Shown: positions 1 to 64,000 of the stretch, in pieces
How positions within the stretch are numbered: the first letter of the stretch is position 1
How the letters are laid out: every line of letters begins with the position of its first letter
Source of the DNA: Candidatus Heimdallarchaeum aukensis
Lineage (GTDB): Archaea; Asgardarchaeota; Heimdallarchaeia; Heimdallarchaeales; Heimdallarchaeaceae
Reading direction: 5' to 3'
Assembly: GCA_021513695.1 (NCBI GenBank)
Contig: CP084166.1
Coordinates: forward strand, 1,472,001 to 1,536,000
DNA: 64,000 bases
The notes under the pieces: model-generated
The model's database searches: none
What the model was told of the DNA's origin: nothing
What the model saw: the letters and a program-made list of their open reading frames with translations, nothing else
Position numbers and translations under genes: made by a program

Positions 1-1
1 A

Positions 2-298
2 ATTCCTATTTATCCAATTAAGAAGGAAGAAGTAGAGTGCGAAGACAAAATTAAGTTCGAAGTGATGAAGATTTTCTCAGAAGAGGTTAAGAAAGAATTT
101 TCAAATGTGTCAACATTAGATGGTGTTAGAATTGAATTAGAAAAAGGTTGGGTGCTTATAAGACCGTCTAATACTAGTCCTATAATCAGACTAACAGCTG
201 AAGCCGATACAGAAGAAGTCTTGAATGAGATCACCAGTAGTTTTAAAGAAAGGCTAAGCAAAACAATAGAAAAATACATGGAGAAGGCGAGAGCTTGA
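2..298 (+). CDS. Phosphohexomutase (phosphoglucosamine/phosphomannomutase family), C-terminal domain only; 5' end lies outside the window
   Basis: The frame is open from position 2 with no upstream stop. The C-terminal sequence DGVRIELEKGWVLIRPSNTSPIIRLTAEADTEE matches the conserved C-terminal domain of alpha-D-phosphohexomutases (consensus 'dG.ri....gWvliRPSgTEP.iRvy.EA'). Confidence 0.6.
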   Translation: MPIYPIKKEEVECEDKIKFEVMKIFSEEVKKEFSNVSTLDGVRIELEKGWVLIRPSNTSPIIRLTAEADTEEVLNEITSSFKERLSKTIEKYMEKARA

Positions 299-705
299 AA
301 AATACTAATTCTTTTTTTTATTGTAAGTATTCTTCTCAATGTTTTGAATGTTGTAAAGAGACAGAAATGGTTCTTTCAAATGAAGATATCCTAAGAATAA
401 AAAAACTAGGTTATAAAGTTCAAGAATTTGCCTTATATGAAGATGGTTTTTACATATTAAAGAACAAAAATGGATATTGCGTTTTCTTAAAAAATGGTAA
501 ATGTTCTATTTATAAAAATAGACCGGAAGGATGTAAATATTATCCTTTAATATTCGATGTAGAGAGCAACTCTGTTATTATAGATAAAGACTGCCCCAAG
601 AAAGAAAAATTCAACTTAAATAATTACTCATATCTAAGAACTAATGTTTTACATTTTGTTCTTAGACTATTTAAAGAAAAAGAAGAAAGAAAAAAAAGAG
701 AATAG
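295..705 (+). CDS. YkgJ/UPF0153-family CxxCxxCC zinc/iron-chelating domain protein
   Basis: N-terminal cysteine cluster C-x6-C-x2-CC (CKYSSQCFECC), followed by 'GYCVFLKNGKCSIYKNRPEGCKYYP', which is typical of the YkgJ family ('C.iY..RP..Cr.fP'). Overlaps the upstream gene by 4 nt (ATGA). Confidence 0.5.
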   Translation: MKNTNSFFYCKYSSQCFECCKETEMVLSNEDILRIKKLGYKVQEFALYEDGFYILKNKNGYCVFLKNGKCSIYKNRPEGCKYYPLIFDVESNSVIIDKDCPKKEKFNLNNYSYLRTNVLHFVLRLFKEKEERKKRE

Positions 706-732
706 ATTTAGAATAATATTGTATTTTAGCTA

Positions 733-1833
733 TTATTCATCAGTAAACATATTTTCAAATTTCTTTAGAACACCTGGTAAAGTGGTGTATTCCATTTCAC
801 TTAATGGCAATCTACTAGGTTCAAAAGGTCCATGCGCTCGAATGTAGTCTGCAATTTCATTTACTCTTCTTCTAACATGGTCAAAAGAAACATCATCAAA
901 CAGATCTACAGGGCCAACAATCTTTCCATTTTTTAATTGGAAACCTAAACTAACTACTCGAGGTGGCCCATCAAATCTGCCATTTTGACTATATTCAAGG
1001 CTTACAGGCATCAATGGTCCTCTGTGACTTCCTCTCATCCATCCTGAAACAAGATGACCAAGTGTAAAAGCTTCAAGTACCTCTCCTACAGCTGGAAAAC
1101 CACTTTGTGATCTCACAATAGCTACCGGATCATCTTTACCAACATATTTTCCAGCAATTAGAGAAAGTTTGTCCGTAGAAACTACTGCAGCTTGTCCTAA
1201 CTGCTCATTTTTTGAGAAAACTGATTTGATTACATAGTGTCCTGGTGCACCGATTAATGCCAATAGATCATACATCTGTTCAGGACAAGAGAGGGTAAGA
1301 TATTTGTTATTGTGTATATCCATTATTTTAAACTTGAATCCATCATGTAACTTTGGATCAATAACTAGTCCAGCTGTATTAAAGGGATTGGCAAAAATAT
1401 TGAAAATAGGGTAGTTGAATGCACCGGGTTCTGTTTTATCCATACCAAAAACAATTATAGGTTCTGCAGGTCTCTCTTCTATCTCCATTTCAGCTACTCC
1501 AGGTCCCATTCCTTTAACATTACCTGAAAAAGTATCAGTAAGAAGATCTTGCCCCGCACCATATAAACCATATTCTCTTGCATCTTGTCCAAGTTCCATA
1601 AAAATATCCCATGCTAATTTGTGTATTTCTTCACTATTCACACCTTTCTCATGTGTCATGAGAAGGTTTGTATCATCTCCTGCATTAAAGACCATAAAGT
1701 CGATAAGCAGTCCATCTTCCTTTGCTTTTTCTAAAAGCTCTTCAGCCTTTTCCATTAAAGGTTCATACACGACTACGTGTCCAGGTGAAGAACCGATATC
1801 TGCTTTAATCAAACTAATTGTTGTTTTGGTCAT
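733..1833 (-). CDS. fbp: Fructose-1,6-bisphosphate aldolase/phosphatase (archaeal class V FBPase)
   Basis: 366 aa. The N-terminus MTKTTISLIKADIGSSPGHVVVYEPLMEKAEE is the hallmark start of the archaeal bifunctional FBP aldolase/phosphatase family (MKTTiSvIKADiGs.gGH); length is typical (~365-385 aa). Confidence 0.85.
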   Translation of the reverse strand: MTKTTISLIKADIGSSPGHVVVYEPLMEKAEELLEKAKEDGLLIDFMVFNAGDDTNLLMTHEKGVNSEEIHKLAWDIFMELGQDAREYGLYGAGQDLLTDTFSGNVKGMGPGVAEMEIEERPAEPIIVFGMDKTEPGAFNYPIFNIFANPFNTAGLVIDPKLHDGFKFKIMDIHNNKYLTLSCPEQMYDLLALIGAPGHYVIKSVFSKNEQLGQAAVVSTDKLSLIAGKYVGKDDPVAIVRSQSGFPAVGEVLEAFTLGHLVSGWMRGSHRGPLMPVSLEYSQNGRFDGPPRVVSLGFQLKNGKIVGPVDLFDDVSFDHVRRRVNEIADYIRAHGPFEPSRLPLSEMEYTTLPGVLKKFENMFTDE

Positions 1834-1983
1834 ATAATATCACCTTATATTAACAAGTCTTAATATGTATTCGATACCCGTATCGTATATAAACTTTCGC
1901 CAACAACGATGTTTTGCCTAAAAAACGCTAAAACTTGTGAAAAATGGACTTATAAAAAAATTGTGAAAAAAGAAAGAAAAAGT

Positions 1984-2877
1984 TTACAAAAGATCGACAA
2001 GGTCAGAAGACCCACCAACAAAACCGACTTTTTGGTGTAAATAATCCATTTCTGTTAATTTATTAGGTTCTAGGCGAGGAACTGTTTCAAGGGTAAACAT
2101 CTCCTTGTTCTTTGTGATATAGTATCCTTTACCATTGACTTTTGAGAGAATATATAAGTAAGGTAAAATTTCATAGCATAGTCTTAATTTTGGTGAAAAA
2201 TAGGCGAAAACCCCAGTTTTATCAAGTATGTTATTCATATCTTGGACTAGGCACCCTCCATATCTTAGTTTTCCAACCTTCTTAATCTTATTCACAAATT
2301 CTTTTTCTTTTTCTGTAAATTCTTCTTCTTTTCCACCAAAACCATAAACTGGCTTTGAGCTGGGGCTTATTGATAAATCATCTTTCAGTACAAAGAATTC
2401 TCCATCAGCGTGAATAAACTGAATATAACCTGCTTCTGTAGCTAAATCAAATCGTAGAAATAGAGTATAACTTACAGTCATAGCTGCTTGTATATTTCCT
2501 TGTTTGTCTGTGATAAGAATTATTCCTCCTGGTCCTCTTGACCTTACAATTGATGATCCATCAATAAAATCACCCAAAATGATAAATTCTCCTGTTCCTT
2601 CAGTTATATTTTCTGGTGTTGTTTCTTCGCCTAAAAGGAGATAATAGTCCTCTTTTGGTAGTTTTTGTAAGAATAATTCATGGGATGCAACATCCAAGCT
2701 TAGTTGCATATCTCCAGAAACGTTTATTGTTCCAGCATATTCTTTTTCGTCTTTAATAAAACTTAGAATTTGTTTCGGGATCTCTAGAGTCACAACAAGA
2801 ATATCTTTTATTAGTTTTGACAAAGATGAATCTAGATCTGCTAAATATTCATCTAAGGTCGAGTATTTTGTTTTCAT
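1984..2877 (-). CDS. Fructose-1,6-bisphosphatase class I family protein (short form)
   Basis: 297 aa. 'NVSGDMQLSLDVASHELFLQKL' aligns with E. coli Fbp '[22 protein letters not shown]'. The metal-binding loop 'ILGDFIDGSSIVRSRGPGGIILI' corresponds to '[23 protein letters not shown]'. The C-terminal 'KLRLCYEILPYLYILSKVNGKGYYI' corresponds to '[25 protein letters not shown]'. Confidence 0.65.
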   Translation of the reverse strand: MKTKYSTLDEYLADLDSSLSKLIKDILVVTLEIPKQILSFIKDEKEYAGTINVSGDMQLSLDVASHELFLQKLPKEDYYLLLGEETTPENITEGTGEFIILGDFIDGSSIVRSRGPGGIILITDKQGNIQAAMTVSYTLFLRFDLATEAGYIQFIHADGEFFVLKDDLSISPSSKPVYGFGGKEEEFTEKEKEFVNKIKKVGKLRYGGCLVQDMNNILDKTGVFAYFSPKLRLCYEILPYLYILSKVNGKGYYITKNKEMFTLETVPRLEPNKLTEMDYLHQKVGFVGGSSDLVDLL

Positions 2878-2887
2878 TTCAACCCCT

Positions 2888-4057
2888 TCAGTAAGAATCT
2901 ATTAAATCATTTGAGGTGATGTATTGATAACAAAGTTCTGCAGTATTTTCCATTTTTAGAGCCTTAATGAATTTCAGCATCTCTTCCTCAGCTTTTTCGA
3001 TTATTTTTTCTTTTGTTTCTCCTTTTAAATTCTCAATTTTGTTGAAAAATGGTTTCCAAGCCCTTTTCGCATTTGAAGCAAAAACTTTGTGCTCGTCTAC
3101 TCCTTCTTTCATATAGTTCTCAAGTACCCATGCTCGCATCTCTGAATAGAGTTCTGGTTCTTCTTCTTCTAAAACAGAGTAAACTACATTTTGCCAGTGT
3201 GTGCCTATATTTCCTTTGGCTACCGCTCCATGTGGAAATGTTGATTCTATAACATCGATAGGTGTTCCTGTTATTCCATGTTGAGCAATCCTTGTACCAA
3301 ACCCTTCTTCCTTTAGGGCATCAACGATTTCAACTGTTCTTTTCACATTAATTCCCAATTGAGGAATAATGTTTCCTTCTGCGTCAACGTTTACTCCGTG
3401 TTTTGATCCATTTGCGATGGCTAAATAATCTAAAGTTACTCCATGTTCTTTCAAACTTCTAACATAAAAAGTAGCTTCTTCAACTGTTGTATACTCTGTA
3501 ATTCCTATTTCTCCCACTTCACCTTCTAAGCCATAAGCTCTTCCTTTCATCTGTTCTTCTAGAAATTCAAATAATACCAATCCTTTCTTAATAATTTGTT
3601 CTAGTTGTCCCTTTACTTCAGATTGATTTCTGTCAAAAAGGAAAGAGGTATCAATTGCATATCCTGTAAAACCAGCATTTACTCTTGCTTCTATTTCTTT
3701 TTTCACTTGTTCCATTTCTTCATCTGTACCTTTTTTCACTGTAAGATGGTCAGCATGTAACGCATAAGCAAACCATTTTTCTTTTTCTGCTGCGCTTTTA
3801 CATCTATTAGCAAAGAGTTCTGGAGTATAACCTGTGTATCCTCCTGAAATGGACATCTCACTTAATGCTAATTCAAAAATTACAACAGCATTCTTTTTTT
3901 TAGCAGCCCTTAAAACTCCACGAATTACTTCTTCCGTTGCTCTGGGGTTTATTGCAGCTATTATTGAGCAGGTGTTTAATGTTCCTTTTGCAATATAATT
4001 CAAAGGTAGAGGAGATCTTGGATTTTCAAAATAGGTTACTACTTCTTCTTTTGTCAT
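2888..4057 (-). CDS. Class II (metal-dependent) ketose-bisphosphate aldolase family protein (fructose/tagatose-bisphosphate aldolase-like)
   Basis: Class II aldolase motifs are present: 'ALHADHLTV' (DH Zn ligand), 'LAIANGSKHGVN' (HG motif), 'IAQHGITGTPIDVI' (LHGgSG-like). The track ORF starts at 4186, but that 43-aa N-terminal extension is Cys/Arg-rich and overlaps the next gene. The start was therefore placed at the Met of 'MTKEEVVTYFENP' (4057). Confidence 0.65.
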   Translation of the reverse strand: MTKEEVVTYFENPRSPLPLNYIAKGTLNTCSIIAAINPRATEEVIRGVLRAAKKKNAVVIFELALSEMSISGGYTGYTPELFANRCKSAAEKEKWFAYALHADHLTVKKGTDEEMEQVKKEIEARVNAGFTGYAIDTSFLFDRNQSEVKGQLEQIIKKGLVLFEFLEEQMKGRAYGLEGEVGEIGITEYTTVEEATFYVRSLKEHGVTLDYLAIANGSKHGVNVDAEGNIIPQLGINVKRTVEIVDALKEEGFGTRIAQHGITGTPIDVIESTFPHGAVAKGNIGTHWQNVVYSVLEEEEPELYSEMRAWVLENYMKEGVDEHKVFASNAKRAWKPFFNKIENLKGETKEKIIEKAEEEMLKFIKALKMENTAELCYQYITSNDLIDSY

Positions 4058-4125
4058 TCTGAAGAAAAAAATATCATACCAATAATAACATTTTCGATTA
4101 AAAATGAGAAATTGATGAAGAAAAG

Positions 4126-4437
4126 CTAAACAAAAATTACTTCTTCTCGCACCATTGTTTCTACATTTTGCATTTCTTTTGTCCACTCGTGGTAAAGTTT
4201 AGAGATTTCTTCTTCACTACGTAGAAGTTTATTCAAATCTGTGTAATCTTGTAACCAAAAAATCCAGATAGAAGTAGCTCCTATACCTATTCCTCCACTT
4301 GCAGCAACAATTTCCTTTATCCAAGGAGCTTCATTAACAAGTTCGTGAAACTTCCTAACCTTTTTTGACAATTTGTCGCTTATCTCCTCTGGCCAGTCAA
4401 ACATTACAATATAATATATTCCAGGTTTTTTCGACAT
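4126..4437 (-). CDS. Hypothetical small protein (103 aa)
   Basis: ORF without low-complexity bias, located between the aldolase gene and a divergent promoter region. No family confidently recognised. Confidence 0.3.
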   Translation of the reverse strand: MSKKPGIYYIVMFDWPEEISDKLSKKVRKFHELVNEAPWIKEIVAASGGIGIGATSIWIFWLQDYTDLNKLLRSEEEISKLYHEWTKEMQNVETMVREEVIFV

Positions 4438-4574
4438 ACTAGCACCTTTTTGTAAATAATATATAAAACGAACTTAAAAAGAATTCGAAATTATAAGGCA
4501 TATTTTTAATATTGGTATATTTTAATCTAATTTCCTTTAGCAAATATTATTAACATTGAAAAAAACGATTCTCA

Positions 4575-5504
4575 ATGAAGTATGGAATAATTATCCACGG
4601 AGGAGCTTGGGATATTCCTGATAACTTTGTTGATAACCATTTGGATGGAATAAATAACGCTTTAAAACTAGGTTATTCACTTCTTGAAGATAATAATAAT
4701 GCCATTGATATTGCTGAAAAAGTAGTTGTTTTGTTAGAAAATGACCCTACATTTGATGCTGGAAAAGGTTCTTTTTTAAATGCTTTAGGTAAGGTCGAGA
4801 TGGATGCAATAATAGCTACAGATGACTATAAAATTGGTTCTGTTGCAGCCCTAAATAATTATTCTAATCCTATAAAAATTGCAAGAGCGATATATGATTT
4901 TGATGGGGCAGTAATGTTAGTTGGAGAAGGAGCAAAAATTTTTGCTGAGCAGCTTGGGTTCCAACAATGCAAAGTTGAAGATTTACTTGTAGGGAGAGAA
5001 CTTGAGAGATACTTAAAGATAAAAAAAGACGCTACTTTTGTCCCAAAAGATGCTTTTAGACGTAAAACGAGAGGGACTGTTGGTGCAGTTGTTCTAGACA
5101 AAAAAGGGAGAATGGCTGTGGCAGTCTCAACAGGAGGAACACCAAAAAAACCTCCAGGAAGAGTAGGAGATACGCCATTATTTGGAGCAGGAGCATATAT
5201 AGAAAAAGACAAACTAGGTGTTGCTGCGACTGGATACGGTGAAGACCTAATTAAAGCTCTAATCTCGAAGAGGGTGCTAGACTTTTTTGACAGAGGGCTT
5301 TCTCCTCTAGAATCAACAGAACAAGCAATATCTTTTCTTTCTAAAAATGTTCAAGGATTAGGCGGAGTCATTGCTTTAGGAAAAAAGGGAGTAGGGTTAG
5401 CTTTTAATACCCCAAGAATGGCTTTCGGTGTTCAAACAGACGAAATTGATAGCTTTATTGGTATTAATCAAAAAGACAAAGAAGAACTATCGAAACAGCT
5501 GTAG
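4575..5504 (+). CDS. Isoaspartyl peptidase / L-asparaginase (plant-type, Ntn-hydrolase)
   Basis: 309 aa. Begins 'GIIIHGGAW'. The autoproteolytic site 'TRGTVGAVVLDKKG' (G|T nucleophile) and downstream 'GAGAYIE...GVAATGYGEDLI' match the Asparaginase_2 family. Confidence 0.8.
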   Translation: MKYGIIIHGGAWDIPDNFVDNHLDGINNALKLGYSLLEDNNNAIDIAEKVVVLLENDPTFDAGKGSFLNALGKVEMDAIIATDDYKIGSVAALNNYSNPIKIARAIYDFDGAVMLVGEGAKIFAEQLGFQQCKVEDLLVGRELERYLKIKKDATFVPKDAFRRKTRGTVGAVVLDKKGRMAVAVSTGGTPKKPPGRVGDTPLFGAGAYIEKDKLGVAATGYGEDLIKALISKRVLDFFDRGLSPLESTEQAISFLSKNVQGLGGVIALGKKGVGLAFNTPRMAFGVQTDEIDSFIGINQKDKEELSKQL

Positions 5505-5569
5505 AAGAAGTGTTTTTTTATTTTAATTTTTTACAAAAAAAATAAAAAAGACTTTCTCAACTCGTTGTT

Positions 5570-6367
5570 GTGAAAGAATTAACATTAATTTCTTGGAATG
5601 TCAATGGTATTAGGTCTTTATCAAAAAAAGTAGTTTACAAAAACATGAGTTTCAGAGAATGGGTACAATTTTACTCTCCACACATCATTTGCATACAAGA
5701 AACTAAAGCTTCTCAAGAACAAGTCCCTGCTTCAATAAGTATGATCCCAGGTTATCATACATATTGGAGTTCAGCAGTGAGGAAAGGATATAGCGGAGTC
5801 TTAACCTATACTAAAGCTAGAGCTAGAAGTGTAAATAAAAACCTAGGAATCGAGAAATTCGATATTGAAGGGAGAATGCTAGAAACAGAATTTAAACACT
5901 TTGTACTCTTTAATGTTTATTTTCCAAATGGGAAGAGTAGTAAAGAAAGATTAGATTACAAGATGGAATTCTATGATGTCTTCTTGGAGTATATAGAAAA
6001 AGTAAGAAGTAAAGGGAAACCAATTATTGTTTGTGGTGATGTAAATACTGCACATAAAGAGATAGATTTAGCAAGACCAAAGGAAAATGAAACAATTTCT
6101 GGATTTTTACCTCAAGAAAGAGAATGGATTACAAAACTTATAGACCACGGTTATTATGATACATTTAGATTAATCAACGGAGACATACCAAACAAGTACT
6201 CATGGTGGAGTATGAGAACTAGAGCTCGAGAAAGAAATGTAGGATGGAGAATAGATTATTTCTTCGTCTCTGAAGAGTTAAAAGATTCAGTAACTGACGC
6301 CTTTATTTTAGATGAGATTTATGGTTCTGACCACTGTCCAATCGGAATAAAGATAAATGTACCATAG
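5570..6367 (+). CDS. xth: Exodeoxyribonuclease III (AP endonuclease, Xth family)
   Basis: 265 aa with a GTG start. 'LTLISWNVNGIRS', 'IICIQETK' and the C-terminal 'IDYFFVS....GSDHCPI' are canonical ExoIII/APE1 EEP-fold motifs. Confidence 0.85.
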   Translation: MKELTLISWNVNGIRSLSKKVVYKNMSFREWVQFYSPHIICIQETKASQEQVPASISMIPGYHTYWSSAVRKGYSGVLTYTKARARSVNKNLGIEKFDIEGRMLETEFKHFVLFNVYFPNGKSSKERLDYKMEFYDVFLEYIEKVRSKGKPIIVCGDVNTAHKEIDLARPKENETISGFLPQEREWITKLIDHGYYDTFRLINGDIPNKYSWWSMRTRARERNVGWRIDYFFVSEELKDSVTDAFILDEIYGSDHCPIGIKINVP

Positions 6368-6388
6368 TTTGAAGAAGGAAAAAGAGTT

Positions 6389-7483
6389 CTAAAATTCATT
6401 TCCGAATTTTCTTTTTGCTGCCTCAACTAATCCCACAGGACCAGTCATCATAACATCTCCCGAAGGAGAGGCAAAGTGAACAGGTATTAAAGCTTTTTCT
6501 AAAAGTTTTCTTTTTGGTCCTGTGGCTGCTACAATTTCTATTTCTTCCCAACTTATATTATTATCAAGGTAAACTACTCCATGTCCACCTTCATTGAAAA
6601 CGGTTTCGTTTTTCAGTTTCCCATTAGAGAGAGCTATTATCTCATTTACTAGTTTTTCAGTTGAGAGCATATGTGTGTGATGCTCCATTATTGCTTTAAT
6701 TTCGTTGTCGTAGATGACTGTTACCATTGTATGTGAGTTTCCCACATCCATAGCAACAACTTTCCTTTTAGAAGTAACTATTGGATCATTTATTGCCCCC
6801 AGAATAGCTGCTGCAGAAGTGTCCATTACTAAAGATCCAAAATTGGTTTGATGTTTTTTATTATAATTTTGTATTTCTCTCACCACAGAACGCATTCTTA
6901 AGAAAGAATTAGGAATTTCATTTTCCAAGAAAGCTAGTGTCCAAGGGTTTGGAGAATCATTTAGAATCTCCTCTATTAGTTTTACTCTAAATTTTCTATC
7001 ACTTACTCCTACTGGCGCTTTTCCGTGGTCAAGTACTGCTACAGCAATTGTTTCTATATCAGAAAAATGTTCTTCAGCTGTTGAGAGAAGAGAAAAGATT
7101 TCTTCCAAAAAGACTTCATATAAACAAATATTTTCAATTCCAGAGAGATGCGATATTGTTTCAACATCTGAAAAAACATTTACTCCGAGAGCTTTAACTT
7201 CTTCTATTTTATTTCTAATACTTAAAGCTGTATTAACGCTCATATACACCTTATGACCATTTTTAATATGATTCTTAATAGCTTTTGTAAACGCTCCCCC
7301 ACCTATTGTTTCTCCGTAAATAACTAGATCCCTTCCCTTTTCTGTAACCTTTTTTATTTTCTTCGCAAAAATTTGTGTTGGTGATGGAAGAACTAATTTA
7401 ATGTTATTTTCTATGTTTTTTTCAGGATCATATAGTAGAATATCTTGTGTTCCTGCTCCAATATCAATTGCTAGAATTTTCAT
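6389..7483 (-). CDS. ASKHA-fold (actin/sugar-kinase/Hsp70-like) ATPase-domain protein, DUF1786-like
   Basis: The N-terminus 'MKILAIDIGAGTQDILLYD' is a phosphate-1 motif of the ASKHA superfamily. It resembles the archaeal DUF1786 family as recalled from memory; the exact function is unknown. Confidence 0.35.
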   Translation of the reverse strand: MKILAIDIGAGTQDILLYDPEKNIENNIKLVLPSPTQIFAKKIKKVTEKGRDLVIYGETIGGGAFTKAIKNHIKNGHKVYMSVNTALSIRNKIEEVKALGVNVFSDVETISHLSGIENICLYEVFLEEIFSLLSTAEEHFSDIETIAVAVLDHGKAPVGVSDRKFRVKLIEEILNDSPNPWTLAFLENEIPNSFLRMRSVVREIQNYNKKHQTNFGSLVMDTSAAAILGAINDPIVTSKRKVVAMDVGNSHTMVTVIYDNEIKAIMEHHTHMLSTEKLVNEIIALSNGKLKNETVFNEGGHGVVYLDNNISWEEIEIVAATGPKRKLLEKALIPVHFASPSGDVMMTGPVGLVEAAKRKFGNEF

Positions 7484-7579
7484 TAAAAACTCTCTCCAAC
7501 TTTTCAGATGGACATCTTTTCTCCACTATATTTAAAAACAACTTGGTATATGTATCATAAACACATTGGAGAGATAAAT

Positions 7580-8833
7580 ATGGGAACAATTTATGATGGT
7601 TTAGAGGAAATCGGTCCTCATTTTGAACTTAGTGAAACTCATAAAATGGTTAGGCAAAGTGTAAGAGAGTTTGCTGAAAAAGAGATTGCCCCTTATGTAA
7701 AAGAGTGGGATCAAGCACATGAATTTCATAAGCCAATACTAAAGAAAATGGCTGAACAAGGAATTCTGGGTATTTCCTTACCAGTAAAGTATGGAGGAGG
7801 AGGACTAGATTATATATCACTAGCTATTGCTTGTGAAGAACTTGAAAGAATTGACACGGCAATGAGAGTAATTTTGTCTGTCCATAATGGATTGTGCTCT
7901 TTGACCATTTTCCAGTGGGGAAATAAAGAGCAAAAAGAAAAATACTTGCCTAAACTTGCAACGGGAGAAGTCATTGGAACTTTCGGATTGACAGAACCAG
8001 CTGCTGGAAGTGACCCTGCAGGTATAAAATCTCGATGCAGAAAAGAAGGAGACGAATGGGTTATAAGTGGAGAAAAAATGTGGATATCCTACACAAATTC
8101 ATCAGATGTTTTTCTAATTTTTGCATATGAGGAAGACGTCAAACATAAAGGTATGAGAGCTTTTATCGTTGAAAGAGATTTTGGAGGATTAACTACTGGT
8201 AATATCGAACACAAGATGGGAGTCCGTGCTGGAGAAACAGGATGGATACATCTTGATGAAGTTAGAGTTCCTGCCGAAAATCTATTAGGCGAAGCTGAAG
8301 AAGGATTTAAGATTGCAATGTCTGCATTAGATTGGGGAAGATATACTGTAGGAGCTGGAGCTGTAGGTGCTGCTAAAGCCTCACTTGAAGCTTCTGTTGC
8401 TTATGCAAATGAGAGAGAAACATTTGGAAAGAAAATTGGACAGCACCAATTCATTCAAGGAATGATTGCTGATATGGTTGCTGATATCGAAGCAGCTGAA
8501 TTATTAATTTGGAAAGCTGGCTGGGTGAAAAATCAAGGTAAAATTAATACAAGAGAAACAGCCCTATCGAAGTGGTATGCTACTAACGCCGCAGTTAGAT
8601 GTGCAGATAGAGCAATACAAATTCATGGAGCATATGGATTCTGTGATGATTACCCTGTAGCTCGTTATTATAGAAACGTAAGAGGAGCAACAATCTATGA
8701 AGGAAGCAATGAAATACAGAAAATAATTCAAGCTAGATATGCTCTTGGATACTTCAAAGACAAACCTTTACGCTGCATGCCTCCTAAGTATGATCCTGAA
8801 GAATGGATGAATCCAGATACTGATAAATACTAA
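7580..8833 (+). CDS. Acyl-CoA dehydrogenase
   Basis: 'LSETHKMVRQSVREFAEKEIAP', 'GTFGLTEPAAGSD', 'ISGEKMWIS', 'YANERETFGKKIGQHQ', 'IYEGSNEIQ' are canonical ACAD motifs. The track ORF starts at 7508; the Met at 7580 (MGTIYDG...) gives a typical length. Confidence 0.85.
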   Translation: MGTIYDGLEEIGPHFELSETHKMVRQSVREFAEKEIAPYVKEWDQAHEFHKPILKKMAEQGILGISLPVKYGGGGLDYISLAIACEELERIDTAMRVILSVHNGLCSLTIFQWGNKEQKEKYLPKLATGEVIGTFGLTEPAAGSDPAGIKSRCRKEGDEWVISGEKMWISYTNSSDVFLIFAYEEDVKHKGMRAFIVERDFGGLTTGNIEHKMGVRAGETGWIHLDEVRVPAENLLGEAEEGFKIAMSALDWGRYTVGAGAVGAAKASLEASVAYANERETFGKKIGQHQFIQGMIADMVADIEAAELLIWKAGWVKNQGKINTRETALSKWYATNAAVRCADRAIQIHGAYGFCDDYPVARYYRNVRGATIYEGSNEIQKIIQARYALGYFKDKPLRCMPPKYDPEEWMNPDTDKY

Positions 8834-8896
8834 TTTAAATTTTTATTTTTTTCACAAAAAGATTAAATACCCTTTTTTATTTTTTTAAATACTACA

Positions 8897-9544
8897 ATGT
8901 TAGAAGGATACTTTGCCTATATCTTTGATTTTAAGGAGAAAAGAATATGTGAAATTTTAAAATCAAACTCTGAAATATTCTCGAAACATATTCAATATTT
9001 AAAGAATGTAAAAGAGTTGGGAAAGTTACAAATTGCTGGAATAACACAACAAAAAGAAAAAGAGATAATTTTGCTTAATGTGCAAGATGAAAAGCTAGCA
9101 GAAGCAATCTTTTTGAATGATCCTTTAAGAAAATCCAACTTTTTTTGCTCATATTTTTATCGAGCAAATATCTCACATCAATCAATATCTTTTTTATGTA
9201 AACACAATAAAGACAGTAAAGAAGAGGAAATTTTAGAGAATTATAAAAAAACAAAAACAAAGTTTTTTTTAAGTTTTTTTAGAAAAAATAGGAATATTCC
9301 AAGTAGTTCTGTTATTACACAGCTAGATATATTGCATGAGCATCATGAGTATGTGAAGAAAAAGATTCTTTCTAATAAGTTCATAATAACAGGTTTAATT
9401 AATGATGAAAAAATTGGAAATATTATTCTTATATATGCTGAAGATATCGATGAAGCTACTTTACTTTTAAAAAATGACCCCATAATTTCCAAGAAACTTT
9501 TCAATTTTGAAGTATATCCATTTAATATTTTACTAGTTGGATAA
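8897..9544 (+). CDS. Tandem YciI-like (Dabb/stress-responsive alpha-beta barrel) domain protein
   Basis: Two ~95-aa halves each fit the YciI pattern (H..yl..l.e.Gkl..aG.........il..v.d...A......DP). Half 1: 'HIQYLKNVKELGKLQIAGI...ILLNVQDEKLAEAIFLNDPL'. Half 2: 'HHEYVKKKILSNKFIITGL...ILIYAEDIDEATLLLKNDPI'. Confidence 0.45.
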   Translation: MLEGYFAYIFDFKEKRICEILKSNSEIFSKHIQYLKNVKELGKLQIAGITQQKEKEIILLNVQDEKLAEAIFLNDPLRKSNFFCSYFYRANISHQSISFLCKHNKDSKEEEILENYKKTKTKFFLSFFRKNRNIPSSSVITQLDILHEHHEYVKKKILSNKFIITGLINDEKIGNIILIYAEDIDEATLLLKNDPIISKKLFNFEVYPFNILLVG

Positions 9545-9561
9545 AAACAGAATAGAACGCA

Positions 9562-10845
9562 TTATTTATCAACAATACGTTCTTTACCCACTAATGGAAT
9601 TAGAAAGATAATTGGAATAAGACCTAAAATGTAAATTCCTCCAGTTACTAGGAAGTTTAATCGAAAATTATAAGGTTCAACATCACCAACTAGATATCCA
9701 CCAATAACAGCACTTACATTCCAAAATAGACCCCATGCAATTGCTTCAAGACTATTCCATTTCGCTCTATTCTTTTTGTTAACAACATCCATTAAAATTG
9801 ATCTTGAGAGCGGTTGTCCAGCGTTCATCAATGACCCCCTAGCGATGAAGATTGGTATTAAAATATATAAAGGAGGATATATTGCTATAACAAACAGACA
9901 TATAGTTGCAATTAATTGGAAAAGGAATAGTGCTTCTGCTCTCCCTTTTTTCAGTGAGTATTTTTGTGCTAATAAAGCTGATAAACCTGTAAAAATAGCT
10001 GTTAACCCCATTATAATTTGCACTGAAATAGGAGGAAGTTCATATTGTTTCAAGAAAAATATGGGAAAGAATTTTATAGTCATTCCTGCACCAAAACCGA
10101 TAATAACATTACTTGCTACAAGTAAAATAGGAATTAACTTAATTGCTTTTTCAGCTGATAGAGGTAATCCAACTCCGTTTCTCTTTACCTCTTTTTGGGT
10201 TAATTCTTCAGGTATTGATTCACTTTCTTTGCCTAAACTTTTCTTATCACTGAAAAGGAATAATAGAATTATTGACAATGCAGAAAAACTCATTCCCAGT
10301 ATCATAACATTCTTCAAAATCGATAGTTCCCACTCGTTTCCGAATATTAAAAACAAGAAAACATTGAAAAATGGTCCTATTGCAGATGAAATTTGTCTTG
10401 CTAAATGTAACCAAGAATAAATTTTGGTTCTAGTTCCTGATTCTAGTGAATCAGCTATTAAAGCTTCTAAAGAAGGCCTAGTTAATGCTTGATACAAACC
10501 CCATAAAGAAAGTGCAACAAAAACATATATGATATTATTTCCAATTATAATAAGTAGTAGACCAATTAAACCAGCTAAGGCTGCAGATTTAAGCAAAATA
10601 TCTCTTCTAAAACGATCTGCTAAAAATCCAGAAGGAAAAACAAAAATTGTCATAGTGATTCCTGTTGCAGCAGATGTCCAGCCCAACAATTTATTAGACT
10701 CTGAAGTAAGAAAGAATATGTAGGCTGATAGAACATTTGACATCCATATTCCACGACCGAAACTTTGTAGAATACTATATCCAAATGCAAGCTTGATATT
10801 CGGATTCATTTTTCGAACTATTTCTGAGAAAGTCATTGATACCAC
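9562..10845 (-). CDS. MFS-type transporter
   Basis: 427 aa with about 12 hydrophobic spans. The 'GFLADRFRRD' loop after TM2 resembles the MFS signature G-x-L-a-D-r-x-G-r-k/r. Confidence 0.7.
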   Translation of the reverse strand: MVSMTFSEIVRKMNPNIKLAFGYSILQSFGRGIWMSNVLSAYIFFLTSESNKLLGWTSAATGITMTIFVFPSGFLADRFRRDILLKSAALAGLIGLLLIIIGNNIIYVFVALSLWGLYQALTRPSLEALIADSLESGTRTKIYSWLHLARQISSAIGPFFNVFLFLIFGNEWELSILKNVMILGMSFSALSIILLFLFSDKKSLGKESESIPEELTQKEVKRNGVGLPLSAEKAIKLIPILLVASNVIIGFGAGMTIKFFPIFFLKQYELPPISVQIIMGLTAIFTGLSALLAQKYSLKKGRAEALFLFQLIATICLFVIAIYPPLYILIPIFIARGSLMNAGQPLSRSILMDVVNKKNRAKWNSLEAIAWGLFWNVSAVIGGYLVGDVEPYNFRLNFLVTGGIYILGLIPIIFLIPLVGKERIVDK

Positions 10846-10919
10846 AGTTTTCTATTTCGTCAGCTATTGTTAAATAAAATCTTTTAACTCTTTTAAAAAT
10901 TAATCGAAACGAACAAAAA

Positions 10920-12587
10920 TCATTTGTGAGAAAAAATCACATTAACTTCAGGTTCTTTAGAATCGATTCGTCCATAACCGACCCGCTCAAGTTGAATAAT
11001 CTCTCCAACAGGATAGTTCTGAATAGTTGGCTCTGCATAACCTTTGACAGTGATTAGTTTCTTTCCTTCAGGAATTATAAGATTCATCTTAACAAAGTCT
11101 GATGGCACCCATTGAATTACCTCTGTTCCTTTTTCAAACACTTCTGTTAGGAATTTTGCTTTATATTCTTCTCCTTCTTTTTTAATTTCTATTGTATAAA
11201 GATCCTTTAGACGCAACTTACCTTCATGTAAATCATCTTTAGCTAACCATATAACTCCATTAGTCTTTATTTTTCTTTTACCTAGTTTCTCATTTTTTGG
11301 ATGAACAGGAATTTCTGCTTCCTTCTCAGGAGCTCCTTCAACTATCAATTTTATGGGGTCAGCAACAAAAAAACAACGTTTTGCGATTGGATCAATAAGT
11401 TTCTTATTAGTTCCTGAAATATGTTTATAATCCAAATTAGTCTCAGCAAGAGAAATACCCACATTAATTGCTAATAATTTAAACGTTTCAGGATTTATAC
11501 CTCTTCTAAGTAACGCACGAATAGTCATTAGACGAGGATCATCCCAAGTAGTATTTTCTTCCTGAATTAATTTTCTTATTTCTCTACCAGAAGTTAATCC
11601 TCCAATGATATTTACTCTGCTGTAGTGAATAATTTCAGGGTTTTTTATGCCTAAAAGACTTCTAATATGATTTTGTAAAGGAGTTCGTTGAAGAAATTCT
11701 GCTCCTCGCAAAACATGTGTAACATTTAACCCATCTTCTATTGCAACTGCAAAGTCGTAAGAAGGCCAAACTCTATATTTTCTCCCTTGTAATGGGTGTT
11801 CTGCATCTATTATTCTAAAAATGGTAGGGTCTCGAAGGAGTGGATCTTTGTCTTTCATATTTCCTTTTAATCGAATAATAAATTCTCCCTCTTTTACATC
11901 GGCATGCATCGCCTTCCAAATCGAGAGATTTTCCTCTGTGCTTCTATTTCTACAAGAACATTCTTTTTCATTCCTACGTTTCTTACTTATCTCTTCTTTA
12001 CTGCATGAACAAGCATAAGCTAAATTTTCTTTAATTAGTTGCTCTCCATAGGAATAGTATTGTTCCATGTTATTTGACTCGATTATCTCTTGATCGTAAT
12101 GAATGTTGATTGCTTTCAAATCTTCTCTTATCGCATCATAATACTCTTTTTTTGGTATCTGAGGGTTGGTATCTTCAAAACGAAGAATCAATTTCCCTTT
12201 ATACTTTTGAGTGTAAAGATAGTTAATATAAAATCCAATAGCATGACCAACATGTAAATATTTACCAGGTTCTGGTGGAAGACGAGCTACAAATTTACCT
12301 TCCACAGCATTGGGTAAATCTTTCAGACTTTTTTTTCTCTTTTCTTTTTTCTCTAATAATTCAGGAGCTAAATCACGTAATTGATTTATCTGCTCTTCCA
12401 AAGTTAAAGAGTTAATTTCTGAAACAAGAGCATTAACTTTCTCAACAACTTCTTTGATATTTTTTTTAGCTTCAGGAAAAGCCCCCAAGATCTTGGGAAT
12501 GACAGATTTAGCGCTAGCTTTTCCTTTATAATCAATTGCGTTTTTAAGTACGATTTTACGAATCTCGGTATCCATTTGAATCAACAT
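10920..12587 (-). CDS. gltX: Glutamyl-tRNA synthetase (archaeal/eukaryotic-type GluRS) with an N-terminal GatB/YqeY-like appended domain
   Basis: Class I core: 'ARLPPEPGKYLHVGHA' (HIGH), 'KLILRFEDTNP' (GlxRS signature), and a C-terminal anticodon-binding beta-barrel region. The first ~95 aa ('IRKIVLKNAIDYKGKASAKSVIPKILGAFPEAKKN...') look like a YqeY/GatB-tail helical domain. Confidence 0.85.
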   Translation of the reverse strand: MLIQMDTEIRKIVLKNAIDYKGKASAKSVIPKILGAFPEAKKNIKEVVEKVNALVSEINSLTLEEQINQLRDLAPELLEKKEKRKKSLKDLPNAVEGKFVARLPPEPGKYLHVGHAIGFYINYLYTQKYKGKLILRFEDTNPQIPKKEYYDAIREDLKAINIHYDQEIIESNNMEQYYSYGEQLIKENLAYACSCSKEEISKKRRNEKECSCRNRSTEENLSIWKAMHADVKEGEFIIRLKGNMKDKDPLLRDPTIFRIIDAEHPLQGRKYRVWPSYDFAVAIEDGLNVTHVLRGAEFLQRTPLQNHIRSLLGIKNPEIIHYSRVNIIGGLTSGREIRKLIQEENTTWDDPRLMTIRALLRRGINPETFKLLAINVGISLAETNLDYKHISGTNKKLIDPIAKRCFFVADPIKLIVEGAPEKEAEIPVHPKNEKLGKRKIKTNGVIWLAKDDLHEGKLRLKDLYTIEIKKEGEEYKAKFLTEVFEKGTEVIQWVPSDFVKMNLIIPEGKKLITVKGYAEPTIQNYPVGEIIQLERVGYGRIDSKEPEVNVIFSHK

Positions 12588-13067
12588 TATTACAAAACTT
12601 ATATGAACATAGATTTGAAGAGGGTTTTTAAAATTCTTGATAACATATTTTTTGAAAATAAAGAGATAATAACAAAGATTTTAGAAAAAGAAAAGTTGTA
12701 AAAAATCAAACTTTGCAAATATTTATCGATTTATATGAAGATATTTATCTATAATATTTTCAATAGCTTTTTCCATTTTTCCTTTTCCATTTCTCTCATT
12801 TCTTCTTCTTATTTTCTTTTTCTTTAATTTCAGTTTGCTTCTGCAATTTTTGAAACACCCTTTTTTCTCCTTCTGAAAATGTTAATAACCCACACCTTCC
12901 TATATGCTCTACATTATGAGAATAATATGCAGAAAATTGTATTATGATAAAGCAAAAAAGTCATTTCAACATTTTGCAAAAGGTGTAGAATATGTTCATT
13001 AAAACAGCTAAAAAAACATAATAATTTGTTCACATGTTTTATTAATTGACTCATCTACTAGTAATCA

Positions 13068-13625
13068 ATGACTGACAATAACCAAATAACAACAGAAAAA
13101 AAACAGTTTGTTCCTCGTGAAGGATCTATAGAGTATAAAATGCTTTTTGGAACACCAAAAGAACAGAAAAAAATGACTGCAAAGTTTAAATTTGCCAACA
13201 AGTTTTTTACTATTCCTCTATACAAAATTGGGATATTACCACTGTTTGGTGCAGGACAAATTTTTCTTTTACTATACACTAAAGGTCGGAAAACAGGTAA
13301 GATCAGAACTACTCCTCTTGAATATCGAAAAATGGATGGAAAAATGTATATTTTTGCTAGTAGGGGAAACAAGACAAACTGGTTAAGAAATCTAAAAACT
13401 AATCCGGATGATGTGCGAGTAAAGATTGGATTCAAAAAATTTGCTGTAGAGCCAAGAATTCTATCTGTTGAAGAAAGAGCAAAAGTGTTTTATCAATATG
13501 TAAAGAATTACCCAACTGCTTCAAAGGCCTTAATGGGATGGAATCCGAAGGAAGATAAGCTGGAAGAAACAGATTTTTCGTTTATTGCGGAACACATTCC
13601 AGTTGTACAGTTAATTAAAAAATAG
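13068..13625 (+). CDS. Deazaflavin(F420)-dependent nitroreductase-family protein (DUF385/PF04075-like, split-barrel)
   Basis: 'LLLYTKGRKTGKIRTTPLEYRKMDGKMYIFASRGNKTNWLRNLKTNPDDVRVKIG' matches the family consensus 'LLtTtGRKSGkpRttPl.y..dGd.yvvvaS.GG...P.WyrNL.AnP.v.v..g'. Confidence 0.55.
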   Translation: MTDNNQITTEKKQFVPREGSIEYKMLFGTPKEQKKMTAKFKFANKFFTIPLYKIGILPLFGAGQIFLLLYTKGRKTGKIRTTPLEYRKMDGKMYIFASRGNKTNWLRNLKTNPDDVRVKIGFKKFAVEPRILSVEERAKVFYQYVKNYPTASKALMGWNPKEDKLEETDFSFIAEHIPVVQLIKK

Positions 13626-13750
13626 GTTCTAAACTTTTTTTCTGTTATAGAAGATAAGGAAAATAAAATTATTCAATCATAAGGAGGAGTATTTGATCGT
13701 TTATCCATACTTATAGACTAATATAGTCTTTTACCGATTTTATAATGTTT

Positions 13751-13784
13751 CCGAATTATTGTAAAAGTTAAGTGGTGAAAGGAC
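13751..13784 (+). promoter_or_regulatory. Promoter-like conserved motif, copy A (TATA-like TTATAAT plus 27 bp conserved downstream box), about 12 bp upstream of the 13796 gene
   Basis: 'TTATAATgtTTCCGAATTATtGTAAAAgTTaaGT' shares 29/34 positions with copy B at 16405-16438. YTTAWA-type archaeal TATA element; spacing to the 13796 start is consistent with a leaderless or short-leader mRNA. Confidence 0.4.
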
Positions 13785-13795
13785 GAAAATGATAG

Positions 13796-14305
13796 ATGAT
13801 GCTTATGAAACTCAGTGAATATACGTACAATGGGTATGATTATAAAGTAAAATATAGACATCTTGACGACATTTATTATTATAATAACTTTGATGTTGAG
13901 GATACTTGGGATGCTTATGGATATGATCAATATACTGATACTAACCTGGTTTGGCATCATTATACCCCTAGCGAAATAAATGATTTAGAACACGACGTAA
14001 AGGTTCGAAAAATTGCTAATATGATAGCAATTGGTGCTTTGGGCATAATCTTAGCAGCCTTATTAGCCCCTGCTTTTCCTATTTCTGCTGTACTCGTTAC
14101 CATTGGGTTCAGTATACTCGAGGTTCTCATCTCAGAACGATATGACCAATTAGAAGAATTTGTAGAAAATATTAAAGCAGAGAGAGGTGATGGATGGAGC
14201 GTGTATAAAATTAGGGGAGATGACGCCTATTTTGTACCAGGTAAAGAATTCTGGAAAAATCCAATAAATTCCCCAAAATTCATTAAATGTGCAAATATTG
14301 AGTAA
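13796..14305 (+). CDS. Hypothetical membrane protein (169 aa; Tyr/Asp-rich N-terminus, one or two TM helices)
   Basis: Clean ORF with a hydrophobic core 'IAIGALGIILAALLAPAFPISAVLVTIGFSILEVLI'. Lies immediately downstream of promoter motif A and 54 bp upstream of the PQQ-repeat gene. Confidence 0.35.
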   Translation: MMLMKLSEYTYNGYDYKVKYRHLDDIYYYNNFDVEDTWDAYGYDQYTDTNLVWHHYTPSEINDLEHDVKVRKIANMIAIGALGIILAALLAPAFPISAVLVTIGFSILEVLISERYDQLEEFVENIKAERGDGWSVYKIRGDDAYFVPGKEFWKNPINSPKFIKCANIE

Positions 14306-14358
14306 CCATAATTTTTTATCTTTTTCACTTAAAGAAATAAATTGTGTGAGAATAACTC

Positions 14359-16347
14359 ATGAAGTCAATAATTAAAAAAACCAGTATATATATTAAAAAA
14401 TTGTTTCAAACAATTGATGTCCCTCAAGGTAAAATAAGAGGTCTTAAGAAACCTATACTTAACAAATGGTACCATCACTTAATGAGAGTAATTATTATTT
14501 ATTTGATAGCAGCTATTGTGGTCTTTCCTGTTTACTATGGAATAAAAAATGTTGATAATTACCAATATGATAAAAATAGAACATCACCACCAAAATTGAT
14601 ATATTCTTTGGATTTAACAGATTATGCAAATGTACCAAAATATGAATGGTTTAGTGGGGATATTATTTTGCAATTTGACTGCGATAATGACTCTATTAAT
14701 GAGATTATAACTTCGATCATGGCAACTAGCAAAGATGGAAGAAAAAAAGAAACAATTGTGCTCGCATTAGATCCGCTAGAAGGTTCTATTCTTTGGACTT
14801 TCAAAACAAAAACACAAGTGTATCCACCATCTATATTAGATAGTAATAGGGATGGTATTCCAGAACTCATAATTAACTATAGTGAAAATGGGCTAAACGA
14901 AGGATTATGTGCATTAAATGTAAATAATGGTTCAATTCTGTGGAAAAAATATTATGTATCACATTTCAGGTATTATTACATTCTGACAGATATAGAAGGA
15001 GATGGAAAGTATGAGATTGTTTTGACCAGTACAGATTATGGCCATATTAGAATTTATAACGCGTCTAATGGCGATTTTTTATGGTCTTCAAACGAGATTA
15101 TAGAAAATACAATTTATGGTCATATCTTTAGCAATCCTCCAGCTATAGCTGATGTGGATAACGATGGTATAAAGGAAATAATTGCCGTTTCAAATTTTAA
15201 TACCATTTACGCGTTGAATAGTCTTTCAAACTCGATTCTCTGGGAGTTTAATGCAACGTTTTGGACTGTTTATCCTCCAATTGTTGGTGATTTAAATAAT
15301 GACAACAAATCAGAAGTAATTTTTGGATCTTATGATGGATTTGTTTATGTTCTAGATGGAATAAGTGGGTCACTTATTTGGAAATATAATACAAAATCAC
15401 GATTTGGAATAGTGATGAGTCCTTCACTTGGAGACATTAACAGTGATGGAATAATTGATATTATAGTGAGCGACTCCGATAATGTTATTCATGCAATAGA
15501 TGGAAATTCAGGAAGCCGTTTATGGTGTTTTTATGTTGAAAATATATACTCCTCACCCACGATAGGAGACTTCGATGGGGATAAAAGATTAGATGTGGTG
15601 ATAAAAACAGAAGAAAAAATTCATGCAATAAAAGGAAATAATGGTAAATTATTATGGTCAATTCCACTAGATGCTTATTTAATCAGCGCATCAGTACCTA
15701 TTTTTATAGTAGACGTGGACGAGAAGAAAGACATGGAAATAGTCACTTTAGAAGATAAAAAATCGACAAATGATACTTTTCTTAACATTTATGACTTTGA
15801 ATCTGAAAAATACATTCATTCATATTGGAATCCTTTTGGAGGGAATACAGGAAGAACAAACAGCTTGGTGGAAGTAGATAGAGATAATGATGGTTTATCC
15901 AATAAATACGAAAAATATATTGGAACAAAGTATAATGAAAAAGATACAGACAAAGATAAACTACCAGACTGGTACGAGCACATATGGACAAAAACTGACC
16001 CAACAATAGAAGATACAGATAAAAATGGAATCACAGACAAAGAAGAAGACCTAGATGGAGACAAACTGACAAACTATGAAGAACTAAAAAAAGGAACAAA
16101 CCCACTAAAAAAAGATACAGACAAAGATCTAATAAAAGACAATAGAGACCCAAATCCACTATACCCAGAAGAATGGATATTTTATAGTGCCTCTCTTATA
16201 ATTTTCAGCTTCATTACAGTAAAGATTATTTTACGTAAAAAAAGAAAAAGAAAAGGAAATACTACTCCGTATTTTGTTTGCAAATATTGTGGTCATTCTT
16301 CAAAAGAGGAAGATATTAGATACTGCCCAGAATGTGGAAAAAAGTAA
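14359..16347 (+). CDS. Type-II membrane protein: PQQ-like beta-propeller repeats, then thrombospondin-type-3 (D-x-D-x-D) Ca-binding repeats, a C-terminal TM helix and a cytoplasmic zinc ribbon
   Basis: N-terminal signal anchor 'VIIIYLIAAIVVFPVYY'. At least 7 repeats of the PQQ/BamB pattern (e.g. 'SILWTFKT', 'SILWKKYY', 'DFLWSS', 'SILWEFN', 'SLIWKYN', 'SRLWCF', 'KLLWSIPL'), interspersed with 'D.DGD/DINSDG' loops. TSP3-like 'DTDKDKLPDW..DTDKNGITDKEEDLDGDKLTNYEE..DTDKD'. TM 'IFYSASLIIFSFITVKII' and C-terminal 'CKYCGHSSKEEDIRYCPECG'. Confidence 0.6.
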   Translation: MKSIIKKTSIYIKKLFQTIDVPQGKIRGLKKPILNKWYHHLMRVIIIYLIAAIVVFPVYYGIKNVDNYQYDKNRTSPPKLIYSLDLTDYANVPKYEWFSGDIILQFDCDNDSINEIITSIMATSKDGRKKETIVLALDPLEGSILWTFKTKTQVYPPSILDSNRDGIPELIINYSENGLNEGLCALNVNNGSILWKKYYVSHFRYYYILTDIEGDGKYEIVLTSTDYGHIRIYNASNGDFLWSSNEIIENTIYGHIFSNPPAIADVDNDGIKEIIAVSNFNTIYALNSLSNSILWEFNATFWTVYPPIVGDLNNDNKSEVIFGSYDGFVYVLDGISGSLIWKYNTKSRFGIVMSPSLGDINSDGIIDIIVSDSDNVIHAIDGNSGSRLWCFYVENIYSSPTIGDFDGDKRLDVVIKTEEKIHAIKGNNGKLLWSIPLDAYLISASVPIFIVDVDEKKDMEIVTLEDKKSTNDTFLNIYDFESEKYIHSYWNPFGGNTGRTNSLVEVDRDNDGLSNKYEKYIGTKYNEKDTDKDKLPDWYEHIWTKTDPTIEDTDKNGITDKEEDLDGDKLTNYEELKKGTNPLKKDTDKDLIKDNRDPNPLYPEEWIFYSASLIIFSFITVKIILRKKRKRKGNTTPYFVCKYCGHSSKEEDIRYCPECGKK

Positions 16348-16404
16348 CTAACAGCTTCTTAAAAAAAAGCAAGCCTAAACGTTTTTTTCCTTGATTTTTT
16401 ATCC

Positions 16405-16438
16405 TTATAATACTTCCGAATTATCGTAAAATTTATGT
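16405..16438 (+). promoter_or_regulatory. Promoter-like conserved motif, copy B (same 34 bp box as 13751-13784), 58 bp after the PQQ gene stop and 310 bp upstream of AOR
   Basis: 'TTATAATacTTCCGAATTATcGTAAAAtTTatGT'. See copy A; 29/34 identical. Confidence 0.4.
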
Positions 16439-16715
16439 TTGTGGCAGATTTGATTTATTCGGTAATGAGAGTATTACTATTCTCTATCCTCCTCTTTTTA
16501 TTCTGAGCATTTATGTGGTCCAACTCTTTTCTTGGTTCTTTTTGCCTTCTCTTTTTTCTCCCTTCCTTCTTTTTTTGTTCTTGTTTATACTTTCGTTAGG
16601 ACTAAGAACCCGAAGCGTCCTTAATTTCTTTTCCTCTCTTCTTTTATTACTATTTTATTGGGAATACATTCTTTCTCAAGAAAAGAAAATAAAGACTTTG
16701 ACATCTTGAGATAAA

Positions 16716-16722
16716 TTTATAT
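16716..16722 (+). promoter_or_regulatory. Putative TATA box for the AOR gene
   Basis: 'TTTATAT' lies 27 nt upstream of the TTG start at 16749. This spacing is typical of an archaeal TATA-TSS arrangement with a very short or absent leader. Confidence 0.3.
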
Positions 16723-16748
16723 CTCTAGTATGCTTCATTTTTTATACC

Positions 16749-18650
16749 TTGAACAAAAGTAAATTCCCCTACAAAGGATATTGTGGAAAAATAATAGAAG
16801 TGGATTTAACAGAAGAAAAAGTAGAAACAAAAGATCTTGAGGTAGAAGTAGCTGAACAGTACATAGGAGGAAGAGGGCTAGCTATCCGCTATCTAATTAA
16901 AAATCTCAAACCAAAAATTGACCCCCTGGGAGAAGAAAATATACTGGTAATAAGCACGGGGCCGCTAACAGGCACTCTAGCTCCTTCTTCAGCAAGATAT
17001 ACAATAGCAACAAAATCTCCACTCACGGGAGTAATAGGCTACGCTAACTCGGGAGGACATTTTGCCCCAGAGTTAAAATACGCAGGCTATGACGCCATAA
17101 TAATAAAAGGAAAAGCGAAAAGTCCAAAATATTTGCTTATTCAAGATGAGAAAGTAAGTATAGAAGATGCTTCCCACTTATGGGGAAAGGATACTTGGGA
17201 AACAGATAAAATACTGAAAAGTGAGTATGAATCTTCTAATTTACAGATTCTGTCTATTGGTCAAGCTGGAGAGAATAAGGTCTTATATGCTGCAATAATG
17301 AATAATTTGTCTAGAGCTGCAGCTAGGACTGGTGTTGGAGCTGTTATGGGGTCAAAAAATCTCAAGGCCATTGCTGTTTCTGGTTCAGGATTTGTCGAGG
17401 TACATAACCCTGAGGAATTTATTGAATTTACTAATAAAACATTAGAAAAGATATATGATGACCCTGCTTATCCAAGTTTATCGGATTATGGGACAAGTTT
17501 TTTAGTTGATTTAGCCTATTTAGGAGGAGGATTAGCTACAAACAACAACCAGTTTGGTGTATTTGATGGTTATGATGGTATTTCAGCAGAAACATTTTAT
17601 GAAAAATATAAGGTGAAATCAGATAGTTGTTTTGCATGCCCGATACATTGTGGGAAGTATTCAAAAGTGGAAGAAGGAAAATATGCAGGCATTGAAGGTG
17701 GAAGTCCAGAATATGAATCAATTGTTTGTTTAGGGTCAAAATGTGGCATAGGAGATTTAGCTACAATAATCTATGCTAATGATCTATGTAATAGATATGG
17801 GTTAGACACAATATCATTGGGTGACACAGTTGCTTTTGCTATGGAAGCGTATGAAAAAGGAGTTCTAAAAAAAGAAGATACAGATGGAATTGATTTAACA
17901 TGGGGAAACCAAGATGCACTAATTGAGCTAATCCATAAAATAGCTAGAAGAGAGGGATTTGGAGATCTATTAGCAGATGGAACAAAAATAGCTTCAGAAA
18001 AAATCAATAAGGGATCAGAAGAATATGCATTACATGTTAAAGGTATGGAACCACCAGCATATGATGTAAGAACAGCGAAAGCTTTTGGTTTAGGTTGGGC
18101 TACAGCTAACAGAGGAGCAGACCATTTATCTGCATTACCTAATTTCGAATTGTTAGGTTATCCAAAAGAGAAAGGTGTAGAGTGGTTTGGTTCAGAAAAA
18201 GCAGTAGACCCTTATGCTTGGGAAAGTAAAGCAAGAATGACAGTTTGGCATGAAAATTTTGGCGCTGTAGTAGATTCCGCAGAGATGTGTAAATATACTT
18301 GTTTTTCAGCTTATGCAGTAAAACCAGACGATATGACCAAGTTTTTGTCTTATGCAACAGGAATGGAACTTAGCGAAGAAAAAGTAATGGAGATTGGAGA
18401 GAGAATTTACAATCTAGAAAGATTGTTCAATGAAAGAGAAGGAAAAGCTAAAGATTCTGATTATTTACCTAAAAGATTTACAGAAGAACCTTTGCCCAGT
18501 GGCCCAGCTAAAGGACAAGTAGTAGAACTGGATAAAATGTTAAAAGAATACTATGAAATAAGAGGATGGGTTAACGGTGCTCCAAAAAAGGAAAAACTGA
18601 AAGAACTGGGAATAGAACAATTTGCAACAAAAAAGGAGGAGGAAAAATGA
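16749..18650 (+). CDS. aor: Aldehyde:ferredoxin oxidoreductase (tungsten-containing AOR family)
   Basis: 633 aa. N-terminal 'YCGKIIEVDLTEEKVET..YIGGRGLAIRYL', 'GPLTGT', the Fe-S ligand region 'CFACPIHCG', 'ATANRGADH' and C-terminal 'YYEIRGW' match the AOR family throughout. The only available start is TTG at 16749 (an in-frame stop lies at 16707). Confidence 0.9.
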   Translation: MNKSKFPYKGYCGKIIEVDLTEEKVETKDLEVEVAEQYIGGRGLAIRYLIKNLKPKIDPLGEENILVISTGPLTGTLAPSSARYTIATKSPLTGVIGYANSGGHFAPELKYAGYDAIIIKGKAKSPKYLLIQDEKVSIEDASHLWGKDTWETDKILKSEYESSNLQILSIGQAGENKVLYAAIMNNLSRAAARTGVGAVMGSKNLKAIAVSGSGFVEVHNPEEFIEFTNKTLEKIYDDPAYPSLSDYGTSFLVDLAYLGGGLATNNNQFGVFDGYDGISAETFYEKYKVKSDSCFACPIHCGKYSKVEEGKYAGIEGGSPEYESIVCLGSKCGIGDLATIIYANDLCNRYGLDTISLGDTVAFAMEAYEKGVLKKEDTDGIDLTWGNQDALIELIHKIARREGFGDLLADGTKIASEKINKGSEEYALHVKGMEPPAYDVRTAKAFGLGWATANRGADHLSALPNFELLGYPKEKGVEWFGSEKAVDPYAWESKARMTVWHENFGAVVDSAEMCKYTCFSAYAVKPDDMTKFLSYATGMELSEEKVMEIGERIYNLERLFNEREGKAKDSDYLPKRFTEEPLPSGPAKGQVVELDKMLKEYYEIRGWVNGAPKKEKLKELGIEQFATKKEEEK

Positions 18651-19075
18651 TAAAGAGGATCTTTGCGGATACAAAAAGATGCAATGGATGTAGAATATGT
18701 GAATTAAGATGTTCGTTTGAACATGATAGAGTCTTTGGTACAAAATTGGCAAGAATAAGAATAATAATGAACGAAGAACAAGGAGAATATAAACCTAATA
18801 CATGTAGGCTATGCTATAAATGTATTAAGGCATGCCCTGAAAATGCAATATCAAAAAACGAAAAAACGGGAGCAATAAAAATAGATCATGAACTTTGCAC
18901 AGGTTGTGGAAAATGTGTAGAAGCATGTCCATTTAATGTAATGTTCCTTCATCCAATAAAAGAAAAGGCAATAACATGTGACCTATGTGAAGGAGATCCT
19001 CAATGCGTGAAATACTGTCCAGAGAAGGTATTATTTTACACAACATCACAAGAGTTCAAAAAATTAACAAACTAA
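18647..19075 (+). CDS. 4Fe-4S ferredoxin-domain protein (AOR-associated polyferredoxin)
   Basis: 142 aa with four Cys clusters: 'CNGCRICELRC', 'CRLCYKCIKACP', 'CTGCGKCVEACP', 'CDLCEGDPQCVKYCP'. Its start overlaps the AOR stop by 4 nt (ATGA), indicating translational coupling. Confidence 0.7.
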   Translation: MIKRIFADTKRCNGCRICELRCSFEHDRVFGTKLARIRIIMNEEQGEYKPNTCRLCYKCIKACPENAISKNEKTGAIKIDHELCTGCGKCVEACPFNVMFLHPIKEKAITCDLCEGDPQCVKYCPEKVLFYTTSQEFKKLTN

Positions 19076-19084
19076 ACAAATGTA

Positions 19085-19112
19085 ATTAATTCAGATAAAA
19101 AACTGAATTAAT
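19085..19112. terminator. Perfect 10-bp inverted repeat with an 8-nt A-rich loop, between the convergent ferredoxin and MoaD-like genes
   Basis: 'ATTAATTCAG-ataaaaaa-CTGAATTAAT' occupies the 36-bp gap between two convergent stop codons. This is a candidate bidirectional terminator or processing hairpin. Confidence 0.3.
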
Positions 19113-19402
19113 CAACCTCCAGCAATAGCAGGAACAATAGCAACTAAATCTCCATCTTTTAATTTTGTAGAAAGACCATGTAATAAATTAATATTGCGAC
19201 CATTTACAACAATACGCCATTGAGGTTTTATAACACCTTCATCAAGCATTAACTCATCGAACAAACTTCTCCCAAAAAGAGAAAATAGTTTTTGTAGGAG
19301 ATCTTCTATGGAATCAGAATTAAGATCCATCTTTCTTTGACCAATAAGTTGTTTAATCTTAGAATAGAATAAAACGGTTATAGAAGGAAGAGAAGAACTC
19401 AT
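19112..19402 (-). CDS. MoaD/ThiS-family ubiquitin-like beta-grasp protein (SAMP-like) with C-terminal Gly-Gly
   Basis: 96 aa ending '...LKDGDLVAIVPAIAGG'. The 'VNG..i......t.LkdGDevai.PpvsGG' pattern is diagnostic of MoaD/SAMP. Confidence 0.6.
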   Translation of the reverse strand: MSSSLPSITVLFYSKIKQLIGQRKMDLNSDSIEDLLQKLFSLFGRSLFDELMLDEGVIKPQWRIVVNGRNINLLHGLSTKLKDGDLVAIVPAIAGG

Positions 19403-19518
19403 TAAAGAAATATTAATCTAAGGAAATATTAATTTAACGAAGGGATTCAAAAAAAGCATTTTAGAACAGGAAAAATAAAAAATCAAGAATAAAAAGAAAA
19501 ATAAAAAAACTATTGCCA

Positions 19519-20094
19519 TTAAAAAAGGAAAGAATCAACCCAAGTAACAAAAGGTAAAAAGAAATTGGATAAAGCATTACGAATAATGAAGAAAAAACTA
19601 CCAATTAAGCCACCGATAACAGTTCCACCAATAATGTCAACGAAATAATGAACACCAGTAGCTATACGACCATAACCAACAAAAAACAACCAAATAAGAA
19701 AAATCCAACCTATAGCAGGAAAGAAAAGAACCATAATTACGGAAAGACAACCCATACGACCAGCATGACCGCTAGGAAAACTGAATAAATCACCCTTACC
19801 AACAAGGTCGGGAGGAATTTCGTCAACAGGACGCTTGCGACGAACAGTAAACTTGAGAAGCATAACAATAAGAAAAGTAGCACCCATAGCTAACCACTGA
19901 ATAAGAAGCTCAATTCTATTAATCGGCTTGTCAAAAATAAAACAAACAATACTAAAAAGAAACCAAGGTAAGGTATTGCCCGACTGAGCGGATAGTCGAG
20001 CAAAACGTTTTTTGTTTTCGGACGTTTTGGAGATATAGTAACTGATTGTTTTATCCCAATTACTTATTCGAGTTTTAATAGAACTAAATTTCAT
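19519..20094 (-). CDS. PAP2-family membrane phosphatase (phosphatidic acid/undecaprenyl-diphosphate phosphatase type)
   Basis: The three PAP2 motifs are present: 'KFTVRRKRP' (KxxxxxxRP), 'FPSGHA' (PSGH), 'RIATGVHYFVD' (SRxxxxxHxxxD-like), embedded in about 5 TM helices. Confidence 0.7.
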   Translation of the reverse strand: MKFSSIKTRISNWDKTISYYISKTSENKKRFARLSAQSGNTLPWFLFSIVCFIFDKPINRIELLIQWLAMGATFLIVMLLKFTVRRKRPVDEIPPDLVGKGDLFSFPSGHAGRMGCLSVIMVLFFPAIGWIFLIWLFFVGYGRIATGVHYFVDIIGGTVIGGLIGSFFFIIRNALSNFFLPFVTWVDSFLF

Positions 20095-20797
20095 CTTTAC
20101 GGTTCTAAAAAATTAAAAGATGTTTTTTAACTTTATGTCTGTACTAAAAGTTCGTTAAAAAAAAGTCGGAAAAAAGAAAAAAAGAAAAAAAAAGAAAAGT
20201 AAAGAGATAATAAAAAAACAAAAAATGAAGAAAAAATAATTCAAGTGGAACCATAAAAAGTCAGTAACTAGCGCACTTATTTTTTATAATCACTGAAGAA
20301 CGAAAATATTGACAACAGAAGAAGAAGTGTTTAGAATGTTATACGATGACGTAAGAACTCAAATAGAGATAGATAGGATAGTAGTAATGAGTGATGTAGA
20401 CATAGCTAAAAAAATGATGCACAATTATATGATAAAGCTTAGGAAGGTATACTAGAATTAGGAGGAAGTAGTTTCTATACAAAAGTGTTTAGTGTAAAAA
20501 ATAGCTCAAAGATTAAACAAGTTATCGCTAGGTTTCTCTTCGATAACGAAAATTACAGACTAACTGATTCTAAAGCGCAAGAGTGATAGCTAGCGTGATC
20601 AATCTTGAGGGAATTTTACAGCTCAACCCTCCTTATTCAAATGAAAATGAATAATAATTTCAAACCATATTTCTTTCATCCCATTTTTTTTGTTTTAGTT
20701 TAATTTTATTTAATTAATATTCTTTTAGTTTATTTCAAAAAACCAAATCTCAAGAATTCAGCACCTTCAAGGCTTGTAACTTCAATATTTGAAAAAG

Positions 20798-20918
20798 TGG
20801 TCGGGGCTTTGAGATTCGAACTCAAGACCTGATGGTTTCAACGCTGACGACTTGATCATTGTTCACAAGCGCGATTTCTCTACAGCCATCCGCTCTAGCC
20901 AAACTGAGCTAAGCCCCG
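20798..20918 (-). tRNA. tRNA-Tyr (anticodon GUA) with a 43-nt intron at the canonical 37/38 position; CCA is genomically encoded
   Basis: Reverse complement folds as a cloverleaf: acceptor CGGGGCT/AGCCCCG (C1:G72, typical of archaeal/eukaryal tRNA-Tyr); D-arm GCTC-AGTTTGGCTA-GAGC; anticodon stem GATGG/CCATC with loop CTGTAG|intron|A; variable AGGTC; T-arm TTGAG-TTCGAAT-CTCAA; discriminator A; CCA. An oligo-T run on the coding strand immediately follows the 3' end. Confidence 0.8.
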
Positions 20919-21596
20919 TGTTATTTGAGTTTTACCTTCCACAGTAAATTTGTTTATTCTTACTATCAACTTGCTTTGGTTTTAGCTTTCTATTTTTTTT
21001 TCTTGTCTTTTCTTCTTAAATTTTTCTTTTAATGCCCACTTTTTTTTGGGTATATAAACAGATAAGATTTTTTATTCTCTTAAGGAGCAATTTTTTCCTT
21101 TTTGCTAGTAGATAGTACAAAAACTAGATACTACTGCTCACAGTCATTGCGTCTTGTTCTCTCTTTGTAAAAACTGTTTTGACTGATGAATCCGACTTGT
21201 CTCCTCATCTTTTTTTTTCTTACAAGAAACAAATTTATCTTTAAATTTTTTCTATGACTTTTTCTGAAAAGGAGTATTGTTAACAATGATTAAAATAAAA
21301 GTCATTCTTTTTAACAATATAATAAAAAATGTACCTTGTTCCAAAGAATCATTTCGGAGGAAGTAAGGGTGAATAGTGCTACTTTTCAGTTTAGATGTAT
21401 TTCTTAAGAACCTTTTAAGAACCCCTCCTAATTTATAATTTTACACCGTGAAAAGATAAGCAGAGACATTAAATTATGAGTTTACGTAGACAAAAAAGTG
21501 AAAACGATTAACACAAAGGGTCTTAAAAGTGATAAAAAATATTTTTTCAACAAGAAAGGAAAAAAAAAATTTATTGAAGTGCCAAAAAAGCAAATC

Positions 21597-22220
21597 ATGA
21601 GTAGTTTAAAACTTGAAAACGTAGAAAAACTAAAAATAAATTACTTCAATTGGAAAAATGAAACCACTTTTATCAATAAGATATTACTCAGTATAATAAT
21701 GGCTTGTTTAACGGGATTGTGTGCTCAAATAAAATTCTACCTTCCTTTTACTCCTGTTCCTATCACAATGCAAATCTACGCTGTTTTTCTTTCAGTTTTT
21801 TTGTTAGGTAAATATTGGTCTGGAATAAGTCAACTACTTTATGTTAGCTTGGGTATTATTGGCATACCTTGGTTTGCTAACGGTAAAGGTGGCTTAGAAA
21901 TCATTTATGGTCCTACAATTGGTTACTTGATGGGTTTCATTTTTTCTTCTTTTATACTAGGAATACAAATTGACAATCAAATACGAAAAAAAAGAAAGTT
22001 ATACCTTGTATTAAGCCTTCTCTTTTCCAATCTGTTTTTTATATACGGATTAGGTTTATTCTGGCTAAAAATCTGGTTTGAAATTTTTCAACAACAAAAC
22101 GTTTCAATTATCGAGTTGCTTAAGATGGGTTTATTGCCTTTTATTCTCGGAGATTTACTAAAAGTAATTTGCTCAGTTTTTACTGGAGGACTTATCTTAC
22201 CCAAAGAATTGAATGAATAG
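21597..22220 (+). CDS. bioY: BioY-family biotin transporter (ECF-type S component)
   Basis: 'LTGLCAQIKFYLPFTPVPITMQIYAVFLSVFLLGKYWSGISQLLYVSLGIIGIPWFANGKGGLEIIYGPTIGYLMGFIFSSFILG' matches the BioY consensus (PvPiTlQtf.v.L.g.lLG..G.......l.lgaiGlPvfa.g.gG...l.GPTgGyl.gF). The track ORF (from 21498) has a 33-aa Lys-rich leader that is probably not translated; start placed at ATG 21597. Confidence 0.7.
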   Translation: MSSLKLENVEKLKINYFNWKNETTFINKILLSIIMACLTGLCAQIKFYLPFTPVPITMQIYAVFLSVFLLGKYWSGISQLLYVSLGIIGIPWFANGKGGLEIIYGPTIGYLMGFIFSSFILGIQIDNQIRKKRKLYLVLSLLFSNLFFIYGLGLFWLKIWFEIFQQQNVSIIELLKMGLLPFILGDLLKVICSVFTGGLILPKELNE

Positions 22221-22323
22221 AAATAATACTAAATACCATTTGTATTTTTTCTTGATTCATTTTCATTTAAGCTGATTTTTATCACATTTTCTTTTTCCTT
22301 TAAAATTACCTTTTTAAACCCCT

Positions 22324-22340
22324 GGTAGTGTCTAGTTTTT
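22324..22340. repeat. Left terminal inverted repeat of the IS element (with adjacent TSD copy at 22315-22323)
   Basis: GGTAGTGTCTAGTTTTT is the exact reverse complement of 23073-23089. The transposase reading frame runs to a stop inside this repeat. Confidence 0.7.
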
Positions 22341-23033
22341 ATACCACCTCCTAGGTAAAAAGGAACTAAGGGGAGGATGTCCCAAGCTCTGATGAGGACG
22401 AACGAAATTATAATGGAGCATAAAGAGAGTAAGAAAACCAGAAAGATGAGTAGAGCCATAGACGGCACGGATAGGACAAGTGCAGTGGAGAATAGAATGA
22501 AACCAACGATAACTCTTAAGAGTAGCATTAAAACGTTCAATATAGGAGCGTAAACCACCTTTGATAACGGAGATTTTGATACCTAGACGAAGTAAGACAG
22601 GATACCATACTCCTGCATCTGTAACGACAATACGGGGCTTAAAACCCCAACATTTGAACCAATAACGGAAAGTTAGTAAACATTCAAGATTACTCCGTCC
22701 TTTAGTAATACTAAAACCCAGTAAAGTTTTATTGTAAGGAAGGATCTAATGCGAACCACAGATATATTGAGCCTTGAGAGGTCTTAATCTCTGTTTCATC
22801 TACTACTATAATCTCTGGTATTCCCCCTCTCTCTGCTACAACTCTATGTAAACTTTCCCTAAAGAGCCTGAACTTCTTTACTAATACCATAATGTTTGGT
22901 GTGTTAAACCATTCTTCCATGCAACGGTCCTCAAACCATTCTTTGAACCAATATATTCATAAATAGCTTTTATTATTATCTTTTTGGGGACTCTGCATCT
23001 CTTAAAAAGAGTAGATAGTTTTTGAATGTTCAT
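22332..23033 (-). pseudogene. IS6-family DDE transposase gene disrupted by two compensating frameshifts
   Basis: Total span is 702 nt (a multiple of 3). The N-terminal ~45 aa (MNIQKLSTLFKRCRVPKKIIIKAIYEYIGSKNGLRTVA) and the C-terminal ~130 aa are in the same frame. The central ~65 aa carrying the first catalytic D/E (track ORF 22729-22920) is in a second frame. The junctions are near 22921 and near 22730 (A-run). Confidence 0.6.
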
Positions 23034-23072
23034 ATCTTACTATTAGAGTCCCCACAAATATTTTTGTCGGAA

Positions 23073-23089
23073 AAAAACTAGACACTACC
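23073..23089. repeat. Right terminal inverted repeat of the IS element (with adjacent TSD copy at 23090-23098)
   Basis: AAAAACTAGACACTACC. See IRL. Confidence 0.7.
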
Positions 23090-23156
23090 TAAACCCCTTA
23101 AAGAAAAAGTTTTAAATATCCTATATATTCAAGCTTGAAGGTGCAGTCGATTAAAG

Positions 23157-24731
23157 ATGACCCCTGATTCTACTAATAACACATTTAGTGTTCCTATAAA
23201 TAATAAAAAAATAGAAAATGTTCCTTCTACAATTATTGAATTTATTGAATCTAATCGTTCTTTATTTGATTCTTATCAATTTCCTGTTATGATTACTGAT
23301 GCTGACCGACGTATATTGTATATCAACCCTATTTTTAAAGAAGTTACTGGTTATAGTGACACTGATCTTTTAAACAATTTTTGGAACGATCTTGCTCCTC
23401 CTGCGTCTTTAGGTAAACTGCTTAAATACCATCATATTCGGAAGAAATTTCCGGATAAAGCTCCTAGTTCTTATGAAACTAGCTTTTCTTTAAAAAATGG
23501 TCAGGAGAAAGAGTTTCTCCTTACTATCACTCCATTATTTAATAATTATCTTTTTTTTCTTACTTTTACTGATGTTACTCCAAAGAAATTGGCTAAAATT
23601 GAACTTTCTCGCTCTTATGAACAATATTATACACTTGTCAACACTTCTCCCGATGGTATTTTACAATTAGATAAAGACTTAAACATTATAATGGCAAATA
23701 ATGTTGCTAAACGCTTTATTAAACATTTCTATGGAGAAACTGAAATTATTGGCAAAAGTGTTTTTTGTTTAATACCTAATGATCAGCATAAAATAATCGA
23801 CAATGCTGTAAAACATGCAATTAAGGAGGGGTACTATCGTAATTTAGAAATATCTTTTCCAAATAAAAAAACTGGAACAACTTCTTATTTTGAGATTAAC
23901 ACTTCTGTAGTTTATGATCATGAAAAACCACTTTTTTTCATTGCTATAGTGCGTAATATTAGTGATCGAAAACAAATGGAAAAAAAACTTAATGAATATA
24001 CTACTAAACTTGAACATTTAGTTCAAGAGAAAGCTAGTAAATTAATGGAACAAGAACGATCTGCAATGCTTGGCAGGTTAGCTGCATCTATTAGTCATAA
24101 TATTAACAACCCTTTGCAATATGTTATTGGTAACGCAGAACTCATTTTAAAACTATTAAAAGAGCCTAACTTGGAAATTTCCTTGATTCAAAGTTTAGCT
24201 CAAACACTAATTTCTGGTTGTTATCGTATAGTAGAAGTTTCTGATAAACTTCGTCGAGCTTCTAGAAAAAGTGATGTAAGCATTTTTGATATCGCTATTC
24301 CCATTGAAGTTGCTATTTCTGTTACTAAAGGTAAATGGATGAAAAAGTGTTCTCAGATTAAAGTTCGCTATTTAACTGATGAAACTATTAAAATTAAAGG
24401 AGTAGAATCTGATATTGCACATGTTTTCATGAATCTCATCATTAATGCAGTTCAAGCAATTAAAGACAAAGGCGAGATAGAGATACGTATTTCAAAACTT
24501 TCTTCTCGTAAAGTTTTCATTGAAGTTCATGATAACGGTAGTGGCATTCCCCCTGATATTGCTGATAAAATAGGTAAAGAAACTGTTACAACAAAAAATC
24601 CAGAAGTTGGTACGGGGTTAGGTTTATTATGGGTTTATGACACGATACATCAGCATTATGGAACAATTGACTTTGAAACCAAACTGGGAAAAGGAACTAC
24701 TTTTAGGATTGCTCTTCCTATCGCAAATTAG
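23157..24731 (+). CDS. PAS-domain sensor histidine kinase (cytoplasmic)
   Basis: Two PAS-like modules ('VMITDADRRILYINPIFKEVTGYS', 'DGILQLDKDLNIIMANNVAKRFI'). H-box 'ERSAMLGRLAASISHNINNPLQ'. HATPase_c N/G boxes 'NLIINAVQA', 'DNGSGIPPD', 'GTGLGL', 'GKGTTFRIALP'. No TM segments. Confidence 0.8.
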   Translation: MTPDSTNNTFSVPINNKKIENVPSTIIEFIESNRSLFDSYQFPVMITDADRRILYINPIFKEVTGYSDTDLLNNFWNDLAPPASLGKLLKYHHIRKKFPDKAPSSYETSFSLKNGQEKEFLLTITPLFNNYLFFLTFTDVTPKKLAKIELSRSYEQYYTLVNTSPDGILQLDKDLNIIMANNVAKRFIKHFYGETEIIGKSVFCLIPNDQHKIIDNAVKHAIKEGYYRNLEISFPNKKTGTTSYFEINTSVVYDHEKPLFFIAIVRNISDRKQMEKKLNEYTTKLEHLVQEKASKLMEQERSAMLGRLAASISHNINNPLQYVIGNAELILKLLKEPNLEISLIQSLAQTLISGCYRIVEVSDKLRRASRKSDVSIFDIAIPIEVAISVTKGKWMKKCSQIKVRYLTDETIKIKGVESDIAHVFMNLIINAVQAIKDKGEIEIRISKLSSRKVFIEVHDNGSGIPPDIADKIGKETVTTKNPEVGTGLGLLWVYDTIHQHYGTIDFETKLGKGTTFRIALPIAN

Positions 24732-24769
24732 GAAAATGACATCAATGAAATTTTTCTTTACAATTTATT

Positions 24770-25717
24770 TTATTTTTTTAATGTTCGTTCTCCCACTACA
24801 TACTTAGACTTCATTTCTGTTTGTTTCTGTTTTTTTGATTTTGTTTTTTTCTCTTTTACTTGATAAATCAGTCTATTTTTTGTTTCATCTACTATCAATT
24901 TTATTGAAACATTTATTCCCTCTAGTCTTTTTCTCCACTGATAGCTTAGAAGATTTAAGAACTCTTTTTCATCTATTTTTTCAGGATTTGCTAAACTGTG
25001 TAGAGCTTCAACATCTTTATAATTGTCAAAAATTATTTCATACATATCCTCTTTTTTAAAAATAACACCTTTTAACCCGTAAACATTTGCTCCGATAATT
25101 GAAATATAAGCTACAACTTTAAAAATTCCTTCAAGAAATCCAAATAGTTCATCAAGTTCTTCTTGAAAAAACTCTTTATCATCAAAAAATTGTTTTGCCT
25201 TATTCTTCCCCAAATTACTTGTCAAGTAAGTATAGATTTTATTTATCATTTGAACTCTCATCTTGGCTTCCATCAATCGTATCCAATTTTCATTAAGTTT
25301 TGGTATTTCTATTCTCTCTTGTTTTGGTTCTTCATAAACAGCTACTGTAGTATTATTTAAACCTGTAATTACTAGTTTTTGAAATTCCTTCGTAGGATTA
25401 TTCAGAATCCATGTAATATCTTCATTTTCTGTTGGAGAGATTCTTGTTGAACTATGAATCCTTATTTCGCCATTACTCATTTTCTTTATAAATCGTGGAT
25501 AAATCCTAAACCTTGCCAAACTATTTTCGAAATTATTTATTATCATACTAAAAAAAGCTTGAATTACCCCTTGTGCTGCAAGATCTTCTGATTGTATTAT
25601 AGTTTCTATTTCCCAGTGCCTTTGCTCGTTAACTATTGTTTCCACAGAATAAAGTAACTGATTTACCTCTTCTAATTCAGTTTCGCTTAGATTTACAACT
25701 TGAACCAAGTTTACCAC
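24770..25717 (-). CDS. Hypothetical protein (315 aa), Lys-rich C-terminus
   Basis: Long non-repetitive ORF; no recognisable family. Confidence 0.3.
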   Translation of the reverse strand: MVNLVQVVNLSETELEEVNQLLYSVETIVNEQRHWEIETIIQSEDLAAQGVIQAFFSMIINNFENSLARFRIYPRFIKKMSNGEIRIHSSTRISPTENEDITWILNNPTKEFQKLVITGLNNTTVAVYEEPKQERIEIPKLNENWIRLMEAKMRVQMINKIYTYLTSNLGKNKAKQFFDDKEFFQEELDELFGFLEGIFKVVAYISIIGANVYGLKGVIFKKEDMYEIIFDNYKDVEALHSLANPEKIDEKEFLNLLSYQWRKRLEGINVSIKLIVDETKNRLIYQVKEKKTKSKKQKQTEMKSKYVVGERTLKK

Positions 25718-25814
25718 ACAATCAAATTCTGTCTACAGATGACATATGAAATATTCTTTTTATTTATTTCTGAGGAACTAAAAAAATATTCATAAGAAAA
25801 AAGTTAGTTTCAAA

Positions 25815-27185
25815 ATGTCACTCTTTTTAAATTACTATTACCTTTTTTCTTTAACAATGCCTTCTCAAGAGAAAAAGGAAGTGAGAGAGACAACACTTGT
25901 CTTGGCAGAAAGCGATATTTTAATCAAACATCGTAGAGCATATAGAAACTTAACCCAAAATTATATTATTTCAGAGAGGTTTATCACTCAACTTCCTGTG
26001 ATTAATGCTCAAGCAAAAGATAAATTTGCAGATCTTCCTACAACAATTAACAAAGAGGAAAACAGGATTATTGTTGAATTTAAACATAGAAAACCCATAA
26101 AACCTAGAGAAATATGTGCAGCAGAGTTATCTCTATTAATTGATGACTCTTTCACTAATCGAATTGGCGATTTACGAATTATTGATTGGCCAAGCGAAGA
26201 TTTAACCGATATACATTTTTTACACACAAAACCTTTTTTTGTTTCTGCCATTGGTAAGGTTGAAAAAAACACTATAACTCCAGCCCCTGGATTCAAATCT
26301 ATTATAAGTCATGCTAGAAAAGGTTCTACTATTCGCATTGAGTATCTTCCGAAGACAAAACCTATTCCTTCAATTTTATGGACTGAAGAATATATCGTTA
26401 AAAATGTTTCAGATGAACCTGTTGAAGAATGTTCATTAAAATTTTTAGTCCCAAGAAATGACATAAAACAAAAAGTGAGTATTAAAGCTAACGAAAAAAT
26501 AAAATTATCTCAAGATTCAGATGGAAATGCTTGGGCGAATGTTACTCTCTTTAATTTAAAAAAAGATGAAAAAAGAAAGATAATTTTAGTGTATAAAATC
26601 GATAAAACAAGTTACACATTTTCCAATGAATATGGAAATATTCAGTTTTTAAAAGGTTTATCAGAACCTAGTTCCGTAGGAAGACATTATCTTAAAGGTT
26701 CAAAGCTTTGGCCTGTAAATGACTATAGCATTCAGAAGATTGCAAGAGGTATTCTTGAAGGTCAAACTAATATATTTGATATTATCAAGCTTATTTTTGA
26801 ATTTGTAAATCAGAACTTTACTTATGAAGCAAATGGAGTCAGATTACCAGCTGATGAAATAATTAAGACTAAAAGAGGTGACTGCTCTGAATTCAGTGAC
26901 TTGTTTGTAACTTTAGCTAGAGCCTGCGGTATTCCAGCAAGGGTATGCACAGGTTATTTTTGGGGACTAAATGGAAAATTAGAAGGGCATGCATGGTGTG
27001 AAGTTTTTACTAAACAAGGTTGGATACAGTTAGATTCTTTACATGGCTTCTTGCATGGAGTTTCATTTCAACATATTCTTTTCTCCAAAGAGTCAAATGA
27101 TGTTGATTATCCTTCTTACGTTGTCAAGAATATAGGTGGAGAAATTAATATCACAAAAACATATGATGTAAAAGTAATGAGTTGA
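25815..27185 (+). CDS. Transglutaminase-like (TGc) cysteine-protease-fold domain protein with a ~300-aa N-terminal domain of unknown function
   Basis: C-terminal catalytic triad context 'KRGDCSEFSDLFVTLARACGIPARVCTGY' (Cys), 'EGHAWCEVF' (His), 'GWIQLDS' (Asp) matches the transglutaminase-like core. Confidence 0.6.
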   Translation: MSLFLNYYYLFSLTMPSQEKKEVRETTLVLAESDILIKHRRAYRNLTQNYIISERFITQLPVINAQAKDKFADLPTTINKEENRIIVEFKHRKPIKPREICAAELSLLIDDSFTNRIGDLRIIDWPSEDLTDIHFLHTKPFFVSAIGKVEKNTITPAPGFKSIISHARKGSTIRIEYLPKTKPIPSILWTEEYIVKNVSDEPVEECSLKFLVPRNDIKQKVSIKANEKIKLSQDSDGNAWANVTLFNLKKDEKRKIILVYKIDKTSYTFSNEYGNIQFLKGLSEPSSVGRHYLKGSKLWPVNDYSIQKIARGILEGQTNIFDIIKLIFEFVNQNFTYEANGVRLPADEIIKTKRGDCSEFSDLFVTLARACGIPARVCTGYFWGLNGKLEGHAWCEVFTKQGWIQLDSLHGFLHGVSFQHILFSKESNDVDYPSYVVKNIGGEINITKTYDVKVMS

Positions 27186-27275
27186 AAAATATAACTGTAT
27201 TCAAAATTGATTTGTTTTTAAAAGAATAATTGAAAAACTTTGTTTTCAAAAGCAAATATAAGTTTCTTTTTAGAA

Positions 27276-27806
27276 TTAATCTTCTTCAGTGAATTTTTTT
27301 CCTACTTTTCTTGCAAACTGCTCTATCCTTTCCCAATTTCGATTATCAAGTTGAAAACGGGGCAATCTGCGGAGGATTCTATAGAAGTGTATTTGTGGTA
27401 TGTATAACATTGGAACTCTTCCTCCAAAAGCTTCTTTTTCTATTACTTCTACTCCACTTTCTTCTATGACTTTGTCTAGAAAATGCTCTCTTGCATAGTC
27501 ATACAGGTCTTCTTCACCAGCGAAGCCAGAAGATATAAAAACCGCAACTTTTCTATTACCAAAGTCATTATTTTTTAAAAATTCTTCAGCTTCTTTCACC
27601 CATTTTCCTTCTTTTATCCCACTTCCTATAATTATATGGGGAAAATCCTCTAATTCAGGAAGTTTTTTTCCTTTTTTTATAGTATAAACTTCAACATTTA
27701 GTTTGAATTCTTTTTCAAGAATTTGTTGAATAGTTGCTGCTGCTTCTGTAGTTGCCCCATATCTTGTTCCGTAGGCAATCAATATCTTATCACTCATTTT
27801 AATCAA
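27276..27806 (-). CDS. Flavodoxin-fold protein
   Basis: 'KILIAYGTRYGATTEAAATI' (FMN phosphate-binding loop T/S-x-T-G-x-T) and 'IIIGSGIKEGKW'. Confidence 0.55.
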   Translation of the reverse strand: MIKMSDKILIAYGTRYGATTEAAATIQQILEKEFKLNVEVYTIKKGKKLPELEDFPHIIIGSGIKEGKWVKEAEEFLKNNDFGNRKVAVFISSGFAGEEDLYDYAREHFLDKVIEESGVEVIEKEAFGGRVPMLYIPQIHFYRILRRLPRFQLDNRNWERIEQFARKVGKKFTEED

Positions 27807-27873
27807 TAAAGTTTACTTTTTGCGATTAAAAGGCTTTTGAATTTACAAAATTAGCATTTTTCATAAAAAAGAA

Positions 27874-28479
27874 TCAGTCATACTTTTTTTCTAAATTATT
27901 TATTACGCGTTCTAAAATTATCTTTTCTTCTTCATTTTCCTCTTTAATCATTAGATTCCAAAGAATAGGTAGAGACTTTTTAGTTGCATATTTAGTGATT
28001 AGACTTAAAGCTAGTTTTTTAGGAAAAGATTCATTCTCATTTGATATTATAGTTAACAATATTTTTTCCATCTCATCGTTACTTAGTTTCTTTCTTTCGT
28101 GTATTTTTCTTAGGGCTGTCCCTTTAATAATTCCTGATAAACCCCTTCTTACTTCCTTTACAAGAAAATCTTTGCTATCAAAGTTTTCATATTCAGCTAA
28201 AGTTTCAATAATAGCGATTTTTACACTTTCATCTTTTTCTCTATAATACATTCTTTCAAGTTTTTCTCCATTATTTTTTGAATCATAATTTTTCAATTGA
28301 ATAGCTGCTAAAACTCGAACCTTATAAAATTGCTCTTTTTCTATTACTTCAAACAAGAAATCTGCAATATCTGGATCACGTAAATTGTTCCATGCAATGA
28401 GTAGATCGATTTTTTCTTTATCGTTACCTTTTTTGAATTTAGATTTCATTTTTGAAGGTTCTATATTCATCAAAAACAA
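27874..28479 (-). CDS. HEAT/PBS-lyase-like repeat protein (hypothetical)
   Basis: Repeated ~30-aa helical units with 'VRV.A...L' and 'A.R.I' patterns; no catalytic motifs. Confidence 0.35.
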   Translation of the reverse strand: MFLMNIEPSKMKSKFKKGNDKEKIDLLIAWNNLRDPDIADFLFEVIEKEQFYKVRVLAAIQLKNYDSKNNGEKLERMYYREKDESVKIAIIETLAEYENFDSKDFLVKEVRRGLSGIIKGTALRKIHERKKLSNDEMEKILLTIISNENESFPKKLALSLITKYATKKSLPILWNLMIKEENEEEKIILERVINNLEKKYD

Positions 28480-28550
28480 TTCAGTTTTTTCTATAAAAAG
28501 AAATCGAATTGGTGTTTAAATAGCTCCATATTATTATACCTAGGAGGAAG

Positions 28551-29132
28551 TTGACGTTAAGAATTGCAATAGAAAATAAAGAAAATAAAAAGGATAAGTT
28601 TGCTATAGTATACTTTAGCGATAAAGGTTTCACAGTTTTTTCAACAAATATCTTTGATAAGAAATTGCTTACAAATTTAGAACATTATCCTACACTAATT
28701 GGTATTATGCAAAATCAAGATCCTTCTGGTTTAACTACAACAAAGGTTGATGATGATAATTATCTTTACACATATATTATGAATTTAAAGAACCCAGAAG
28801 CTAGAGACCCCAGACTTAAAAAAAATACTATGACAGCGATCAACTTCCTCGTCAATAAGGAAACAAACAGAAAAATAATCCTTTTTTATGATGAATTTGA
28901 AAAATTTTTAGATGATTTTTTTTATCCTGTTGTTTTTTTGGATGATTTATATGCTATCGATTTTTCCAAATTAATTTTGAGATTTCTAAATATAGTTGAT
29001 AACCAAACTGAAATTGACCATTCTTTACTTGAAATTTCAGAAGAAGCAGTACTAAAAGAAAGAAACAACCCTCAATTATCTTTAGCAGTAGAATTTAATA
29101 AATGGATTGAAGATAATCGTCAAGTAGATTAA
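28551..29132 (+). CDS. Hypothetical protein (193 aa)
   Basis: ORF with a TTG start and no recognisable family. Confidence 0.3.
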   Translation: MTLRIAIENKENKKDKFAIVYFSDKGFTVFSTNIFDKKLLTNLEHYPTLIGIMQNQDPSGLTTTKVDDDNYLYTYIMNLKNPEARDPRLKKNTMTAINFLVNKETNRKIILFYDEFEKFLDDFFYPVVFLDDLYAIDFSKLILRFLNIVDNQTEIDHSLLEISEEAVLKERNNPQLSLAVEFNKWIEDNRQVD

Positions 29133-29206
29133 CTATTTGTCTATTGGACAATATTTTAAATCGGTTTGATAAACAGTCATTTAACTACTTAAAAAAATGG
29201 GATATT

Positions 29207-30124
29207 ATGCTCGAGATTAGATTTCATGGACGAGGAGGAACTGGAACTGTCACTGCTTCTCGTGCTTTAGCTAAAGCAGTATTCTATGAAGGAAAACATG
29301 CTGTTACATTTCCTTCTTTCGGCGCAGAAAGGAGAGGAGCTCCTGTCTTAGCTTTTGCTAGAATAGATGACAAAAAAATAACAAAACGAACTCAAATATA
29401 TGAACCAGATGTGGTTGTAGTACTAGATGATTCGCTTCTTGAATTAACAGATATAGCCAAAGGCCTAAAAGAAAACGGGATATGTGTTGTTAATACAAAA
29501 AAGAAACCAGAAGAGATACAACTATCAAAAGTTGTAAAAGTAGCTACTGTCGACGCTTCAAAAATTGCAAAAGAGGAAATAGGCCTAGAAATAACAAATA
29601 GTGCGATTTTAGGAGCACTAGTTAAGAGTGTAAATATCGTTTCCCTAGACAATTTATTAAAAGCAATAAAAGAAGTATTTGCCGTAAAATTAGGAAAAAC
29701 TGCAGCAGAAAAAAATTGCAATGCTGCAAGAAGAGCGTATAATGAAATAATTTTTGGTCAATCTAAGGATGGTAAATCATATCAAGAGCATCAACCTTGG
29801 CTACCAACTGTTGACGAATTACCAATTGGTACAATAATTCCAAAAACCAAAGTAGAAACAGGTCAAATGATAGGACCAGGAACAGCGAACACTAGAATAA
29901 CAGGTACTTGGAGTCATAAAAAAGCATTTATTGATACTGAAAAATGCATAAAATGTCTACAATGTGTATTTCATTGTCCCGAGGGGACTATTCATAGAGA
30001 AGAAGATATAATTAAAGTTGATTGGACATATTGCAAAGCTTGTGGTATTTGTATAAATGTTTGTCCCAAATCAGCTATTACATTCATAACTGTGAAAGAT
30101 ATTGCAGAAATAATAAACAAGTGA
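29207..30124 (+). CDS. 2-oxoacid:ferredoxin oxidoreductase gamma subunit fused to a delta-type 2x[4Fe-4S] ferredoxin domain (PorG-PorD-like fusion)
   Basis: The N-terminus 'MLEIRFHGRGGTGTVTASRALAKA...FPSFGAERRGAPV' is the canonical POR/KOR gamma start. The C-terminus 'CIKCLQCVFHCPEG' and 'CKACGICINVCPKSAI' are two 4Fe-4S motifs as in the delta subunit. No alpha/beta subunit genes are adjacent. The track ORF starts 21 codons upstream at 29144. Confidence 0.7.
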   Translation: MLEIRFHGRGGTGTVTASRALAKAVFYEGKHAVTFPSFGAERRGAPVLAFARIDDKKITKRTQIYEPDVVVVLDDSLLELTDIAKGLKENGICVVNTKKKPEEIQLSKVVKVATVDASKIAKEEIGLEITNSAILGALVKSVNIVSLDNLLKAIKEVFAVKLGKTAAEKNCNAARRAYNEIIFGQSKDGKSYQEHQPWLPTVDELPIGTIIPKTKVETGQMIGPGTANTRITGTWSHKKAFIDTEKCIKCLQCVFHCPEGTIHREEDIIKVDWTYCKACGICINVCPKSAITFITVKDIAEIINK

Positions 30125-30179
30125 TTTTTTAGTTTAAAATGTAGAAATCTGTTAATCTTCTTTCTTTTTGATGTTTTAC

Positions 30180-31073
30180 TTATTTGTATTTATCTAGTTT
30201 GTCTCCCTTATTGTGAAACTCTTTATAAACATCAAAACTTATTACATCGTCTTTTTTTGAAGAAAAATCTAAAGGCTCTCCTTCATCATATTCTTCATCA
30301 AATTCTTCATCAAAACTATCAAAGTCATCGTCATCAACAAATTCATCAAAACTATCTTCTGTTTCCCAAAAGATCATTTCATCTGGTTCAACAAATGAAG
30401 AGTCGAACATGTTTAATTTATCAGATTTTAAGTCTAAACCAAATATTTTTTCTAGTTCCTTAAGTGCAATTAGAGCTGCTTCACTGTCAGCTTCAAAGGT
30501 ATTACAGTAAGATAGTACAACTAATGTAGCTAATGAATAAGCGCTGGATTCCATAAGTAAATAATGAATTGGACCTTTTATTGATAAATGATCTTTGAAA
30601 GTTCTTTTTACTCCAAATTGTTCTGAGTATTTTACAGTAGGTATTAATGCCACCCATGAATCATTTGAAGAATTCCTTATTTCTTCTCTCAGACCACCTA
30701 TTGCAATATATCTTTTAGCTTTCCAGGAAAGAATCTCTTGACTGATCATTTTCCAGAAAACATCAGGAAAAGCTCGAACTCCAATAACAGGCACATTTAA
30801 CCTGGATGATACCAGAACGAATTTTTCTTTGGGATCGTTTGATTTAATATCTAGTTTGAAAACAGTAATGGGAGCTTCAATTCGATCATTATGAAACCAA
30901 CTTACTGGACCCCAAAATCCAATTGGTGTAACTTTAAAAGTCTCTGCCAAGTGATTTGCGACCAGTCTCCCTACAGAACCATAACCCGAGAAGCCAATAA
31001 TAACTGTTGTATTTTCATCGATAATATTGGAATCGATTGAAAAATGTTGTGAGATTACAAGAGATTCTTTCAT
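30180..31073 (-). CDS. PAC2 (proteasome assembly chaperone 2)-family protein with a poly-acidic C-terminal tail
   Basis: 'TVIIGFSGYGSVGRLVANHLAETF' resembles the PAC2-family N-terminal motif (lIaGFPGiGlVG.iA..yLi). The C-terminus 'DEFVDDDDFDSFDEEFDEEYDEGE' is strongly acidic. Confidence 0.45.
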   Translation of the reverse strand: MKESLVISQHFSIDSNIIDENTTVIIGFSGYGSVGRLVANHLAETFKVTPIGFWGPVSWFHNDRIEAPITVFKLDIKSNDPKEKFVLVSSRLNVPVIGVRAFPDVFWKMISQEILSWKAKRYIAIGGLREEIRNSSNDSWVALIPTVKYSEQFGVKRTFKDHLSIKGPIHYLLMESSAYSLATLVVLSYCNTFEADSEAALIALKELEKIFGLDLKSDKLNMFDSSFVEPDEMIFWETEDSFDEFVDDDDFDSFDEEFDEEYDEGEPLDFSSKKDDVISFDVYKEFHNKGDKLDKYK

Positions 31074-31131
31074 TTTTATCTTGAGCTAAAAATAAAAGGT
31101 GGGTAAAAAAATTTGTTGTTGTGCAACTTTT

Positions 31132-32580
31132 TTATTCTTTTCTTCTTACATTTGCTTTGGAAATAAATTCTTCTTCAGCTGGCCAAAGAAGTGTAGCTAT
31201 AGTAGTTAAAATTAATAGAAAAACAATAGGTATCATTAAGCCAATCATATTATAATAGAAGTAAATGTCTCCTACAAAACTATAAACAACTATCAAAGCC
31301 ACACCACCAAGAACAATTCCTATTATTTCACTTAATGACATTATTGTTTGCTGTACGCTCATTGTTGTGCCATGCCTTTCTTCTTTAAAACCTATAGAAG
31401 AACTGTCTCCTAATCTTCCGCTAATTGCAGGGAAATACGCTGAAGCAAGAATCACAAAAATGACAAGTAATGTGATAATCCATGAATGATCCAAAATAGA
31501 AGATAAATCATCAGGATCAACATAGTTACCAAAATAAGAAAAACCTAACATAAAGGTCATTCCGATCATCCCAAAGACCCCAATAGCTAGTGTTTTTTTA
31601 CGACCTATTTTATCAGCCACATAACCCCAAAGAGCCATTGGAGCACCCATAAGTAAAGTCAAAAGAACAGTTACTGTACTACCAACATCGGCACCTGTTT
31701 CCAAAGAAATAACAAGAAAAGCCCAATTATTCAGAATCCCAATAATTGACGCAGTCCCTACTAATGGAAGAATAATCCCTCTTCTATCTTTATTTGTTAA
31801 AAGATTCCAAGATGCAAGTAACTGCTTTTTTAAACTAAAGCTACTTTTAGAAATAACGGGTCTTGTTTTTTCCACTGAAAAATAGACAACTAGAGCAGAA
31901 ATTATTAGAAAAAAAGCGAAAACTAGATATTCATAAACCAACCATGAAGGCCTTAGTGGTTGCCAAGCCACATCATCACTCTGCCCTACAAAGAATTTGT
32001 AGAGAAATCCAGCTAAAACCACTCCAGTTGATCTTCCTGCAGTCACAGCAACATTGTATATTCCCATTCTTGTTGCACGATTTTCATAGACACTGAAGCG
32101 AGATATATATCCATAAGACGCATTAACTTTGGCGCTGCCTGCAATTCCATGAATAAAGTGATAAACACTCATTCCGAATATAATTAGTCCATTTGCAAGA
32201 GGAACAATACCTATTAATCCTTGCCAGTTAAATGCGCAAACACCGTAACCAAAGAGAACTAAACCACCACTTGCTGTTCCAAAAAGAATCCATTTCTTTG
32301 CATCATCAAGATCTGCTTTACTTCCGAAATAACCTGATGAAGCGATGACAGCAAGTGCGTAAGTTACCTCAACAATCATTATAGCTATATTTGCTATCCA
32401 CCCCTCCATTCTTAGGTGCTTGTAAATATACAAAGGCATTAAAACTGTAGTACTACCAAAAGCAACTCGTAAGAAAAAGGTTGAAACTATAATACCTAAA
32501 AAAGAACGTTTCTGGTGCTTTAGCATGAATAACTTTTCGCCTTCTTTACTGTCAGTTGATTTATCTATCATTGTTTTCAC
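31132..32580 (-). CDS. MFS-type transporter (12-14 TM)
   Basis: 482 aa, highly hydrophobic, with paired 6+6 TM organisation and Gly-rich TM helices. Confidence 0.65.
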   Translation of the reverse strand: MKTMIDKSTDSKEGEKLFMLKHQKRSFLGIIVSTFFLRVAFGSTTVLMPLYIYKHLRMEGWIANIAIMIVEVTYALAVIASSGYFGSKADLDDAKKWILFGTASGGLVLFGYGVCAFNWQGLIGIVPLANGLIIFGMSVYHFIHGIAGSAKVNASYGYISRFSVYENRATRMGIYNVAVTAGRSTGVVLAGFLYKFFVGQSDDVAWQPLRPSWLVYEYLVFAFFLIISALVVYFSVEKTRPVISKSSFSLKKQLLASWNLLTNKDRRGIILPLVGTASIIGILNNWAFLVISLETGADVGSTVTVLLTLLMGAPMALWGYVADKIGRKKTLAIGVFGMIGMTFMLGFSYFGNYVDPDDLSSILDHSWIITLLVIFVILASAYFPAISGRLGDSSSIGFKEERHGTTMSVQQTIMSLSEIIGIVLGGVALIVVYSFVGDIYFYYNMIGLMIPIVFLLILTTIATLLWPAEEEFISKANVRRKE

Positions 32581-32910
32581 TTAATTGTTTAGACAGCAAT
32601 AGAGCAAGCTTATTAAATTTATTGTTTAAATTTCTAAATCTTTGAGATTTTAAGTGTTAATGTAACAATGGAAAACTAATTTCAAACTTATTTAATTTAA
32701 AATTCAAATATAAGTGTAAGAAAATTTTAAATGTTTTAACGCCAATGTATTTGTAATAAGAAAAGAAGTAGCATATTGATCTATATTGAGATACTGATTC
32801 CGATAGATTTTTATGCTCCTTCTGTTATATGCAAAATATTTAAGAATGGCAGTGTCCATAACATATAATGATATAATTAAAAAAGCTAGATTAAAAATAA
32901 AGGTGGAAAA

Positions 32911-33333
32911 ATGTCAGAAAATAGCGTTACTATGGCAAAAATGACCAAATTAGTGGCAGAGGAACCAATCGAGTTACCTGAAGAATTTTTGGAAGCTCTT
33001 AAACCAGATGGAAAGAGTCATGCAGTGTTAATTTTAGCACCGAATACTAGAATAATAAGAATCATACCCACAGAATCGCCTGAAGTGATAAAGATTAATA
33101 TCAATATAGGAAAACTTTCTCCAGATTTCCTACGTAAAATGGGATCAATCTTTATTCGACTTGGGATTAAAACTTTGTACAGCACTGGGTTGTGTTTCAC
33201 TCAAAGCGCATGTGTATACGAAGGGTACATAGATAGTGAAGAGTTAAAAGAAGTTTCTATCGACACAATAAAGGACGAGTTAGAGAGAATAGAAGGCGTT
33301 TCTAGCGTCGAAGTAGAACATCTAACAGTGTAA
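32911..33333 (+). CDS. Hypothetical small regulatory-type protein (140 aa; possible swapped-hairpin N-terminus plus ACT-like C-terminus)
   Basis: 'HAVLILAPNTRIIRIIP', then 'KININIGKLSPDFLRKMGSIFIRLGIKTLYST...DTIKDELERIEGVSSVEV'. Weak resemblance only. Confidence 0.3.
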   Translation: MSENSVTMAKMTKLVAEEPIELPEEFLEALKPDGKSHAVLILAPNTRIIRIIPTESPEVIKININIGKLSPDFLRKMGSIFIRLGIKTLYSTGLCFTQSACVYEGYIDSEELKEVSIDTIKDELERIEGVSSVEVEHLTV

Positions 33334-33448
33334 TATGTTTGGTTCCCAGACTCAACATGATTCTTTCTATTTTTTATTTATTAATTGATATTTTATTAAA
33401 AATTACGTTATTTTTCTGTTTGTTTTGACGAAAAAAGAATTTACGAAT

Positions 33449-34147
33449 CTAAGCAAGACTATCTACTTGCTCTTTTTTTTCAGAAAGAATTTCTTCTTCT
33501 ACTTCTCCTAGTACCCAGTCACCTAGAGAGATAGAAAAAGTTGTATCTTGATGTCCGGGGCATTCAATACGAATCGTTAAACTTTTTTTTGTTTTTTCGA
33601 TAATAGTGGGAACCAGACAGTTATCTTCTAGAATATCTATTAAAGCTGAAACATAAGTATCAGAGATCGAGCTTATACTTTCTTCTTGAATTCTATTTCC
33701 CAAAGGACCTAACTTATAACAAGTTTTTCTACCTTCTTTATATTTAGAAATAAGCCCTGCTTCTATCATTCTTTCTACATGATGTCGTACTGTATCATGA
33801 TGTAAATTAAGTTCTCTTGCAATATCAGATTGATAGGTTCCTTCATTATTCGCTATACAACTAAAAATTTTTTTAGCTGTTGGATGTTTTATTGCAGTAA
33901 AAGCCTTTTCTACCTCTTCTGTTCTAAGATTTCTGGGATAATAGACCCTTTTTCCACCAAATTTTATAGATTTTATCAAATTAGCTTTTTCTAGTTGTCT
34001 TAAGTGCCAGTCAATAGTTCCCTGAGGGAGAGACAAAATATTGGAGAGTTCAAAGAAATACAGACCTGGTGTTTCACAAAGTATCTTATAGATTTCTTTT
34101 CTTTGAGGATGCAAAATTAATGTTTGCTCTTTCCTTTTTATAGGCAT
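33449..34147 (-). CDS. Transcriptional regulator with two winged-helix (ArsR/TrmB-like) DNA-binding domains
   Basis: wHTH 1 'RKEIYKILCETPGLYFFELSNILSLPQGTIDWHLRQLEKANLIKS'. wHTH 2 'AKKIFSCIANNEGTYQSDIARELNLHHDTVRHHVERMIEAGLISK'. Divergent from the MoxR operon (130-bp intergenic region). Confidence 0.6.
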   Translation of the reverse strand: MPIKRKEQTLILHPQRKEIYKILCETPGLYFFELSNILSLPQGTIDWHLRQLEKANLIKSIKFGGKRVYYPRNLRTEEVEKAFTAIKHPTAKKIFSCIANNEGTYQSDIARELNLHHDTVRHHVERMIEAGLISKYKEGRKTCYKLGPLGNRIQEESISSISDTYVSALIDILEDNCLVPTIIEKTKKSLTIRIECPGHQDTTFSISLGDWVLGEVEEEILSEKKEQVDSLA

Positions 34148-34277
34148 AATGTCCCTCTCACAATATTATATTTACTACTTCTTTGTTAAAAAACTTTTTT
34201 GAGAAACAAGACTAAATTCGAGAAATGATAAATATATAGATTTTTAAGTGAGTATAGCGAGTTGTTTTTGAGTAGAA

Positions 34278-35279
34278 ATGGGTGCAACAAAAAGCAAAAA
34301 AACGAGCACTAAAGAGATTAATATAGAAGATATTTCTATCAAAGTTCAAGAAATAAAAAAGGAAATTGCTAAAGTAATTGTAGGACAAGAAAAGGTTATT
34401 GATGCTCTAATAACAGCTGTGCTAGCAGATGGTCATGTTTTATTAGAAGGAGTTCCTGGAATTGCAAAAACATTGATGGTAAGAGCTCTTTCTAAGGCTA
34501 TTTCTGCAGAATTTAAGAGGATCCAATTCACTCCAGACTTGATGCCATCAGATGTAACTGGAGTTATGGCTTATCGTCCCGAAACGGGTGAATTTTATTT
34601 CAAAAAGGGACCAGTTTTTACAAATATTTTACTTGCAGATGAAATAAATCGAGCTCCACCTAAAACACAAGCAGCAATGTTAGAGTCTATGCAAGAAAAA
34701 CAAGTTTCTGTTGAGAAACAGACCTATTCACTCCCAGATCCATTTTTAACTTTTGCAACACAGAATCCACTTGAACAAGAAGGAACTTATCCTCTTCCAG
34801 AGGCACAAATAGACAGATTTGCATTCAAGCTTCTGGTTGATTATCCTGAGGAAGAAGAAGAGATCCAGATAGTTAATAGGTTTACTGGAGAATATGATTC
34901 TTATGATAAATTAGAAGATGTCAAACCAGTATTAGGTTCAAAAGAAATAATTGAATTTCAAAAATATATCAGAAAAAATATTTCAATTTCTGAAGAATTA
35001 TCAAGATACATAGTAAGAGTTGTTAGCCTTACCAGAGAAAGTGAAGAAGTCGCAATTGGTGCAAGCCCAAGAGCGAGCCTATGGTTGACAATCTCTGCAA
35101 AGGCTTCTGCTGCTATGGCAGGAAGAAAATTTGTTAAACCAGAAGACATCCAAAAAGTTGCAGTAAATGTTCTCAGACATAGAGTAATAATCAAGCCTGA
35201 ATATGAATTTGATGGAACAACTTCAGAGATGATTATTGATAGAATAATAAAACACACTCCAGCACCTGTAGTAGAATAA
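34278..35279 (+). CDS. MoxR-family AAA+ ATPase
   Basis: Walker A 'LLEGVPGIAKT', Walker B 'LLADEINRAPPKTQAAMLESMQEKQVSV', the MoxR-specific 'TQNPLEQEGTYPLPEAQIDRF', sensor 2 'GASPRAS'. Length 333 aa. Confidence 0.9.
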   Translation: MGATKSKKTSTKEINIEDISIKVQEIKKEIAKVIVGQEKVIDALITAVLADGHVLLEGVPGIAKTLMVRALSKAISAEFKRIQFTPDLMPSDVTGVMAYRPETGEFYFKKGPVFTNILLADEINRAPPKTQAAMLESMQEKQVSVEKQTYSLPDPFLTFATQNPLEQEGTYPLPEAQIDRFAFKLLVDYPEEEEEIQIVNRFTGEYDSYDKLEDVKPVLGSKEIIEFQKYIRKNISISEELSRYIVRVVSLTRESEEVAIGASPRASLWLTISAKASAAMAGRKFVKPEDIQKVAVNVLRHRVIIKPEYEFDGTTSEMIIDRIIKHTPAPVVE

Positions 35280-35293
35280 AAAGGGCGATTAAG

Positions 35294-37468
35294 TTGAAAT
35301 CGATTAAATCGAGAATCTTCCTTTTGATATTAATTCTGGAATTCATAGTTATAGGTGCACTAAGTGTTACAAAAGTAACATTATCTAATCATCAAAACAT
35401 TGTTCAAGCAGAAGAAGGAGATTTGACAGTAACAATCCGAAGAGAGCAAATTTATTATAAAAATAACACAGAACTAACTAGAGGATATATTTATTGGGCA
35501 GACTTAAAAGGAGGAACTTTGATACTTTATGGAAATACTTCTTCATCAGAAATGTTCTCTTACGCATTTTGGGATTCAGTAGGAAATTATTCAAGTGACA
35601 GATTAACTTTCTATCCAGACAGAATAGAGATTCAGATTAGAACAACAGAATTATACTACGAGATATATGGTGCTTATCACCCAGATTATTTTATCGACAC
35701 TAATTTCATTGTAATCTTTGACACATTTTGGGCGCAGTTTAGTTATATTACTCCAGAAGGAGAAGAAAGGTATGCACCTGTCAATTATTATAATAAACAA
35801 GTACTTCCTGAAGGAGCAGGACTGGTAAGTTATGCCCCTACTGATGGAGCTCTAATTGAAAAAGTAGGAGAAGAAATATATGCAATCGTATGGGAATATA
35901 AAGAAAGAATGATGGATCCATTTCACGAACCCTTTCCCTATGAAATAACTTATACATTTGACCCAATTTATTTGGCTTTCACTGAACAAATGTTTCAGAA
36001 CCAACAAGAACGACAAAAAAATGAAAATGAAAAGAATTTGTTAGATATGCTTAAAACCTATTTTAAATTGATTGCATTTCTTGCTGTTATTCTTAGTATT
36101 GTTGCTGCGATATTTGGTTATTTACGTGCAAGGCATAAGTTCAAGTCAAAGCTACAAGAAGCAATCAACCTACCTAAAAGAATGTTAAAAGATATTGAGA
36201 GAGAAGTTGAACCTTCAAAACGGGTATCATCCATGTTTAGTGCGGGTTTCTTTCTGTTTTTGTTACTGATGCCCGTAGTAACATCACAATTACAAGACGT
36301 ACAAACTACTGAACCGATGTTAGTAAATAATAATACACAGATTGGTTTAGCAGGGCTTAACTCATCTCTTAAACAAGAGGATCGTGATATTCAATATACC
36401 GCAATTATTGATTTAGGAAAAACAGGAATTTCCTTTGAGACAGTAATAATGGAACTTCCCTATACAGTAGAAAATTTCAGCATTTGGGTAAACACTGAAA
36501 GTGTCATAGAGTTTAACGCTTATGACAGTTCTGGTTTACCAATTTCATATCAAGAATTTTCTGATCACTACTTGATACGCAATGTAAAAGGGTATATTAG
36601 ATACGAAATTATTAAACCCTATCAATATTATAACAATAGTAATATTTTAGTGTATATAGACTATTTTTGGCTTAATTTCTTTGATTACGAGATAGGAAAT
36701 TATTCAAGAGCAGATATTCAATATACTCTTATCCTCCCAGAGGATTCTATATTATATAGTGCTTCGCCAGAATCAATTCTTACTCTTGGAAAAACTCCAG
36801 AGGGAAGAAGAAAGGTAACTTTTACAGACTATAATCGCCAGATTGACCCTTACCATGACTTATTTTCTTGCCAAGTCACGTACTCATTTATTGATGTTTT
36901 AGACGCAATAGAAAATGAATCAGCGCGTTTCGAACACTTTAGGGTGGAAACTAAACTCACTCAAGAACAGATAAACACTCTTACAAAAAACATAATGTTT
37001 CTCGCGTTTATTGCAATTATCGCACCAATATTAGCTTTCTTACTCTCATATTATATTATGAGAAACCGAATGATGAAAAAGATAAAAGAAGAGGAGCAAA
37101 AACATGAGCTTTTAATTTCTGTAGAAGAATTACAGATTAAAGCTCTCAATGAAAGTGGAAAAATCGATGAGAATAAAGAACCATGGAAACCGATGTTAGG
37201 AGGTTATTGGGAACTACTAGCTTACCTTAGTAGATATACTCCTATAAACTTATTATCGCTAGACGATTCTATGCATGAAAAAATTCTCTCAAAATACATT
37301 CCTAAACACTTACGCCAAGAAATTTTTGAGCTTTTATCTACAGGACGAGCCATTTCTTCATCAATAAAAAAAGGAGAAACAATTTATTTCACAAAAAGTC
37401 AAGCTAGAGATTATTTAGAAGCCATAATGAAGGCAATCGAAAAGATGGAAAAAGAAAGGAAAGGATAG
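35294..37468 (+). CDS. Large membrane protein with an internally duplicated ~230-aa extracytoplasmic domain (2x [hydrophobic anchor - domain - TM]) and a ~130-aa cytoplasmic tail
   Basis: TTG start 15 bp after the MoxR stop. Hydrophobic segments near aa 8-25, 257-276, 315-332 and 565-588. The two intervening domains share collinear motifs ('FIVIFDTFWAQFSY..' vs 'ILVYIDYFWLNFFDY..'; 'DPFHEPFPYEITYTF' vs 'DPYHDLFSCQVTYSF'). Confidence 0.5.
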   Translation: MKSIKSRIFLLILILEFIVIGALSVTKVTLSNHQNIVQAEEGDLTVTIRREQIYYKNNTELTRGYIYWADLKGGTLILYGNTSSSEMFSYAFWDSVGNYSSDRLTFYPDRIEIQIRTTELYYEIYGAYHPDYFIDTNFIVIFDTFWAQFSYITPEGEERYAPVNYYNKQVLPEGAGLVSYAPTDGALIEKVGEEIYAIVWEYKERMMDPFHEPFPYEITYTFDPIYLAFTEQMFQNQQERQKNENEKNLLDMLKTYFKLIAFLAVILSIVAAIFGYLRARHKFKSKLQEAINLPKRMLKDIEREVEPSKRVSSMFSAGFFLFLLLMPVVTSQLQDVQTTEPMLVNNNTQIGLAGLNSSLKQEDRDIQYTAIIDLGKTGISFETVIMELPYTVENFSIWVNTESVIEFNAYDSSGLPISYQEFSDHYLIRNVKGYIRYEIIKPYQYYNNSNILVYIDYFWLNFFDYEIGNYSRADIQYTLILPEDSILYSASPESILTLGKTPEGRRKVTFTDYNRQIDPYHDLFSCQVTYSFIDVLDAIENESARFEHFRVETKLTQEQINTLTKNIMFLAFIAIIAPILAFLLSYYIMRNRMMKKIKEEEQKHELLISVEELQIKALNESGKIDENKEPWKPMLGGYWELLAYLSRYTPINLLSLDDSMHEKILSKYIPKHLRQEIFELLSTGRAISSSIKKGETIYFTKSQARDYLEAIMKAIEKMEKERKG

Positions 37469-37470
37469 AA

Positions 37471-38154
37471 ATGAAACAAGTAACAAAAATCATAATATTT
37501 TCAATGGTTGTTAGTTTACTACTAATTCAGATCAATAATGTCAATGCTAAAGAAACAGTTTTTACTGCTACACAAATAATAGATATAAACGAAACTACTC
37601 AGATAACAGTTTCCATGGCAGCCCCGTTAACTTGGGAAATAAACACGGGAATAAACATTTCTGTAAATATAAAGTTATCAAAAATTGCTCAGAATGATAG
37701 TCTATTTATTACTTATATCAAAACAGAATATAATATTCCAGGAAAACAATTCCCCGAAGACCAACAAATCACAATAATTGAAAATAATCTAACAAATATC
37801 GGTGAACAAATCAGCATTAACCAAACTCGTTATGCACCTGAGAATACTGATGAATTTAACATTACCTTATCGATCCTTGCTCAGACAGTAAACATGACCA
37901 GTACAGAAGAGTTTTCCATGGATTTTCCAGGAAAAGGTGAAGATAATATTTTAGTTAAGAAGAATTTAGTTCTGCCTATAATCAATCTGCCTGGTTTCCC
38001 CAATATCGAAACATTTAGCAGGTGGATAGTTATCTTTGTTGTGATTCAATTAGTTATTATGTCACCTGCGCTCTTTGTCTTATATTTCAAAATAAAAAAA
38101 CAAAGAACACGGGGCCAGGTATCGAAGAAAAAAAGGAGTGGAGAAGATGAGTAA
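37471..38154 (+). CDS. Secreted/anchored protein (signal peptide, ~150-aa ectodomain, C-terminal TM, basic tail)
   Basis: Starts 3 nt after the previous stop. 'IIIFSMVVSLLLIQINNVNA' is a signal-peptide-like N-terminus. C-terminal TM 'WIVIFVVIQLVIMSPALFVLYF' followed by KIKKQRTRGQVSKKKR. Confidence 0.45.
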   Translation: MKQVTKIIIFSMVVSLLLIQINNVNAKETVFTATQIIDINETTQITVSMAAPLTWEINTGINISVNIKLSKIAQNDSLFITYIKTEYNIPGKQFPEDQQITIIENNLTNIGEQISINQTRYAPENTDEFNITLSILAQTVNMTSTEEFSMDFPGKGEDNILVKKNLVLPIINLPGFPNIETFSRWIVIFVVIQLVIMSPALFVLYFKIKKQRTRGQVSKKKRSGEDE

Positions 38155-39745
38155 AACTGAAACTAAACAACAAAATCCCTTAGAAAGAGGAGTAAGAAAA
38201 ATAGATGTTCTGATGCGTTCATTTGGAATGCGTACTAGAATGTTTAAGGGAAAAACGAGAGGGATAGTAAAGGGAACAAGAAAGGTTTACCCTCATGAAG
38301 TCAATGCTACGATTGTAGAGACAGCAAGGGGAGTAGGAATCAAAATAAAGATGGAAAAATTGTGGTATTCATTTCTAAAAGGAATTCCTTTTCTATTTCT
38401 GATAATACTCTCTCTAATTCAATTAATTGCACCAAAAATTGGAGAGAATATGGCAGAAAATGTTGGTTTTAATTTGTTTGCACTCTTTCTTGGAACAAGA
38501 ACTAAATCTATTGGATTACTAATTACGCTTTTTATTATTGGAGGAATTTTTATTGTTAGTGAGATAATAGAGAGGACAATTAGATTGAGATATCTCCAAG
38601 ACAGGATGCCCAGATTTTTGAGTGGAGCTGAATGGACAACTGCTGATTCACCATTATTATTAGATATCATAAGTTCTACAAATAATATTTTGTGGTTAGC
38701 ATATCTCATATTAGTAATAATCTTTGCACCATTTTCTTTTTCATCAGAAATAATTGAAAAGTTTGTAACAGTATATCAAACTGGCATAGTTAATTTGCTA
38801 GAAGGTACAACGCTTGTTTCACTACTAGATATATCAATAATATCCAGTATGTTATTTACAATATTATTGCTAAATTACAAGTCGTTTAGAGAAGAAATAG
38901 ATTCAAAGCAAAGAGCAAGCAGAGTAAAAGTAGATTATAGTACAACACAACTTTTAGAAGTTGTCTTTGGTTCAATTACACTTATCACATTTGAAATAGT
39001 TCTATTTTCATTTATGTTTTGGACGGATCTTACTTTAATCCAAATTATAATGACTTATAGCGTTACTGTAGCGGCTAGTATTCTAAGTGTGTGGCTTTAT
39101 TGGCAGAGAGAAAACTATATTTTCATTTTTCTTGAGATATGGCTTTTCTTAAGCATAGTAGTCATGGTTTTCAGTAACGCAAATAATCCTAAATTCTCTT
39201 GGATGATAATTTGCCACCTTTTCCTAATTCTGACAATTTTAGGTTTGTATTTTAATCAATTTTTCAAATCTTATTTAGAAGAAAAAGGAATATATGAACC
39301 TAGTTGGATGTTTAATTCTTTCCCAATCTTTGCGATTATTGAAGTCCTTAAAAAAGCAAAAGTAAGAACTACAAAAGGAGTACAAAAAGAATTAGAAGAA
39401 ATAAGAACAGAAGAATTAACAGAGAAAATAAAAGAACGTTCTCCTCTTATAATTCCGCTTGAAAAAATAACTAAAAAAGGAAAGGATGCAAAAAAGATAA
39501 TCAACACATACCAAAAAATTATCGACCGCATAACAAAGAAAGATGTAAACATTATTACTTTATCTGTAATTAATGAAGAGATTTTAGCGCTAATACAAGA
39601 TGAAGCAGAACTAAGGAAAAAAGTAGAAAACTTATTCCAAATTATTGATCATCTTCTTTGGGACGAAAGCTATATCCTGAAAGATGGAAGCAAATATGTT
39701 GAAATAACAGAACAACTCTACAGCGCAGTCTTAAAGGCAAGGTGA
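38147..39745 (+). CDS. Polytopic membrane protein (about 8-10 TM) with a ~150-aa C-terminal cytoplasmic coiled-coil domain
   Basis: Overlaps the upstream gene. The ATG at 38147 is preceded by GGAG; the track's GTG is at 38138. Multiple long hydrophobic helices and a Lys/Glu-rich C-terminal region. Confidence 0.45.
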   Translation: MSKTETKQQNPLERGVRKIDVLMRSFGMRTRMFKGKTRGIVKGTRKVYPHEVNATIVETARGVGIKIKMEKLWYSFLKGIPFLFLIILSLIQLIAPKIGENMAENVGFNLFALFLGTRTKSIGLLITLFIIGGIFIVSEIIERTIRLRYLQDRMPRFLSGAEWTTADSPLLLDIISSTNNILWLAYLILVIIFAPFSFSSEIIEKFVTVYQTGIVNLLEGTTLVSLLDISIISSMLFTILLLNYKSFREEIDSKQRASRVKVDYSTTQLLEVVFGSITLITFEIVLFSFMFWTDLTLIQIIMTYSVTVAASILSVWLYWQRENYIFIFLEIWLFLSIVVMVFSNANNPKFSWMIICHLFLILTILGLYFNQFFKSYLEEKGIYEPSWMFNSFPIFAIIEVLKKAKVRTTKGVQKELEEIRTEELTEKIKERSPLIIPLEKITKKGKDAKKIINTYQKIIDRITKKDVNIITLSVINEEILALIQDEAELRKKVENLFQIIDHLLWDESYILKDGSKYVEITEQLYSAVLKAR

Positions 39746-39749
39746 TATA

Positions 39750-40691
39750 ATGTCTAATCCAGCCAAAGAAGAAAAAAAAACGTTACAAAAAGATAAAGTA
39801 AAGATTCCTATAAAAAAACTGAAAAAACTAGAAATTTTAGCAAAAGAACGTTCAACAAGCTTTCTACAAGGACATCGAAGATCGATCTTTAGAGGACCAG
39901 GAACCGAATATGCAGATTTAAGAGAATATGTTGAGGGAGACGATCTCAGATTTGTTGATTGGAATGCATCATCACGTATTCCTTTCAAACTAATTGTTAG
40001 AGATTATGAACAAGAAAGAAATACAAATGTAGTTTTGATGCTTGATGTTAGTCATTCGATGTTATTAGGTGATCCAGTACCAAGGATCAAACTTGCAGTT
40101 GAAGCAAGTGCTACATTAGCTTATACAGTCCTAATAAATCGAGATTTATTTGGTTGGGCTAGTTTCTCAGATAAACTACACAATTATATTCCTCCCCGTG
40201 GTGGAAAATTGCACTTTTATCATATTGTTCATGAAATGCTCAAGATTGCTCCACATGGTAAAACTAATATCGGTGATGCTATTCGTGAAGTGGCTTTATC
40301 TTTAAAGAGAAGATCAATAATTATCTTACTCACTGATTTACATGGAAATTTAGAAGGTGCAATGAATGGTTTTAAAGTTGCAAAATTAAAAAAACACGAA
40401 GTTAAAGTAATTCATACTGTTGATCCAGAGGAATTTCTTTTTCCAAAGAATCCTAGACAAGTAAAATACCTTGATCCTGAAACAAATCAAATGAAAGTAG
40501 TTAATTTTAGTAATTTGCTTGAACGAGGAAAATATAATTACGAAATTGGTTTAAAAATCAAGGAAATTAACAATTTTAAGAGAAACATAAGAGGGTTAAA
40601 CATTGACGTAGTTACTGCATCAACTACAATGTTAACTGAGAGATTATTACTTACTTATTTTGGATCAAAGAGAGGGAGGGCTTTAAAATGA
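39750..40691 (+). CDS. DUF58-family protein (vWA-like; the canonical MoxR partner)
   Basis: 'FRGPGTEYADLREYVEGDDLRFVDWNASSR' is the DUF58 signature (G.G.ef...R.Y..GDd.R.IDWk..AR). It is followed by a vWA-like 'VVLMLDVSHSM' (MIDAS-type D-x-S-x-S). Confidence 0.8.
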   Translation: MSNPAKEEKKTLQKDKVKIPIKKLKKLEILAKERSTSFLQGHRRSIFRGPGTEYADLREYVEGDDLRFVDWNASSRIPFKLIVRDYEQERNTNVVLMLDVSHSMLLGDPVPRIKLAVEASATLAYTVLINRDLFGWASFSDKLHNYIPPRGGKLHFYHIVHEMLKIAPHGKTNIGDAIREVALSLKRRSIIILLTDLHGNLEGAMNGFKVAKLKKHEVKVIHTVDPEEFLFPKNPRQVKYLDPETNQMKVVNFSNLLERGKYNYEIGLKIKEINNFKRNIRGLNIDVVTASTTMLTERLLLTYFGSKRGRALK

Positions 40692-42559
40692 AAAGAAACT
40701 TAATATCTGTTTCTCTAATATATCTTGTTATAATAAGCACTTTTAGCTTTGTTGTAACTTCTGATTTCAAAATCGTTTCTGCTGGGAGTAGTAGTTCTGG
40801 AGATATTCCTCCACCAGGTGGTCAAGGAGGAGAGGATACTAGCGGCGGTGGTGCTGCAGGAGGGTTATACCTCAATTATCGTATTCCATTAATATTTAAG
40901 AAAGGAGATTTTGCACCAACGTTTATTGCAATTACAGCTTTACCCATCTTTCAAAATGAAACTATAGTAATTTTTGGTTATAATTCTTCATTATTTGAGA
41001 ATAATCAAGCTATTATAAAGGGAAATGAAACACTTATAATTGATCCTCGAGACGAACCTGAGTTAACAAATGGTTCATTGATACAATCTTTTTCTCCATT
41101 ACAAATTACTGTTTTTCATCCAAATACAAATAATGAAAGCGATAATTCATTTTCTTATTCAGTATTAGTTATGCAAAATTGGGGAAAGAAATATCTTTCT
41201 TCTTTTTCAGATATGAGAGCAATTATAGTTGCAGGCTTTAACAGTACAAAGTTAACAATTAATAACAATGGAATAATGCAATATGAAACCATTGATCTGA
41301 TTGGACAAACATTAGATATTTCGGTTACTAAAGGAACCATTATAGAAGCAAATGGACCAATAGGAGTGGTTTTTTACTCTTTAACAGATAGCCAAGGTTC
41401 TTTCGCTTATACAGGAGTCCCATATTACATGTGGGGAAAAGAGTATTTTACACTCCCTCCACCAAGAAAAACGCATGATACCTTAATTGAAGATAACTCT
41501 ACTTTAGTACTTGGGAATATAAATGAAGGAGGAACTTTAATTTTCGAAACTTCAGAAGAAGAATCAGATATATTAAACTTGGAAGAAAATCAAACAATTA
41601 CATTAGAAAAACAAAAGTTAGGAACAAATGATTATTATACACATTTTCTATCTGCAGCTGTAAACTATTCTGTTACTACGTTATATTCTTATGTTATCAA
41701 TGGTACTATATACAAATCTGCATTCCAATATATTTCTACAGAAAAGATGAGATGGGCAGAATGGTTCTATAATAATAAAATATCAGATAACCTAAAAATC
41801 TCTTCTGTTTCTTTGGATGATTCAAATATTATTCTTCCAATACTACTATATGAAGGGCAATTAGTTATTGATCTCGAAAATTATTCTTCTGTTGACAGGG
41901 GCGAATATTATTCATATAAACAAGGAACTAGTTATGGCGTTATTTCAGCTAATGGTTCTTTGTTTGCTTCACAGATTGTATCAGATGAAGAAAAAATATT
42001 AGAGAACAGCCTTTCTCATTTACTTTTTCCAATGAATCTTTACTCTTTTGTTGATAACACGAGCTCCTCTTTTCCGAGTTGGTATCATTTTCCAAACATA
42101 AATGTAAAAGAAGTAAATGTCTACCCTGAAAAACCAACAGAACTAAGAAAACTTAAACTTGAAATTGTTATTCAAAATAATGGTAGTATTCCCTCTGCTC
42201 CATTTTGGGTCAGCATTTTTAGAAATGATACTATAAAGATACACAAAAAAATAGACGGATTAGATATTAATGAAACTTTTAGCATTCCTTTTGAGGAATT
42301 TCAAGGATTCGGACTTAAGACATTAAACATATCCATCTACACAGACTCTTTAAGTCAAATATTTGAATTAATAGAATTTGATAATGCATATGAACTTATG
42401 ATTAAAGTTAATCGTAATTGGAATATAATCTATGTTGGAATTGCAGTTTCTGTACTAATAATAGGTTATCTTTCTTATCTTGTAATAAGAAAATTTGTTG
42501 CCAAATATAAGGAAAACAAGAGAAAATTCGATATTATTCTAAGTGAGATAGAGGTCTAG
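40688..42559 (+). CDS. Large secreted protein (signal peptide, Ser/Gly/Pro-rich linker, ~550-aa ectodomain, C-terminal TM anchor)
   Basis: Overlaps the DUF58 stop by 4 nt. N-terminal 'LISVSLIYLVIISTFSFVVTS', then 'SSSSGDIPPPGGQGGEDTSGGGAAGG'. C-terminal TM 'IIYVGIAVSVLIIGYLSYLVI' plus the basic tail RKFVAKYKENKRK. Confidence 0.45.
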   Translation: MKRNLISVSLIYLVIISTFSFVVTSDFKIVSAGSSSSGDIPPPGGQGGEDTSGGGAAGGLYLNYRIPLIFKKGDFAPTFIAITALPIFQNETIVIFGYNSSLFENNQAIIKGNETLIIDPRDEPELTNGSLIQSFSPLQITVFHPNTNNESDNSFSYSVLVMQNWGKKYLSSFSDMRAIIVAGFNSTKLTINNNGIMQYETIDLIGQTLDISVTKGTIIEANGPIGVVFYSLTDSQGSFAYTGVPYYMWGKEYFTLPPPRKTHDTLIEDNSTLVLGNINEGGTLIFETSEEESDILNLEENQTITLEKQKLGTNDYYTHFLSAAVNYSVTTLYSYVINGTIYKSAFQYISTEKMRWAEWFYNNKISDNLKISSVSLDDSNIILPILLYEGQLVIDLENYSSVDRGEYYSYKQGTSYGVISANGSLFASQIVSDEEKILENSLSHLLFPMNLYSFVDNTSSSFPSWYHFPNINVKEVNVYPEKPTELRKLKLEIVIQNNGSIPSAPFWVSIFRNDTIKIHKKIDGLDINETFSIPFEEFQGFGLKTLNISIYTDSLSQIFELIEFDNAYELMIKVNRNWNIIYVGIAVSVLIIGYLSYLVIRKFVAKYKENKRKFDIILSEIEV

Positions 42560-42562
42560 TAA

Positions 42563-44947
42563 ATGAGCGAAACAGATGTAAAGCAAAAAGAAGAAGTAGA
42601 AGAAGTAGAGGAAGTAGAGGAATCATTCACTAAATTTAGTGTTATACTTGGACGAGATCTAATCTTCTTAGATTGGACAGTAAATTTTGGTGGACAAATC
42701 TTAGGTTTAGTAGTTGGTTTATTATTAGGAGTAATTTTTGGAGCCAAGATGGGGACACTCTTTAACATAGATGTTCCTGTTGACATTAGTGCATATATTG
42801 CCCTACAAGTTGGAATACTTCTTAGTATCACTAGTTTAACAATTTATTATTTATCAAAGCTCGGCATTAAGGTTAACAGTCCAAAATCAATTGCAAGTAA
42901 GAAACTTCTTCTTCTAAAAACAATAATGTTTGCTTTTTCAGCTATCTTTGCTTTAAGCTATTTATTTAATAGTCATATTTTCCCATTTATATATGCAAAT
43001 TATAGCTCTATAAAACCCCCAGAACCAGGACAAACAGGAACTGGAGATGGAGGTGAAGGAAATACAGTAGATATTCCTACAACTAACCATTATATTGTTC
43101 TTATTGCATTGATCGTTCTTGTTGCAGCTTCATACGCTTTACTTTATGCAGGATTGTTTTACTCTTTTAACAAAAAAGCCAACACGATGACAGGAGTTGC
43201 AATAATGGTTAGCACTATAATGGCAGCACTTACATTACTAAGCCAAAATCAAAGCGTCCAAAAGCTAATTGATGGAGAAATAATGGCTTTTCTTACAGAT
43301 TTTGCATATTTCTTCTTAGTAGCTTTAATAGCCATTCTTTCATATCACATGTGTAGGAGAATAGAATTATCCTTAATTATAATGTATATAGGTTTCATTT
43401 TTGGTTTTGGTGCCCCTTCAAATGCTGTTTCACAGATCATCGCTTTAAAATGGGGTTTTCCAAACTTTTCTGATGGAATTAATTCTACTTCAGATGTTAT
43501 TACAAGGACTCTTGAACTTATAGAGTATGTAAGTTTATTTGGAATTGTTGTTTACCCACTTATTTTTTACAAGGATACAATATCAGCATTAAAAGAATTG
43601 AAGAAGATGTATAGATTACCTTTCCTATTAATTAAATTTTTAGGGTTAATAATAATCACACCATTTAAGATAATATTCAAACCAAAAATTTTAGTTCATT
43701 TTTATAATGGAGTTAAACAAATAGTAATTGATGAAGAAAAAAGAAATATCTCTTTCAAAAAATTAAAAACAAAATTAAGCGAGGAATTTAAGGCTATTAC
43801 TTCCTCAGAAGGTTTTTCTGTCACTTTGTTTGCTGCTGTGCTTATCTTAATTGAAGTGACAATACTCTTTTTAGCGAATCTACTGGGAATTTTCCTTTAT
43901 TTCATCGCTTTTCTCATTTTAATAGGTATTGTAAATAGTATTATTACTTCAAAATATGGAGCTGCAAGTTATACAGCAATGTTTTCTGCATTAACAGAAT
44001 CTTCTTTGAGTGTATCTCCTTTAGTTCCTGACATTAACGTACAAATTAAATTCTTAGAATATAAGAAAAAACAATTAGAAAAAACAAAAATTGCAGTTGG
44101 TACTTTAATTCCTGTATTTGCTTACTACATAATTGCTTACATTACTACAGCAATAACTAAAGATACGTCTCTATTGACAATACTTTTCTTAATGATTCTT
44201 GTTCCTATCAGTCTTGCTTTAGCTTCTTTTTCAATAAGCTTCTTCTATGTCAAAAAACCACTAATTAAAGAGATTTACACCTATCCACTTCGATTTTTCT
44301 ATTTTTTGGGATTGATAGTATACTTTTCGATTTCTGTTTATCGCTTAATATACAACCAAATTGGTCTTTTTCCAGCTTTTTCGCTTCTCTATCTTGTTTT
44401 AATCTATATCACTTTCTCAAAGAGATCTAAACTTTCTGAACTTATTTTATTTCTAGGAACAGAGAAAAGAGATAGAGCATTTAATGAACTTATAAGTAAA
44501 AAAAATCTCAATATTGATGTTTTATTGCAAAATTTAGATGATACACCATCATATCTCAGCTTTTGGATAAGTGCAATTCTAATTAAGAGAAACAAAAAAG
44601 AGGTTATTACTTACTTAAAAGATCTACTCAAACAAGACTATAAATATCAAAGAGTAATAGGAGCATTGTCTTTACTTTATTTAAACGAATATGATTATTT
44701 AGAAGAACTTGTTAATTTACTAGAAAACGACCCCGACCCCTACTTACGAGAAGCAATAGCTTACGGATTAAGATATTGCAAAGATATGAAAATAGATATT
44801 TACAAGAGAATTATTGACGCACAACATTACGAAGATAATTCAAAAGTTTTAGTAAGGCTCAAGGAAACAATCTCCATCTTAGATAGATACTTTGCAAACA
44901 AAGAACGAAAAGAAGAAGAAATGGAAGAACTCGTAGAAGTAATATAA
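42563..44947 (+). CDS. Polytopic membrane protein (more than 12 TM) with an N-terminal acidic EEVEEVEEVEE tract and a C-terminal cytoplasmic HEAT/PBS-lyase-like repeat domain
   Basis: Starts 4 nt after the previous stop. Hydrophobic helices run through aa ~40-600. The C-terminus has 'VIGALSLLYLNEYDYLEELVNLLENDPDPYLREAIAYGLRY' HEAT-like repeats. Confidence 0.45.
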   Translation: MSETDVKQKEEVEEVEEVEESFTKFSVILGRDLIFLDWTVNFGGQILGLVVGLLLGVIFGAKMGTLFNIDVPVDISAYIALQVGILLSITSLTIYYLSKLGIKVNSPKSIASKKLLLLKTIMFAFSAIFALSYLFNSHIFPFIYANYSSIKPPEPGQTGTGDGGEGNTVDIPTTNHYIVLIALIVLVAASYALLYAGLFYSFNKKANTMTGVAIMVSTIMAALTLLSQNQSVQKLIDGEIMAFLTDFAYFFLVALIAILSYHMCRRIELSLIIMYIGFIFGFGAPSNAVSQIIALKWGFPNFSDGINSTSDVITRTLELIEYVSLFGIVVYPLIFYKDTISALKELKKMYRLPFLLIKFLGLIIITPFKIIFKPKILVHFYNGVKQIVIDEEKRNISFKKLKTKLSEEFKAITSSEGFSVTLFAAVLILIEVTILFLANLLGIFLYFIAFLILIGIVNSIITSKYGAASYTAMFSALTESSLSVSPLVPDINVQIKFLEYKKKQLEKTKIAVGTLIPVFAYYIIAYITTAITKDTSLLTILFLMILVPISLALASFSISFFYVKKPLIKEIYTYPLRFFYFLGLIVYFSISVYRLIYNQIGLFPAFSLLYLVLIYITFSKRSKLSELILFLGTEKRDRAFNELISKKNLNIDVLLQNLDDTPSYLSFWISAILIKRNKKEVITYLKDLLKQDYKYQRVIGALSLLYLNEYDYLEELVNLLENDPDPYLREAIAYGLRYCKDMKIDIYKRIIDAQHYEDNSKVLVRLKETISILDRYFANKERKEEEMEELVEVI

Positions 44948-45024
44948 TAAAAAAATCTTATCTCGAATATCTATCTGATTACTGAGGCGAAAGATTTTAT
45001 AAATTAAATGTCTTTATTTTTTTT

Positions 45025-45891
45025 ATGAGTATTCGAATTGTAACAGATAGTGCGTCTGATATAGATAGAAACTTTGCTAAAGAAAAAAAAGTAGCTGTTG
45101 TTCCTTTATCTGTCACCTATAATACTGGTGAAACATTTAAAGAAGATGAGAATTTCGATTTTGACAAATATTACAATAATTATTCAGATCCAGATTTTTC
45201 GGTAACAACGTCACAACCTTCACCAAAGGATTTTCTTAACGTGTATGAACAGTTAAAAAAAGAAGGTGCAAAAGAAATTATTGTAATTACAATTAGTTCT
45301 GGTCTATCTGGAACTCTTAATAGTGCACAATTAGCAGCTAAAATGTTTCTGAAAATAGAAAAAGATATTGAAATTTATTTTGTAGACTCATTAAATGCTT
45401 CCATGCCAGAAACTTTTCTTGTAGAAGAGGGGCTAAAATTAATAGATAAGGGTCTTTCAGGTAAGGAAATAGCTGAAAAGCTGCAAAACTCTACAAATGA
45501 AATAACTACATTAATTTTATTACCTACACTTTATTATCTAAGAAAAGGAGGAAGAATAAGCGTTGCTAAATATCTCCTCGGAAGGTTGCTACAATTAAAA
45601 CCCATCACAATTGTAAACGAAGAAGGAAAGAATGAAGTCACAGCTACTGTTCGAGATTATGATGAGGGATTAGTAAAAATGATCGAGATAGCAACTCAAA
45701 ACTATACAAGAACACCCGTAGAAGTTGCAATAGTACACACAAATAGTATGGAACGTGCAACTAAACTACAAAATTTGATAAAAGAAAAACTTGGTGACAT
45801 AAAAATACGTATTGTTAGAAGTGGAGTAACTATTTCTGCTCATACAGGACCAAAATGTGTTTCGCTTATATCAAAATTCTTTGAATTTTAA
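45025..45891 (+). CDS. DegV-family fatty-acid-binding protein
   Basis: 'IRIVTDSASDI', 'VAVVPLSVTY', 'TSQPSPKDFLNVYEQLKKEGAKEIIVITISSGLSGTLNSAQLAA', 'FVDSLNAS' match the DegV consensus along the whole length. Confidence 0.8.
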   Translation: MSIRIVTDSASDIDRNFAKEKKVAVVPLSVTYNTGETFKEDENFDFDKYYNNYSDPDFSVTTSQPSPKDFLNVYEQLKKEGAKEIIVITISSGLSGTLNSAQLAAKMFLKIEKDIEIYFVDSLNASMPETFLVEEGLKLIDKGLSGKEIAEKLQNSTNEITTLILLPTLYYLRKGGRISVAKYLLGRLLQLKPITIVNEEGKNEVTATVRDYDEGLVKMIEIATQNYTRTPVEVAIVHTNSMERATKLQNLIKEKLGDIKIRIVRSGVTISAHTGPKCVSLISKFFEF

Positions 45892-45922
45892 TTTTACTTC
45901 TTTTTTTAAAAAAAGAAAAAAG

Positions 45923-46612
45923 TTATTTTAGAATAATTCTTGCATCTACAGGAAATATTCCATTAGAGTTTGCAATTAAAGGATTAATATCCATTTCTCC
46001 TATGTATTCTCTGTATTCCCATGCTAAGTTAGAAAGTTTAGACATAATTTCTGCAAGTTGTTCTCTATTAACTGGAGCTAATCCTCGAAAGCCATTAAGC
46101 AATTTTTGTGTTTTTATTTCGTCAATGGCTGATAATGCTTGTTCTTTAGAGCATGGGCACATTCTAAAAACAACATCCTTTAGAGCTTCTACAAAGATTC
46201 CACCTGGACCTACTAGTATTACTGGGCCAAATGTTTTATCGATTTGGCTTCCTATAATTAATTCAACTCCTTTTTCAACCATTTTTTCAACTAATATGCC
46301 TACAACTTCTCTCTCAGCAAAACGGTTCATATAATCGTTAAATGTTTTTTTTACTTCTTCTATTGTAGCAATACCAATTTTCACAGCTTGTTCATCAGTC
46401 TTATGCAAAACTTGTGGTGACATCACTTTCATTGCAACAGGCCCATTAAATTCGTTAAAGGCCATAATGGCTTCTTCTTCTGTTTTAACAAGTTTTGAAG
46501 GTGGTAAAGGTAAGTCTAACAATCTAAGAATTTCTTTTGCTTCATGTTCAAGTAGAGCTTTTCTATTTTCTGACTTAACTTTTTCAAATATTTCTTTAAT
46601 TTGTACGTTCAT
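45923..46612 (-). CDS. acdB: Acetyl-CoA synthetase (ADP-forming), beta subunit
   Basis: 229 aa, collinear with the Pyrococcus ACD beta subunit: 'EHEAKEILRLLDLPLP', 'PVAMKVMSPQVLHKTD', 'GPVILVGPGGIFVEALKDVVFRMCP', 'EMDINPLIA..VDARIIL'. Confidence 0.8.
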   Translation of the reverse strand: MNVQIKEIFEKVKSENRKALLEHEAKEILRLLDLPLPPSKLVKTEEEAIMAFNEFNGPVAMKVMSPQVLHKTDEQAVKIGIATIEEVKKTFNDYMNRFAEREVVGILVEKMVEKGVELIIGSQIDKTFGPVILVGPGGIFVEALKDVVFRMCPCSKEQALSAIDEIKTQKLLNGFRGLAPVNREQLAEIMSKLSNLAWEYREYIGEMDINPLIANSNGIFPVDARIILK

Positions 46613-46626
46613 CTTCCCATCTCCTT

Positions 46627-48048
46627 CTACAGATTTTTCCCTCTCTTCTTCAAGTAATTTGCATATTCAACAAGTCTTCCTACAGCTCTTATTGCACTCC
46701 CTGGGCTTTTAAAAACAGCAAAGTCTTCTTTTAGCAAAACATCATAAGCATAATCTGCTTCTTCTCCACCTATAAGCGCAGTTACGAAAGTTTTTTCTTT
46801 TCTGCTTGCTATCTTCCTTGTTATTTCTATATATTCATTAATGTCTAAGTTAGGGATACTTGGAATGCAGATATTAACAACTGCATCAACTTCAGGATCT
46901 TCATAGACTGCTTCCAAGGCTTTTTCATAATCCTTTGCATTTGCCGAACCAGTAATATCAATAGGATTAGTTGTAGAGTAATAGACTGGAAAGGTCTCAT
47001 CTAGTTTTTTCTGAATCTCTGGTGAAAATTTAGCTAGTTGTAACTTACAATCAGAAACCATGTCTGAAGCCATTACTCCTGCACCACCTCCATCCGTGAC
47101 AATAGCAACCCTATTTCCTTTCGGAAGAGGTTGGGTGGCAAATGAAATGACACAATCCTCCAACTCATCCCAAGTAATTACTCTTTGAAATCCTGCTTCT
47201 TTGAGGAGATCATCAACAATTGCGTCATCAGAAGATAATGCAGCAGTATGTGATGCGCCCGCTTTAGCACCTGCTTCTGTACGATTTGCTTTTATTCCAA
47301 GTACAGGTTTCTTTAAACTTACTTCTCTTAGAGTTTCCATGAATTTCCTGCCATTCTTGAAATCCTCAAGGTAAACAAGTATCATTTTTGTATCTTCATC
47401 ATCACCTAGATATTCAATGCAATCTGCTTCATTAATATCCGAAGCATTTCCATAAGAAATGAATCGAGCTATCCAATTTCCTGAACCCAGTCTAGCTAAC
47501 TGATCAATAAAAGCTGCACCAAAAGCTCCACTTTGCGTAAAAATTGATACATTTCCTGGTTTTGGTCTTTTTAGCTTGTTTACTGGTAAGAACATAGTAT
47601 CATATCCTAATACAGGAGAATATAACCCCAGACAATTAGGACCAATGATATTGATATTATAGGTTTTCATAATATCATTCATTCTATTCTGTATAGCAAC
47701 TCCTTCCTCGCCTATTTCGGCGAAACCCCCTGTAGTTACAATTACATTCTTTATGTTCTTTTTACCACATTCTTCCAGTGCTTGTGGAGCGAATTTTGCT
47801 GGAACAATAATAATTGCAGCATCAATTTCTTCTTCAATATCTAACACAGATTTGTATAATGTATATTCTTTACCTGCAAAAATGTGTGTTCCTCCACGAG
47901 GATTGACTAAAAATAATTTACCGGGAAAATCTTTAGCAAAATTCTCAGCAACAACTCCTCCTGGCTTCAGTAAATTTGTTGAAGCGCCAATTACACAGAA
48001 ACTTTTTGCATTAAAGAAATTAGCTATTCTATTGCTCATTCTTATCAT
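46627..48048 (-). CDS. acdA: Acetyl-CoA synthetase (ADP-forming), alpha subunit (CoA-binding plus succinyl-CoA-synthetase-like domains)
   Basis: 473 aa. 'FFNAKSFCVIGAST' (CoA-binding Rossmann), 'IKNVIVTTGGFAEIGEEG', 'NIIGPNCLGLYSP', 'VSIFTQSGAFG', 'ASHTAALSSDDA'. Immediately upstream of acdB on the same strand. Confidence 0.85.
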   Translation of the reverse strand: MIRMSNRIANFFNAKSFCVIGASTNLLKPGGVVAENFAKDFPGKLFLVNPRGGTHIFAGKEYTLYKSVLDIEEEIDAAIIIVPAKFAPQALEECGKKNIKNVIVTTGGFAEIGEEGVAIQNRMNDIMKTYNINIIGPNCLGLYSPVLGYDTMFLPVNKLKRPKPGNVSIFTQSGAFGAAFIDQLARLGSGNWIARFISYGNASDINEADCIEYLGDDEDTKMILVYLEDFKNGRKFMETLREVSLKKPVLGIKANRTEAGAKAGASHTAALSSDDAIVDDLLKEAGFQRVITWDELEDCVISFATQPLPKGNRVAIVTDGGGAGVMASDMVSDCKLQLAKFSPEIQKKLDETFPVYYSTTNPIDITGSANAKDYEKALEAVYEDPEVDAVVNICIPSIPNLDINEYIEITRKIASRKEKTFVTALIGGEEADYAYDVLLKEDFAVFKSPGSAIRAVGRLVEYANYLKKRGKNL

Positions 48049-48166
48049 TTTTCAGATTTTTAAACGGATTAAAAATTTTTGGAAAAATACCTTTTAAGAA
48101 ATATAATTAATTTCTAATAAAAATTAAATAGGAGAAATGAAATTATAAAAAAAGGAAGGGTTTACT

Positions 48167-48628
48167 TTGAGAAAAAGTAGAAGTCTATCAAACATCTTTG
48201 CAATAATCTTAGGGGTTGTTGCGATTGTGGGGATTGGATATTTAGGTTCTTATTTGAATATTGGATGGTTAGTACTAGTTGGGATATTTGTAGGTGCTGT
48301 TCTCATAGGTTTTTTTGCTTATGGTGATGATGGAGTAAAACTTGCAGTGATTTTTGGATTTATTTTAGTTGTACTTGGCATAATAACAGCAGTAGTTCTT
48401 TATTCTCAATTTGGACAGTTAACTGGAAGTGCAGACAACATCGCTGAAGCAATAGGTAATATTATAGGAGGAATATTAATATTGGTCTTAGCTATTTTTG
48501 CTATTATTGGGAGTATAGTGGTTGCAGTAATAATGGCCATTGGATCAGTAATTGGACGTGCGATTGGGAGATCTGTTTGGGACGAGAGAGAGCGTCAGAC
48601 AGTTAAATATGCTAAAACGGTGAAATAG
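48167..48628 (+). CDS. Small Gly/Ile-rich integral membrane protein (4 TM), hypothetical
   Basis: 153 aa with a TTG start. Composed of four long hydrophobic helices plus a short basic C-terminus. Confidence 0.35.
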   Translation: MRKSRSLSNIFAIILGVVAIVGIGYLGSYLNIGWLVLVGIFVGAVLIGFFAYGDDGVKLAVIFGFILVVLGIITAVVLYSQFGQLTGSADNIAEAIGNIIGGILILVLAIFAIIGSIVVAVIMAIGSVIGRAIGRSVWDERERQTVKYAKTVK

Positions 48629-48690
48629 TAAGAGCTTATAAACAGATATTCAGTAGAAATCTTTTTTACCCCATCTTTTTTGTTGAAATT

Positions 48691-49896
48691 ATGAACGGTA
48701 ATTTAGCAGAGTTACCTCTTTACTGGAAAGCACCATATCAAACTACTTTAATCACTGAAATTATAGATATAAAAGAAAACAATGTTGCACTCAAACAGAC
48801 TATTTTTTATCCAGGTGGAGGAGGTCAGCCCTGTGATGAAGGTATTTTAGAATTCAGAAATGGTGAAAGTTCCGAAGAATTCAGAATTATCTCAACTTAT
48901 AAAGAAGACGGAAAAATTTGGCACAAACTTGGTCACAAAGGTAATTCTTTGAGTCCAGGTCAACAAGTACTCCTTAAACTAGACTGGGAAAAGAGATATA
49001 GCTTGATGAGGGCTCATACTGCTCAACACCTTTTTTCACATTTTATAAAGAAGAAATTCGACTGCGAAACCTTAAAAGCTAATTTTGAACCATTTACCAT
49101 AGATATTGAAGTAGACAAAGAACTCAGTGCTGAAAATGTATTTGAGGTTCTTTCAGACGTTAATCTCGCAATTTCAAAAAATAGCAAAGTAAACAGTATT
49201 ATTATAAGCCAAGAAGAGTATCAACAAAAATACAGAAATAAGATTCGAGGAAAAGATTCAAAAGAAGATATAGTTCGATTGATAGAAATAGAAGAAATAG
49301 ACGATTTAGTTTGCTGTGGAGGAACACATGTAGATAATTTATTAGAGATACAAGGAATAATTTTACAAGAATTAAAGCATAATAAGATCAAGCTCTTAAT
49401 TGGTGAACACGGACTTTCCTATGCAAACAAACAGAGAGACTATGTTATTCAGCTTGAAAAGATTACAACAAAAAAGAATGATAAACTTATTAGTGTCATC
49501 AAAAACAGATTTGAAGATTATATTAGAGTAAACGATGCATTAGTTGAAACATTGTCCTTGATTTTTAAAAATATAAAACAAAGTACAGAAGCAGTTAAGA
49601 ACCTAAATTATACAAATCTTAAATTACAAAATGTAAATCGAGAAACAATCATAAATTCCATAAAAAGCATTCCTCCTGGAGTTTTCATCACCTTACTTGG
49701 ATATAATAATATTCTTTACTTCATCTCTACATCTGATGTTTCTTCTGCAGATGTTGTAAAAAAATTACAAGAAACTAATAACTATAAAGGCGGAGGAAAC
49801 CAGAAATTTGCTCAAATAAAATTAGAAGAAACTGAAAAAATCGAAGAAATAGAGAAAAAGATCAGGCAAATTGTTGAGAATTTACAGCCTAGCTAA
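48691..49896 (+). CDS. alaX: AlaX-type Ala-tRNA editing protein (AlaRS editing-domain homologue, long form)
   Basis: Zn-binding motifs 'RAHTAQHLFSH' (HxxxH) and 'CCGGTHVDN' (CxxxH), plus the N-terminal 'YWKAPYQTTLITEII' of the AlaX/AlaRS second-additional domain. Confidence 0.7.
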   Translation: MNGNLAELPLYWKAPYQTTLITEIIDIKENNVALKQTIFYPGGGGQPCDEGILEFRNGESSEEFRIISTYKEDGKIWHKLGHKGNSLSPGQQVLLKLDWEKRYSLMRAHTAQHLFSHFIKKKFDCETLKANFEPFTIDIEVDKELSAENVFEVLSDVNLAISKNSKVNSIIISQEEYQQKYRNKIRGKDSKEDIVRLIEIEEIDDLVCCGGTHVDNLLEIQGIILQELKHNKIKLLIGEHGLSYANKQRDYVIQLEKITTKKNDKLISVIKNRFEDYIRVNDALVETLSLIFKNIKQSTEAVKNLNYTNLKLQNVNRETIINSIKSIPPGVFITLLGYNNILYFISTSDVSSADVVKKLQETNNYKGGGNQKFAQIKLEETEKIEEIEKKIRQIVENLQPS

Positions 49897-50858
49897 AGCC
49901 AAGTATAAGTAACTGGTTTATATTTCTCGTTTTTTTGTATTTTCTTTTCATCAATTAATTTGTTGAGATGAGCTAGAATATTTAATTTAGGTGCTAAGAT
50001 TTGGTAATATCCATACCATATTATTCCTTGAGCAGTATTAACTCTCTCAGCAAGTTCTTCAGCAGTCAGGTATTTTTTCTCAGACATTGCCATTTCAATT
50101 TGTCTTTCATAGTCATTGAAAGATCTAAGTACATCTTCCACATAAGGTACTATATGTCTTCCTTCTTGGTATTGGTCATGAGAGGGACAAAGGTAATGTA
50201 TCGTGGCTTTCTGAAGAAATTCAACGTTTCTCAACCATTCTTTGTAAGAACCTGTTCGATCGATAAGGTAACTATGGGGGAGAGCAGGGTAAATATTTAA
50301 AGCATCTCCTGTAAACATCGCTTTATCTAGAGTAGAAAAATACATCGTGTGCCCTTCACAGTGTGAGTCAAAGTTTATTGTCATAATTTTAGTTGAACCA
50401 ACTTCAAACTTGTCTCCATCAGAGAATAGTATGTCTGGCTCAATTCTGCCTAGATCATCAAAAGGATCTTTCTTTATAGCAAAATATAGTTTCTCTTTTT
50501 TAGTAAAAGAGAAATTTTTCGCTCGTAAGACACTAGCTGGGTTTTTTGCTGTTTCCTCTAGTTTTTCGTTTAGGACAATTTGTGCCTTTGGAAAAAGTTT
50601 TTTTAATCTATACACACCACCAGCATTATCTGGATGAATATGTGTTAGAAAAATGTATTTTACTTTATCTGCACTTTTTCCTTTATCATGTATTGCTTGT
50701 TCGAAATAGTTTTCTATTGTCCCTTTTTTTCCGGTATCAATAATTGCGAATTCTTCATCACCAACAATATAGCCTCTATTTAATTCTCCTCCGGGACCGG
50801 CAGAGCCTTCAACAATAGTTAATCTATCATTGATATTACGTATTGCTTCCCCAAACAT
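49893..50858 (-). CDS. Metallo-beta-lactamase-fold hydrolase
   Basis: 'YIFLTHIHPDNAGG' (HxHxD-type metal motif), followed by later His and Asp ligands ('FDSHCEGHT', 'FTGDAL'). Confidence 0.6.
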   Translation of the reverse strand: MFGEAIRNINDRLTIVEGSAGPGGELNRGYIVGDEEFAIIDTGKKGTIENYFEQAIHDKGKSADKVKYIFLTHIHPDNAGGVYRLKKLFPKAQIVLNEKLEETAKNPASVLRAKNFSFTKKEKLYFAIKKDPFDDLGRIEPDILFSDGDKFEVGSTKIMTINFDSHCEGHTMYFSTLDKAMFTGDALNIYPALPHSYLIDRTGSYKEWLRNVEFLQKATIHYLCPSHDQYQEGRHIVPYVEDVLRSFNDYERQIEMAMSEKKYLTAEELAERVNTAQGIIWYGYYQILAPKLNILAHLNKLIDEKKIQKNEKYKPVTYTWL

Positions 50859-50874
50859 TTTCTTTCTCCACTCA

Positions 50875-51699
50875 TTATTTTGCTTCGGCTAATATTGCTG
50901 CAACAGCATTACTTACTTTTTTCATTTTATTTAATTCTCCAGAAACACGTTTCTTTTCATTTTCATATTCTGTTTCTGACATTTCTCCAGTCTGGAATTT
51001 AACATAAAGCACTTCCAATTCTTTCTGAAGAGCTTTCAATTTTCTACTAACTGCATCGAATGTTTTTCTCATTTTCGCTAGTTCAATATTAAGTTTTACT
51101 GTAAGATTTTCAATATTTTTCTTATACTTTGTTTCCATTTCAGCGATTGTTGAAGCACTTATTGCTTTGTCACCTTTTAATGACTTTAGCTTCTTTAGTT
51201 TTATTCGTTCATTATTTCGATCTTCAATGATTTCTTCAATTGGCAATATACCTTCAAAATTTTCAAATTCTTTTTCAAGTTCAGTTACTTCTTCTACTTC
51301 TTGCTTTAGTTTTTTTATCTTTGGTAAAGCTTCTTCTTTTGGAATGAGTTTATTTGTTACTCTATCTAGAAGAATATTTATTTCATTGTCTAGTTCTTTT
51401 TTCTTTTTTAGGAGCTCATTATATCTTTCTCTTGATAATATCACATCTGCAATTCTTTCAACGAGTTCATCATCTGTTAATTCTTTCTTTTCTTCTTTTT
51501 CTTCCACTTTTTCCTCTTCTTCTACAGGTTTAATTGGTTCATAAATTACTCCTGTAGGGCTTTCAGGATCTTCAATAGCAATTTCTTCTTTAATTGGATC
51601 AACTTGTGCTAAATCATGTTCTAATCTTGCTCCACATCGTCTGCAAAAATTCCATGATTGCTTTACTGGACTATGACAGTAAGGACATTCTGATGACAT
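50875..51699 (-). CDS. Zinc-ribbon plus long charged coiled-coil protein (hypothetical)
   Basis: N-terminal 'CPYCHSPVKQSWNFCRRCGA' (C-x2-C-x12-C-x2-C). The rest is heptad-like and E/K-rich. Confidence 0.4.
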   Translation of the reverse strand: MSSECPYCHSPVKQSWNFCRRCGARLEHDLAQVDPIKEEIAIEDPESPTGVIYEPIKPVEEEEKVEEKEEKKELTDDELVERIADVILSRERYNELLKKKKELDNEINILLDRVTNKLIPKEEALPKIKKLKQEVEEVTELEKEFENFEGILPIEEIIEDRNNERIKLKKLKSLKGDKAISASTIAEMETKYKKNIENLTVKLNIELAKMRKTFDAVSRKLKALQKELEVLYVKFQTGEMSETEYENEKKRVSGELNKMKKVSNAVAAILAEAK

Positions 51700-51858
51700 T
51701 TCTTGGACACCTTTTTTAATCTGTTAATATATGAAACTTCAATTAATAAAAATATATTCTTTTCCTAATGGAAGTAAAAATATAAAAATTATTTAAAATT
51801 TAGTGTTTCTATAAGCTAAACTGCTTTTAATTAAAGAAATAGCAAAAAATGAAAAAAA

Positions 51859-54387
51859 TCATTTATTCAACTCATGTATTATTTTAAATTCTGTGTCACG
51901 TATTTGATCAACAAAAATAGAATATTGTGCAAGCTCAAGAATTTCTAGTAACATTGATTTTGGATCATCATATTTTTTCGGTGTTCTTATAATTGATAAC
52001 TTAGAACCTGTTTCTCCGCTCCATACAGAAAAATTATACTGATAATCAACTAATAAGTTACTTAAATTTTCAAATCCTTTTTCTGTGAAGAAGGATGAAC
52101 CTTCAATAATACTAACTTGCTGTTTATCTAACTCACCTATCAAGTAATACCAAATTACCTCAATAAGAAAGTAAATCCCTTGAAAATAGTATAAATTATA
52201 ATCGGAACTTAAAGTTCGCAACAGTTTAATATAATTCTCTAACTCTGCCTTTTTAATTTCATCAAACTCATTTTCTGCAGAATATAAGCTCACCTCATTA
52301 TATAATATATTGACTAAGATTTGTAGTGTAGTTAAGACATCTTTGTTTTGAATAGTTTCTTGTAAATATCCAATTAGATTCAGAAAATTTTCTTCTTTAG
52401 TTTCGTGTAAAGAGATCTGTTTATTGATAATTTCAGGATAGAGTTGATAGACTTCTTGTCTATTATCAGCTGTTAGTGTTTCAAGTTTTTTTAACAACTC
52501 TAATACTGTATCTTTTTCTCCTTGAATTAAATGCAAATAGATTTTTTCTCTCAAAATTGTTGCAAGATATTTTAATATCTGTTCCTCTTCTAACAGATCA
52601 ACTACTATAGTATACTCTTCTTTTGCTTTCTCTATTTTATTACTTGCTAAATAAGTTCTCCCCATATTGGTGTGTAACACAATTAAACTTAATTTTTCTT
52701 CTCTTTGTTCTAGGGCTTCCCTTAATTTTCTATACCTAGCAATTGCTTCATCAAAACTTCCTTTTAATGCTAATGAGTCGGCAATTTTTCTTATACAGCG
52801 ATTTTTACCACTTGTATCAAAAATATCTGAATAATGGCTATATGAGGATCTAAGTTTAACTAAAGCTTCATCATATCTACCCTCTTTGATATCGAATTCT
52901 GCTTGAATTTCTTTAATTTCAGCTATCATCAAATTATCAGATATTTTCATATAATATTGCTTTGCTCTTTCAAGATATTTTGAAGCATCTTTTGAGTTAC
53001 CAATTCTTATATATGCTTTTGCAATAACGATATCACAATTTGCACTATTGACATTATCTCCTATTTCGAGGTATAGTATCTGAGCAGCTTTTAAAGCTTG
53101 AATTTGTGTTAGTATATTTTTACTTAGCTGGATGTTAAGTTGAGCTCGTAATTTAATAGCATCAGCTTTTCCTTTTTGATAAATAATTTCTTCAGATAAT
53201 GTTTCAATTTTATCTATTCTTTCCATTGCTTTTGCATAATTACCTTGATAGAAATCTCCTGTTGCGATTTGTACTAGAGCCTTTGTAAATTGTTTTTTAT
53301 TTGCGATATTTGTAATCATGGAATATGCTTTTCTGTATATATCTTGCGCTTTTTGCTTTTCATTTATAATGAAGTAGCTATCTGCCAATTCTAACATAGC
53401 CATAAGTATGTTATTATAATTTTTGTACTTACGAGATAAAGTTTCAGCGAGAGAATAATTTTGTCTTGCATTAGTATGTTGCCCTAATCTAACGAGAATT
53501 TTTCCTTTGACGAAATATGCTAATCCCAAATAGTATTGAGATTTTTCTTGAAGGCTTCTAATTGCTTGTGTAACAGTAAAATTAGCTTGTTTTAATTCTC
53601 CCTTTAGATATAGAACATGAGCAACACCAATTTTAGCAGCCCCTATGAGTGCAGAATTTGAAAGATTTGTTGCTAGTTCCAAGCAATTAGAATATATTTT
53701 TTCAGCAGAGATAAAGTCAGATAAATCTAATTTTTGATCTCCTAATATCAATAAAGCTAAAGATTGCCAAAATTGATCTCCAACTGCTTTACAATATTCA
53801 TAAAAACTGTTAACTTGCTCATATCCTTCTATTGCACTTTTAGAATGTATATCTACTAATCCTTTTGCAAATAAAGAAAATTTCTTTATCATCTCAGGTA
53901 AAAATCTGCTTTGTCTTGAACCTAGAATAAGATCAAGCTTTTCTACATACTCTACTAAACCGTCAGTATCGCCTATTAGAGTCTTCAAATAAATGTATAA
54001 AATTATTGATTCAACAAGTGGAAGAATATCATTAGATTCTATGGAAATAATTGACTCTAAGTTTGAAAAAGCCTCATCTGTTTCTCCAATTTCAAAAAGA
54101 GCAAAACTCCCCCACACGACAGAACCAGGGACTTTGTCATCTATACTTTTTATTGCTACGTCATAATGACCAACTATTGTACCAATTTTTGCAGCTAAAT
54201 ATTTCAACTCCTCGTCACTTTCATAAACTGGATCGCTGATAATATTCCACATTAAGCGACCAATTTGACTAGATGTTTCAGAAGTTAGCTTTCCTTTTAA
54301 TGTTTTAATAAACACTTCACGAACTTCAACACTAATACGATTTTGATGAGCTTGAATTTCAGGTGGCAATGTATTTACTGGTTTCAT
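51859..54387 (-). CDS. Large TPR-repeat protein (842 aa)
   Basis: Numerous 34-aa repeats with the W-LG-Y/A-F-A-P pattern (e.g. 'AQDIYRKAYSMITNIANKKQFTKALVQIATGDFYQGNYAKAMERIDK'). Confidence 0.6.
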   Translation of the reverse strand: MKPVNTLPPEIQAHQNRISVEVREVFIKTLKGKLTSETSSQIGRLMWNIISDPVYESDEELKYLAAKIGTIVGHYDVAIKSIDDKVPGSVVWGSFALFEIGETDEAFSNLESIISIESNDILPLVESIILYIYLKTLIGDTDGLVEYVEKLDLILGSRQSRFLPEMIKKFSLFAKGLVDIHSKSAIEGYEQVNSFYEYCKAVGDQFWQSLALLILGDQKLDLSDFISAEKIYSNCLELATNLSNSALIGAAKIGVAHVLYLKGELKQANFTVTQAIRSLQEKSQYYLGLAYFVKGKILVRLGQHTNARQNYSLAETLSRKYKNYNNILMAMLELADSYFIINEKQKAQDIYRKAYSMITNIANKKQFTKALVQIATGDFYQGNYAKAMERIDKIETLSEEIIYQKGKADAIKLRAQLNIQLSKNILTQIQALKAAQILYLEIGDNVNSANCDIVIAKAYIRIGNSKDASKYLERAKQYYMKISDNLMIAEIKEIQAEFDIKEGRYDEALVKLRSSYSHYSDIFDTSGKNRCIRKIADSLALKGSFDEAIARYRKLREALEQREEKLSLIVLHTNMGRTYLASNKIEKAKEEYTIVVDLLEEEQILKYLATILREKIYLHLIQGEKDTVLELLKKLETLTADNRQEVYQLYPEIINKQISLHETKEENFLNLIGYLQETIQNKDVLTTLQILVNILYNEVSLYSAENEFDEIKKAELENYIKLLRTLSSDYNLYYFQGIYFLIEVIWYYLIGELDKQQVSIIEGSSFFTEKGFENLSNLLVDYQYNFSVWSGETGSKLSIIRTPKKYDDPKSMLLEILELAQYSIFVDQIRDTEFKIIHELNK

Positions 54388-54495
54388 TGTGATATCAACT
54401 TTCTTAACGTAATGGAAAATATAGAGTAATAACTAAAAAGCATTTCTCTCAAAAAAGCTTTTGTAAAAGATTGGATAAAATAAAAGTTGAACAAA

Positions 54496-54738
54496 TTAAA
54501 TACTTAAGCGTTCAAGATTCTTGTTTGTAACTTTTGTTACCTCTGGCACATATTCTTTTAATGTTTTTTCTACATAGTTCGTTAAAGTATATTGAGAATA
54601 TGGACAACCTGCACAAGTTCCTTGTAATTGTACTATCACTTCACCATCGTCCTTTACTTCTAAAAGTTCAATATCTCCTCCATCTCTTTGGAGTGCAACT
54701 CTTATAGCATTCAATACTTCCTCTACCTTTTCTTTCAT
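54496..54738 (-). CDS. NifU-like (Nfu C-terminal domain) Fe-S cluster assembly protein
   Basis: 80 aa: 'VEEVLNAIRVALQRDGGDIELLEVKDDGEVIVQLQGTCAGCPYSQYTLTNYVEKTLKEYVPEV' matches the Nfu/NifU C-terminal domain with its CxxC pair. Confidence 0.7.
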   Translation of the reverse strand: MKEKVEEVLNAIRVALQRDGGDIELLEVKDDGEVIVQLQGTCAGCPYSQYTLTNYVEKTLKEYVPEVTKVTNKNLERLSI

Positions 54739-54893
54739 CAGGATTACCTTTTAATTCAACATTAAGATATGTTCTTATAAATATTACATTCTATACAAAA
54801 ACATTATGTAAATACCAAGATGAAATATGTAATTATATTCGATCTGAAGGAAATAAATTTTTAAAATTCACTAATTTTTTTAAAAAGAGAATT

Positions 54894-55442
54894 ATGAAAA
54901 TTATAATTGGTACAAAGAATCCCATAAAAATTAAAGCTACCATTGAAGCCTTTCAGAATTTCTATAATGAAATAGAGTATGAATCATTCGATTTAAGCCA
55001 ATATCCTTCAGTTTTAAAACAGCCAATGAGTACTAATGAAACTTTAGAGTCTGCGCTAAAGCGAATTGAAATAATAGAAACAAAAATAGATGAAGCAGAC
55101 TATTATGTTGCTCTGGAAGGTGGAGTGGGGATAGATAATTTTGGATTTTTCCTAACAGGATATGTCGCAATAAAATCCAAATCAGGAAAAATATCTGTCT
55201 CAGGAGGGTATAGGATGCCATTACCTAAAAAACTCTTTGATGAACTCCAAAGGAATAGAGATATAGAATTAGGAGATCTTATAGATAAATATTCAGGAAT
55301 TAAAAATAGTAAACAAAAAGATGGGGCTATTGGTTTGTTTACTTCTGGTAAGTTAACTAGAAAAGAGACTTTCAAACAAATGATTATACTCGCTTTAGTT
55401 CCTTTTACAAGTCATGTTTACTCAAAAATAGAAAATGAATAG
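54894..55442 (+). CDS. Non-canonical purine NTP phosphatase (inosine/xanthosine triphosphatase, YjjX family)
   Basis: 'MKIIIGTKNPIKIKATIEAFQNF' parallels the E. coli YjjX N-terminus (VV.aTtNPaKiqAilqAF). Length 182 aa. Confidence 0.6.
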   Translation: MKIIIGTKNPIKIKATIEAFQNFYNEIEYESFDLSQYPSVLKQPMSTNETLESALKRIEIIETKIDEADYYVALEGGVGIDNFGFFLTGYVAIKSKSGKISVSGGYRMPLPKKLFDELQRNRDIELGDLIDKYSGIKNSKQKDGAIGLFTSGKLTRKETFKQMIILALVPFTSHVYSKIENE

Positions 55443-55465
55443 AAAAATTAGAGTAAAAGCTTATT

Positions 55466-56725
55466 CTACTCTAATTCTCCAATATCTGTTCTCCAATATA
55501 ATTTTCCTTTTATTTTTGTAATGTCTTCGATTACTTTTCTCTTTGCCTTAAAGATATCGTTTCCTACACCAAGAAGAGCAAGAGAACGACTAGTTGTTGT
55601 TCTTATTGTTCCATTTTCTCTATAAACAGAAGCATAAAAGAGATCAGATTTTAACGGATAGCTAATTGTTATTTTTTCATCTTTTAAAGGATTAATAGGG
55701 TATCCTTTTGGAACAAGATAATTACAAACAGTAGCTTTATTTTCAAAATTTACTTTTTTCAAGGATTGATCGATCATATTCTGATTGATGACATTGTAAT
55801 CATCTTTTAACAGTTTCAACACATTAATAGCTTCAGGGTCTCCAAAACGCGCATTAAATTCAATTAAGAAAACGTTTCTTTCTGATTTCATAAATTGTCC
55901 ATAAAGAACTCCAACATAAGGAATGTTCGTATGCTCCTTTAGTGCCTTGATGGTTTTTTTCAGAATATCAACAGCTTTTTCAACATCATTTTGTTTCAAG
56001 AAAGGTAAATGATGATCAGGAAGACTGTATGAGCCCATGCTCCCCGTATTTGGTCCTTTATCTCCCTCATATGCTCTTTTATAGTCTCTAACCAAAGGCA
56101 TTAATTGAATATTTTTTCCATCGGTAAATACCTGAAGAGAAAATTCTTTTCCTTTTACTTTTTTCTCAATTATTACTAATCCATCTTTCGCGATAGTTTG
56201 TTTAACAATCTCTTCTGCTTCAGAGTATGAAGAAAAATGGTCACCAAACACTTTAACTGCTTTTCCTCCAGTTAATCCATCAGGTTTAATAGCAATTTCC
56301 AAACCATTTTCTTTAACAAAAGACTCAAAATCACTAATAGTCTTACATATTTTGAAAACAGGGTTACCCTCTATTTCGTATTTCTCAAGTAAGTTTCTAG
56401 CAAATGATTTACTTGTTTCTATTTTAGCTACTTCTTGTCTAGGACTTGCAACTGGGATTTCTAACTTGTCCTCAATGTAATTAGTTAATCCAAAAGACAG
56501 AGGTAATTCTGGTCCTATTATTGCATAATCAATATTCTCAAATTTGGATAGTTTTTCAAAATTCGTCAGATTTCCTAGTATGAACTTTTCTGATATATCA
56601 GCTATTCCTGGATTTTCATAAGCCATGTATGAAAAAAGCTTATTTTCATTTTCCACTATTTTTTTGGCCATAGCATGTTCTCTGGCCCCATTACCAATTA
56701 ACAAAACTTTTTCTGCCATTTTCAT
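55466..56725 (-). CDS. purD: Phosphoribosylamine-glycine ligase
   Basis: 'KVLLIGNGAREHAMAKK', an ATP-grasp core and the C-terminal 'GKLYWRTDIG' are typical PurD. Its start overlaps the purF stop by 4 nt. Confidence 0.85.
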   Translation of the reverse strand: MKMAEKVLLIGNGAREHAMAKKIVENENKLFSYMAYENPGIADISEKFILGNLTNFEKLSKFENIDYAIIGPELPLSFGLTNYIEDKLEIPVASPRQEVAKIETSKSFARNLLEKYEIEGNPVFKICKTISDFESFVKENGLEIAIKPDGLTGGKAVKVFGDHFSSYSEAEEIVKQTIAKDGLVIIEKKVKGKEFSLQVFTDGKNIQLMPLVRDYKRAYEGDKGPNTGSMGSYSLPDHHLPFLKQNDVEKAVDILKKTIKALKEHTNIPYVGVLYGQFMKSERNVFLIEFNARFGDPEAINVLKLLKDDYNVINQNMIDQSLKKVNFENKATVCNYLVPKGYPINPLKDEKITISYPLKSDLFYASVYRENGTIRTTTSRSLALLGVGNDIFKAKRKVIEDITKIKGKLYWRTDIGELE

Positions 56726-58116
56726 TCCTCATAATGACTACGAGATTTTATCTCTCCATTTAGGTATTTTATTCTTAATTCTTCAGCATAAGAAGTTGGA
56801 TAACTACCTGAAAGACAAGCAGTACATAAATCAGAAAAACCAATTGATCTTTTTAATGCAACAATATCTTGATAATATAATCCGTCAACATTTAGGATTT
56901 TTTCTATTTCTGTTAGAGTATTCCCTGAAGCTATTAAGTCGTTGTCAGAGGGAATATCTATTCCATAATAACATGCAAATCTCACAGCGGGACAAGTGAT
57001 TGCGAGATAGATGTTGTTAACTCCCAACCTTCTTAAATCATTAACAATTTTTTTGCTAGTTAACCCTCTAACTACTGAATCATCGATTAGTAAAATATTT
57101 TTTCCTTTTATATATTTAGGAATGTAAAGATATTTTCTTTTAGCAGCTTTGCTTCGCTCTTTTTCGCTTTTCATTATGAAAGTGCGCTGAAGATAACGGT
57201 TTTTTATTATAGCTTCTCTTACTGGAATACCTAGTTCTTCAGAAAGACCTTGTGTTGCGGGTCTGGAAGTGTCTGGAACAGGAACAATGTAATCAATTTC
57301 TAAATTGTCACTTTTTATTCTTCGTGCTAATTCTTTTCCTAGATTAATTCTTGTATCATAAACCAATGTATTTTCTATAGTTGAACATGGATTAGCAAAA
57401 TAGACATATTCAAACATACAATGAGCATGATCTGCTTGAATTAGATGGCATTTGTCAATTTTTTCATTATCAAAAATTATTAATTCTCCAGGTCTAACAT
57501 CTTCAAAAGAAGTAATATCGATGTTTTGTAAAACAACGCTTTCAGATGAAACAATAGTAAGATTTTCAGATTTTCCAATAACTAAAGGTCTTATTCCCCT
57601 AGGATCCCTAAAAGTAAACATTGTTGTATCAAGGATTGCCACAATAGAATAGCTTCCATCTATTTTTTCCATAAATTCTTTTACAGCATTTTTTATACTC
57701 CCTTCGTAATAATCAATTAAAGAACCAAGGAATTCTGTTAAAAAAAGAGCGTCAGATTCATATTTTTTGTTTGTTAAAGTACTTAAATTAGTTATATTTC
57801 CGTTATGGACAACAAATAGGTTACCATACTTCGTTTTAACTTTAAATGGCTGAGCATAAAGTTCAACATTTGAGCTATCAGTTCTTGCTCCAAAAGTAGG
57901 ATAACGTGTTGAACCGATTAGTTTAGTTACTTCACTTTTTTCGTTGAGTTCAAGTAAATCAGGGTATCCATCAACTTTTTTTAAATTCACCTTTTTTTCA
58001 TTCTTATTTATCCAAGCTATTCCACTTGCATCTTGTCCTCTATGCGTTAGCATTTGTAGCAATATTTTTCCTTGTTCCAAAGTTGTTAACCCTGATATGC
58101 CTAATACTCCACACAT
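56722..58116 (-). CDS. purF: Amidophosphoribosyltransferase
   Basis: N-terminal nucleophile 'MCGVLGISG', the glutamine-amidotransferase class-II fold, the PRTase motif 'ILLIDDSVVRGLTS', and a C-terminal Cys cluster for the 4Fe-4S centre. Confidence 0.9.
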   Translation of the reverse strand: MCGVLGISGLTTLEQGKILLQMLTHRGQDASGIAWINKNEKKVNLKKVDGYPDLLELNEKSEVTKLIGSTRYPTFGARTDSSNVELYAQPFKVKTKYGNLFVVHNGNITNLSTLTNKKYESDALFLTEFLGSLIDYYEGSIKNAVKEFMEKIDGSYSIVAILDTTMFTFRDPRGIRPLVIGKSENLTIVSSESVVLQNIDITSFEDVRPGELIIFDNEKIDKCHLIQADHAHCMFEYVYFANPCSTIENTLVYDTRINLGKELARRIKSDNLEIDYIVPVPDTSRPATQGLSEELGIPVREAIIKNRYLQRTFIMKSEKERSKAAKRKYLYIPKYIKGKNILLIDDSVVRGLTSKKIVNDLRRLGVNNIYLAITCPAVRFACYYGIDIPSDNDLIASGNTLTEIEKILNVDGLYYQDIVALKRSIGFSDLCTACLSGSYPTSYAEELRIKYLNGEIKSRSHYEE

Positions 58117-58117
58117 T

Positions 58118-58723
58118 TTAATTCACAATCCTTACCTTTCTCCCTTCAACAATTAGTTTCCCCTCAGAAAACAATCTTATTGCTTTTGGCAAGAGAATAT
58201 GTTCTTTTTCTAGTATTTTTTTGGCTAGAGTTTCTTCTGTATCACTATCATCTACTAGCACTACCTCTTGTAAAATAATTGGGCCATGATCTACTTTTTC
58301 ATCCACAAAATGCACTGTGCACCCAGTTATTTTTGCTCCATAGTCTAAAGCTTGCTTTTGAGCATTTATTCCTGGAAATGAAGGTAATAAAGAAGGATGA
58401 ATGTTAATTATTTTGTTGCTAAATTTGTTAACAAAAAAGGGAGAGAGAATTCTCATAAAACCTGCTAAGACTACTAAATCAATGTTATTTTTTTCTAGGG
58501 TCTCAGCTAGTTGTTTGTCATATGTTTCACGATTTTGATTTCTATGGGGAGGTAGAACAATAGTTTTTTTCCCATATCTCTTTGCTATTTCTAAACCTTT
58601 AGCATCTGGGATGTTAGAGACAACTAAGGAAACAACTGCATTACCCAGTTCTTTTTGTTTTTCCTTTTCAAGAATTGCTTCAAGGTTACTTCCTCTTCCA
58701 GAAATTAGCACAGCAACATTCAT
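58118..58723 (-). CDS. purN: Phosphoribosylglycinamide formyltransferase
   Basis: 'VAVLISGRGSNLEAIL', 'DLVVLAGFMRIL', 'NIHPSLLPSFPG', 'GCTVHFVDEKVDHGPII' are the canonical PurN motifs. Confidence 0.85.
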   Translation of the reverse strand: MNVAVLISGRGSNLEAILEKEKQKELGNAVVSLVVSNIPDAKGLEIAKRYGKKTIVLPPHRNQNRETYDKQLAETLEKNNIDLVVLAGFMRILSPFFVNKFSNKIINIHPSLLPSFPGINAQKQALDYGAKITGCTVHFVDEKVDHGPIILQEVVLVDDSDTEETLAKKILEKEHILLPKAIRLFSEGKLIVEGRKVRIVN

Positions 58724-58732
58724 CTTTAATTT

Positions 58733-61063
58733 TCACCGTTTTAAAAATACATTATAGTGATCTATGATTACATTCGGTTCTTCAATAACTTCACCTAGAA
58801 TGTGAGTCTCGAAGTATTTATTTAATAAATAGAGCACTTTCTCTTCGTTCTCTTTTGGTACTATAACAATAAAACCTATCCCCATGTTAAATGTTGAAAA
58901 CATCTCGTTGTAGGAGATTTTTCCAATTCTTTTTATCTCTTCAAAAATGGCTGGGGGGTTCGGAAAATGCTTGAGGTTAAAGCCATAATTAGATAATCTG
59001 AAAAGTTTCCTAAATCCTCCTCCAGTAATATGTGCTAAACCATGAACTTCATAGCTATCCAATAAAGCTTCAATAGATTCAGTATATATTCTTGTGGGTT
59101 TAAGTAACTCATCTTTTAGTTTTACACCTCCAGGGATAACAGAATCGAGAGTATATTTGCTGAAAAGGACTTTGCGTGCAAGAGTAAACCCATTAGAATG
59201 TATTCCGCTACTTGAAATACCTAATATACTATCTCCAACTTTAATTTTAGATCCATCTATGATTTTATTTAAGTGAATTATTCCTAATGCTGTTCCTGCG
59301 ATGTCAAATGAATTTTCTGATTCTTTCAACATTTCGGGGATTGTAGCTAGTTCTCCTCCTAACAGAGGAATCTTTGAAATCTCACACCCTTTATATATTC
59401 CTTTAATTATCTCTTCTATTCGTTCTTTTGAAAGCTTTGCAACTGCAAGGTAATCTACAAAAGCTTTTGGCAAGATACCCATAGCAAGCAGGTCATTTAC
59501 ATTCATAGCCACACAATCGATTCCTATAGTATCATATTTTCCTGCTTGTTCTGCAACTATTATCTTTGTTCCTACACCATCGGTTGATAAAGCAATACCA
59601 TGATCTCCAAATTTTATTAAGTTTGCATAGTGTCCTTCTTTCCCTATAACATTCCCAAAAGAAAATGATTTTTGTACATAATCATTTATCATTTTCAAGA
59701 CTTCTGATTCTACATCTAAATCTAATCCTGATTCTGCATAAGAAGATGGAGGAGAAAATTCTTTTTTCTCTTTATTCAGTGATGCAATAAATTTTTCTAC
59801 AATTTCAGGAGCTAACCCGATATAGTTAACTGGATCAAGAATAAAGTCAATTTTTTCATCATCAAGGTATTTCTTTACTATTTCATTCTCTTTAACAATC
59901 TCTTTGAAATTAGGGAAGTTAGACAATTGTTTTAGTAATTCATGTGCTTTCTGTCTTCCTATATGTGGAGTTAAATGAAGCATCAAGTTTTCTGAACATT
60001 GTGCTCCTTCTTTCAGGTATAAGTTGTGCTTGATTTTCTCTTCATTTAAGTAAAGACTGTCCAATATTTTATTCATCTCTAGTATTAAGAAATGTGTTAA
60101 CATAGAATTTTCAAAGAGTAATATTCTTTCAGAACTTGAGTTGGTAAGATCTCTTTCATGCTCTAAACAAATATTCTCCATTGCAACATTAATACTTGCC
60201 CTAATATTTCGTGCTAAACCTGAAATTCTTTCACTTTTTTCAGGATTTCTTTTTTGTGGCATAGTAGAGGAGCCTACTTGACTTTTAACAAATGACTCTC
60301 GTACTTCATCAATTTCAGTTCTTTGTAAATTTCTTATTTCTCTAGCGAAGTGGTCTAAAACTGTTGCAATCAAACCTAAAGCTTGTATGTATTTGGCATA
60401 AATTACTCTTGAGACAACCTGTGTTGTTACTGGTTGTTTTTCAAGCCCAAGTTTGTTTAACACGATTTCTTCAATTTTTTCTGTCCCATATGACGCATAA
60501 GTTCCTACTGCCCCAGACATTTTTCCATAGGCAACTTTTGCATTTTCTAGAGTTTTTTTTGCCATTAATAGTTCATTAAGAAAATTAGCGAATTTCAGCC
60601 CATAAGTAGTAGGAACAGCATGTTGTCCATGAGTACGTCCTATACAGACAAGATTCTTATATTTCATGGACAATTGTTTTAATTTCTTAATTGTAATTTC
60701 TAAATCGTCTAAAATTCTTTTTTTTGCTTCTTTTAACTGTAATCCCCTAACAGTATCTTGAATATCATAAGATGTTGCTCCTAAATGAATGTACCCACCA
60801 TATTCTCCACATTGTTCAGAAATTGCGAGTACAACACTCATTAAATCATGATGAACTTCTTTTTCAATTTCCTTCACACGTTCTAATTTCACATATTTTG
60901 GGGTACATCTTTCTTCAATTATTGAAATTGCTTCTTCTGGTATTTTACCTACTTCATAATTTGCTTGAGCTAGTGTTTTTTCTACTAACAACTGGAATTC
61001 TAGTTTCTTTTCTTCAGAAAACAGCTCTATTATTGAAGTCTTATAACGCTCAATCTCAAGCAC
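58733..61063 (-). CDS. purB/purM: Bifunctional fusion: adenylosuccinate lyase (PurB, N-terminal ~450 aa) plus phosphoribosylaminoimidazole (AIR) synthetase (PurM, C-terminal ~325 aa)
   Basis: N-terminal half: '[12 protein letters not shown]' and the fumarate-lyase signature '[15 protein letters not shown]', full-length ASL. C-terminal half: '[16 protein letters not shown]', '[16 protein letters not shown]', 'GGELATIPE', 'ITGGG', full-length PurM. A single uninterrupted 776-aa ORF. Confidence 0.85.
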
Positions 61064-61445
61064 TTTTCTTCACCCCGAGTATCCTCATTGCCAAATAAGC
61101 TGCATTAGTACCATTATCTATTCCAACTGTAGCTACAGGAACACCTTTAGGCATTTGGACTATAGACAATAAAGCATCTAAACCATTTAAAGCTGCAGAA
61201 ACGGGTACACCAATAACTGGTTTATCAGTAATGGAAGCAACAACACCAGGTAAAGCAGCTGCTAAACCAGCGATACAAATGAATATTTCAGCACTAGATT
61301 CAATTACTGCTTGTACAAGTTTTTCATGGTCTCTATGTGCTGATAAATAAAGAACTTTATACTCTACATTATTAGCATCCAAAACAGTTGTTACTTTTTC
61401 AACAATTTTACTATCGCTTTTACTTCCTGCAATTACATCAATCAT
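61056..61445 (-). CDS. purE: N5-carboxyaminoimidazole ribonucleotide mutase / PurE (short form)
   Basis: 'VIAGSKSD', '[10 protein letters not shown]', '[24 protein letters not shown]', '[18 protein letters not shown]'. 129 aa. Confidence 0.8.
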
Positions 61446-61460
61446 TTTTTTCTACTCCTT

Positions 61461-63644
61461 CTATTCCATATATTTTACAATTGCATTTTTCCAATTTGAA
61501 TGTAATTGTTCTATATCAATTGATACAAGATTTTCTATTTCTAAAACAGGTTCTTTAGTAGTATGTCCTACTACTCCATAATCCACTCCAATTGTTTCTA
61601 ACAAATTTACCACTTGCTTAAGTTTTTCATTTGAGACTTCTATGATGAATCTTGATGATGTTTCAGAGAATAGCTTATGTCTAGTTTCCACTCCTTCATC
61701 AGAAGGAATATTTTCAAGGTTAATTTTTGCGCCTATTTTATTTTTGAACATCATTTCTCCAAGAGCGACTATAAATCCACCATTTGAAATATCATGACAA
61801 CTTTCAATTAGTTTCTGTTTATTTAACTGTGTTATTGCTTCAATTGACTTTTTCTCTCTCTTCTCATCATAAGTAGGTACGTCACTCATAATACAATTGA
61901 AACAATATCGTAAATATTCTGAACCACCAAGTTCTTTTCCTGTCTTTCCAATTTGAATAATTTTTGATTCTTGGTTGACAAAATTATTAGCTAATAGATC
62001 GTCTGGAGAATCGAATACTCCAATTATTCCTATAGTTGGTGTTGGATTGATTCTTTCTCTTTTCCCTTCCTTATTCACAGTTTCATTGTAAAGAGACACA
62101 TTTCCTCCTATAACTGGAAGCTTAAAATCATTTGAAAATCTACCTAAACCTTTTATTGATTCTACAAATTGCCAATACGAGTCAGGTTTTTCAGGATTAC
62201 CAAAATTCAAACAATCAACAACTGCATAAGGTTTGGCTCCTACAGCAACAATATTTCTCTGAGCTTCAGCTGCAACATTAGCTGTTCCGGTATATGGAGA
62301 ACAATAAACAGCAAATGAATTACTGTCTAAAGTTAAAGCGATATATTTTCCATTGTCTAATCTTAAAACCGCTGCATCGGCTCCAGCTTGGATTACTGTT
62401 TGAGTTTGAACATGTTGATCATATTGTTCATAAATCCATTCTTTACTACCAACATTTGGAGATTCAAATATTTTTAGTATTTCATCTTTAATATTTCCTT
62501 GATTTGGGATAGTATATTCCTTTTTAGATCGAATATAATCGGGTATAGAGAATTCTCTTTCTGGTTCAGGAAATCCGTTTATTATTAGATCTACTGGCAG
62601 ATCAATTATCTTCTCTCCATTGTAAAAAGCAATATAGTGGCTATTATTTGTTACTTCACCAATTATACTATATGTTAAAAGATCATACTTTTTGAGTACT
62701 TCTTCAACAGCAGCTATATTTTTAGGAGACACTACAGCTAACATTCTTTCTTGTGATTCAGAAATTAAAATTTCCCAAGGTTTCATATCATATTCTCTTA
62801 AAGGAACATCTTCAAGCCTTATTAGAGCTCCTGTATTCCCCTTTTCAGTCATTTCAGAGATTGCACAACTTAATCCTCCACCCCCTAAATCCTGGAGACC
62901 AGAAAGAAGACCTTTTTCTACTAATTCAAGTGTAGCATCAATTAGGGCTTTTTCCATTAGGGGGTCTCCTATTTGTACAGCTGGTCTATCACTCTCACTT
63001 TTATCATCTAAATCCTTAGATGCAAATGAGACTCCATGTATTCCATCTCTCCCGGTTCTGGCGCCATATAGAAGGAAAAAGTGTCCCGGGGTTGATGCTA
63101 TACTGCGAACTACTTTATCTTTTTTTACTACTCCAATACACATTGCATTAACAAGACAATTATTTTCAAAAACTGGATCAAATTCAGCTTCTCCCCCAAC
63201 AGTCGGAATACCTACGCAATTTCCATAAGATGAAATTCCTCTAACAACATTCTCAAATAAGTTCTTCGAATGATCGGATGTTAGATTTCCAAAACGTATT
63301 GAATCCAGTAAAGCAATAGGTTTACAACCTTGAGAAATAATATCTCTTATAATTCCTCCTACTCCTGTTGCTGCACCTTGAAAAGGTTCAATTGCACTAG
63401 GATGATTGTGACTTTCTAACCCTAATCCTATCAGCAAATCGTCTCCAATATCTATTAAACCTGCGCCTTCACCTATTCCTAAAGCTAGATAGGGGGCAGT
63501 GGTTTTAAATAAAGAAAACCAACGTTTTGAACTTTTATATGATATATGCTCACTCCACATTGCACCTATTACATTAAGTTCCGCAAAGTTTGGTTCTCTT
63601 CCTAACTCTTGAATCAACTTTGAATATTCTTCATTTGATATCAT
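61461..63644 (-). CDS. purL: Phosphoribosylformylglycinamidine synthase II (FGAM synthetase large subunit)
   Basis: 727 aa with duplicated PurM-like ATP-binding domains ('SHNHPSAIEPFQGAATGVGG', 'DLGGGGL'). Overlaps the purQ stop by 4 nt. Confidence 0.9.
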   Translation of the reverse strand: MISNEEYSKLIQELGREPNFAELNVIGAMWSEHISYKSSKRWFSLFKTTAPYLALGIGEGAGLIDIGDDLLIGLGLESHNHPSAIEPFQGAATGVGGIIRDIISQGCKPIALLDSIRFGNLTSDHSKNLFENVVRGISSYGNCVGIPTVGGEAEFDPVFENNCLVNAMCIGVVKKDKVVRSIASTPGHFFLLYGARTGRDGIHGVSFASKDLDDKSESDRPAVQIGDPLMEKALIDATLELVEKGLLSGLQDLGGGGLSCAISEMTEKGNTGALIRLEDVPLREYDMKPWEILISESQERMLAVVSPKNIAAVEEVLKKYDLLTYSIIGEVTNNSHYIAFYNGEKIIDLPVDLIINGFPEPEREFSIPDYIRSKKEYTIPNQGNIKDEILKIFESPNVGSKEWIYEQYDQHVQTQTVIQAGADAAVLRLDNGKYIALTLDSNSFAVYCSPYTGTANVAAEAQRNIVAVGAKPYAVVDCLNFGNPEKPDSYWQFVESIKGLGRFSNDFKLPVIGGNVSLYNETVNKEGKRERINPTPTIGIIGVFDSPDDLLANNFVNQESKIIQIGKTGKELGGSEYLRYCFNCIMSDVPTYDEKREKKSIEAITQLNKQKLIESCHDISNGGFIVALGEMMFKNKIGAKINLENIPSDEGVETRHKLFSETSSRFIIEVSNEKLKQVVNLLETIGVDYGVVGHTTKEPVLEIENLVSIDIEQLHSNWKNAIVKYME

Positions 63645-64000
63645 TTTAATTCCTCAATCAAGTTCTGAAAAATAGTTCTACCATCCTCTGAACCTAAATA
63701 ATTAAAACTTGCACGCTCAGGGTGGGGCATCAAACCTAAGACATTTCCTTCTTTATTCGTTATTCCTGCAATATTATCTACAGAACCGTTAGGGTTACTG
63801 TCTTCAGAAATAACACCTTTTTCATCACAATACTGTAAAGCGATTTGATTTTTTTTCTTAAGTTCTATAATTTGTGAATTTGTAGCATAATAATTACCAT
63901 CAAAGTGAGCAATGGGGATTCTCCATATTTTGTTTTCTGAATTCCTCAGTAAAACACTGTTGCTTTTATTAATTTTTACATACACCCATCTAGAAACAAA
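63641..64000 (-). CDS. purQ: Phosphoribosylformylglycinamidine synthase I (glutaminase subunit), 3' part only; N-terminus beyond the window end
   Basis: The C-terminal region 'PIAHFDGNYY...NPNGSVDNIAGITNKEGNVLGLMPHPER' is the PurQ class-I glutamine amidotransferase C-terminus. The frame stays open to position 64000. Confidence 0.75.
   Translation of the reverse strand, partial: FVSRWVYVKINKSNSVLLRNSENKIWRIPIAHFDGNYYATNSQIIELKKKNQIALQYCDEKGVISEDSNPNGSVDNIAGITNKEGNVLGLMPHPERASFNYLGSEDGRTIFQNLIEELK

What the first reader, a model, noticed from the sequence alone, without database searches (positions are those of the whole stretch)
10920..12587. Archaeal GluRS carrying an N-terminal GatB/YqeY-like appended domain
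The first ~95 residues ('IRKIVLKNAIDYKGKASAKSVIPKILGAFPEAKKNIKEVVEKVNALVSEIN...') resemble the helical YqeY/GatB-tail domain. In eukaryotic GlnRS this domain is appended N-terminally; in Deinococcus GlnRS it is appended C-terminally and aids tRNA binding. If confirmed in an archaeon, and particularly in an Asgard-like one, this domain arrangement would bear on the origin of eukaryotic GlnRS/GluRS appended domains.
Basis: inference. Interest (0 to 1): 0.5.

Follow-up and report, generated by a model that had tools for sequence, protein, structure and literature searches.

The report
Ordinary archaeal GluRS with standard N-domain
This is the normal glutamyl-tRNA synthetase of a Heimdall (Asgard) archaeon; its small helical N-terminal domain is present in every archaeal GluRS examined here, was already labelled a 'YQEY domain' in 2010, and shows no special link to the eukaryotic GlnRS appended domain.

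The parts
10920..12587 (-). Complete GluRS ORF (555 aa from M1; stop codon 10920-10922)
   Evidence: ORF list. NCBIfam PRK04156 557.4 bits (cutoff 516) and TIGR00463 505.8 bits (cutoff 401.75). 100% identical to Ca. Heimdallarchaeum aukensis glutamate--tRNA ligase. Aligns end to end with M. thermautotrophicus GluRS 3AII, E=4e-121.
12573..12575 (-). Alternative and probably true start codon (M5)
   Evidence: The closest homologue (P0002, 69% identical) and many others begin at the position aligned to M5. Sequence read.
12598..12606 (-). TATA-box-like element TCATATAAG, about 27 nt upstream of the M5 ATG
   Evidence: Read directly from the sequence. Its promoter role is inferred only from the typical archaeal TATA-to-start spacing, and was not tested.
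12408..12575 (-). Three-helix core of the N-terminal domain (residues 5-60; helices 2-19, 26-36, 38-59)
12510..12542 (-). Most conserved patch of the domain: N16-A17-x4-G22-K23-A24 at the H1-H2 loop (residues 16-26)
   Evidence: N16 and A17 100%, G22 99%, K23 82%, A24 93%. This loop has the highest mean information (2.96 bits). The motif NAx4GxA is in 62 of 71 sequences.
12336..12407 (-). Helices 4 and 5 of the N-terminal domain (residues 61-84)
   Evidence: AlphaFold2 helices 63-73 and 75-84, pLDDT 86-95 up to about residue 80. Q66, L70 and P75 are at least 93% conserved.
12297..12335 (-). Lys-rich linker to the catalytic domain, predicted with low confidence and probably flexible (residues 85-97, KKSLKDLPNAVEG)
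   Evidence: pLDDT 51-53. Mean K+R fraction 0.24 over residues 75-96 in the family. The 3AII crystal model begins at residue 90 and the paper calls residues 1-85 structurally disordered.
11394..12290 (-). Class I Glu/Gln catalytic (Rossmann) domain, residues 100-398, with HIGH motif HVGH at 112-115 and CxC-x14-CxC at 193-212
   Evidence: Pfam PF00749 E=4.6e-69. The cysteine motif aligns with CTC...CHC of 3AII, whose structure contains one zinc ion.
11175..11384 (-). First anticodon-binding Pfam domain (tRNA-synt_1c_C), residues 402-471
   Evidence: Pfam PF03950 E=1.3e-16.
10962..11120 (-). Second anticodon-binding Pfam domain (tRNA-synt_1c_C2), residues 490-542
   Evidence: Pfam PF20974 E=6.8e-08.

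Best explanation
The gene encodes the canonical archaeal-type glutamyl-tRNA synthetase (the GlxRS-A family, whose reference structure is M. thermautotrophicus 3AII) of a Heimdallarchaeon. Shown here: the protein has the full family architecture. This is an N-terminal helical domain of about 85 residues (a three-helix core plus two short helices), a Lys-rich linker predicted with low confidence, a Rossmann catalytic domain with HIGH and a CxC-x14-CxC motif that aligns with the equivalent cysteines of the zinc-containing 3AII structure, and two beta-barrel anticodon-binding domains. The N-terminal domain is an ancestral, family-wide feature of archaeal GluRS and not an Asgard-specific addition. 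Its three-helix core has the same general fold as the C-terminal subdomain of YqeY, but common ancestry with YqeY/GatB is not demonstrated. Inferred, not shown: the domain acts as a tethered auxiliary tRNA-binding module. It swings on the flexible basic linker, which would explain why it is disordered in the tRNA-free crystal. It would contact tRNA(Glu)/tRNA(Gln) through the conserved, positively charged H1-loop-H2 face (K11, N16, A17, G22, K23, A24, K32) and raise tRNA affinity, as the YqeY domain does for Deinococcus GlnRS and the NTD for yeast GlnRS. Because archaea are reported to lack GlnRS, the enzyme is expected to be non-discriminating and to feed Glu-tRNA(Gln) to GatDE.
Confidence: 0.85

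Rival explanations
1. The N-terminal domain is a true but highly diverged homologue of the YqeY-C/GatB-tail tRNA D-loop sensor, as the published 'YQEY domain' label implies. It would recognise the tRNA elbow with an equivalent conserved pocket.
Against: 0 of 71 members hit PF02637 or PF09424 at E<=1. hmmsearch of the PDB finds no GatB or YqeY chain at E<=10. hhalign probability is 2-20% against 97.6% for YqeY-GatB and 87% for YqeY-GlnRS NTD with the same alignments. Foldseek finds nothing. The three weak sequence registers found are mutually inconsistent: the GKA loop pairs with the GatB GKANP loop, helices H3-H4 pair with YqeY alpha1-alpha2, or the alignment is collinear H1-H3. In the collinear register, the only one compatible with a full-length sequential three-helix superposition, the conserved GluRS loop falls in a different loop from the GatB pocket. 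Pro at the last motif position occurs in only 16 of 71 sequences. Column-shuffle nulls are lenient for any pair of helical bundles.
Confidence: 0.3
2. The archaeal N-domain is the direct evolutionary precursor of the tail subdomain of the eukaryotic GlnRS N-terminal domain. That is the first reader's evolutionary suggestion.
Against: hhalign of the archaeal N-domain against 111 eukaryotic GlnRS tail-subdomain sequences gives 0.6-1% probability and score 12.4, which 15 of 100 shuffles reach. The same eukaryotic alignment matches YqeY-C at 87% and GatB tails at 81%. The eukaryotic domain is therefore far closer to YqeY/GatB than to the archaeal GluRS domain. The eukaryotic NTD has two subdomains and the archaeal one does not. 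The solved eukaryotic GluRS chain (7WRS) aligns only from query residue 88. The domain is not enriched in or special to Asgard archaea.
Confidence: 0.07
3. The domain is an unrelated small helical bundle whose main role is protein-protein interaction, for example docking to GatDE in the archaeal transamidosome or to other translation factors, and not tRNA binding.
Against: No evidence links the domain to GatDE, and the transamidosome paper does not mention it. The most conserved face carries conserved lysines and the linker is Lys-rich, which is typical of RNA-binding appendages.
Confidence: 0.15
4. The extension is an annotation artefact from a mis-called start, and the real protein begins near the catalytic core.
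For: There is some uncertainty between M1 and M5, and a TATA-like element lies just upstream.
Against: There is no in-frame ATG between M5 and the HIGH motif. The region is conserved as protein across archaeal phyla, is present in the crystallised full-length M. thermautotrophicus enzyme, and folds confidently.
Confidence: 0.01

Closest known systems
Methanothermobacter thermautotrophicus non-discriminating GluRS (PDB 3AII; GlxRS-A family; NCBIfam PRK04156 / TIGR00463)
   Same: Same length and domain order. It aligns over residues 8-555 (E=4e-121), including the N-terminal domain (query 8-96 to 3AII 7-94), the HIGH motif, the CxC...CxC cysteine motif and both beta-barrels.
   Different: Only ordinary sequence divergence. 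Nearest relatives outside Heimdallarchaeaceae are about 45-56% identical. The N-domain is disordered in the crystal, so its fold is known only from prediction.
YqeY proteins and AIM41 (Pfam PF09424; PDB 1NG6, 8XJG, 8XJE, 9IHR) and the GatB/GatE tail domain (PF02637)
Eukaryotic GlnRS N-terminal tRNA-binding domain (Pfam PF04558/PF04557; PDB 3TL4, 4H3S, 4YE6)
   Different: The eukaryotic NTD is about 190 residues with two subdomains, and its tail matches YqeY/GatB at 81-87% by hhalign. The archaeal domain is about 85 residues and shows no profile similarity to it (at or below 1%).
Deinococcus radiodurans GlnRS C-terminal YqeY domain (PDB 2HZ7)
   Same: A flexible, crystallographically invisible helical appendage on a GlxRS-type enzyme, which in Deinococcus enables productive tRNA binding.
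   Different: The Deinococcus domain is C-terminal, about 215-220 residues including the linker, and is an unambiguous GatB-tail homologue (phmmer E=4e-5 with a GatB-tail probe).

Membership tests
Archaeal glutamate--tRNA ligase (GlxRS-A; NCBIfam PRK04156 / TIGR00463) | Full-length match above the curated equivalog cutoffs | tested here: met
   PRK04156 557.4 bits (cutoff 516), residues 4-555 to model positions 4-567. TIGR00463 505.8 bits (cutoff 401.75).
Archaeal glutamate--tRNA ligase (GlxRS-A; NCBIfam PRK04156 / TIGR00463) | Class I Rossmann catalytic domain with HIGH signature | tested here: met
   PF00749 E=4.6e-69 over residues 100-398. HVGH at residues 112-115 (sequence).
Archaeal glutamate--tRNA ligase (GlxRS-A; NCBIfam PRK04156 / TIGR00463) | Beta-barrel (GlnRS-type) anticodon-binding domains, not the bacterial alpha-helical cage | tested here: met
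   PF03950 E=1.3e-16 and PF20974 E=6.8e-8. Aligns to the 3AII beta-barrels.
Archaeal glutamate--tRNA ligase (GlxRS-A; NCBIfam PRK04156 / TIGR00463) | Family-typical N-terminal extension of about 90 residues | tested here: met
   The N-terminal 103 aa alone hit PRK04156 positions 4-105 (E=4.4e-22) and TIGR00463 (E=2.3e-15). The extension is present in all 120 listed homologues.
Archaeal glutamate--tRNA ligase (GlxRS-A; NCBIfam PRK04156 / TIGR00463) | Charges tRNA(Glu) and also tRNA(Gln) (non-discriminating) | not testable with these tools
   Needs an aminoacylation assay. Expected because archaea are reported to lack GlnRS (PMC1865053).
GatB/YqeY domain (Pfam PF02637 GatB_Yqey, PF09424 YqeY) | Significant match to the Pfam HMM | tested here: not met
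   No hit at E<=10 for this protein or its N-terminus. 0 of 71 archaeal N-domains hit either model at E<=1.
GatB/YqeY domain (Pfam PF02637 GatB_Yqey, PF09424 YqeY) | Profile-profile (HH) similarity comparable to that between accepted members | tested here: not met
   Archaeal N-domain against YqeY-C 15-20%, against GatB tails 2-3%. Controls: YqeY-C against GatB 97.6%, YqeY-C against GlnRS NTD 87%. Scores are only slightly above shuffled nulls.
GatB/YqeY domain (Pfam PF02637 GatB_Yqey, PF09424 YqeY) | Three-helix antiparallel bundle fold of YqeY-C / the GatB tail | tested here: inconclusive
GatB/YqeY domain (Pfam PF02637 GatB_Yqey, PF09424 YqeY) | Conserved hydrophobic pocket (S. aureus GatB V449, M452, G457, A459, P461) on the last helix-loop-helix | tested here: inconclusive
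   The spacing A17-x4-G22-x-A24 matches and is the most conserved patch. Pro is present in only 16 of 71. In the collinear register the motif maps to a different loop. Residue-level structural superposition was not available.
GatB/YqeY domain (Pfam PF02637 GatB_Yqey, PF09424 YqeY) | Binds the tRNA D-loop/elbow | not testable with these tools
   Needs binding or structural experiments.
Eukaryotic GlnRS N-terminal domain (Pfam PF04558 / PF04557) | Match to the Pfam models or to a family profile | tested here: not met
   No Pfam hit. hhalign against 72 full-NTD and 111 tail-subdomain sequences gives 0.4-1%. 15 of 100 shuffles reach the observed score.
Eukaryotic GlnRS N-terminal domain (Pfam PF04558 / PF04557) | Two-subdomain architecture (GatB helical-like plus tail-like) | tested here: not met
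   The archaeal domain is a single bundle of about 85 residues with no internal repeat. The human and yeast NTD sequences used here are about 190 residues.

The most novel reading that the evidence does not exclude
The archaeal GluRS N-terminal domain could be an ancient, extremely diverged member of the YqeY-C/GatB-tail tRNA-elbow sensor family that was already attached to the GlxRS ancestor before eukaryotes arose. If so, the synthetase and the amidotransferase of the indirect Gln-tRNA pathway would read the same tRNA feature with homologous modules, and the eukaryotic GlnRS NTD would be an elaboration or replacement of a pre-existing archaeal sensor. The evidence does not exclude this: there is fold similarity, above-null profile scores, and a shared x4-G-x-A spacing in the conserved loop. 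It also does not establish it.
Probability: 0.12. Interest if true: 0.45.

Novelty: already known. Interest (0 to 1): 0.12.

Why it matters
As it stands, it matters little. The gene is a housekeeping archaeal GluRS whose N-terminal domain is a documented family feature (Nureki et al. 2010; AARS Online 2024) and is already captured by the NCBI annotation models. The useful result is negative. The domain is not Asgard-specific, and by profile comparison it is not related to the eukaryotic GlnRS N-terminal domain, so it offers no new handle on the origin of eukaryotic aaRS appendages. Two points are worth a specialist's note. First, the published 'YQEY domain' label rests on weak ground: fold-level similarity only, with no HMM or HH support. 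Second, the function of this universally conserved archaeal domain appears never to have been tested experimentally, at least in the literature searched here.

Tried and rejected
(1) Pfam on the whole protein, on residues 1-103 and on 71 family members individually: no GatB_Yqey, YqeY or GlnRS-NTD hit, only scattered coiled-coil-like noise.

(2) hmmsearch of the N-domain profile against all PDB sequences at E<=10: only 3AII.

(3) Foldseek against the PDB: nothing better than E=7.

(4) Circular-permutation hypothesis. It was prompted by two non-collinear local hhalign matches: the GKA loop to the GatB GKANP loop, and H3-H4 to YqeY alpha1-alpha2. Permuted alignments gave no real gain (best 63% over only 18 columns), so it was dropped.

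(5) Internal duplication within the domain: none (probability 0.3%).

(6) afdb50 fold search, to look for the domain in other architectures: the library was unavailable.

(7) Genomic context. Neighbours are an MFS transporter, an F420H2-dependent quinone-reductase-like protein, a YCII-domain protein, an acyl-CoA dehydrogenase and an aldehyde:ferredoxin oxidoreductase, so there is no functional linkage. There are no tRNA genes in the window.

(8) Literature searches for experiments on the archaeal GluRS N-domain: none found.

(9) A catalytic-core phylogeny against eukaryotic GluRS/GlnRS was not done.

Full report
1. The observation. Pfam finds the class I Glu/Gln catalytic domain at residues 100-398 (E=4.6e-69) and the two anticodon-binding domains at 402-471 and 490-542. 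Residues 1-~97 are covered by no Pfam model. So the description is accurate: a segment of about 95 residues does precede the catalytic core.

2. What the protein is. Both NCBIfam equivalog models for archaeal glutamate--tRNA ligase match end to end and above their curated cutoffs (PRK04156 557 bits against 516; TIGR00463 506 against 402). The solved M. thermautotrophicus non-discriminating GluRS (3AII, 553 aa) aligns over residues 8-555 at E=4e-121. The protein is 100% identical to the deposited glutamate--tRNA ligase of Candidatus Heimdallarchaeum aukensis, on a 3.08-Mb contig. That species belongs to Heimdallarchaeia within the kingdom Promethearchaeati, the formal name of the Asgard archaea (from my own knowledge). 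The guess of an Asgard-like source was right. Neighbouring genes are functionally unrelated and there are no tRNA genes in the window.

3. The N-terminal segment is a standard part of archaeal GluRS.
- The first 103 residues on their own match the N-terminal ~100 positions of PRK04156 (E=4.4e-22) and TIGR00463 (E=2.3e-15).
- All 120 listed homologues are 534-612 aa long and cover 95-100% of the query. The named ones come from Woesearchaeota, Nitrososphaerota/Thaumarchaeota, Euryarchaeota, Thermoplasmatota, Aigarchaeota, Thermoproteota and Asgard lineages.
- Their N-terminal segments are 92-133 residues long (median 98) and share the consensus I.K.AL.NA..H.GKA..GAVIGK.L.E.PELK ... V.EVN.L..EEQ...L...APELLEKKK...K.LPELPNA.
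- A profile of 71 of these segments finds 3AII residues 4-94 at E=4e-24.
- Nureki et al. [quoted passage not shown] The feature, and even the YqeY label, are therefore already in the literature, and the feature is not specific to Asgard archaea.

4. It is not a mis-called start. There is no in-frame ATG between M5 and the HIGH motif (HVGH, residues 112-115). The segment is conserved as protein across phyla. AlphaFold2 predicts a compact helical fold with high confidence: helices at 2-19, 26-36, 38-59, 63-73 and 75-84, with pLDDT above 90 for about residues 10-75, followed by a low-confidence Lys-rich linker at 85-97. The three-helix core alone gives pLDDT 93 and pTM 0.78. The only start-site question is M1 against M5. 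The closest homologue and many others begin at the M5-equivalent position, and a TATA-like TCATATAAG lies about 27 nt upstream of the M5 ATG. That is compatible with a leaderless mRNA starting at M5, but this is inference.

5. Is the domain GatB/YqeY-like? Sequence tests. Pfam GatB_Yqey (PF02637), YqeY (PF09424) and the GlnRS NTD models (PF04558/PF04557) give no hit at E<=10 for this protein, and no hit at E<=1 for any of 71 family members scanned individually. The family profile finds no GatB, GatE, YqeY or GlnRS-NTD chain in the PDB at E<=10.

For profile-profile tests I assembled real comparison sets:
- 140 diverse YqeY proteins.
- Five GatB, GatE and Deinococcus GlnRS tails read from PDB alignments.
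- 111 eukaryotic GlnRS NTD tail subdomains carrying PF04558/PF04557.

With these, hhalign recovers the accepted relationships strongly: YqeY-C against GatB tail 97.6% (E=3e-12), YqeY-C against GlnRS NTD tail 87% (E=4e-6), and GatB tail against GlnRS tail 81%. The archaeal N-domain reaches only 15-20% against YqeY-C, 2-3% against GatB tails and at most 1% against the GlnRS NTD.

Against column-shuffled nulls:
- The YqeY score is slightly above background (20.5 against a maximum of 16.4, 0 of 100).
- The GatB score is marginal (2 of 100 reach it).
- The GlnRS score is indistinguishable from noise (15 of 100 reach it).
- A forced global collinear alignment of the three-helix core to YqeY-C scores 14.1 against a null maximum of 7.5 (0 of 60), with 22% identity. 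This null is lenient, because it destroys helix periodicity.

The weak local matches imply three mutually inconsistent registers. A circular-permutation test and an internal-repeat test were both negative.

7. The conserved patch. The best-conserved part of the domain is the H1-H2 loop and its flanks: N16 and A17 100%, G22 99%, K23 82%, A24 93%, and the motif NAx4GxA in 62 of 71 sequences. However, Pro follows in only 16 of 71 sequences. In the collinear register, the only one compatible with a full-length sequential three-helix superposition, this loop corresponds to the first loop of YqeY-C, whereas the GatB pocket lies on the second. I could not obtain residue-level structural alignments to settle this.

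8. Mechanism.
- Shown: the architecture, the family-wide conservation, the confident fold, the low-confidence linker, and the modest positive charge of residues 1-37 (mean +2.2) with conserved lysines and a Lys-rich linker (K+R fraction 0.24).
- Inferred: a tethered auxiliary tRNA-binding module. This is by analogy with the Deinococcus GlnRS YqeY domain and the yeast GlnRS NTD, and is consistent with its disorder in the tRNA-free 3AII crystal.
- A protein-protein docking role, for example in the GluRS-GatDE transamidosome, cannot be excluded.
- No experimental study of the domain was found.

9. Bearing on eukaryotic appended domains. The domain is pan-archaeal, so it is not an Asgard innovation. 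And it shows no detectable profile relationship to the eukaryotic GlnRS NTD, while that NTD is clearly related to YqeY/GatB using the same data. The solved eukaryotic GluRS chain 7WRS aligns only from query residue 88, just before the Rossmann fold. Nothing here favours vertical descent of the eukaryotic GlnRS NTD from the archaeal GluRS N-domain over Grant et al.'s recruitment from an amidotransferase-like source.

10. Verdict. The feature is already known and ordinary, and interest is low. The residual open points are whether the 'YQEY' label reflects true homology (my estimate about 0.3) and what the domain does.

Noticed in passing
window 12573-12606 (minus strand): The deposited protein starts at M1 (ATG 12587-12585), but the closest homologue and many others begin at the residue aligned to M5 (ATG 12575-12573). 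A TATA-like TCATATAAG lies about 27 nt upstream of the M5 ATG, which suggests a leaderless transcript starting at M5.
   Followed up: partly
window 11952-12011 (minus strand; residues 193-212): A CxC-x14-CxC motif (C193, C195, C210, C212) in the catalytic-domain insertion aligns with CTC...CHC of M. thermautotrophicus GluRS, whose crystal structure contains one zinc ion. A zinc site is therefore probably conserved.
   Followed up: partly
not in the window: alignments built from P0241-P0390, P0391-P0510 and PDB-derived GatB tails: With modest alignments, hhalign links the tail subdomain of the eukaryotic GlnRS N-terminal domain to YqeY-C (87%, E=4e-6) and to GatB tails (81%). [quoted passage not shown]
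   Followed up: partly
window 14359-16347 (+): A 662-aa ORF with FG-GAP/beta-propeller repeats and a bacterial TSP3 repeat, a hydrophobic stretch near the C-terminus and a terminal CxxC...CxxC zinc-ribbon-like tail. It is probably a surface or secreted propeller protein.
   Followed up: partly
window 13796-14305 (+): A 169-aa ORF with an internal hydrophobic segment and no Pfam match at E<=0.001.
   Followed up: no
window 1-64000: ARAGORN finds no tRNA gene in the whole 64-kb window. GC content is uniformly low (29-36%).
   Followed up: no
homologues P0039, P0045, P0089, P0107: Four archaeal GluRS homologues carry roughly 25-35 extra residues ahead of the conserved N-domain. In P0045 and P0107 these are hydrophobic, low-complexity leaders. 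They are most likely over-extended start-codon calls in metagenome annotations.
   Followed up: no
window 8897-9544 (+): A 215-aa ORF immediately downstream of the neighbouring MFS transporter gene has a YCII-related domain hit (E=9e-9) covering only residues 22-86. The rest is unassigned.
   Followed up: no

Follow-up and report, generated by a model that had tools for sequence, protein, structure and literature searches.

Paired promoter-like boxes in Candidatus Heimdallarchaeum aukensis are very probably left-end relics of an ISH3-like insertion sequence

Two similar promoter-like boxes of 34 bp, in the same orientation, bracket a two-gene membrane-protein cassette just upstream of a tungsten AOR gene in the stretch of the Candidatus Heimdallarchaeum aukensis genome analysed here (64 kb in all, "the window"), and the question that this locus raises is what these boxes are. 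The first-pass annotation offered three readings: a shared operator for the cassette and AOR, a duplicated promoter that marks an inserted module, and a small repeat family. The pair is real, its two copies matching at 29 of 34 positions; copy B had been placed correctly at 16405–16438, and copy A lies at 13740–13773, not at 13751–13784 as given earlier, an error of 11 bp. The genes lie as first described (table 1), with the AOR gene beginning 310 bp after copy B and having, as had also been noticed, a closer TATA-like sequence of its own. The likeness of the two boxes does stand above that of other AT-rich sequence; an all-against-all scan of the 64 kb yielded no other direct pair identical at 29 or more of 34 positions, and such a pair did not arise in any of 12 second-order Markov simulations, which gave on average 0.25 pairs at ≥28/34 and from which about 0.04 pairs of 29/34 quality are to be expected per window. 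The boxes have in common an 18-nt core, TTCCGAATTATYGTAAAA (13749–13766 and 16414–16431), of which the window has these two exact copies and no third one, even when up to three mismatches are allowed.

Table 1. Features of the window that bear on the two boxes (coordinates are window positions).
Feature	Position	Strand	Remarks
Empty target site	4098..4099	.	PR6 carries a 110-bp transposase-less IS derivative here (L109:1-900 aligned with window 3900-4700)
Lineage-specific island	13681..16709	.	Between F420H2-quinone-reductase-like gene and AOR promoter; contains the boxes, the spacer and both genes of the cassette
Box A	13740..13798	+	Probable solo left-end relic of IS; the 34-mer of the first-pass annotation is 13740-13773
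169-aa predicted membrane protein, first cassette gene	13796..14305	+	Orphan, Heimdallarchaeum only
662-aa FG-GAP/PQQ beta-propeller, second cassette gene	14359..16347	+	TSP3 repeats, C-terminal TM helix, zinc ribbon (Pfam)
Box B	16405..16438	+	Probable 31-bp stub of IS left end, TAATACTTCCGAATTATCGTAAAATTTATG; homology ends at 16437
Pyrimidine-rich non-coding spacer	16439..16709	+	From box B to right island edge
AOR gene with its own TATA-like sequence	16713..18650	+	Gene 16749-18650, TATA-like AAATTTATAT 16713-16722; Pfam AFOR_N, AFOR_C; both outside island

The core scan covered one genome per species, and the close relative Ca. Heimdallarchaeum endolithica PR6 was scanned for exact 17-of-18-nt core matches; the core was recurrent in PR6 only, with six matches there and one in every other genome. 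Five of the six are left ends of an insertion sequence (four full copies and one truncated one) and have identical sequence after the core; the sixth is the orthologue of box A. The four full copies are 1217–1218 bp long and 96–100% identical, and the intact 1218-bp IS has the form TAGTACTTCCG...CGGAAGTACTA, in which TAGTACTTCCG makes up the inverted repeats (an 11-bp perfect terminal repeat). Its target duplications are AT-rich, TATA-like 6-mers (TAATAT, ATAAAT, TTCTAT and TTAGAT; 7 bp in L015). The IS contains one ORF, which begins with an ATG at 55 nt from the left tip and encodes a 381-aa transposase that matches DDE_Tnp_1 of Pfam (38.6 bits, cut-off 23); a transposase of this cluster is encoded by H. 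aukensis as well.

The ISH3 family, an archaeal group of IS4-related DDE elements, is characterized by the signature Y-(2)-R-(3)-E-(3)-(R), a YREK motif variant, and by a length of 1225–1500 bp, CRGT ends and direct repeats of 4–5 bp (De Palmenaer et al. 2008, PMC2266710). The parent element is like that family in its single DDE transposase, for which ISH3 (NF033541, E 5.4e-39) is the best match in NCBIfam, over the full profile (2–298 of 298), and whose translation has YCHRWGIETSYRLLK, the ISH3-type Y(2)R(3)E(3)R motif, as well as in its size of about 1.2 kb, its short terminal inverted repeats, its short AT-rich duplications and its archaeal host. It departs from the family in that the profile match scores 134 bits, below the curated cut-off of 225, in that its length falls just under the published range, in its TAGT ends and 6-bp duplication, and in having an Asgard host; its size, ends and duplication thus have values near but outside those published, and the window itself holds end fragments only and no IS.

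Short derivatives of this IS exist as well. PR6 carries a transposase-less one of 110 bp (L109:196-305, with flanks ATAAAA/ATAAAG) at a site that is empty in the window (table 1), and this polymorphism shows that the IS family was active recently. Two others are one of 108 bp (in L117) and one of 241+303 bp (in L116, with a TAATAC tip), and the metagenome core matches are likewise IS copies or transposase-less derivatives, save for the unrelated contigs L118 and L122, in which the core occurs but the IS tip does not. The transposases/integrases of these genomes were reported by Wu et al. (2022, PMC8813620) to belong to 11 families and to reach 27 copies; what had been available as transposase counts only is now accompanied, for one Heimdallarchaeum IS family, by its ends, target duplication and short derivatives. 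Single core matches in the archaeal L003, L009, L064, L077 and L087, in bacteria and in the viral L126 and L127 were taken as chance, there being one per genome without IS tip or downstream similarity. Some additional resemblance in the flanks was seen at the L009 and L126 matches.

Both boxes are homologous to the terminus of this multi-copy element. When the IS was used as a blastn query against the window, its positions 1–53 matched 13742–13794 in box A (79% identity, E 6e-7) and its positions 1–31 matched 16407–16437 in box B (94% identity, E 3e-5), with no homology elsewhere in the window. A gapped alignment extends box A over IS positions 1–57, through the transposase ATG, which is aligned with the ATG of the 169-aa gene; the box thus consists of a degraded terminal repeat (TAATGTTTCCG, 13743–13753), the core, and the IS 5' leader up to the ATG at 13796. 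The TTATAAT that was read as a TATA box would then be the place where AT-rich flanking sequence (TTA) joins the tip of the IS, TAATAC/TAATGT, and the transposase-bearing relative L116 has the TAATAC tip too. No transposase gene or partner end adjoins either box. The IS right end, sought in the window as an 18-mer with up to three mismatches, gave no match, and window matches to the right-end 11-mer are at chance level (15 observed, 8.7 expected). We considered an IRR-like AGGAAATACTA at 16254–16264, which would make the segment from box A to 16264 a cargo-carrying element, and rejected it because most of it is FG-GAP coding sequence of ancestral origin, the L103 counterpart reading AAGGAAACGTTA. 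Since neither box has a right end or a transposase, both are to be regarded as solo left-end relics rather than as an intact IS or a MITE, and we consider it very probable that they are vestigial left ends (IRL and adjacent leader) of an ISH3-like DDE IS active in Heimdallarchaeum, each being what would be left of such an end after loss of everything beyond the first 57 bp (A) or 31 bp (B). The boxes are an ordinary sort of genomic fossil. The small-repeat-family reading was therefore essentially right, with the refinement that its members are left ends of a transposable element.

MITEs are short transposase-less IS derivatives, the SM elements of Sulfolobus being an example. The IS family discussed here has true derivatives of this kind, the 108–110 bp ones of L117 and L109:196-305, which contain the box. 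Boxes A and B differ from them in having no matching right end within reach; being in direct orientation and lacking that end, they are neither MITEs nor the termini of a mobile insertion cassette and could not be mobilised by standard two-ended transposition.

The island in which the boxes lie varies among relatives. L123 is homologous to the window up to 13680 and again from 16710 onward, and has between these points a different insert, 1.65 kb of unrelated genes; in the more distant relative L124/L125 only 69 bp separate the two flanking genes. The first-pass annotation had raised the possibility that the region between the copies is missing from related genomes, and this holds for the whole of 13681–16709; the site immediately before the AOR promoter can be flagged as a strain-variable slot for cargo. 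The inserted-module reading is upheld to that extent, but not in its use of the boxes as markers, as they lie 60 bp (A) and about 270 bp (B) inside the edges. A related possibility, that the boxes are copies of each other which date from the arrival of the cassette (as att-like direct repeats, left after a circular element with a single IS-end-like site had integrated in Campbell fashion, or through local promoter duplication) and mark the ends of the module, would account for their direct orientation, for the G>A at IS position 3 and the TTA flank that both have, for the segment between the flanking genes being an insertion relative to L124, and for the otherwise odd presence of two relics within 2.7 kb. 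We nevertheless consider it quite unlikely. The island boundaries (13680/13681 and 16709/16710) do not coincide with the boxes, which begin at 13740 and 16405, as an att-type direct repeat should; L120, the only deletion variant found, breaks at 13957 and 16175 and retains both boxes; and the FG-GAP module common to L103 spans 14276–16351, with both boxes outside. In addition, the amount of IS sequence kept differs (57 nt in A, 31 nt in B), each box is nearer to the IS copies (79–94%) than the 85% identity of A to B demands, and the TAATAC tip is a subfamily trait, as its presence in L116 indicates.

The L103 homologue of the FG-GAP protein is 76% identical and lies in an unrelated context with no box. 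The gene is rearranged in PR6 and other MAGs; the breakpoints of these structural variants do not involve the boxes and show no inverted repeats beyond microhomology of about 5 bp. The 169-aa protein is exactly UJG42072.1 of H. aukensis; it forms a single 90% cluster among 5.8 billion proteins and matches no Pfam or NCBIfam family. A 162-aa gene of L123 was tried as its diverged homologue and rejected (BLASTP E 0.75).

Could a host transcription factor bind the TATA-to-TSS interval at both boxes and regulate the cassette together with AOR, reaching AOR by way of a long leader or a small RNA from box B? Both boxes lie directly 3' of a TATA-like sequence, the ccGATTTTATAAT before box A resembles the local promoter consensus upstream of other genes in the window, and box A is invariant in all strains (it is identical in PR6, L110–L114 and L120); these strains are about 99% identical, however, so its invariance is a weak indicator of selection. 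The core of box B, on the other hand, differs among these same strains by three substitutions (T>G and T>A in PR6, G>A in L111/L112) and sits in the most variable stretch of its intergenic region, so that box B shows no sign of constraint. A search with the core had been proposed as a way to define a regulon, and at the level of exact 17-of-18-nt matches it turned up no host regulon, the other five PR6 occurrences being IS left ends, as are most metagenome matches. Box B also includes the IS tip TAATAC, for which a host operator offers no reason. The AOR gene retains its own TATA, and its promoter region, outside the island, is conserved in L123 and L124, both of which lack the boxes. Downstream of box B there is no Rfam family (no riboswitch or other ncRNA match between box B and AOR, whether at the gathering threshold or with E relaxed to 1) and no strong structure, the fold z-score of the spacer being only -1.9. 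A shared host operator is thus not supported, and we regard it as very improbable; the same goes for a regulon that would join the tungsten AOR to the surface-protein genes, and a tempting false lead is removed. It had also been remarked that conservation extends across the TATA-to-TSS interval, but this conserved stretch fits an IS terminal repeat, which binds transposase, overlapping the transposase promoter, rather than the site of a host repressor. Chance likeness of two AT-rich promoter regions has next to no probability, for although near-matches of low complexity at 25–27/34 are common in this genome (about 32% G+C), no other pair and no simulation attained 29/34, and the independent homology of both boxes to the IS end rules it out.

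If the boxes are IS left ends, do they still act as promoters? In many ISs the transposase promoter overlaps the terminal repeat that binds the transposase. In the intact IS studied here the TATA-like sequence at the junction, the internal CCGAA-TTATCGTAAAA, or both, would form such a promoter. Because box A keeps IS positions 1–57, the 169-aa gene begins at the transposase start position, so that an IS-derived terminal repeat, predicted promoter region and leader would now precede the cassette. We judge the chances about even that box A still supplies the promoter and 5' leader of the 169-aa and FG-GAP genes; box B is rather more probably than not a decaying, non-functional stub. Mahillon and Chandler reportedly described in 1998 both transposase promoters that lie within the left inverted repeat and ISs whose ends promote transcription of adjacent genes. 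Box A resembles such cases in being a terminal fragment that places a putative transposase promoter and leader right before a host or cargo gene, and in having its conserved stretch after the TATA-like element and before the expected start, an interval in which a repeat bound by transposase would overlap the promoter. It differs in that its putative promoter faces inward, not outward, and has outlived the transposase gene, and in its archaeal BRE/TATA setting; the classic IS-derived promoters are bacterial -35/-10 hybrids. Should box A prove active as a promoter, it would give a clean example from archaea of a cargo gene that has taken over promoter and leader from an IS, which is useful but unsurprising. 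A bolder version is unlikely: that the IS left end is a portable archaeal promoter-operator on which the transposase, bound to its terminal repeat between junction TATA and start site, would regulate its own gene, and that box A, perhaps with box B (serving a 23-aa hydrophobic ORF or the AOR leader), has been exapted and can be repressed in trans by the transposase of intact copies. Were it true, expression of a variable surface-protein cassette would be coupled to transposon activity in an Asgard archaeon.

The spacer that follows box B showed no blastn similarity to the IS body even at E 10, as might have been sought in a decayed copy, and has only two variable sites among four strains. Finally, the two solo left ends have equal orientation and lie 2.7 kb apart, and the remaining 61 kb of the window is without any; this clustering hints at a linked origin.

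The two 34-bp boxes are remnants of the end of an insertion sequence (IS) in an Asgard archaeon, a new ISH3-like element, and lie inside a strain-variable island; the explanation of their similarity is an ordinary one. The first-pass annotation had placed box A 11 bp too high (at 13751-13784); box B, the surrounding gene layout and the identity of the boxes at 29/34 positions are as it described them (table below). The boxes have the same orientation, 2.7 kb apart, and in an exhaustive comparison of all 34-mers in the 64 kb they are the sole direct pair matching at 29 or more positions. Their 18-nt core occurs exactly twice, with no further copies at up to three mismatches anywhere in the window. 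The similarity stands above AT-rich background: no run among 12 simulations with a second-order Markov model produced a 29/34 pair, and chance is estimated to yield roughly 0.04 pairs of this kind per window.

Boxes, neighbouring genes, FG-GAP gene rearrangements and AOR-upstream regions (window positions unless a locus is named)
Feature	Coordinates	Remarks
F420H2-quinone-reductase-like gene	13068-13625	5' of box A
Box A, TTATAATGTTTCCGAATTATTGTAAAAGTTAAGT	13740-13773	
169-aa membrane-protein ORF	13796-14305	between box A and FG-GAP gene
662-aa FG-GAP/PQQ/TSP3 protein gene	14359-16347	precedes box B
Box B, TTATAATACTTCCGAATTATCGTAAAATTTATGT	16405-16438	
Non-coding DNA, 310 bp		box B to AOR
Tungsten AOR gene	16749-18650	followed by ferredoxin gene
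FG-GAP inversion, PR6 (L109:10564-12775) and L110	14717-15337	5-bp microhomology ATCAT/ATGAT
FG-GAP inversion, MAGs L111-L113 (L111:7348-8393)	~15166-16183	
Contig end in FG-GAP gene, L114	15165 exactly	
FG-GAP deletion, L120	13958-16174	
F420H2-type gene to AOR, relatives L124/L125	L124:6932-7000	69 bp only, no cassette; AOR protein 78% identical
Insert 5' of AOR, relative L123	L123:5310-6961	1.65 kb, different from cassette, two unrelated genes, no box; AOR protein 95% identical

When the core (TTCCGAATTATNGTAAAA) was scanned across one genome per prokaryotic species, 102 hits were found, six in the close relative Ca. Heimdallarchaeum endolithica PR6 and one in each other genome. Five of the PR6 loci are the same IS element; at these, identical sequence continues past the core. 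Pairwise comparison of the loci gives an element of 1217-1218 bp that is complete at four of them, with 96-100% identity, and truncated at the fifth. It starts TAGTACTTCCGAATTATCG, ends AGTTATTGCGGAAGTACTA and has an 11-bp perfect terminal inverted repeat. Its target duplications are 6 bp and AT-rich (TAATAT, ATAAAT and TTCTAT, with TTAGAT at a short derivative). It encodes only one protein, of 381 aa, which matches Pfam DDE_Tnp_1. Among NCBIfam models its best match, spanning the whole profile, is the transposase of the ISH3 family (E 5e-39), although its 134 bits fall below the cut-off of 225. In the protein, YCHRWGIETSYRLLK conforms to the Y(2)R(3)E(3)R signature published for ISH3 (PMC2266710); however, the length, TAGT ends and 6-bp duplications of the element fall narrowly outside the published ISH3 ranges, so we call it ISH3-like. 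Two core hits in unrelated contigs also have some flanking resemblance, with TTAGTC 5' of the core at L009:5573-5600 (uncultured archaeon, minus strand) and TTTTATAATA at L126:1206-1233 (viral contig, minus strand); since about 110 hits were inspected, both are judged to be chance.

Both boxes descend from the left end of this IS. They are its sole blastn matches in the window, box A to IS positions 1-53 (79% identity, E 6e-7) and box B to 1-31 (94%, E 3e-5); in a gapped alignment the box A homology extends across the transposase start codon, and ATG 13796 pairs with the transposase ATG. Neither a transposase remnant nor the IS right end was found in the window, so both boxes are solo left-end relics. 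The TTATAAT that had been read as a TATA box is a TTA flank joined to the IS tip (TAATGT in A, TAATAC in B). A genuine internally deleted IS copy, L116, has both the TAATAC tip and the ATTATTG variant of box A, so the resemblances between A and B can be explained without either being a copy of its partner.

Recent activity of the family is seen in PR6, where ~85 bp of the left end and ~25 bp of the right end form a 110-bp derivative with no transposase (L109:196-305); the orthologous site in the window, 4098/4099, is empty, an insertion polymorphism between sister species. Metagenome contigs contain, besides L116, another transposase-less derivative (L117) and further full copies (L119, L121). 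For the two Heimdallarchaeum genomes, Wu et al. (2022, PMC8813620) counted 11 families of transposases or integrases, with copy numbers of up to 27; we found no description of IS ends or relics in that paper.

The proposal that the cassette is an inserted module bracketed by the boxes holds for the insertion and fails for the boxes as its ends. Between the F420H2-type gene and AOR the cassette is absent in L124/L125 and an unrelated insert is present in L123, whose homology to the window stops at 13680 and restarts at 16710; the island, window 13681-16709, is thus specific to the lineage and occupies a variable slot immediately 5' of the AOR TATA. It contains both boxes, away from its edges. 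A 76% identical FG-GAP homologue in an unrelated context (L103) shares a module, 14276-16351, that leaves out both boxes, and the deletion in metagenome contig L120 (out of frame, 2-nt microhomology at the junction) keeps both. Thus the cassette is an insertion for which the boxes did not serve as attachment sites. Among Heimdallarchaeaceae the slot contains nothing, a 162-aa and 299-aa gene pair, or the 169-aa and FG-GAP pair, which suggests a hot spot of repeated integration or replacement.

The 169-aa protein has an exact match in UJG42072.1 of Ca. H. aukensis (GenBank label "small integral membrane protein 12"), which makes that species the most likely source of the window. It is an orphan, forming one 90%-identity cluster among 5.8 billion proteins, with all members from Heimdallarchaeum; in L103 only the last ~30 nt of its gene remain 5' of the FG-GAP homologue. 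PR6 is a different genome, 94.6% identical to the window over an 8-kb overlapping block (L031) and ~99% over 13000-17200 except in rearranged segments. Only the window's genome has an intact FG-GAP gene; among ~99% identical strains this one surface-protein gene shows several different rearrangements. In PR6 a 375-bp insertion (L109:11543-11917) replaces window 15338-15488; its ends are perfect inverted repeats of 11 bp (TTTTACGTAAT...ATTACGTAAAA) and its interior is comparatively rich in G+C. It gave no Rfam hit, has no second copy among the loci compared, and may be a transposase-less element with no relation to the IS. The palindrome TTTTACGTAAAA, noted with it, is also present at window ~16229-16240.

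A promoter role can be considered for each box separately. From general IS biology, the promoter of the transposase gene is likely to share sequence with the left terminal repeat, and every copy would have a TATA-like junction because the IS inserts into TATA-like hexamers; the internal CCGAA-TTATCGTAAAA bears a loose resemblance to cGAAAG-TTTATAWA, the local BRE/TATA consensus found 5' of other window genes. Since box A retains this whole putative promoter region and sets the 169-aa ORF at the starting place of the transposase ORF, we give box A an even chance of being promoter and leader for the cassette. Box B is probably a non-functional 31-bp stub gathering substitutions. That the cassette has exapted an IS-derived promoter-operator, repressible in trans by the transposase, seems quite improbable. 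An SD-like GGTGA (13775-13779) lies 9 nt 5' of an ATG (13789) that opens a 9-codon ORF (MIDDAYETQ*), overlapping the annotated start of the 169-aa gene (13796) out of frame; both that start and the mode of translation of the gene are tentative.

A shared host operator for the cassette and AOR is not supported, because box B is variable, relatives lacking the boxes still conserve the AOR TATA (16713-16722, outside the variable island), and neither a known RNA family nor a strong fold was found 3' of box B. Among ~99% identical strains box A is invariant and the box B core has three substitutions (CGgAAAAtA in PR6, TTCCaAAT in L111/L112). Within window 16348-16760, nine sites vary among four strains in the first ~97 bp, from the end of the gene to slightly beyond box B, and two in the remaining ~316 bp; box B falls within the most variable portion of its intergenic region. 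In the same strains the ~316-bp spacer, which is pyrimidine-rich, is as conserved as coding DNA. A putative 23-codon hydrophobic ORF (MFVADLIYSVMRVLLFSILLFLF*; 16435-16506) begins where box B ends and has a V3G change in L120.

Follow-up and report, generated by a model that had tools for sequence, protein, structure and literature searches.

How does an insertion sequence with faultless ends and an intact target duplication come to carry a transposase gene that is read in three pieces? The question is raised by a locus in Candidatus Heimdallarchaeum aukensis, which was analysed here within a window of 64,000 nucleotides (CP084166.1:1472001-1536000) and in which a reading of the sequence alone had reported a recently transposed IS6-family element with a broken transposase. 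The locus most likely holds a full-length, coding-defective and recently inserted copy that is non-autonomous and can be mobilised in trans by intact paralogues. The element itself is an unnamed insertion sequence, present in multiple copies in Heimdallarchaeaceae, and its proteins are already in public databases. Multi-copy transposases were already remarked on in the paper that presented the Heimdallarchaeum genomes, which reports 11 transposase/integrase families of up to 27 copies each and in which this element is not described (PMC8813620). The features of the locus are located in Table 1.

On re-inspection the perfect 17-bp inverted repeats (GGTAGTGTCTAGTTTTT, complementary at 17/17 positions) and the 9-bp target duplication (TAAACCCCT, found twice) are both present. 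The complementarity of the repeats extends to 24 nt at 88%, and the inverted-repeat motif, when up to three mismatches are allowed, occurs three times in the window, compared with 0.28 occurrences expected by chance. The third occurrence lies in a solo remnant of another copy. Two independent JGI metagenome contigs from close relatives (L015 and L016) align over this remnant at ≥99% with no indel there, so that the remnant must be older than the new insertion. The G+C content of the element is 37%, compared with 32% for the window, and no other repeat families were found within the window. Default tRNA and Rfam scans of the window gave no matches; an intron-aware tRNA run on the window gave one tRNA.

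The same two contigs provide the empty site. Their kinase orthologue is 96% identical and their bioY-kinase spacing is 161 bp, as against 936 bp in the window. When the element and one copy of TAAACCCCT are removed from the window, the sequences are 100% identical over 221 bp, and the flanks of the two contigs are 96.4-99.6% identical to the window over approximately 3.8 kb on each side. These empty sites demonstrate that the element ends and the 9-bp duplication are correct. The insertion is real and polymorphic among close strains, and in that sense it is recent, which bears out the transposition that had been proposed from the ends of the element. On both sides of the element, contigs assembled independently from the Illumina run SRR15988954 match the window with 100% identity and break off 28 bp inside one element end and 30 bp inside the other; these contigs confirm both junctions, as distinct from the interior, and indicate that the sample contains the element in more than one copy.

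The insertion begins 103 bp past the bioY stop codon, and the kinase ATG lies 67 bp from the element end and 58 bp from the end of the duplication. These coordinates agree with the earlier placement of the element between bioY and the sensor kinase gene, about 60 bp from the latter and with the TATA-like box spared. Transcription of the transposase is directed away from the kinase. Altered expression of the kinase, as suggested in the sequence-only reading, would be a conceivable consequence of the insertion.

Table 1. Features of the element and its surroundings; positions are counted from the first nucleotide of the window.
Feature	Position	Strand	Remarks
Insertion sequence, complete, 766 bp	22324-23089	- (transposase strand)	97% identical to intact Ca. 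H. endolithica copies L003-L005; missing from L015, L016
Target-site duplication, left copy, TAAACCCCT, 9 bp	22315-22323	.	present once at the empty sites L015, L016
Target-site duplication, right copy, TAAACCCCT, 9 bp	23090-23098	.	
Terminal inverted repeat, transposase 3' end, GGTAGTGTCTAGTTTTT	22324-22340	+	stop codon TAG (22332-22334) inside
Terminal inverted repeat, transposase 5' end, GGTAGTGTCTAGTTTTT	23073-23089	-	
Solo remnant, transposase-distal end of another copy	21095-21134	-	83% over 41 nt; third motif occurrence
Transposase reading frame, 702 nt, three pieces	23033 to 22332	-	stop codon within terminal repeat
N-terminal ORF, 50 codons + stop, truncated helix-turn-helix region	22881-23033	-	identical to UJG42080.1 (K9W45_06360), Ca. 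H. aukensis
Middle segment, residues ~52-97, contains D79	22745-22880	-	out of frame with the other two
C-terminal segment, residues 98-232, D138 and E165	22332-22736	-	in the frame of the N-terminal piece
Lesion 1, 1-nt deletion + G-to-A at codon W51, TATTGGGTA to TATT-AGTA	~22881-22883	-	by alignment to intact copies
Lesion 2, exact 4-nt tandem duplication at codon 97, GATCCTTAC to GATCCTTCCTTAC	22737-22744	-	by alignment to intact copies
Stem, upstream arm, TGGGGACTCT	23045-23054	-	12-21 nt before ATG
Stem, downstream arm, AGAGTCCCCA	22985-22994	-	codons 14-17
Family-invariant block, CCGACAAAAATATT (CCGACAAAAATA)	23056-23069	-	putative BRE/TATA of transposase promoter; invariant alignment columns
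bioY, upstream neighbour	21498-22220	+	Pfam BioY
PAS/HATPase sensor kinase, downstream neighbour	23157-24731	+	
TATA-like CCTATATATT before kinase	23120-23129		retained; ~22 bp from duplicated target

The transposase gene does fall into three pieces, with a total length of 702 nt and two frame-restoring indels, in the minus-strand frame given in Table 1. The junctions had been placed at 22918-22925 and 22725-22735, with the second in an A-run; these positions were wrong, and neither lesion lies in an A-run. Intact relatives of the element measure 762-764 bp with an ORF of 699 nt, from which the length of the window frame follows (699 - 1 + 4 = 702 nt). Lesion 1 puts the stop codons TAG TAA into the N-terminal frame directly after the first junction, and lesion 2 reads TCCT TCCT in the coding direction (plus strand, AGGA AGGA). 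The sequence-only reading had assigned the DDE core to the middle frame, which holds for D79, whereas D138 and E165 belong to the C-terminal piece; the first start codon within that segment is 28 residues from its end. Repair of both lesions gives a product with three residue differences from P0018 and P0021, two intact paralogues of H. aukensis, and a 232-aa protein of Ca. Heimdallarchaeum endolithica shares 93% identity with the reconstructed protein.

Intact versions of the gene are plentiful in the same lineage. In H. aukensis, annotation lists at least nine distinct and intact paralogues of 232 aa. In H. endolithica, whose complete genome shares 88% ANI with that of H. aukensis, the chromosome contains 11 copies, six of them intact, four with several short insertions and one diverged, and a metagenome scan added 47 further loci, most of which are frameshifted. 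Four defective copies (L012, L020, L022 and L027) each have a 9-10-bp duplication of their own, which shows that broken copies of the family occupy distinct insertion sites with intact flanking duplications.

The restored frame might be taken as a sign of programmed recoding, whereby ribosomes would shift by -1 at the first junction and by +1 at the second to give a low, regulated yield of full-length transposase; of some members of the IS6 family it is reported that they "apparently require a frameshift" (PMC7986276). It is highly improbable that the window copy is expressed in this way. All intact members, including those in the same genome, have a single uninterrupted ORF, while the lesions are private or rare and are missing from the closest copies. 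Stop codons follow directly after the first junction, no slippery heptamer is present, and other defective copies carry sets of indels that do not compensate. We take the restoration of the frame by two shifts to be most likely a coincidence. Programmed frameshifting of the IS1/IS3 type was rejected for the same reasons (a single ORF in intact copies, no slippery heptamer and immediate stops). A MITE or internally deleted element was likewise rejected, as the window copy measures 766 bp and an intact copy 763 bp, and non-autonomy here would come from frameshift and not from deletion.

A second possibility is that the locus is really intact and that one or both indels were introduced during repeat bridging and the polishing of multi-mapping reads. 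Assembly of the H. aukensis genome started from Illumina contigs, with Nanopore joining and short-read polishing (PMC8813620), and the short-read contigs of SRR15988954 stop just inside both element ends. The repaired ORF is also nearly identical to the intact paralogues, and exact-product look-ups of the 63-aa, 50-aa and 53-aa ORF pieces, which gave no independent record of the three, and of P0021 and P0027 found no other contig. We nevertheless consider such an artefact unlikely. An exact 4-nt tandem duplication is atypical of both long-read and short-read error, and it belongs to a class of lesion that is seen in 40 of the 59 copies of the family, across independent assemblies and samples. 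The G-to-A change at codon 51 is also present in the H. endolithica (PR6) copies L009 and L011, which have TGA at the same codon, and 4-nt insertions at the site of lesion 2 are found in L009, L024, L027 and L049. Moreover, just two indels in 766 bp are unlike raw long-read sequence.

We return to the reading of the locus as a recently inserted, coding-defective copy. A small DDE element, distantly related to archaeal IS6-like elements, inserted between bioY and the kinase gene of Ca. H. aukensis, where a staggered cut at the target gave rise to the 9-bp duplication; both ends of the element are intact. As they stand in the assembly, the complex 1-nt deletion at codon 51 and the 4-nt duplication at codon 97 prevent this copy from making transposase, and any movement, past or future, would then depend on transposase supplied in trans from the intact 232-aa paralogues. 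A non-autonomous copy mobilised in trans was among the options listed in the sequence-only reading, and it is a viable one since intact copies occur in the same genome.

The order of mutation and insertion may be approached through the sister species. The lesion sites that the window copy has in common with L009 of H. endolithica hint, on sequence comparison, that the lesions predate insertion in the window. Alternatively, the copy may have been intact when it inserted and have been inactivated in place later, an account that differs from the preferred one in the order of events only. The small distance of the repaired ORF from the intact paralogues is in keeping with such late inactivation, as is the overall identity of the window copy, which is 97% to intact copies, its closest matches, compared with 94% to L009; because the window copy is closer to intact copies, the lesions shared with L009 are perhaps recurrent hits at hot spots or the result of gene conversion. 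The divergence of the flanks between strains with and without the insertion (0.4-3.5%) also allows some time for mutation. Conversely, both lesion sites are common to a copy in another species, and two to three lesions in 766 bp contrast with no changes in the 221 bp around the site. Late inactivation is a reasonable possibility, although we incline somewhat against it, and prefer the view that an already defective copy was inserted.

Lesions of the kind found at codon 97 are widespread in the family. Indels were counted in the 59 copies after alignment to one intact reference (Table 2). At least one insertion of 4-5 nt is present in 40 of these copies and as many as ten in some, about half of such insertions are exact tandem duplications, and the distribution of insertion lengths has a second mode at 5 nt. 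The rate at which exact tandem duplications would arise by chance is 2.5% at 4 nt and 0.8% at 5 nt. Examples of the duplicated units include TCGGT/TCGGT, ATTAA/ATTAA, TAAAG/TAAAG, CTTAA/CTTAA and ATCC/ATCC, in addition to TCCT/TCCT in the window, and there are hot spots at which different duplications overlap (reference positions 346, 347 and 349; 381 and 383; 566-570). Taken as ranges, the hot spots cover reference positions 341-349, 381-405, 436-443 and 554-570. This spectrum departs from the usual pseudogene pattern of 1-nt indels and deletions. As a control, the 7.7 kb of flanking sequence compared with L015 and L016 contain approximately seven indels, none of which is a 4-5-nt duplication, although these flanks are uninformative since they are mostly coding.

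Table 2. Lengths of insertions and deletions in 59 copies of the element relative to one intact reference.
Length	Insertion instances	Insertion sites	Exact-tandem sites	Deletion sites
1 nt	28	18	13	28
2 nt	14	8	2	15
3 nt	13	10	0	10
4 nt	33	16	10	2
5 nt	123	25	12	0

If 4-5-nt 5' overhangs were filled in and rejoined, exact tandem duplications of this form would be the expected product. Trapped topoisomerase II gives rise to 4-bp duplications (bioRxiv 10.1101/2020.05.03.075358; PMC8795545), and EndoMS/NucS leaves 5-nt 5' overhangs at mismatches (PMC4838380). Elements of the ISH3, IS701 and IS1634 types generate target duplications of 4-5 bp (PMC2266710), and an alternative of equal standing is that an ISH3-, IS701- or IS1634-like element excised cleanly and left such duplications behind. 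We tentatively suggest, as an idea that may well prove incorrect, that copies are inactivated in a lineage-specific manner in Heimdallarchaeaceae, either through 4-5-nt staggered breaks that are filled in and rejoined, or through an element with a 4-5-bp duplication that inserts and then excises cleanly; lesion 2 in the window would be one instance. Staggered breaks could possibly come from a nuclease that is triggered by mismatches in heteroduplex between diverged copies, or from some other staggered-cutting nuclease.

Several more specific candidates fared poorly. EndoMS as the sole cause of the 5-nt duplications is disfavoured: among the 69 distinct unit pairs of this length, only 4 show the central-base difference that it predicts, and 14 are identical. 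A restriction-type cut was rejected as only the hot spot at reference position 566 is palindromic (CTCTTAAGAG), with no common motif apparent elsewhere by inspection, and footprints of the Tc1/IS630 type (TA-NNN-TA) were rejected as the sites are not at TA dinucleotides. In the literature we found no earlier description in archaea of transposon decay or of a repair outcome of this kind.

The start of the transposase gene carries a second feature that is shared across the family. The earlier suggestion of a stem-loop that brackets the start codon and inhibits translation is strengthened as regards the structure, in that the 10-bp arms are present and show compensatory changes, while the effect on translation is presumptive. 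The inverted repeat extends to 17 nt at 88% complementarity, and its arms form the core of the minimum-energy fold (-22.3 kcal/mol, z = -4.0), with none of 200 shuffled sequences folding as well. Different lineages keep the pairing with different sequences (TGGGGATTCTGCT with AGCAGAATCCCCA, GGGGA-CTTGCT with AGCAGGATCCCC, and GGGGACCCTGTT with AACAGGGTCCCC). Duplexes formed by a group's own arms have a mean energy of -19.7 kcal/mol, compared with -16.2 kcal/mol when arms are swapped between groups, and the gap amounts to 6-9 kcal/mol for the most distinct lineages. Pairing is lost in decayed copies, which, together with the compensatory changes, indicates that the stem structure is selected.

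Upstream of this stem, the family-invariant block CCGACAAAAATA sits 23-36 nt before the ATG and contains a putative BRE/TATA centred approximately 27 nt before it, a role that is assigned from general archaeal promoter geometry. If the block does function as BRE/TATA, transcription from the element's own promoter would begin at the ATG or close to it, and the upstream arm of the stem would be present only in read-through transcripts that originate outside the element.

Taken by itself, this single locus is of little importance, and a broken copy of a transposon is ordinary. With the filled and empty sites as a pair, however, both the ends and the 9-bp duplication are established for an Asgard insertion sequence that has no name yet, and the start-codon stem and the signature of 4-5-nt duplications are worth following. 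If either specific route to the duplications, break and fill-in or insertion followed by excision, is true, they would offer a view of how DNA is repaired and transposons are controlled in the archaeal lineage most closely related to eukaryotes, where, to our knowledge, these processes have hardly been measured.

With respect to classification, the label "IS6 family" overstates what had been tested at this locus. The assignment stands to the extent that profile comparison reveals IS6-like homology, and fails in that curated thresholds are not reached and the target duplication measures 9 bp, where IS6 has 8 bp. The transposase scores 31.2 bits against NCBIfam NF033587 (IS6), for which the cut-off is 125, and 26.4 bits against NF033588 (ISC774), for which it is 200. 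It has no match to Pfam PF13610 (DDE_Tnp_IS240), and rve_3 is below threshold at 24.7 versus 26.5. The best matches in a tblastn search against plasmids were IS6/ISCpe7 transposases with approximately 25% identity (E 2e-6), and when solved structures were searched with a profile, no useful match emerged, a retroviral-type integrase (E 0.57) being the best. A profile search of 1.84 billion representative proteins gave 240 matches at an E-value of 0.001 or below; close relatives (E-value ≤1e-30) numbered 11 representatives at 50% identity among these 1.84 billion proteins, and were mostly fragments. The next full-length relatives lead towards IS6: 9 of 10 match DDE_Tnp_IS240 (8 above threshold), and all 10 match the NCBIfam IS6 model with 78-138 bits, 3 of them above the cut-off. 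When the family was compared with these IS6-like relatives by hhalign, the probability was 100% (E 1e-47) with D79, D138 and E165 aligned, and D79, D138, E165 and K172 of the intact 232-aa paralogues align to the same relatives.

The architecture is IS6-like in part. At 766 bp the element lies within the range of ~700-890 bp, with one ORF filling the element, by which IS6 is defined (PMC7986276), and the intact family, to the exclusion of the broken window copy, has a transposase within 213-254 aa, an N-terminal H-HTH, a DDE triad and K/R at Glu+7. The inverted repeats have GG tips and a GTGTC that resembles the cTGTt of IS6, with TTTTT in the place where IS6 has caaa (PMC7986276). Among 11 complete copies with a recognisable target duplication, seven have 9 bp and four have 10 bp, and approximately three one-base extensions of a 9-bp duplication would be expected by chance in the AT-rich flanks, which fits a family duplication that is fixed at 9 bp and occasionally extended by one base by chance. 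The target duplication of the IS6 family is 8 bp (PMC7986276). The signature that follows the catalytic Glu in archaeal IS6-like elements is E--F---K-R (Harmer & Hall 2019, PMC6807381), which the nearest relatives of the family fit with IERWFETLKDR. The family itself has IERFNATLKSYR at this position, that is E-F----K--R, with F at +2, K at +7 and R at +10.

The family is most similar to the archaeal IS6 elements of ISfinder (ISC774, ISPfu1 and ISH14; clades a-d, PMC6807381) in its length (766 bp, compared with 700-890 bp), in its one short transposase of 232 aa, which combines an N-terminal helix-turn-helix region and a DDE core, in short, nearly perfect inverted repeats with GG tips, and in the Lys at catalytic Glu+7. 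In contrast to those elements, it has a 9-bp duplication, the E-F----K--R arrangement and model scores below the cut-offs. We would describe it, on the strength of these comparisons, as an archaeal IS6-like element with a subgroup of its own rather than as a tested member of IS6.

In IS10/Tn10, a fold-back inhibits the translation of transposase on read-through transcripts, and the stem described here may be analogous in that the stretch just before the start codon pairs with sequence early in the coding region. Unlike IS10/Tn10, the host is an archaeon and the transcript is probably leaderless, its start and any effect on translation being deduced from the sequence. The organisation, transposase length and GG tips recall IS26/IS257, as does the existence of many copies without a target duplication, which would be expected if the element is replicative or recombines (PMC7986276). 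A target duplication is missing from roughly half of the complete copies, which is compatible with transposition through cointegrates or through targeted conservative events of the IS26 type, but diagnostic of neither. The family differs from IS26/IS257 in having only ~25% identity, no internal caaa and a 9-bp duplication. With regard to the lesions, a close parallel is the frameshifted IS6 member ISEnfa1, which contains a 10-nt insertion and was judged to be inactive (PMC7986276). Both are full-length elements with good ends, in which the transposase is broken by a short insertion, but the window element, unlike ISEnfa1, is accompanied by intact paralogues in the same genome and by a documented empty site.

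The indel survey of the insertion sequence family covered window 22737-22744, a 4-nt tandem duplication at codon 97 of the window transposase, together with copies L009-L012 and L020-L062, using the coordinates of the intact reference copy (L004:1445-2207). Defective copies have decayed mainly through short insertions, which are exactly 5 nt long at 25 sites and exactly 4 nt long at 16; around half of these are exact tandem duplications when the copies are aligned to L004. Several of these insertion sites are hot spots, and deletions of 4-5 nt are nearly missing from the same copies. Two pairs of defective copies, L010/L032 and L011/L023, were compared between the H. endolithica genome and JGI metagenome contigs. 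Members of each pair carry identical short insertions and match in their left flank sequence, and the right flank also matches for L010/L032. From these shared sequences, each pair appears to represent a single, older insertion inherited by both lineages (orthologous copies), and target duplications are lacking.

Among the intact copies, L006 and L007 are located approximately 15 kb apart in opposite orientation in H. endolithica (CP084167), and their target sites have TTTGCAAT in common. The target duplication of L007 is ATTTGCAAT, and L006 is flanked on both sides by TTTGCAATAGT, with a one-base offset. Possible explanations are that the element prefers certain targets, that the target itself is repeated, or that an inversion took place.

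Features located in the vicinity of the window element, and at its end.
Feature	Window position	Strand	Remarks
tRNA-Tyr(GTA) gene	20798-20918	minus	43-nt intron at position 37/38; intron-aware ARAGORN
Solo 41-nt relic	21095-21134		derived from a different copy of the window element, at its transposase-distal end; 83% identical
Final three codons and stop of transposase (AAA AAC TAG)	22332-22340		within terminal inverted repeat

Since these codons and the stop of the transposase lie within the inverted repeat, the gene overlaps at its 3' end with the transposase-binding end of the element. The solo relic is, on the evidence of alignment, older than the new insertion, because L015 and L016, metagenome contigs of close relatives that lack the new insertion, align across the relic at 99% identity or above with no indel. 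The 5' end of the tRNA-Tyr gene, which was not detected by a default ARAGORN run or by Rfam, is approximately 180 bp from this relic.

In L016 (JGI Ga0366836_1002283), representing one related population, a 64-nt deletion corresponding to window 23463-23526 splits the PAS kinase into ORFs of 149 aa and 346 aa, which indicates that the kinase may be dispensable in some strains. When the left (18386-22323) and right (23099-27300) flanks were each compared with L015 and L016, divergence was uneven: identity to these empty-site strains is 99.1-99.6% on the left of the insertion, as against approximately 96.5% for most of the right, although the first 373 bp on the right reach 99.7%. This pattern suggests that a recombination boundary falls within the coding sequence of the kinase and not at the element.

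Follow-up and report, generated by a model that had tools for sequence, protein, structure and literature searches.

Seven co-directional genes of Candidatus Heimdallarchaeum aukensis, coding for a MoxR ATPase, a DUF58 protein and five envelope proteins, form a locus conserved across Heimdall-group Asgard archaea. The proposal that it encodes one multi-subunit envelope machine, limited to this group and assembled or remodelled by MoxR/DUF58, has in our estimation an even chance of being right. The genes occupy positions 34278–44947 of the window (the whole stretch of 64,000 nucleotides that was analyzed), in the order MoxR, p724, p227, p535, DUF58, p623 and p794.

Gene layout and conservation

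The features of the locus and its upstream neighbours are as follows.

u140: 32911..33333, + strand; 140 aa, no family
regulator: 33449..34147, − strand; dual winged-helix protein, ArsR/HTH_20-like
regulator-moxR intergenic region: 34148..34277; 130 bp, AT-rich, presumed promoter/operator
moxR: 34278..35279, + strand; MoxR AAA+ ATPase of the MoxR-proper subfamily, cytoplasmic
p724: 35294..37468, + strand; duplicated 4-TM protein, predicted Ost1/ribophorin-I-like fold
p227: 37471..38154, + strand; signal peptide, ectodomain, TM helix, basic tail
p535: 38147..39745 (probable start; originally 38138), + strand; polytopic, ~8–9 TM helices
DUF58: 39750..40691, + strand; VWA-fold protein, cytoplasmic
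p623: 40688..42559, + strand; signal peptide, IgGFc_binding-like and CARDB domains, TM helix
p794: 42563..44947, + strand; polytopic, predicted CPBP/Rce1-fold core and C-terminal HEAT domain

As called from the ORF layout, the junctions between the seven genes measure 14, 2, −17, 4, −4 and 3 nt. The true start of p535 is probably ATG 38147 (532 aa), since this is where its homologues and the NCBI model start, and it is preceded by a GGAG motif; p227 and p535 would then overlap by 8 nt, and the gaps would range from −8 to +14 nt. The close packing described in the first-pass annotation is thus confirmed, with its gap of −17 nt probably being one of −8 nt, while of the "several" 4-nt ATGA overlaps claimed there just one exists, at the DUF58/p623 junction. 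SD-like motifs precede the internal genes of the operon, p724 starts with TTG, and p794 is separated from degV by 77 nt. The DUF58 gene does lie in mid-operon, apart from moxR, as had been noted. According to hydropathy, all five partners have a signal peptide or TM helices, in agreement with the topologies first described for them, and MoxR and DUF58 have neither.

In 30 Heimdallarchaeota species genomes, the seven-gene order is kept wherever the locus is long enough. About 25 Heimdall-group Asgard species share it unchanged, and it is strict both in Heimdallarchaeaceae and in a distant clade that is Kariarchaeaceae-like, which settles affirmatively whether it recurs in relatives, a check suggested at first reading, and places the locus far beyond chance. 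In the distant clade (L029–L031) the gene lengths are near-identical to those of the window, with identities of 57% for MoxR, 47–49% for DUF58 and 23–34% for p724, p227, p535 and p623. The flanking MFS, u140 and acdAB genes are likewise syntenic, so the conservation of the operon partly reflects the overall collinearity of genomes in this family. In one distant lineage (L002/L003) there is a p623-like plus p794-like pair, with moxR, p724, p227, p535 and DUF58 absent within 10 kb of it; this pair, at least, is thus able to persist apart from the ATPase. The five partner families are confined to Heimdallarchaeia, a narrow phyletic range. In public annotation they are hypothetical proteins, and the literature that was searched yielded no paper connecting MoxR with Asgard archaea, save one incidental mention.

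The ATPase, the VWA protein and the five partners

MoxR and DUF58, the pair recognized from the start, were corroborated by Pfam, with matches of MoxR to AAA_3 (5.9e-64) and AAA_lid_2 (8.7e-21), and of DUF58 to PF01882 (1e-36) and VWA_2 (3.6e-11). The best PDB match of MoxR is 2R44 (Cytophaga MoxR, E=2.9e-84), midasin being next. Across 21 orthologues, its Walker A (GxPGxAKT) and Walker B (LLxDEINR) do not vary, and the MIDAS of DUF58 is intact, with D-x-S-x-S and T-D invariant in 31 orthologues. Concerning the partners, searches of Pfam, NCBIfam, PADLOC and PDB sequences gave no characterised family, the matches being generic only: IgGFc_binding and CARDB for p623, HEAT_2 for p794. So, their initial description as uncharacterised holds in that the HMM searches found no family with an established role, but p724 and p794 have recognisable predicted folds. 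The cytosolic loop and tail motifs of the partners vary little or not at all.

When 1.84 billion proteins were searched exhaustively with a p724 profile, 27 matched. The duplicated ectodomain attributed to it is borne out by BLASTP of one half against the other (E=1e-13). Its layout comprises an N-terminal TM helix, beta-sandwich ectodomain 1 (~aa 46–221), TM2, a basic loop in the cytosol that is conserved and contains the invariant D300-I301-E302, TM3, beta-sandwich ectodomain 2 (~aa 366–531), TM4 and a cytosolic helical bundle (aa 631–723). The structure model, of moderate confidence (pLDDT 67.6), indicates a duplicated fold like that of Ost1/ribophorin I (PDB 6C26, 6S7O, 8B6L; PMC11417166), a match that sequence searches did not support. 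The global TM-scores against the latter are low (0.2–0.3) because the domain orientations differ, and in p724 the two sandwiches are separated by an additional TM hairpin with a cytosolic loop.

This resemblance brings up a reading in which the locus, as an accessory module, assists protein translocation or N-glycosylation; p724 would be a divergent Asgard OST1/ribophorin I paralogue holding nascent glycoproteins, and perhaps ribosomes via its cytosolic bundle; MoxR-DUF58 would assemble the module, and the remaining subunits would act like other OST or TRAP accessory proteins. We consider it rather unlikely, as p724 shows no sequence similarity to Ribophorin_I or any OST/TRAP Pfam family, its two ectodomains are separated by the extra hairpin, and its gene stands beside MoxR/DUF58 and not beside AglB or OST genes, AglB/STT3 being absent from the locus and from the 30 flanking window ORFs of at least 200 aa that were scanned. 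Besides, Asgard archaea are reported to have sequence-detectable OST1 homologues, and p724 is not one of them, so it is probably not a canonical OST1.

p794 is all-helical and polytopic, with a motif region at ~aa 185–300 and a C-terminal cytosolic HEAT-repeat domain (~aa 620–790), proposed earlier and now matched by HEAT_2. Its modelled core appears to be a CPBP/Rce1 fold and resembles SpdC, an inactive scaffold of the CPBP family whose structure was determined together with that of SagB (Staphylococcus aureus, PDB 6U0O) and which is the best structural match. Unlike SpdC, to which it is 9% identical, p794 is three times larger, with ~8 extra TM helices and the HEAT domain, and the glycosidase partner is absent. 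A search of p794 for the CPBP catalytic motifs found them absent: the window family has LLYAG.xYS where distant orthologues carry LExFLRG, and neither group has the two His motifs.

In p623 (17 sequons), the S/G/P linker of the first description turned out to be a G/S/P-rich segment at the mature N-terminus, conserved in sequence (alignment A1) and not a random linker. The protein continues with an IgGFc_binding-like domain at aa 127–301 (PF17517, 28.5 bits; cut-off 25.6), a further ectodomain, a CARDB domain at aa 472–569 and a TM helix, and its short cytosolic tail terminates in the conserved FD.IL.(D/E)IEV (alignment A1). CARDB scores 21.9 bits, below the cut-off of 22.7; it is above the cut-off in the orthologue L031, and the p623 profile matches the archaeal CARDB structures 3idu and 2l0d (E ~0.008). 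In p227, hydropathy places a sequon-rich ectodomain of ~140 aa after the signal peptide, and the juxtamembrane motif L-x-G-F-P...F..W is invariant (alignment A8); Pfam and NCBIfam gave no family, and hhalign no homology to p724 or p623. p535 has a conserved N-terminal cytosolic domain of ~75 aa with invariant ETARG (alignment A7), followed in the hydropathy profile by the TM helices and, at the C-terminus, by a cytosolic tail of ~130 aa that is helical; a search with 18 members found no Pfam or PDB match. N-glycosylation sequons are abundant in the predicted ectodomains, at 1.5–4.4 per 100 aa (4.4 in p227); the density is 0–0.6 in MoxR, DUF58, the regulator, AcdA/B and those portions of the cluster proteins that are cytosolic, and 1.4 in the neighbouring cytosolic DegV.

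Membrane-proximal proteolysis or quality control, in which DUF58 would recruit, MoxR would unfold and p794 would cleave as a CPBP-type intramembrane protease, possibly at L-x-G-F-P of p227, would parallel the MoxR-vWA-TgpA/YebA system, a predicted precedent with a membrane peptidase (PMC3495828). The predicted fold of p794, the near-threshold Rce1-like matches of its distant orthologues and the invariance of the p227 motif are in its favour. It is nevertheless unlikely, considering the missing motifs of p794, its best structural match to SpdC, which is not known to act as a protease, and the failure of Pfam to find other peptidase domains in the operon.

Proposed mechanism and comparison with known systems

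In MoxR/VWA pairs such as RavA-ViaA and NorQ-NorD, the client is brought in by the MIDAS of the VWA protein and remodelled by the ATPase (PMC9976466, PMC3893208, PMC3495828). In the envelope machine proposed here, MoxR would be a cytoplasmic ring ATPase and DUF58 a VWA adaptor, cytoplasmic too, and the five remaining proteins would associate physically in a membrane complex. p724, p535 and p794 (an SpdC-type CPBP fold, catalytically dead, that bears a HEAT arm) would be its membrane scaffolds, and p227 and p623 its single-pass surface subunits, probably N-glycosylated. Through its MIDAS, DUF58 would grip a membrane subunit by an acidic residue that lies in a conserved element on the cytosolic side; the candidate ligands are the D-I-E of the p724 loop and two C-termini, the (D/E)IEV end of p623 and the acidic end of p794. 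MoxR would spend ATP in pulling on or remodelling the gripped subunit, and in the direction of action that we infer this would make the complex assemble, mature or switch its conformation across the membrane. The dual-wHTH neighbour would control transcription of the operon.

The view of the locus as an undescribed envelope system stands as to its lineage-restricted partners and conserved order, but MoxR-vWA-membrane systems have been predicted before (PMC5898192; Bat, TgpA), so it is not a new category. The archaeal arCOG01314 (DUF4350)-MoxR-vWA neighbourhood is a predicted secretion/membrane-remodelling complex (Makarova, Galperin, Koonin 2015, PMC5898192). Likewise archaeal, it also combines a MoxR-type ATPase (COG0714) and a vWA protein with membrane-anchored proteins that have extracellular beta-sandwich (Ig-like) domains, some of them with 2 or 4 TM helices, and with small polytopic membrane proteins. 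The locus studied here differs in its five Heimdallarchaeia-confined families, its CPBP-fold plus HEAT protein and its Ost1-like duplicated protein. A novel apparatus of that secretion/remodelling sort, with p623 or p227 as exported cargo or conduit, would follow the same logic of parts, MoxR/GvpN ATPase included, and yet seems quite improbable: the hallmark DUF4350/GIFT protein and PF07760 (DUF1616) are undetectable here by sequence, the vWA is cytoplasmic, without signal peptide, and not secreted, and nothing recognisable as a channel-forming or secretion-ATPase component turned up.

Bat (Bacteroides aerotolerance) MoxR-DUF58 operons occur in Bacteroides, Borrelia (BB0170-0176) and Leptospira (PMC5700661). 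They share a MoxR-proper ATPase and DUF58, co-transcribed there with a set of inner-membrane proteins, with a predicted role in envelope or stress physiology; in contrast, the archaeal locus lacks, by Pfam, the TM-VWA proteins BatA/BatB, the TPR protein BatC, BatD and BatE, and its DUF58 is separated from moxR. MoxR-vWA-TgpA/YebA operons (Zhang and Aravind, PMC3495828) also couple MoxR and DUF58 to a large polytopic protein with a peptidase-superfamily domain, which in p794 would be a CPBP fold with degenerate motifs and not a transglutaminase fold. The bifidobacterial PFNA cluster (PMC8430577) has a beta-sandwich surface protein as well, FN3 in its case; unlike PFNA/TgpA, this locus has no kinase. 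A MoxR-vWA-class system for anti-virus defence or conflict, to which the narrow phyletic range and a weak bpMoxR Pfam match (2.9e-12) might point, is highly improbable given the far better AAA_3 score, the absence of beta-propeller or effector domains, the empty PADLOC result for the six non-regulator partners, and the stable chromosomal position amid housekeeping genes with strict vertical synteny.

Regulator and flanking genes

Upstream of the locus by 7 kb there is a Transglut_core protein (25815–27185), with no evidence linking it to the operon. By tblastn synteny, every locus has u140 immediately upstream of its regulator, with 84–100% identity between species; it has no Pfam or PADLOC match, and is no more than a possible member of the system.

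The regulator matches HTH_20, HTH_5 and HTH_HVO_0163_N of Pfam, each in two stretches, and ArsR/SmtB of NCBIfam (3e-20). The divergent dual-wHTH regulator with a 130-bp shared region, as first described, is thus correct for the window, but its orientation is peculiar to the genus: it is inverted only in Heimdallarchaeum (the window and L004, H. endolithica), while in all the other loci, at least 16, it is co-directional with moxR and directly upstream of it. No significant inverted repeat was found in the flanks of the inverted regulator. The 130-bp intergenic region is the presumed promoter/operator, and contains a TATA-like A/T-rich stretch, ATAAATATATAG, at 34229–34240, which precedes the moxR ATG by ~40 nt.

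Gene order and phyletic range of the cluster

Exact protein matches (UJG42090-UJG42097) identified the source of the window, whose GC content is about 32%, as the chromosome of Candidatus Heimdallarchaeum aukensis. The MoxR-DUF58 cluster and its immediate neighbours are arranged as follows:

32911-33333, plus strand, u140, gene of a 140-aa protein
33449-34147, minus strand, dual-wHTH ArsR-like regulator
34278-44947, seven ORFs all in the same direction, from moxR to p794
45025-45891, plus strand, degV (DegV/FakB-like), between the operon and acdB

With the ORFs as listed, the intergenic gaps from moxR to p794 are 14, 2, -17, 4, -4 and 3 nt. The start of p535 is put at ATG 38147 by alignment with its homologues, by the NCBI gene model and by a GGAG motif, so that p227 and p535 overlap by 8 nt. 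Several 4-nt ATGA overlaps had been claimed in the first-pass annotation; only the one at the DUF58/p623 junction was found. The 77 nt located 3′ of p794 hold a TATA-like box and a T8 run, and are followed by degV. The latter occupies that site only in the window, L004 (H. endolithica) and the homologous loci L011, L014, L015 and L027, and is a variable insertion outside the system.

The conservation of the cluster was studied by a p623 profile scan over one genome per GTDB species, which gave 30 loci, all in Heimdallarchaeota MAGs or genomes. One of them is labelled Thorarchaeota, and its sequences are within the identity range of Heimdallarchaeaceae. When the genes were mapped by tblastn and blastp, the order moxR-p724-p227-p535-DUF58-p623-p794, read at first in a single sequence, was kept in every locus long enough to display it. 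The DUF58 gene belongs to the same operon in all the loci, always four genes 3′ of moxR and never adjacent to it. The cluster is an operon-like unit under selection. The flanks are likewise syntenic (MFS and u140 upstream, acdB/acdA downstream), so part of the gene-order signal is family-level collinearity.

Table. Products of the seven genes in operon order: length in the window; identity to the window in typical loci; length in the distant loci L029-L031
MoxR: 333 aa; 75-79%; 328 aa
p724: 724 aa (TTG start); 56-64%; 718 aa
p227: 227 aa; 31-41%; 229 aa
p535: 535 aa (as listed); 47-55%; 532 aa
DUF58: 313 aa; 71-78%; 298 aa
p623: 623 aa; 40-52%; 594 aa
p794: 794 aa; 36-42%; 774 aa

All seven genes, at near-identical lengths, are also kept in L029-L031, a distant Kariarchaeaceae-like clade that includes isolate RS678, with identities to the window of 57% for MoxR, 47-49% for DUF58 and 23-34% for the partners. 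Between p794 and these positional orthologues BLASTP gave no match, and the link was recognized by profile-profile comparison alone (hhalign 94%, E=1.2e-7, 507 columns). Another distant lineage, L002/L003, carries a p623-like plus p794-like pair with the other five genes absent within 10 kb; the identities of this pair to its L029 and L031 counterparts are 39-40% and 26-32%. A trio of genes, coding for an AAA_16 protein (~560 aa), a protein of ~435 aa and another of 1241-1477 aa, lies 3′ of the L002/L003 pair and also of the complete L029 cluster. The regions compared were:

L002 10001-14000, and L003: p623-like plus p794-like pair (Logan DRR684994/DRR684990)
L029 8992-15639: region compared with L002/L003

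Word-seeded profile searches of 5.8 billion proteins yielded 52 relatives of p623, 53 of p724 and 34 of p794. Many matches are nameless, and the named sources are nearly all Heimdallarchaeota/Heimdallarchaeaceae, the exceptions being a few distant p623 relatives of Kariarchaeaceae, one p794 match labelled Thorarchaeota and one labelled 'Asgard group'. An exhaustive HMMER profile search with p724 over 1.84 billion representatives gave 27 matches, about eight of which are full-length 50% clusters. Pacearchaeota or Thorarchaeota labels are attached to some cluster members that are >90%, or 50-78%, identical to Heimdallarchaeaceae proteins; mis-binning or mislabelling is the likely origin of those labels. 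The system is confined to Heimdallarchaeia, the archaea closest to eukaryotes, and it is found in two closed genomes.

MoxR, DUF58 and the five partner proteins

The Pfam matches of MoxR are AAA_3 (214.3 bits, cut-off 27; 5.9e-64) and AAA_lid_2 (73.9 bits, cut-off 22.7); in the PDB, it is closest to Cytophaga MoxR (2R44, E=2.9e-84), with midasin next. Its Walker A (GVPGIAKT) and Walker B (LLADEINR) motifs are invariant in 21 orthologues. By these sequence features, it classifies as a canonical MoxR-proper ATPase. The DUF58 protein matches PF01882 (126.7 bits, cut-off 23.4; 1e-36) and VWA_2 (3.6e-11), and the residues of its MIDAS site (DxSxS...T...D) are invariant in 31 orthologues. Neither a signal peptide nor a TM helix was found in MoxR or DUF58, and the site of action of both is therefore the cytoplasm.

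Concerning the five partners, they are hypothetical in public annotation, and their description as uncharacterised held up: Pfam, NCBIfam, PADLOC and PDB sequence searches returned only generic modules in p623 and p794. NCBI and UniRef call the H. endolithica orthologue of p535 an 'endonuclease Q family protein', a name that misfits a 9-TM protein without such a domain.

The two halves of p724 are homologous to each other (E=1e-13). Its order of elements is a basic N-terminus, TM1, ectodomain 1, a Q-rich helix, TM2, a conserved basic loop, TM3, ectodomain 2, TM4 and a cytosolic tail, which is also conserved. In the basic loop, KFKSKLNEARSMPKKMLKDIE, residues A290, P294, D300, I301 and E302 are invariant. 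The hits of p724 to RNase_Y_N and DUF4064 in the Pfam, NCBIfam and PDB sequence searches were discarded as TM-composition noise, and that to DUF2207_C as weak (E=0.027) and irreproducible across members. The small partner p227 consists of a signal peptide, an ectodomain of ~140 aa, a TM helix and a basic tail, with an invariant L-x-G-F-P...F..W at aa 171-186, outside the membrane and ~8 residues before the TM helix; this juxtamembrane motif is loosely PGF-CTERM-like and non-canonical. The hhalign comparisons of p227 with p724 (17% probability) and p623 (3%) indicated no homology; p227 therefore does not correspond to one copy of the repeat in p724. In p535, a conserved cytosolic N-domain of ~75 aa with an invariant ETARG is followed by ~8-9 TM helices and a helical tail; it had no match in Pfam or PDB.

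Behind its signal peptide, p623 begins with a G/S/P-rich mature N-terminus and continues with a large ectodomain and a TM helix; its tail ends in FD.IL.(D/E)IEV. The G/S/P-rich stretch, taken formerly for a linker, is in the alignment the sequence-conserved mature N-terminus itself. IgGFc_binding scores above cut-off in p623 (28.5 bits); CARDB is slightly under cut-off in the window and over it in L031, and the profile matches archaeal CARDB structures. As to p794, the HEAT domain proposed for it was recovered as HEAT_2 in 20 of 23 members. Acidic cytosolic motifs recur among the partners: D-I-E in p724 (aa 300-302), (D/E)IEV-COOH in p623 and EE..LEEI-COOH in p794.

Per 100 aa, the predicted ectodomains contain 1.5-4.4 N-x-S/T sequons. 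The cytosolic parts of the cluster proteins contain 0-0.6, as do MoxR, DUF58, the regulator and AcdA/B; the value for the cytosolic DegV is 1.4. This distribution supports the predicted topology, and suggests that the ectodomain-bearing partners are glycosylated surface proteins.

The AF2 model of p724 (pLDDT 67.6 overall, 75-89 in the ectodomains) shows a pair of all-beta sandwiches and long TM helices, with a helical bundle at the C-terminus. At the fold level this is the Ribophorin I/Ost1 architecture, i.e. two tandem M1-N-type sandwiches, a TM helix and a cytosolic helical bundle. Owing to a different orientation of the domains, the global TM-scores stay low (0.2-0.3), so the feature common to p724 and Ost1 is the architecture. 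Asgard OST1 has the same layout, with a four-helix cytosolic domain that binds ribosomes (PMC11417166), and sequence-detectable OST1 homologues are reported in Asgard archaea (PMC11417166). Among 20 p724 members there was no match to Ribophorin_I (PF04597) at E<=0.1, nor did p724 match any PDB sequence at E<=10, the solved Ost1/RPN1 chains included. Given these negative results and the reported sequence-detectability of Asgard OST1, membership of p724 in the Ribophorin_I family was rejected and it is treated as Ost1-like in fold; p724 may be a remote Ost1 paralogue. Thirty ORFs of >=200 aa flanking the cluster in the window were scanned, and none is AglB.

The p794 model (pLDDT 74.7, pTM 0.61) is all-helical, and its membrane part has the CPBP fold in the predicted structure. 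None of the 23 Heimdallarchaeaceae members matches CPBP (PF02517); the distant positional orthologues reach Rce1-like Pfam scores of 21.8 and 18.7 bits, under the cut-off of 22.4, at the aligned region. The CPBP catalytic motifs EExxxR, FxxxH and HxxxN are missing from p794: in the window family the aligned positions carry LLYAG.xYS, and neither clade has the His motifs. The description that fits p794 best is therefore that of a pseudo-protease scaffold carrying a HEAT arm in the cytosol.

Related systems and possible mode of action

Of the published concepts, the nearest is that of the archaeal MoxR-vWA-membrane/Ig-like neighbourhood (Makarova et al. 2015, PMC5898192), other related systems being the Bat operons, the MoxR-vWA-TgpA system and the PFNA cluster. 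The arCOG01314 MoxR-vWA system includes a DUF4350/GIFT (GldG-like) membrane-anchored ectodomain protein, whereas the Heimdall cluster gave no PF14258 sequence match. The Ig-like 2- or 4-TM proteins of that system (COG4743/PF07760) are similar to p724 in architecture (4 TM, two beta-sandwiches), but not to the point of a PF07760 sequence match. In the Bat aerotolerance operon, BatA and BatB (TM plus VWA), BatC (TPR) and BatD stand beside MoxR-DUF58, while no BatA, BatD, TPR or second VWA was found in the five partners at E<=0.1. The operon of MoxR-vWA-TgpA/YebA systems contains a polytopic protein with a transglutaminase-like core, and there is no Transglut_core in the seven Heimdall genes. The MoxR-vWA-beta-propeller conflict systems combine a propeller with a bpMoxR ATPase; the Heimdall operon has no propeller, and its MoxR scores 46.5 bits against bpMoxR versus 214 bits against AAA_3. 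The Heimdall cluster lacks the defining components tested for the arCOG01314, Bat, TgpA and PFNA systems, with which it has its logic in common. It is real and conserved, and its specifics are undescribed; the literature searched for a link between MoxR and Asgard archaea gave one incidental mention only.

In RavA-ViaA, NorQ-NorD, CbbQ-CbbO and midasin, the VWA MIDAS holds an acidic residue of the client and the ATPase remodels the latter (PMC9976466, PMC3893208, PMC3495828). In the Heimdall cluster, the only conserved cytosolic surfaces besides MoxR/DUF58 are the loop and tail of p724, the termini of p535, the tail of p623, and the HEAT arm and acidic C-terminus of p794. The parts could form a transmembrane complex with p724, p535 and p794 as scaffolds and p227 and p623 as putatively glycosylated surface subunits, and the cytoplasmic MoxR-DUF58 pair would assemble this complex or switch its state. 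Candidate MIDAS ligands would be the D-I-E triplet of p724, which is invariant, and the p623 C-terminus, (D/E)IEV; EE..LEEI-COOH of p794 is a further candidate. To this mechanism, inferred from its parts, we concede an even chance.

One rival explanation sees in the cluster an arCOG01314-type system for secretion or remodelling (PMC5898192); the logic of the parts is shared, but the hallmark DUF4350 was undetected by sequence. A second rival, an accessory module of the translocon or of N-glycosylation built on an Ost1 paralogue, takes its sole support from the fold of p724. The absence of the catalytic motifs speaks against proteolysis or quality control in which p794 would be the peptidase. 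A conflict or defence system was rejected on the negative PADLOC result and the stable chromosomal synteny, and chance adjacency of the seven genes is excluded by synteny.

Wbp1/OST48 carries a GIFT domain (PMC7226087), the hallmark of arCOG01314. This, together with the Ost1-like p724, would place two OST accessory folds in archaeal MoxR-vWA envelope systems, a link that is suggestive only. A further idea is that the cluster is an ATP-driven envelope machine specific to Heimdallarchaeia and centred on a true but very divergent Ost1/ribophorin I homologue, and that archaeal MoxR-vWA envelope systems were then a source of eukaryotic OST accessory subunits; it is improbable in our judgement. If it were true, a MoxR ATPase, to which no prokaryotic protein closer to midasin and dynein is known, would be tied to the prehistory of the ER translocon and the glycosylation apparatus. 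The architectures of Ost1/ribophorin I and of the pseudo-protease scaffold are both themes of eukaryotic membrane-protein biogenesis.

Returning to the proposed complex that MoxR-DUF58 would assemble or switch, it would be, if real, a new envelope structure of Asgard cells and a tractable model of a cytoplasmic MoxR/VWA pair acting on transmembrane clients. Among the prokaryotic AAA+/VWA pairs for which no client is yet defined, MoxR-DUF58 modules rank with the most widespread. The locus offers a fixed, co-evolving set of five candidate membrane-protein clients, which makes the client question testable.

The regulator, u140 and other genes of the window

The regulator adjoins the cluster in 18 loci. 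In the window, it is separated by 130 bp from the operon it faces. The divergent arrangement noted in the first-pass annotation stands for the window and for H. endolithica (L004), but not for at least 16 other loci, where the regulator is co-directional and, as seen by comparing the window with L001 and L006-L027, located between u140 and moxR. The inverted regulator is limited to the genus Heimdallarchaeum, and the search for inverted repeats flanking it gave AT-rich noise only, with none that explains the inversion. Neither Pfam nor PADLOC assigns the u140 protein to a family. Its identity across Heimdallarchaeaceae is 84-100%, and it is better conserved than MoxR. Its gene is always immediately upstream of the regulator, and could belong to the regulatory unit.

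The remaining genes of the window are housekeeping (gluconeogenesis, GluRS, AOR, POR, ACD, purine synthesis). No signs of mobile elements were found in the scanned ORFs, and no tRNA or Rfam family matched in the window. The classical association of MoxR-DUF58 pairs is with membrane transglutaminases; a stand-alone Transglut_core protein of 456 aa is encoded ~7 kb upstream of the operon, and a HEAT_2 protein of 201 aa 6-8 kb upstream. Four further features were recorded:

14359-16347, plus strand, 662-aa protein with FG-GAP/beta-propeller repeats and a bacterial TSP3 repeat
25815-27185, plus strand, Transglut_core protein
27874-28479, minus strand, HEAT_2 protein
58733-61063, minus strand, 776-aa ORF joining Lyase_1 and ADSL_C (adenylosuccinate lyase) with AIRS and AIRS_C (AIR synthase)

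By its domain content, the 776-aa ORF looks like a PurB-PurM fusion, and the 662-aa protein is probably another surface protein.
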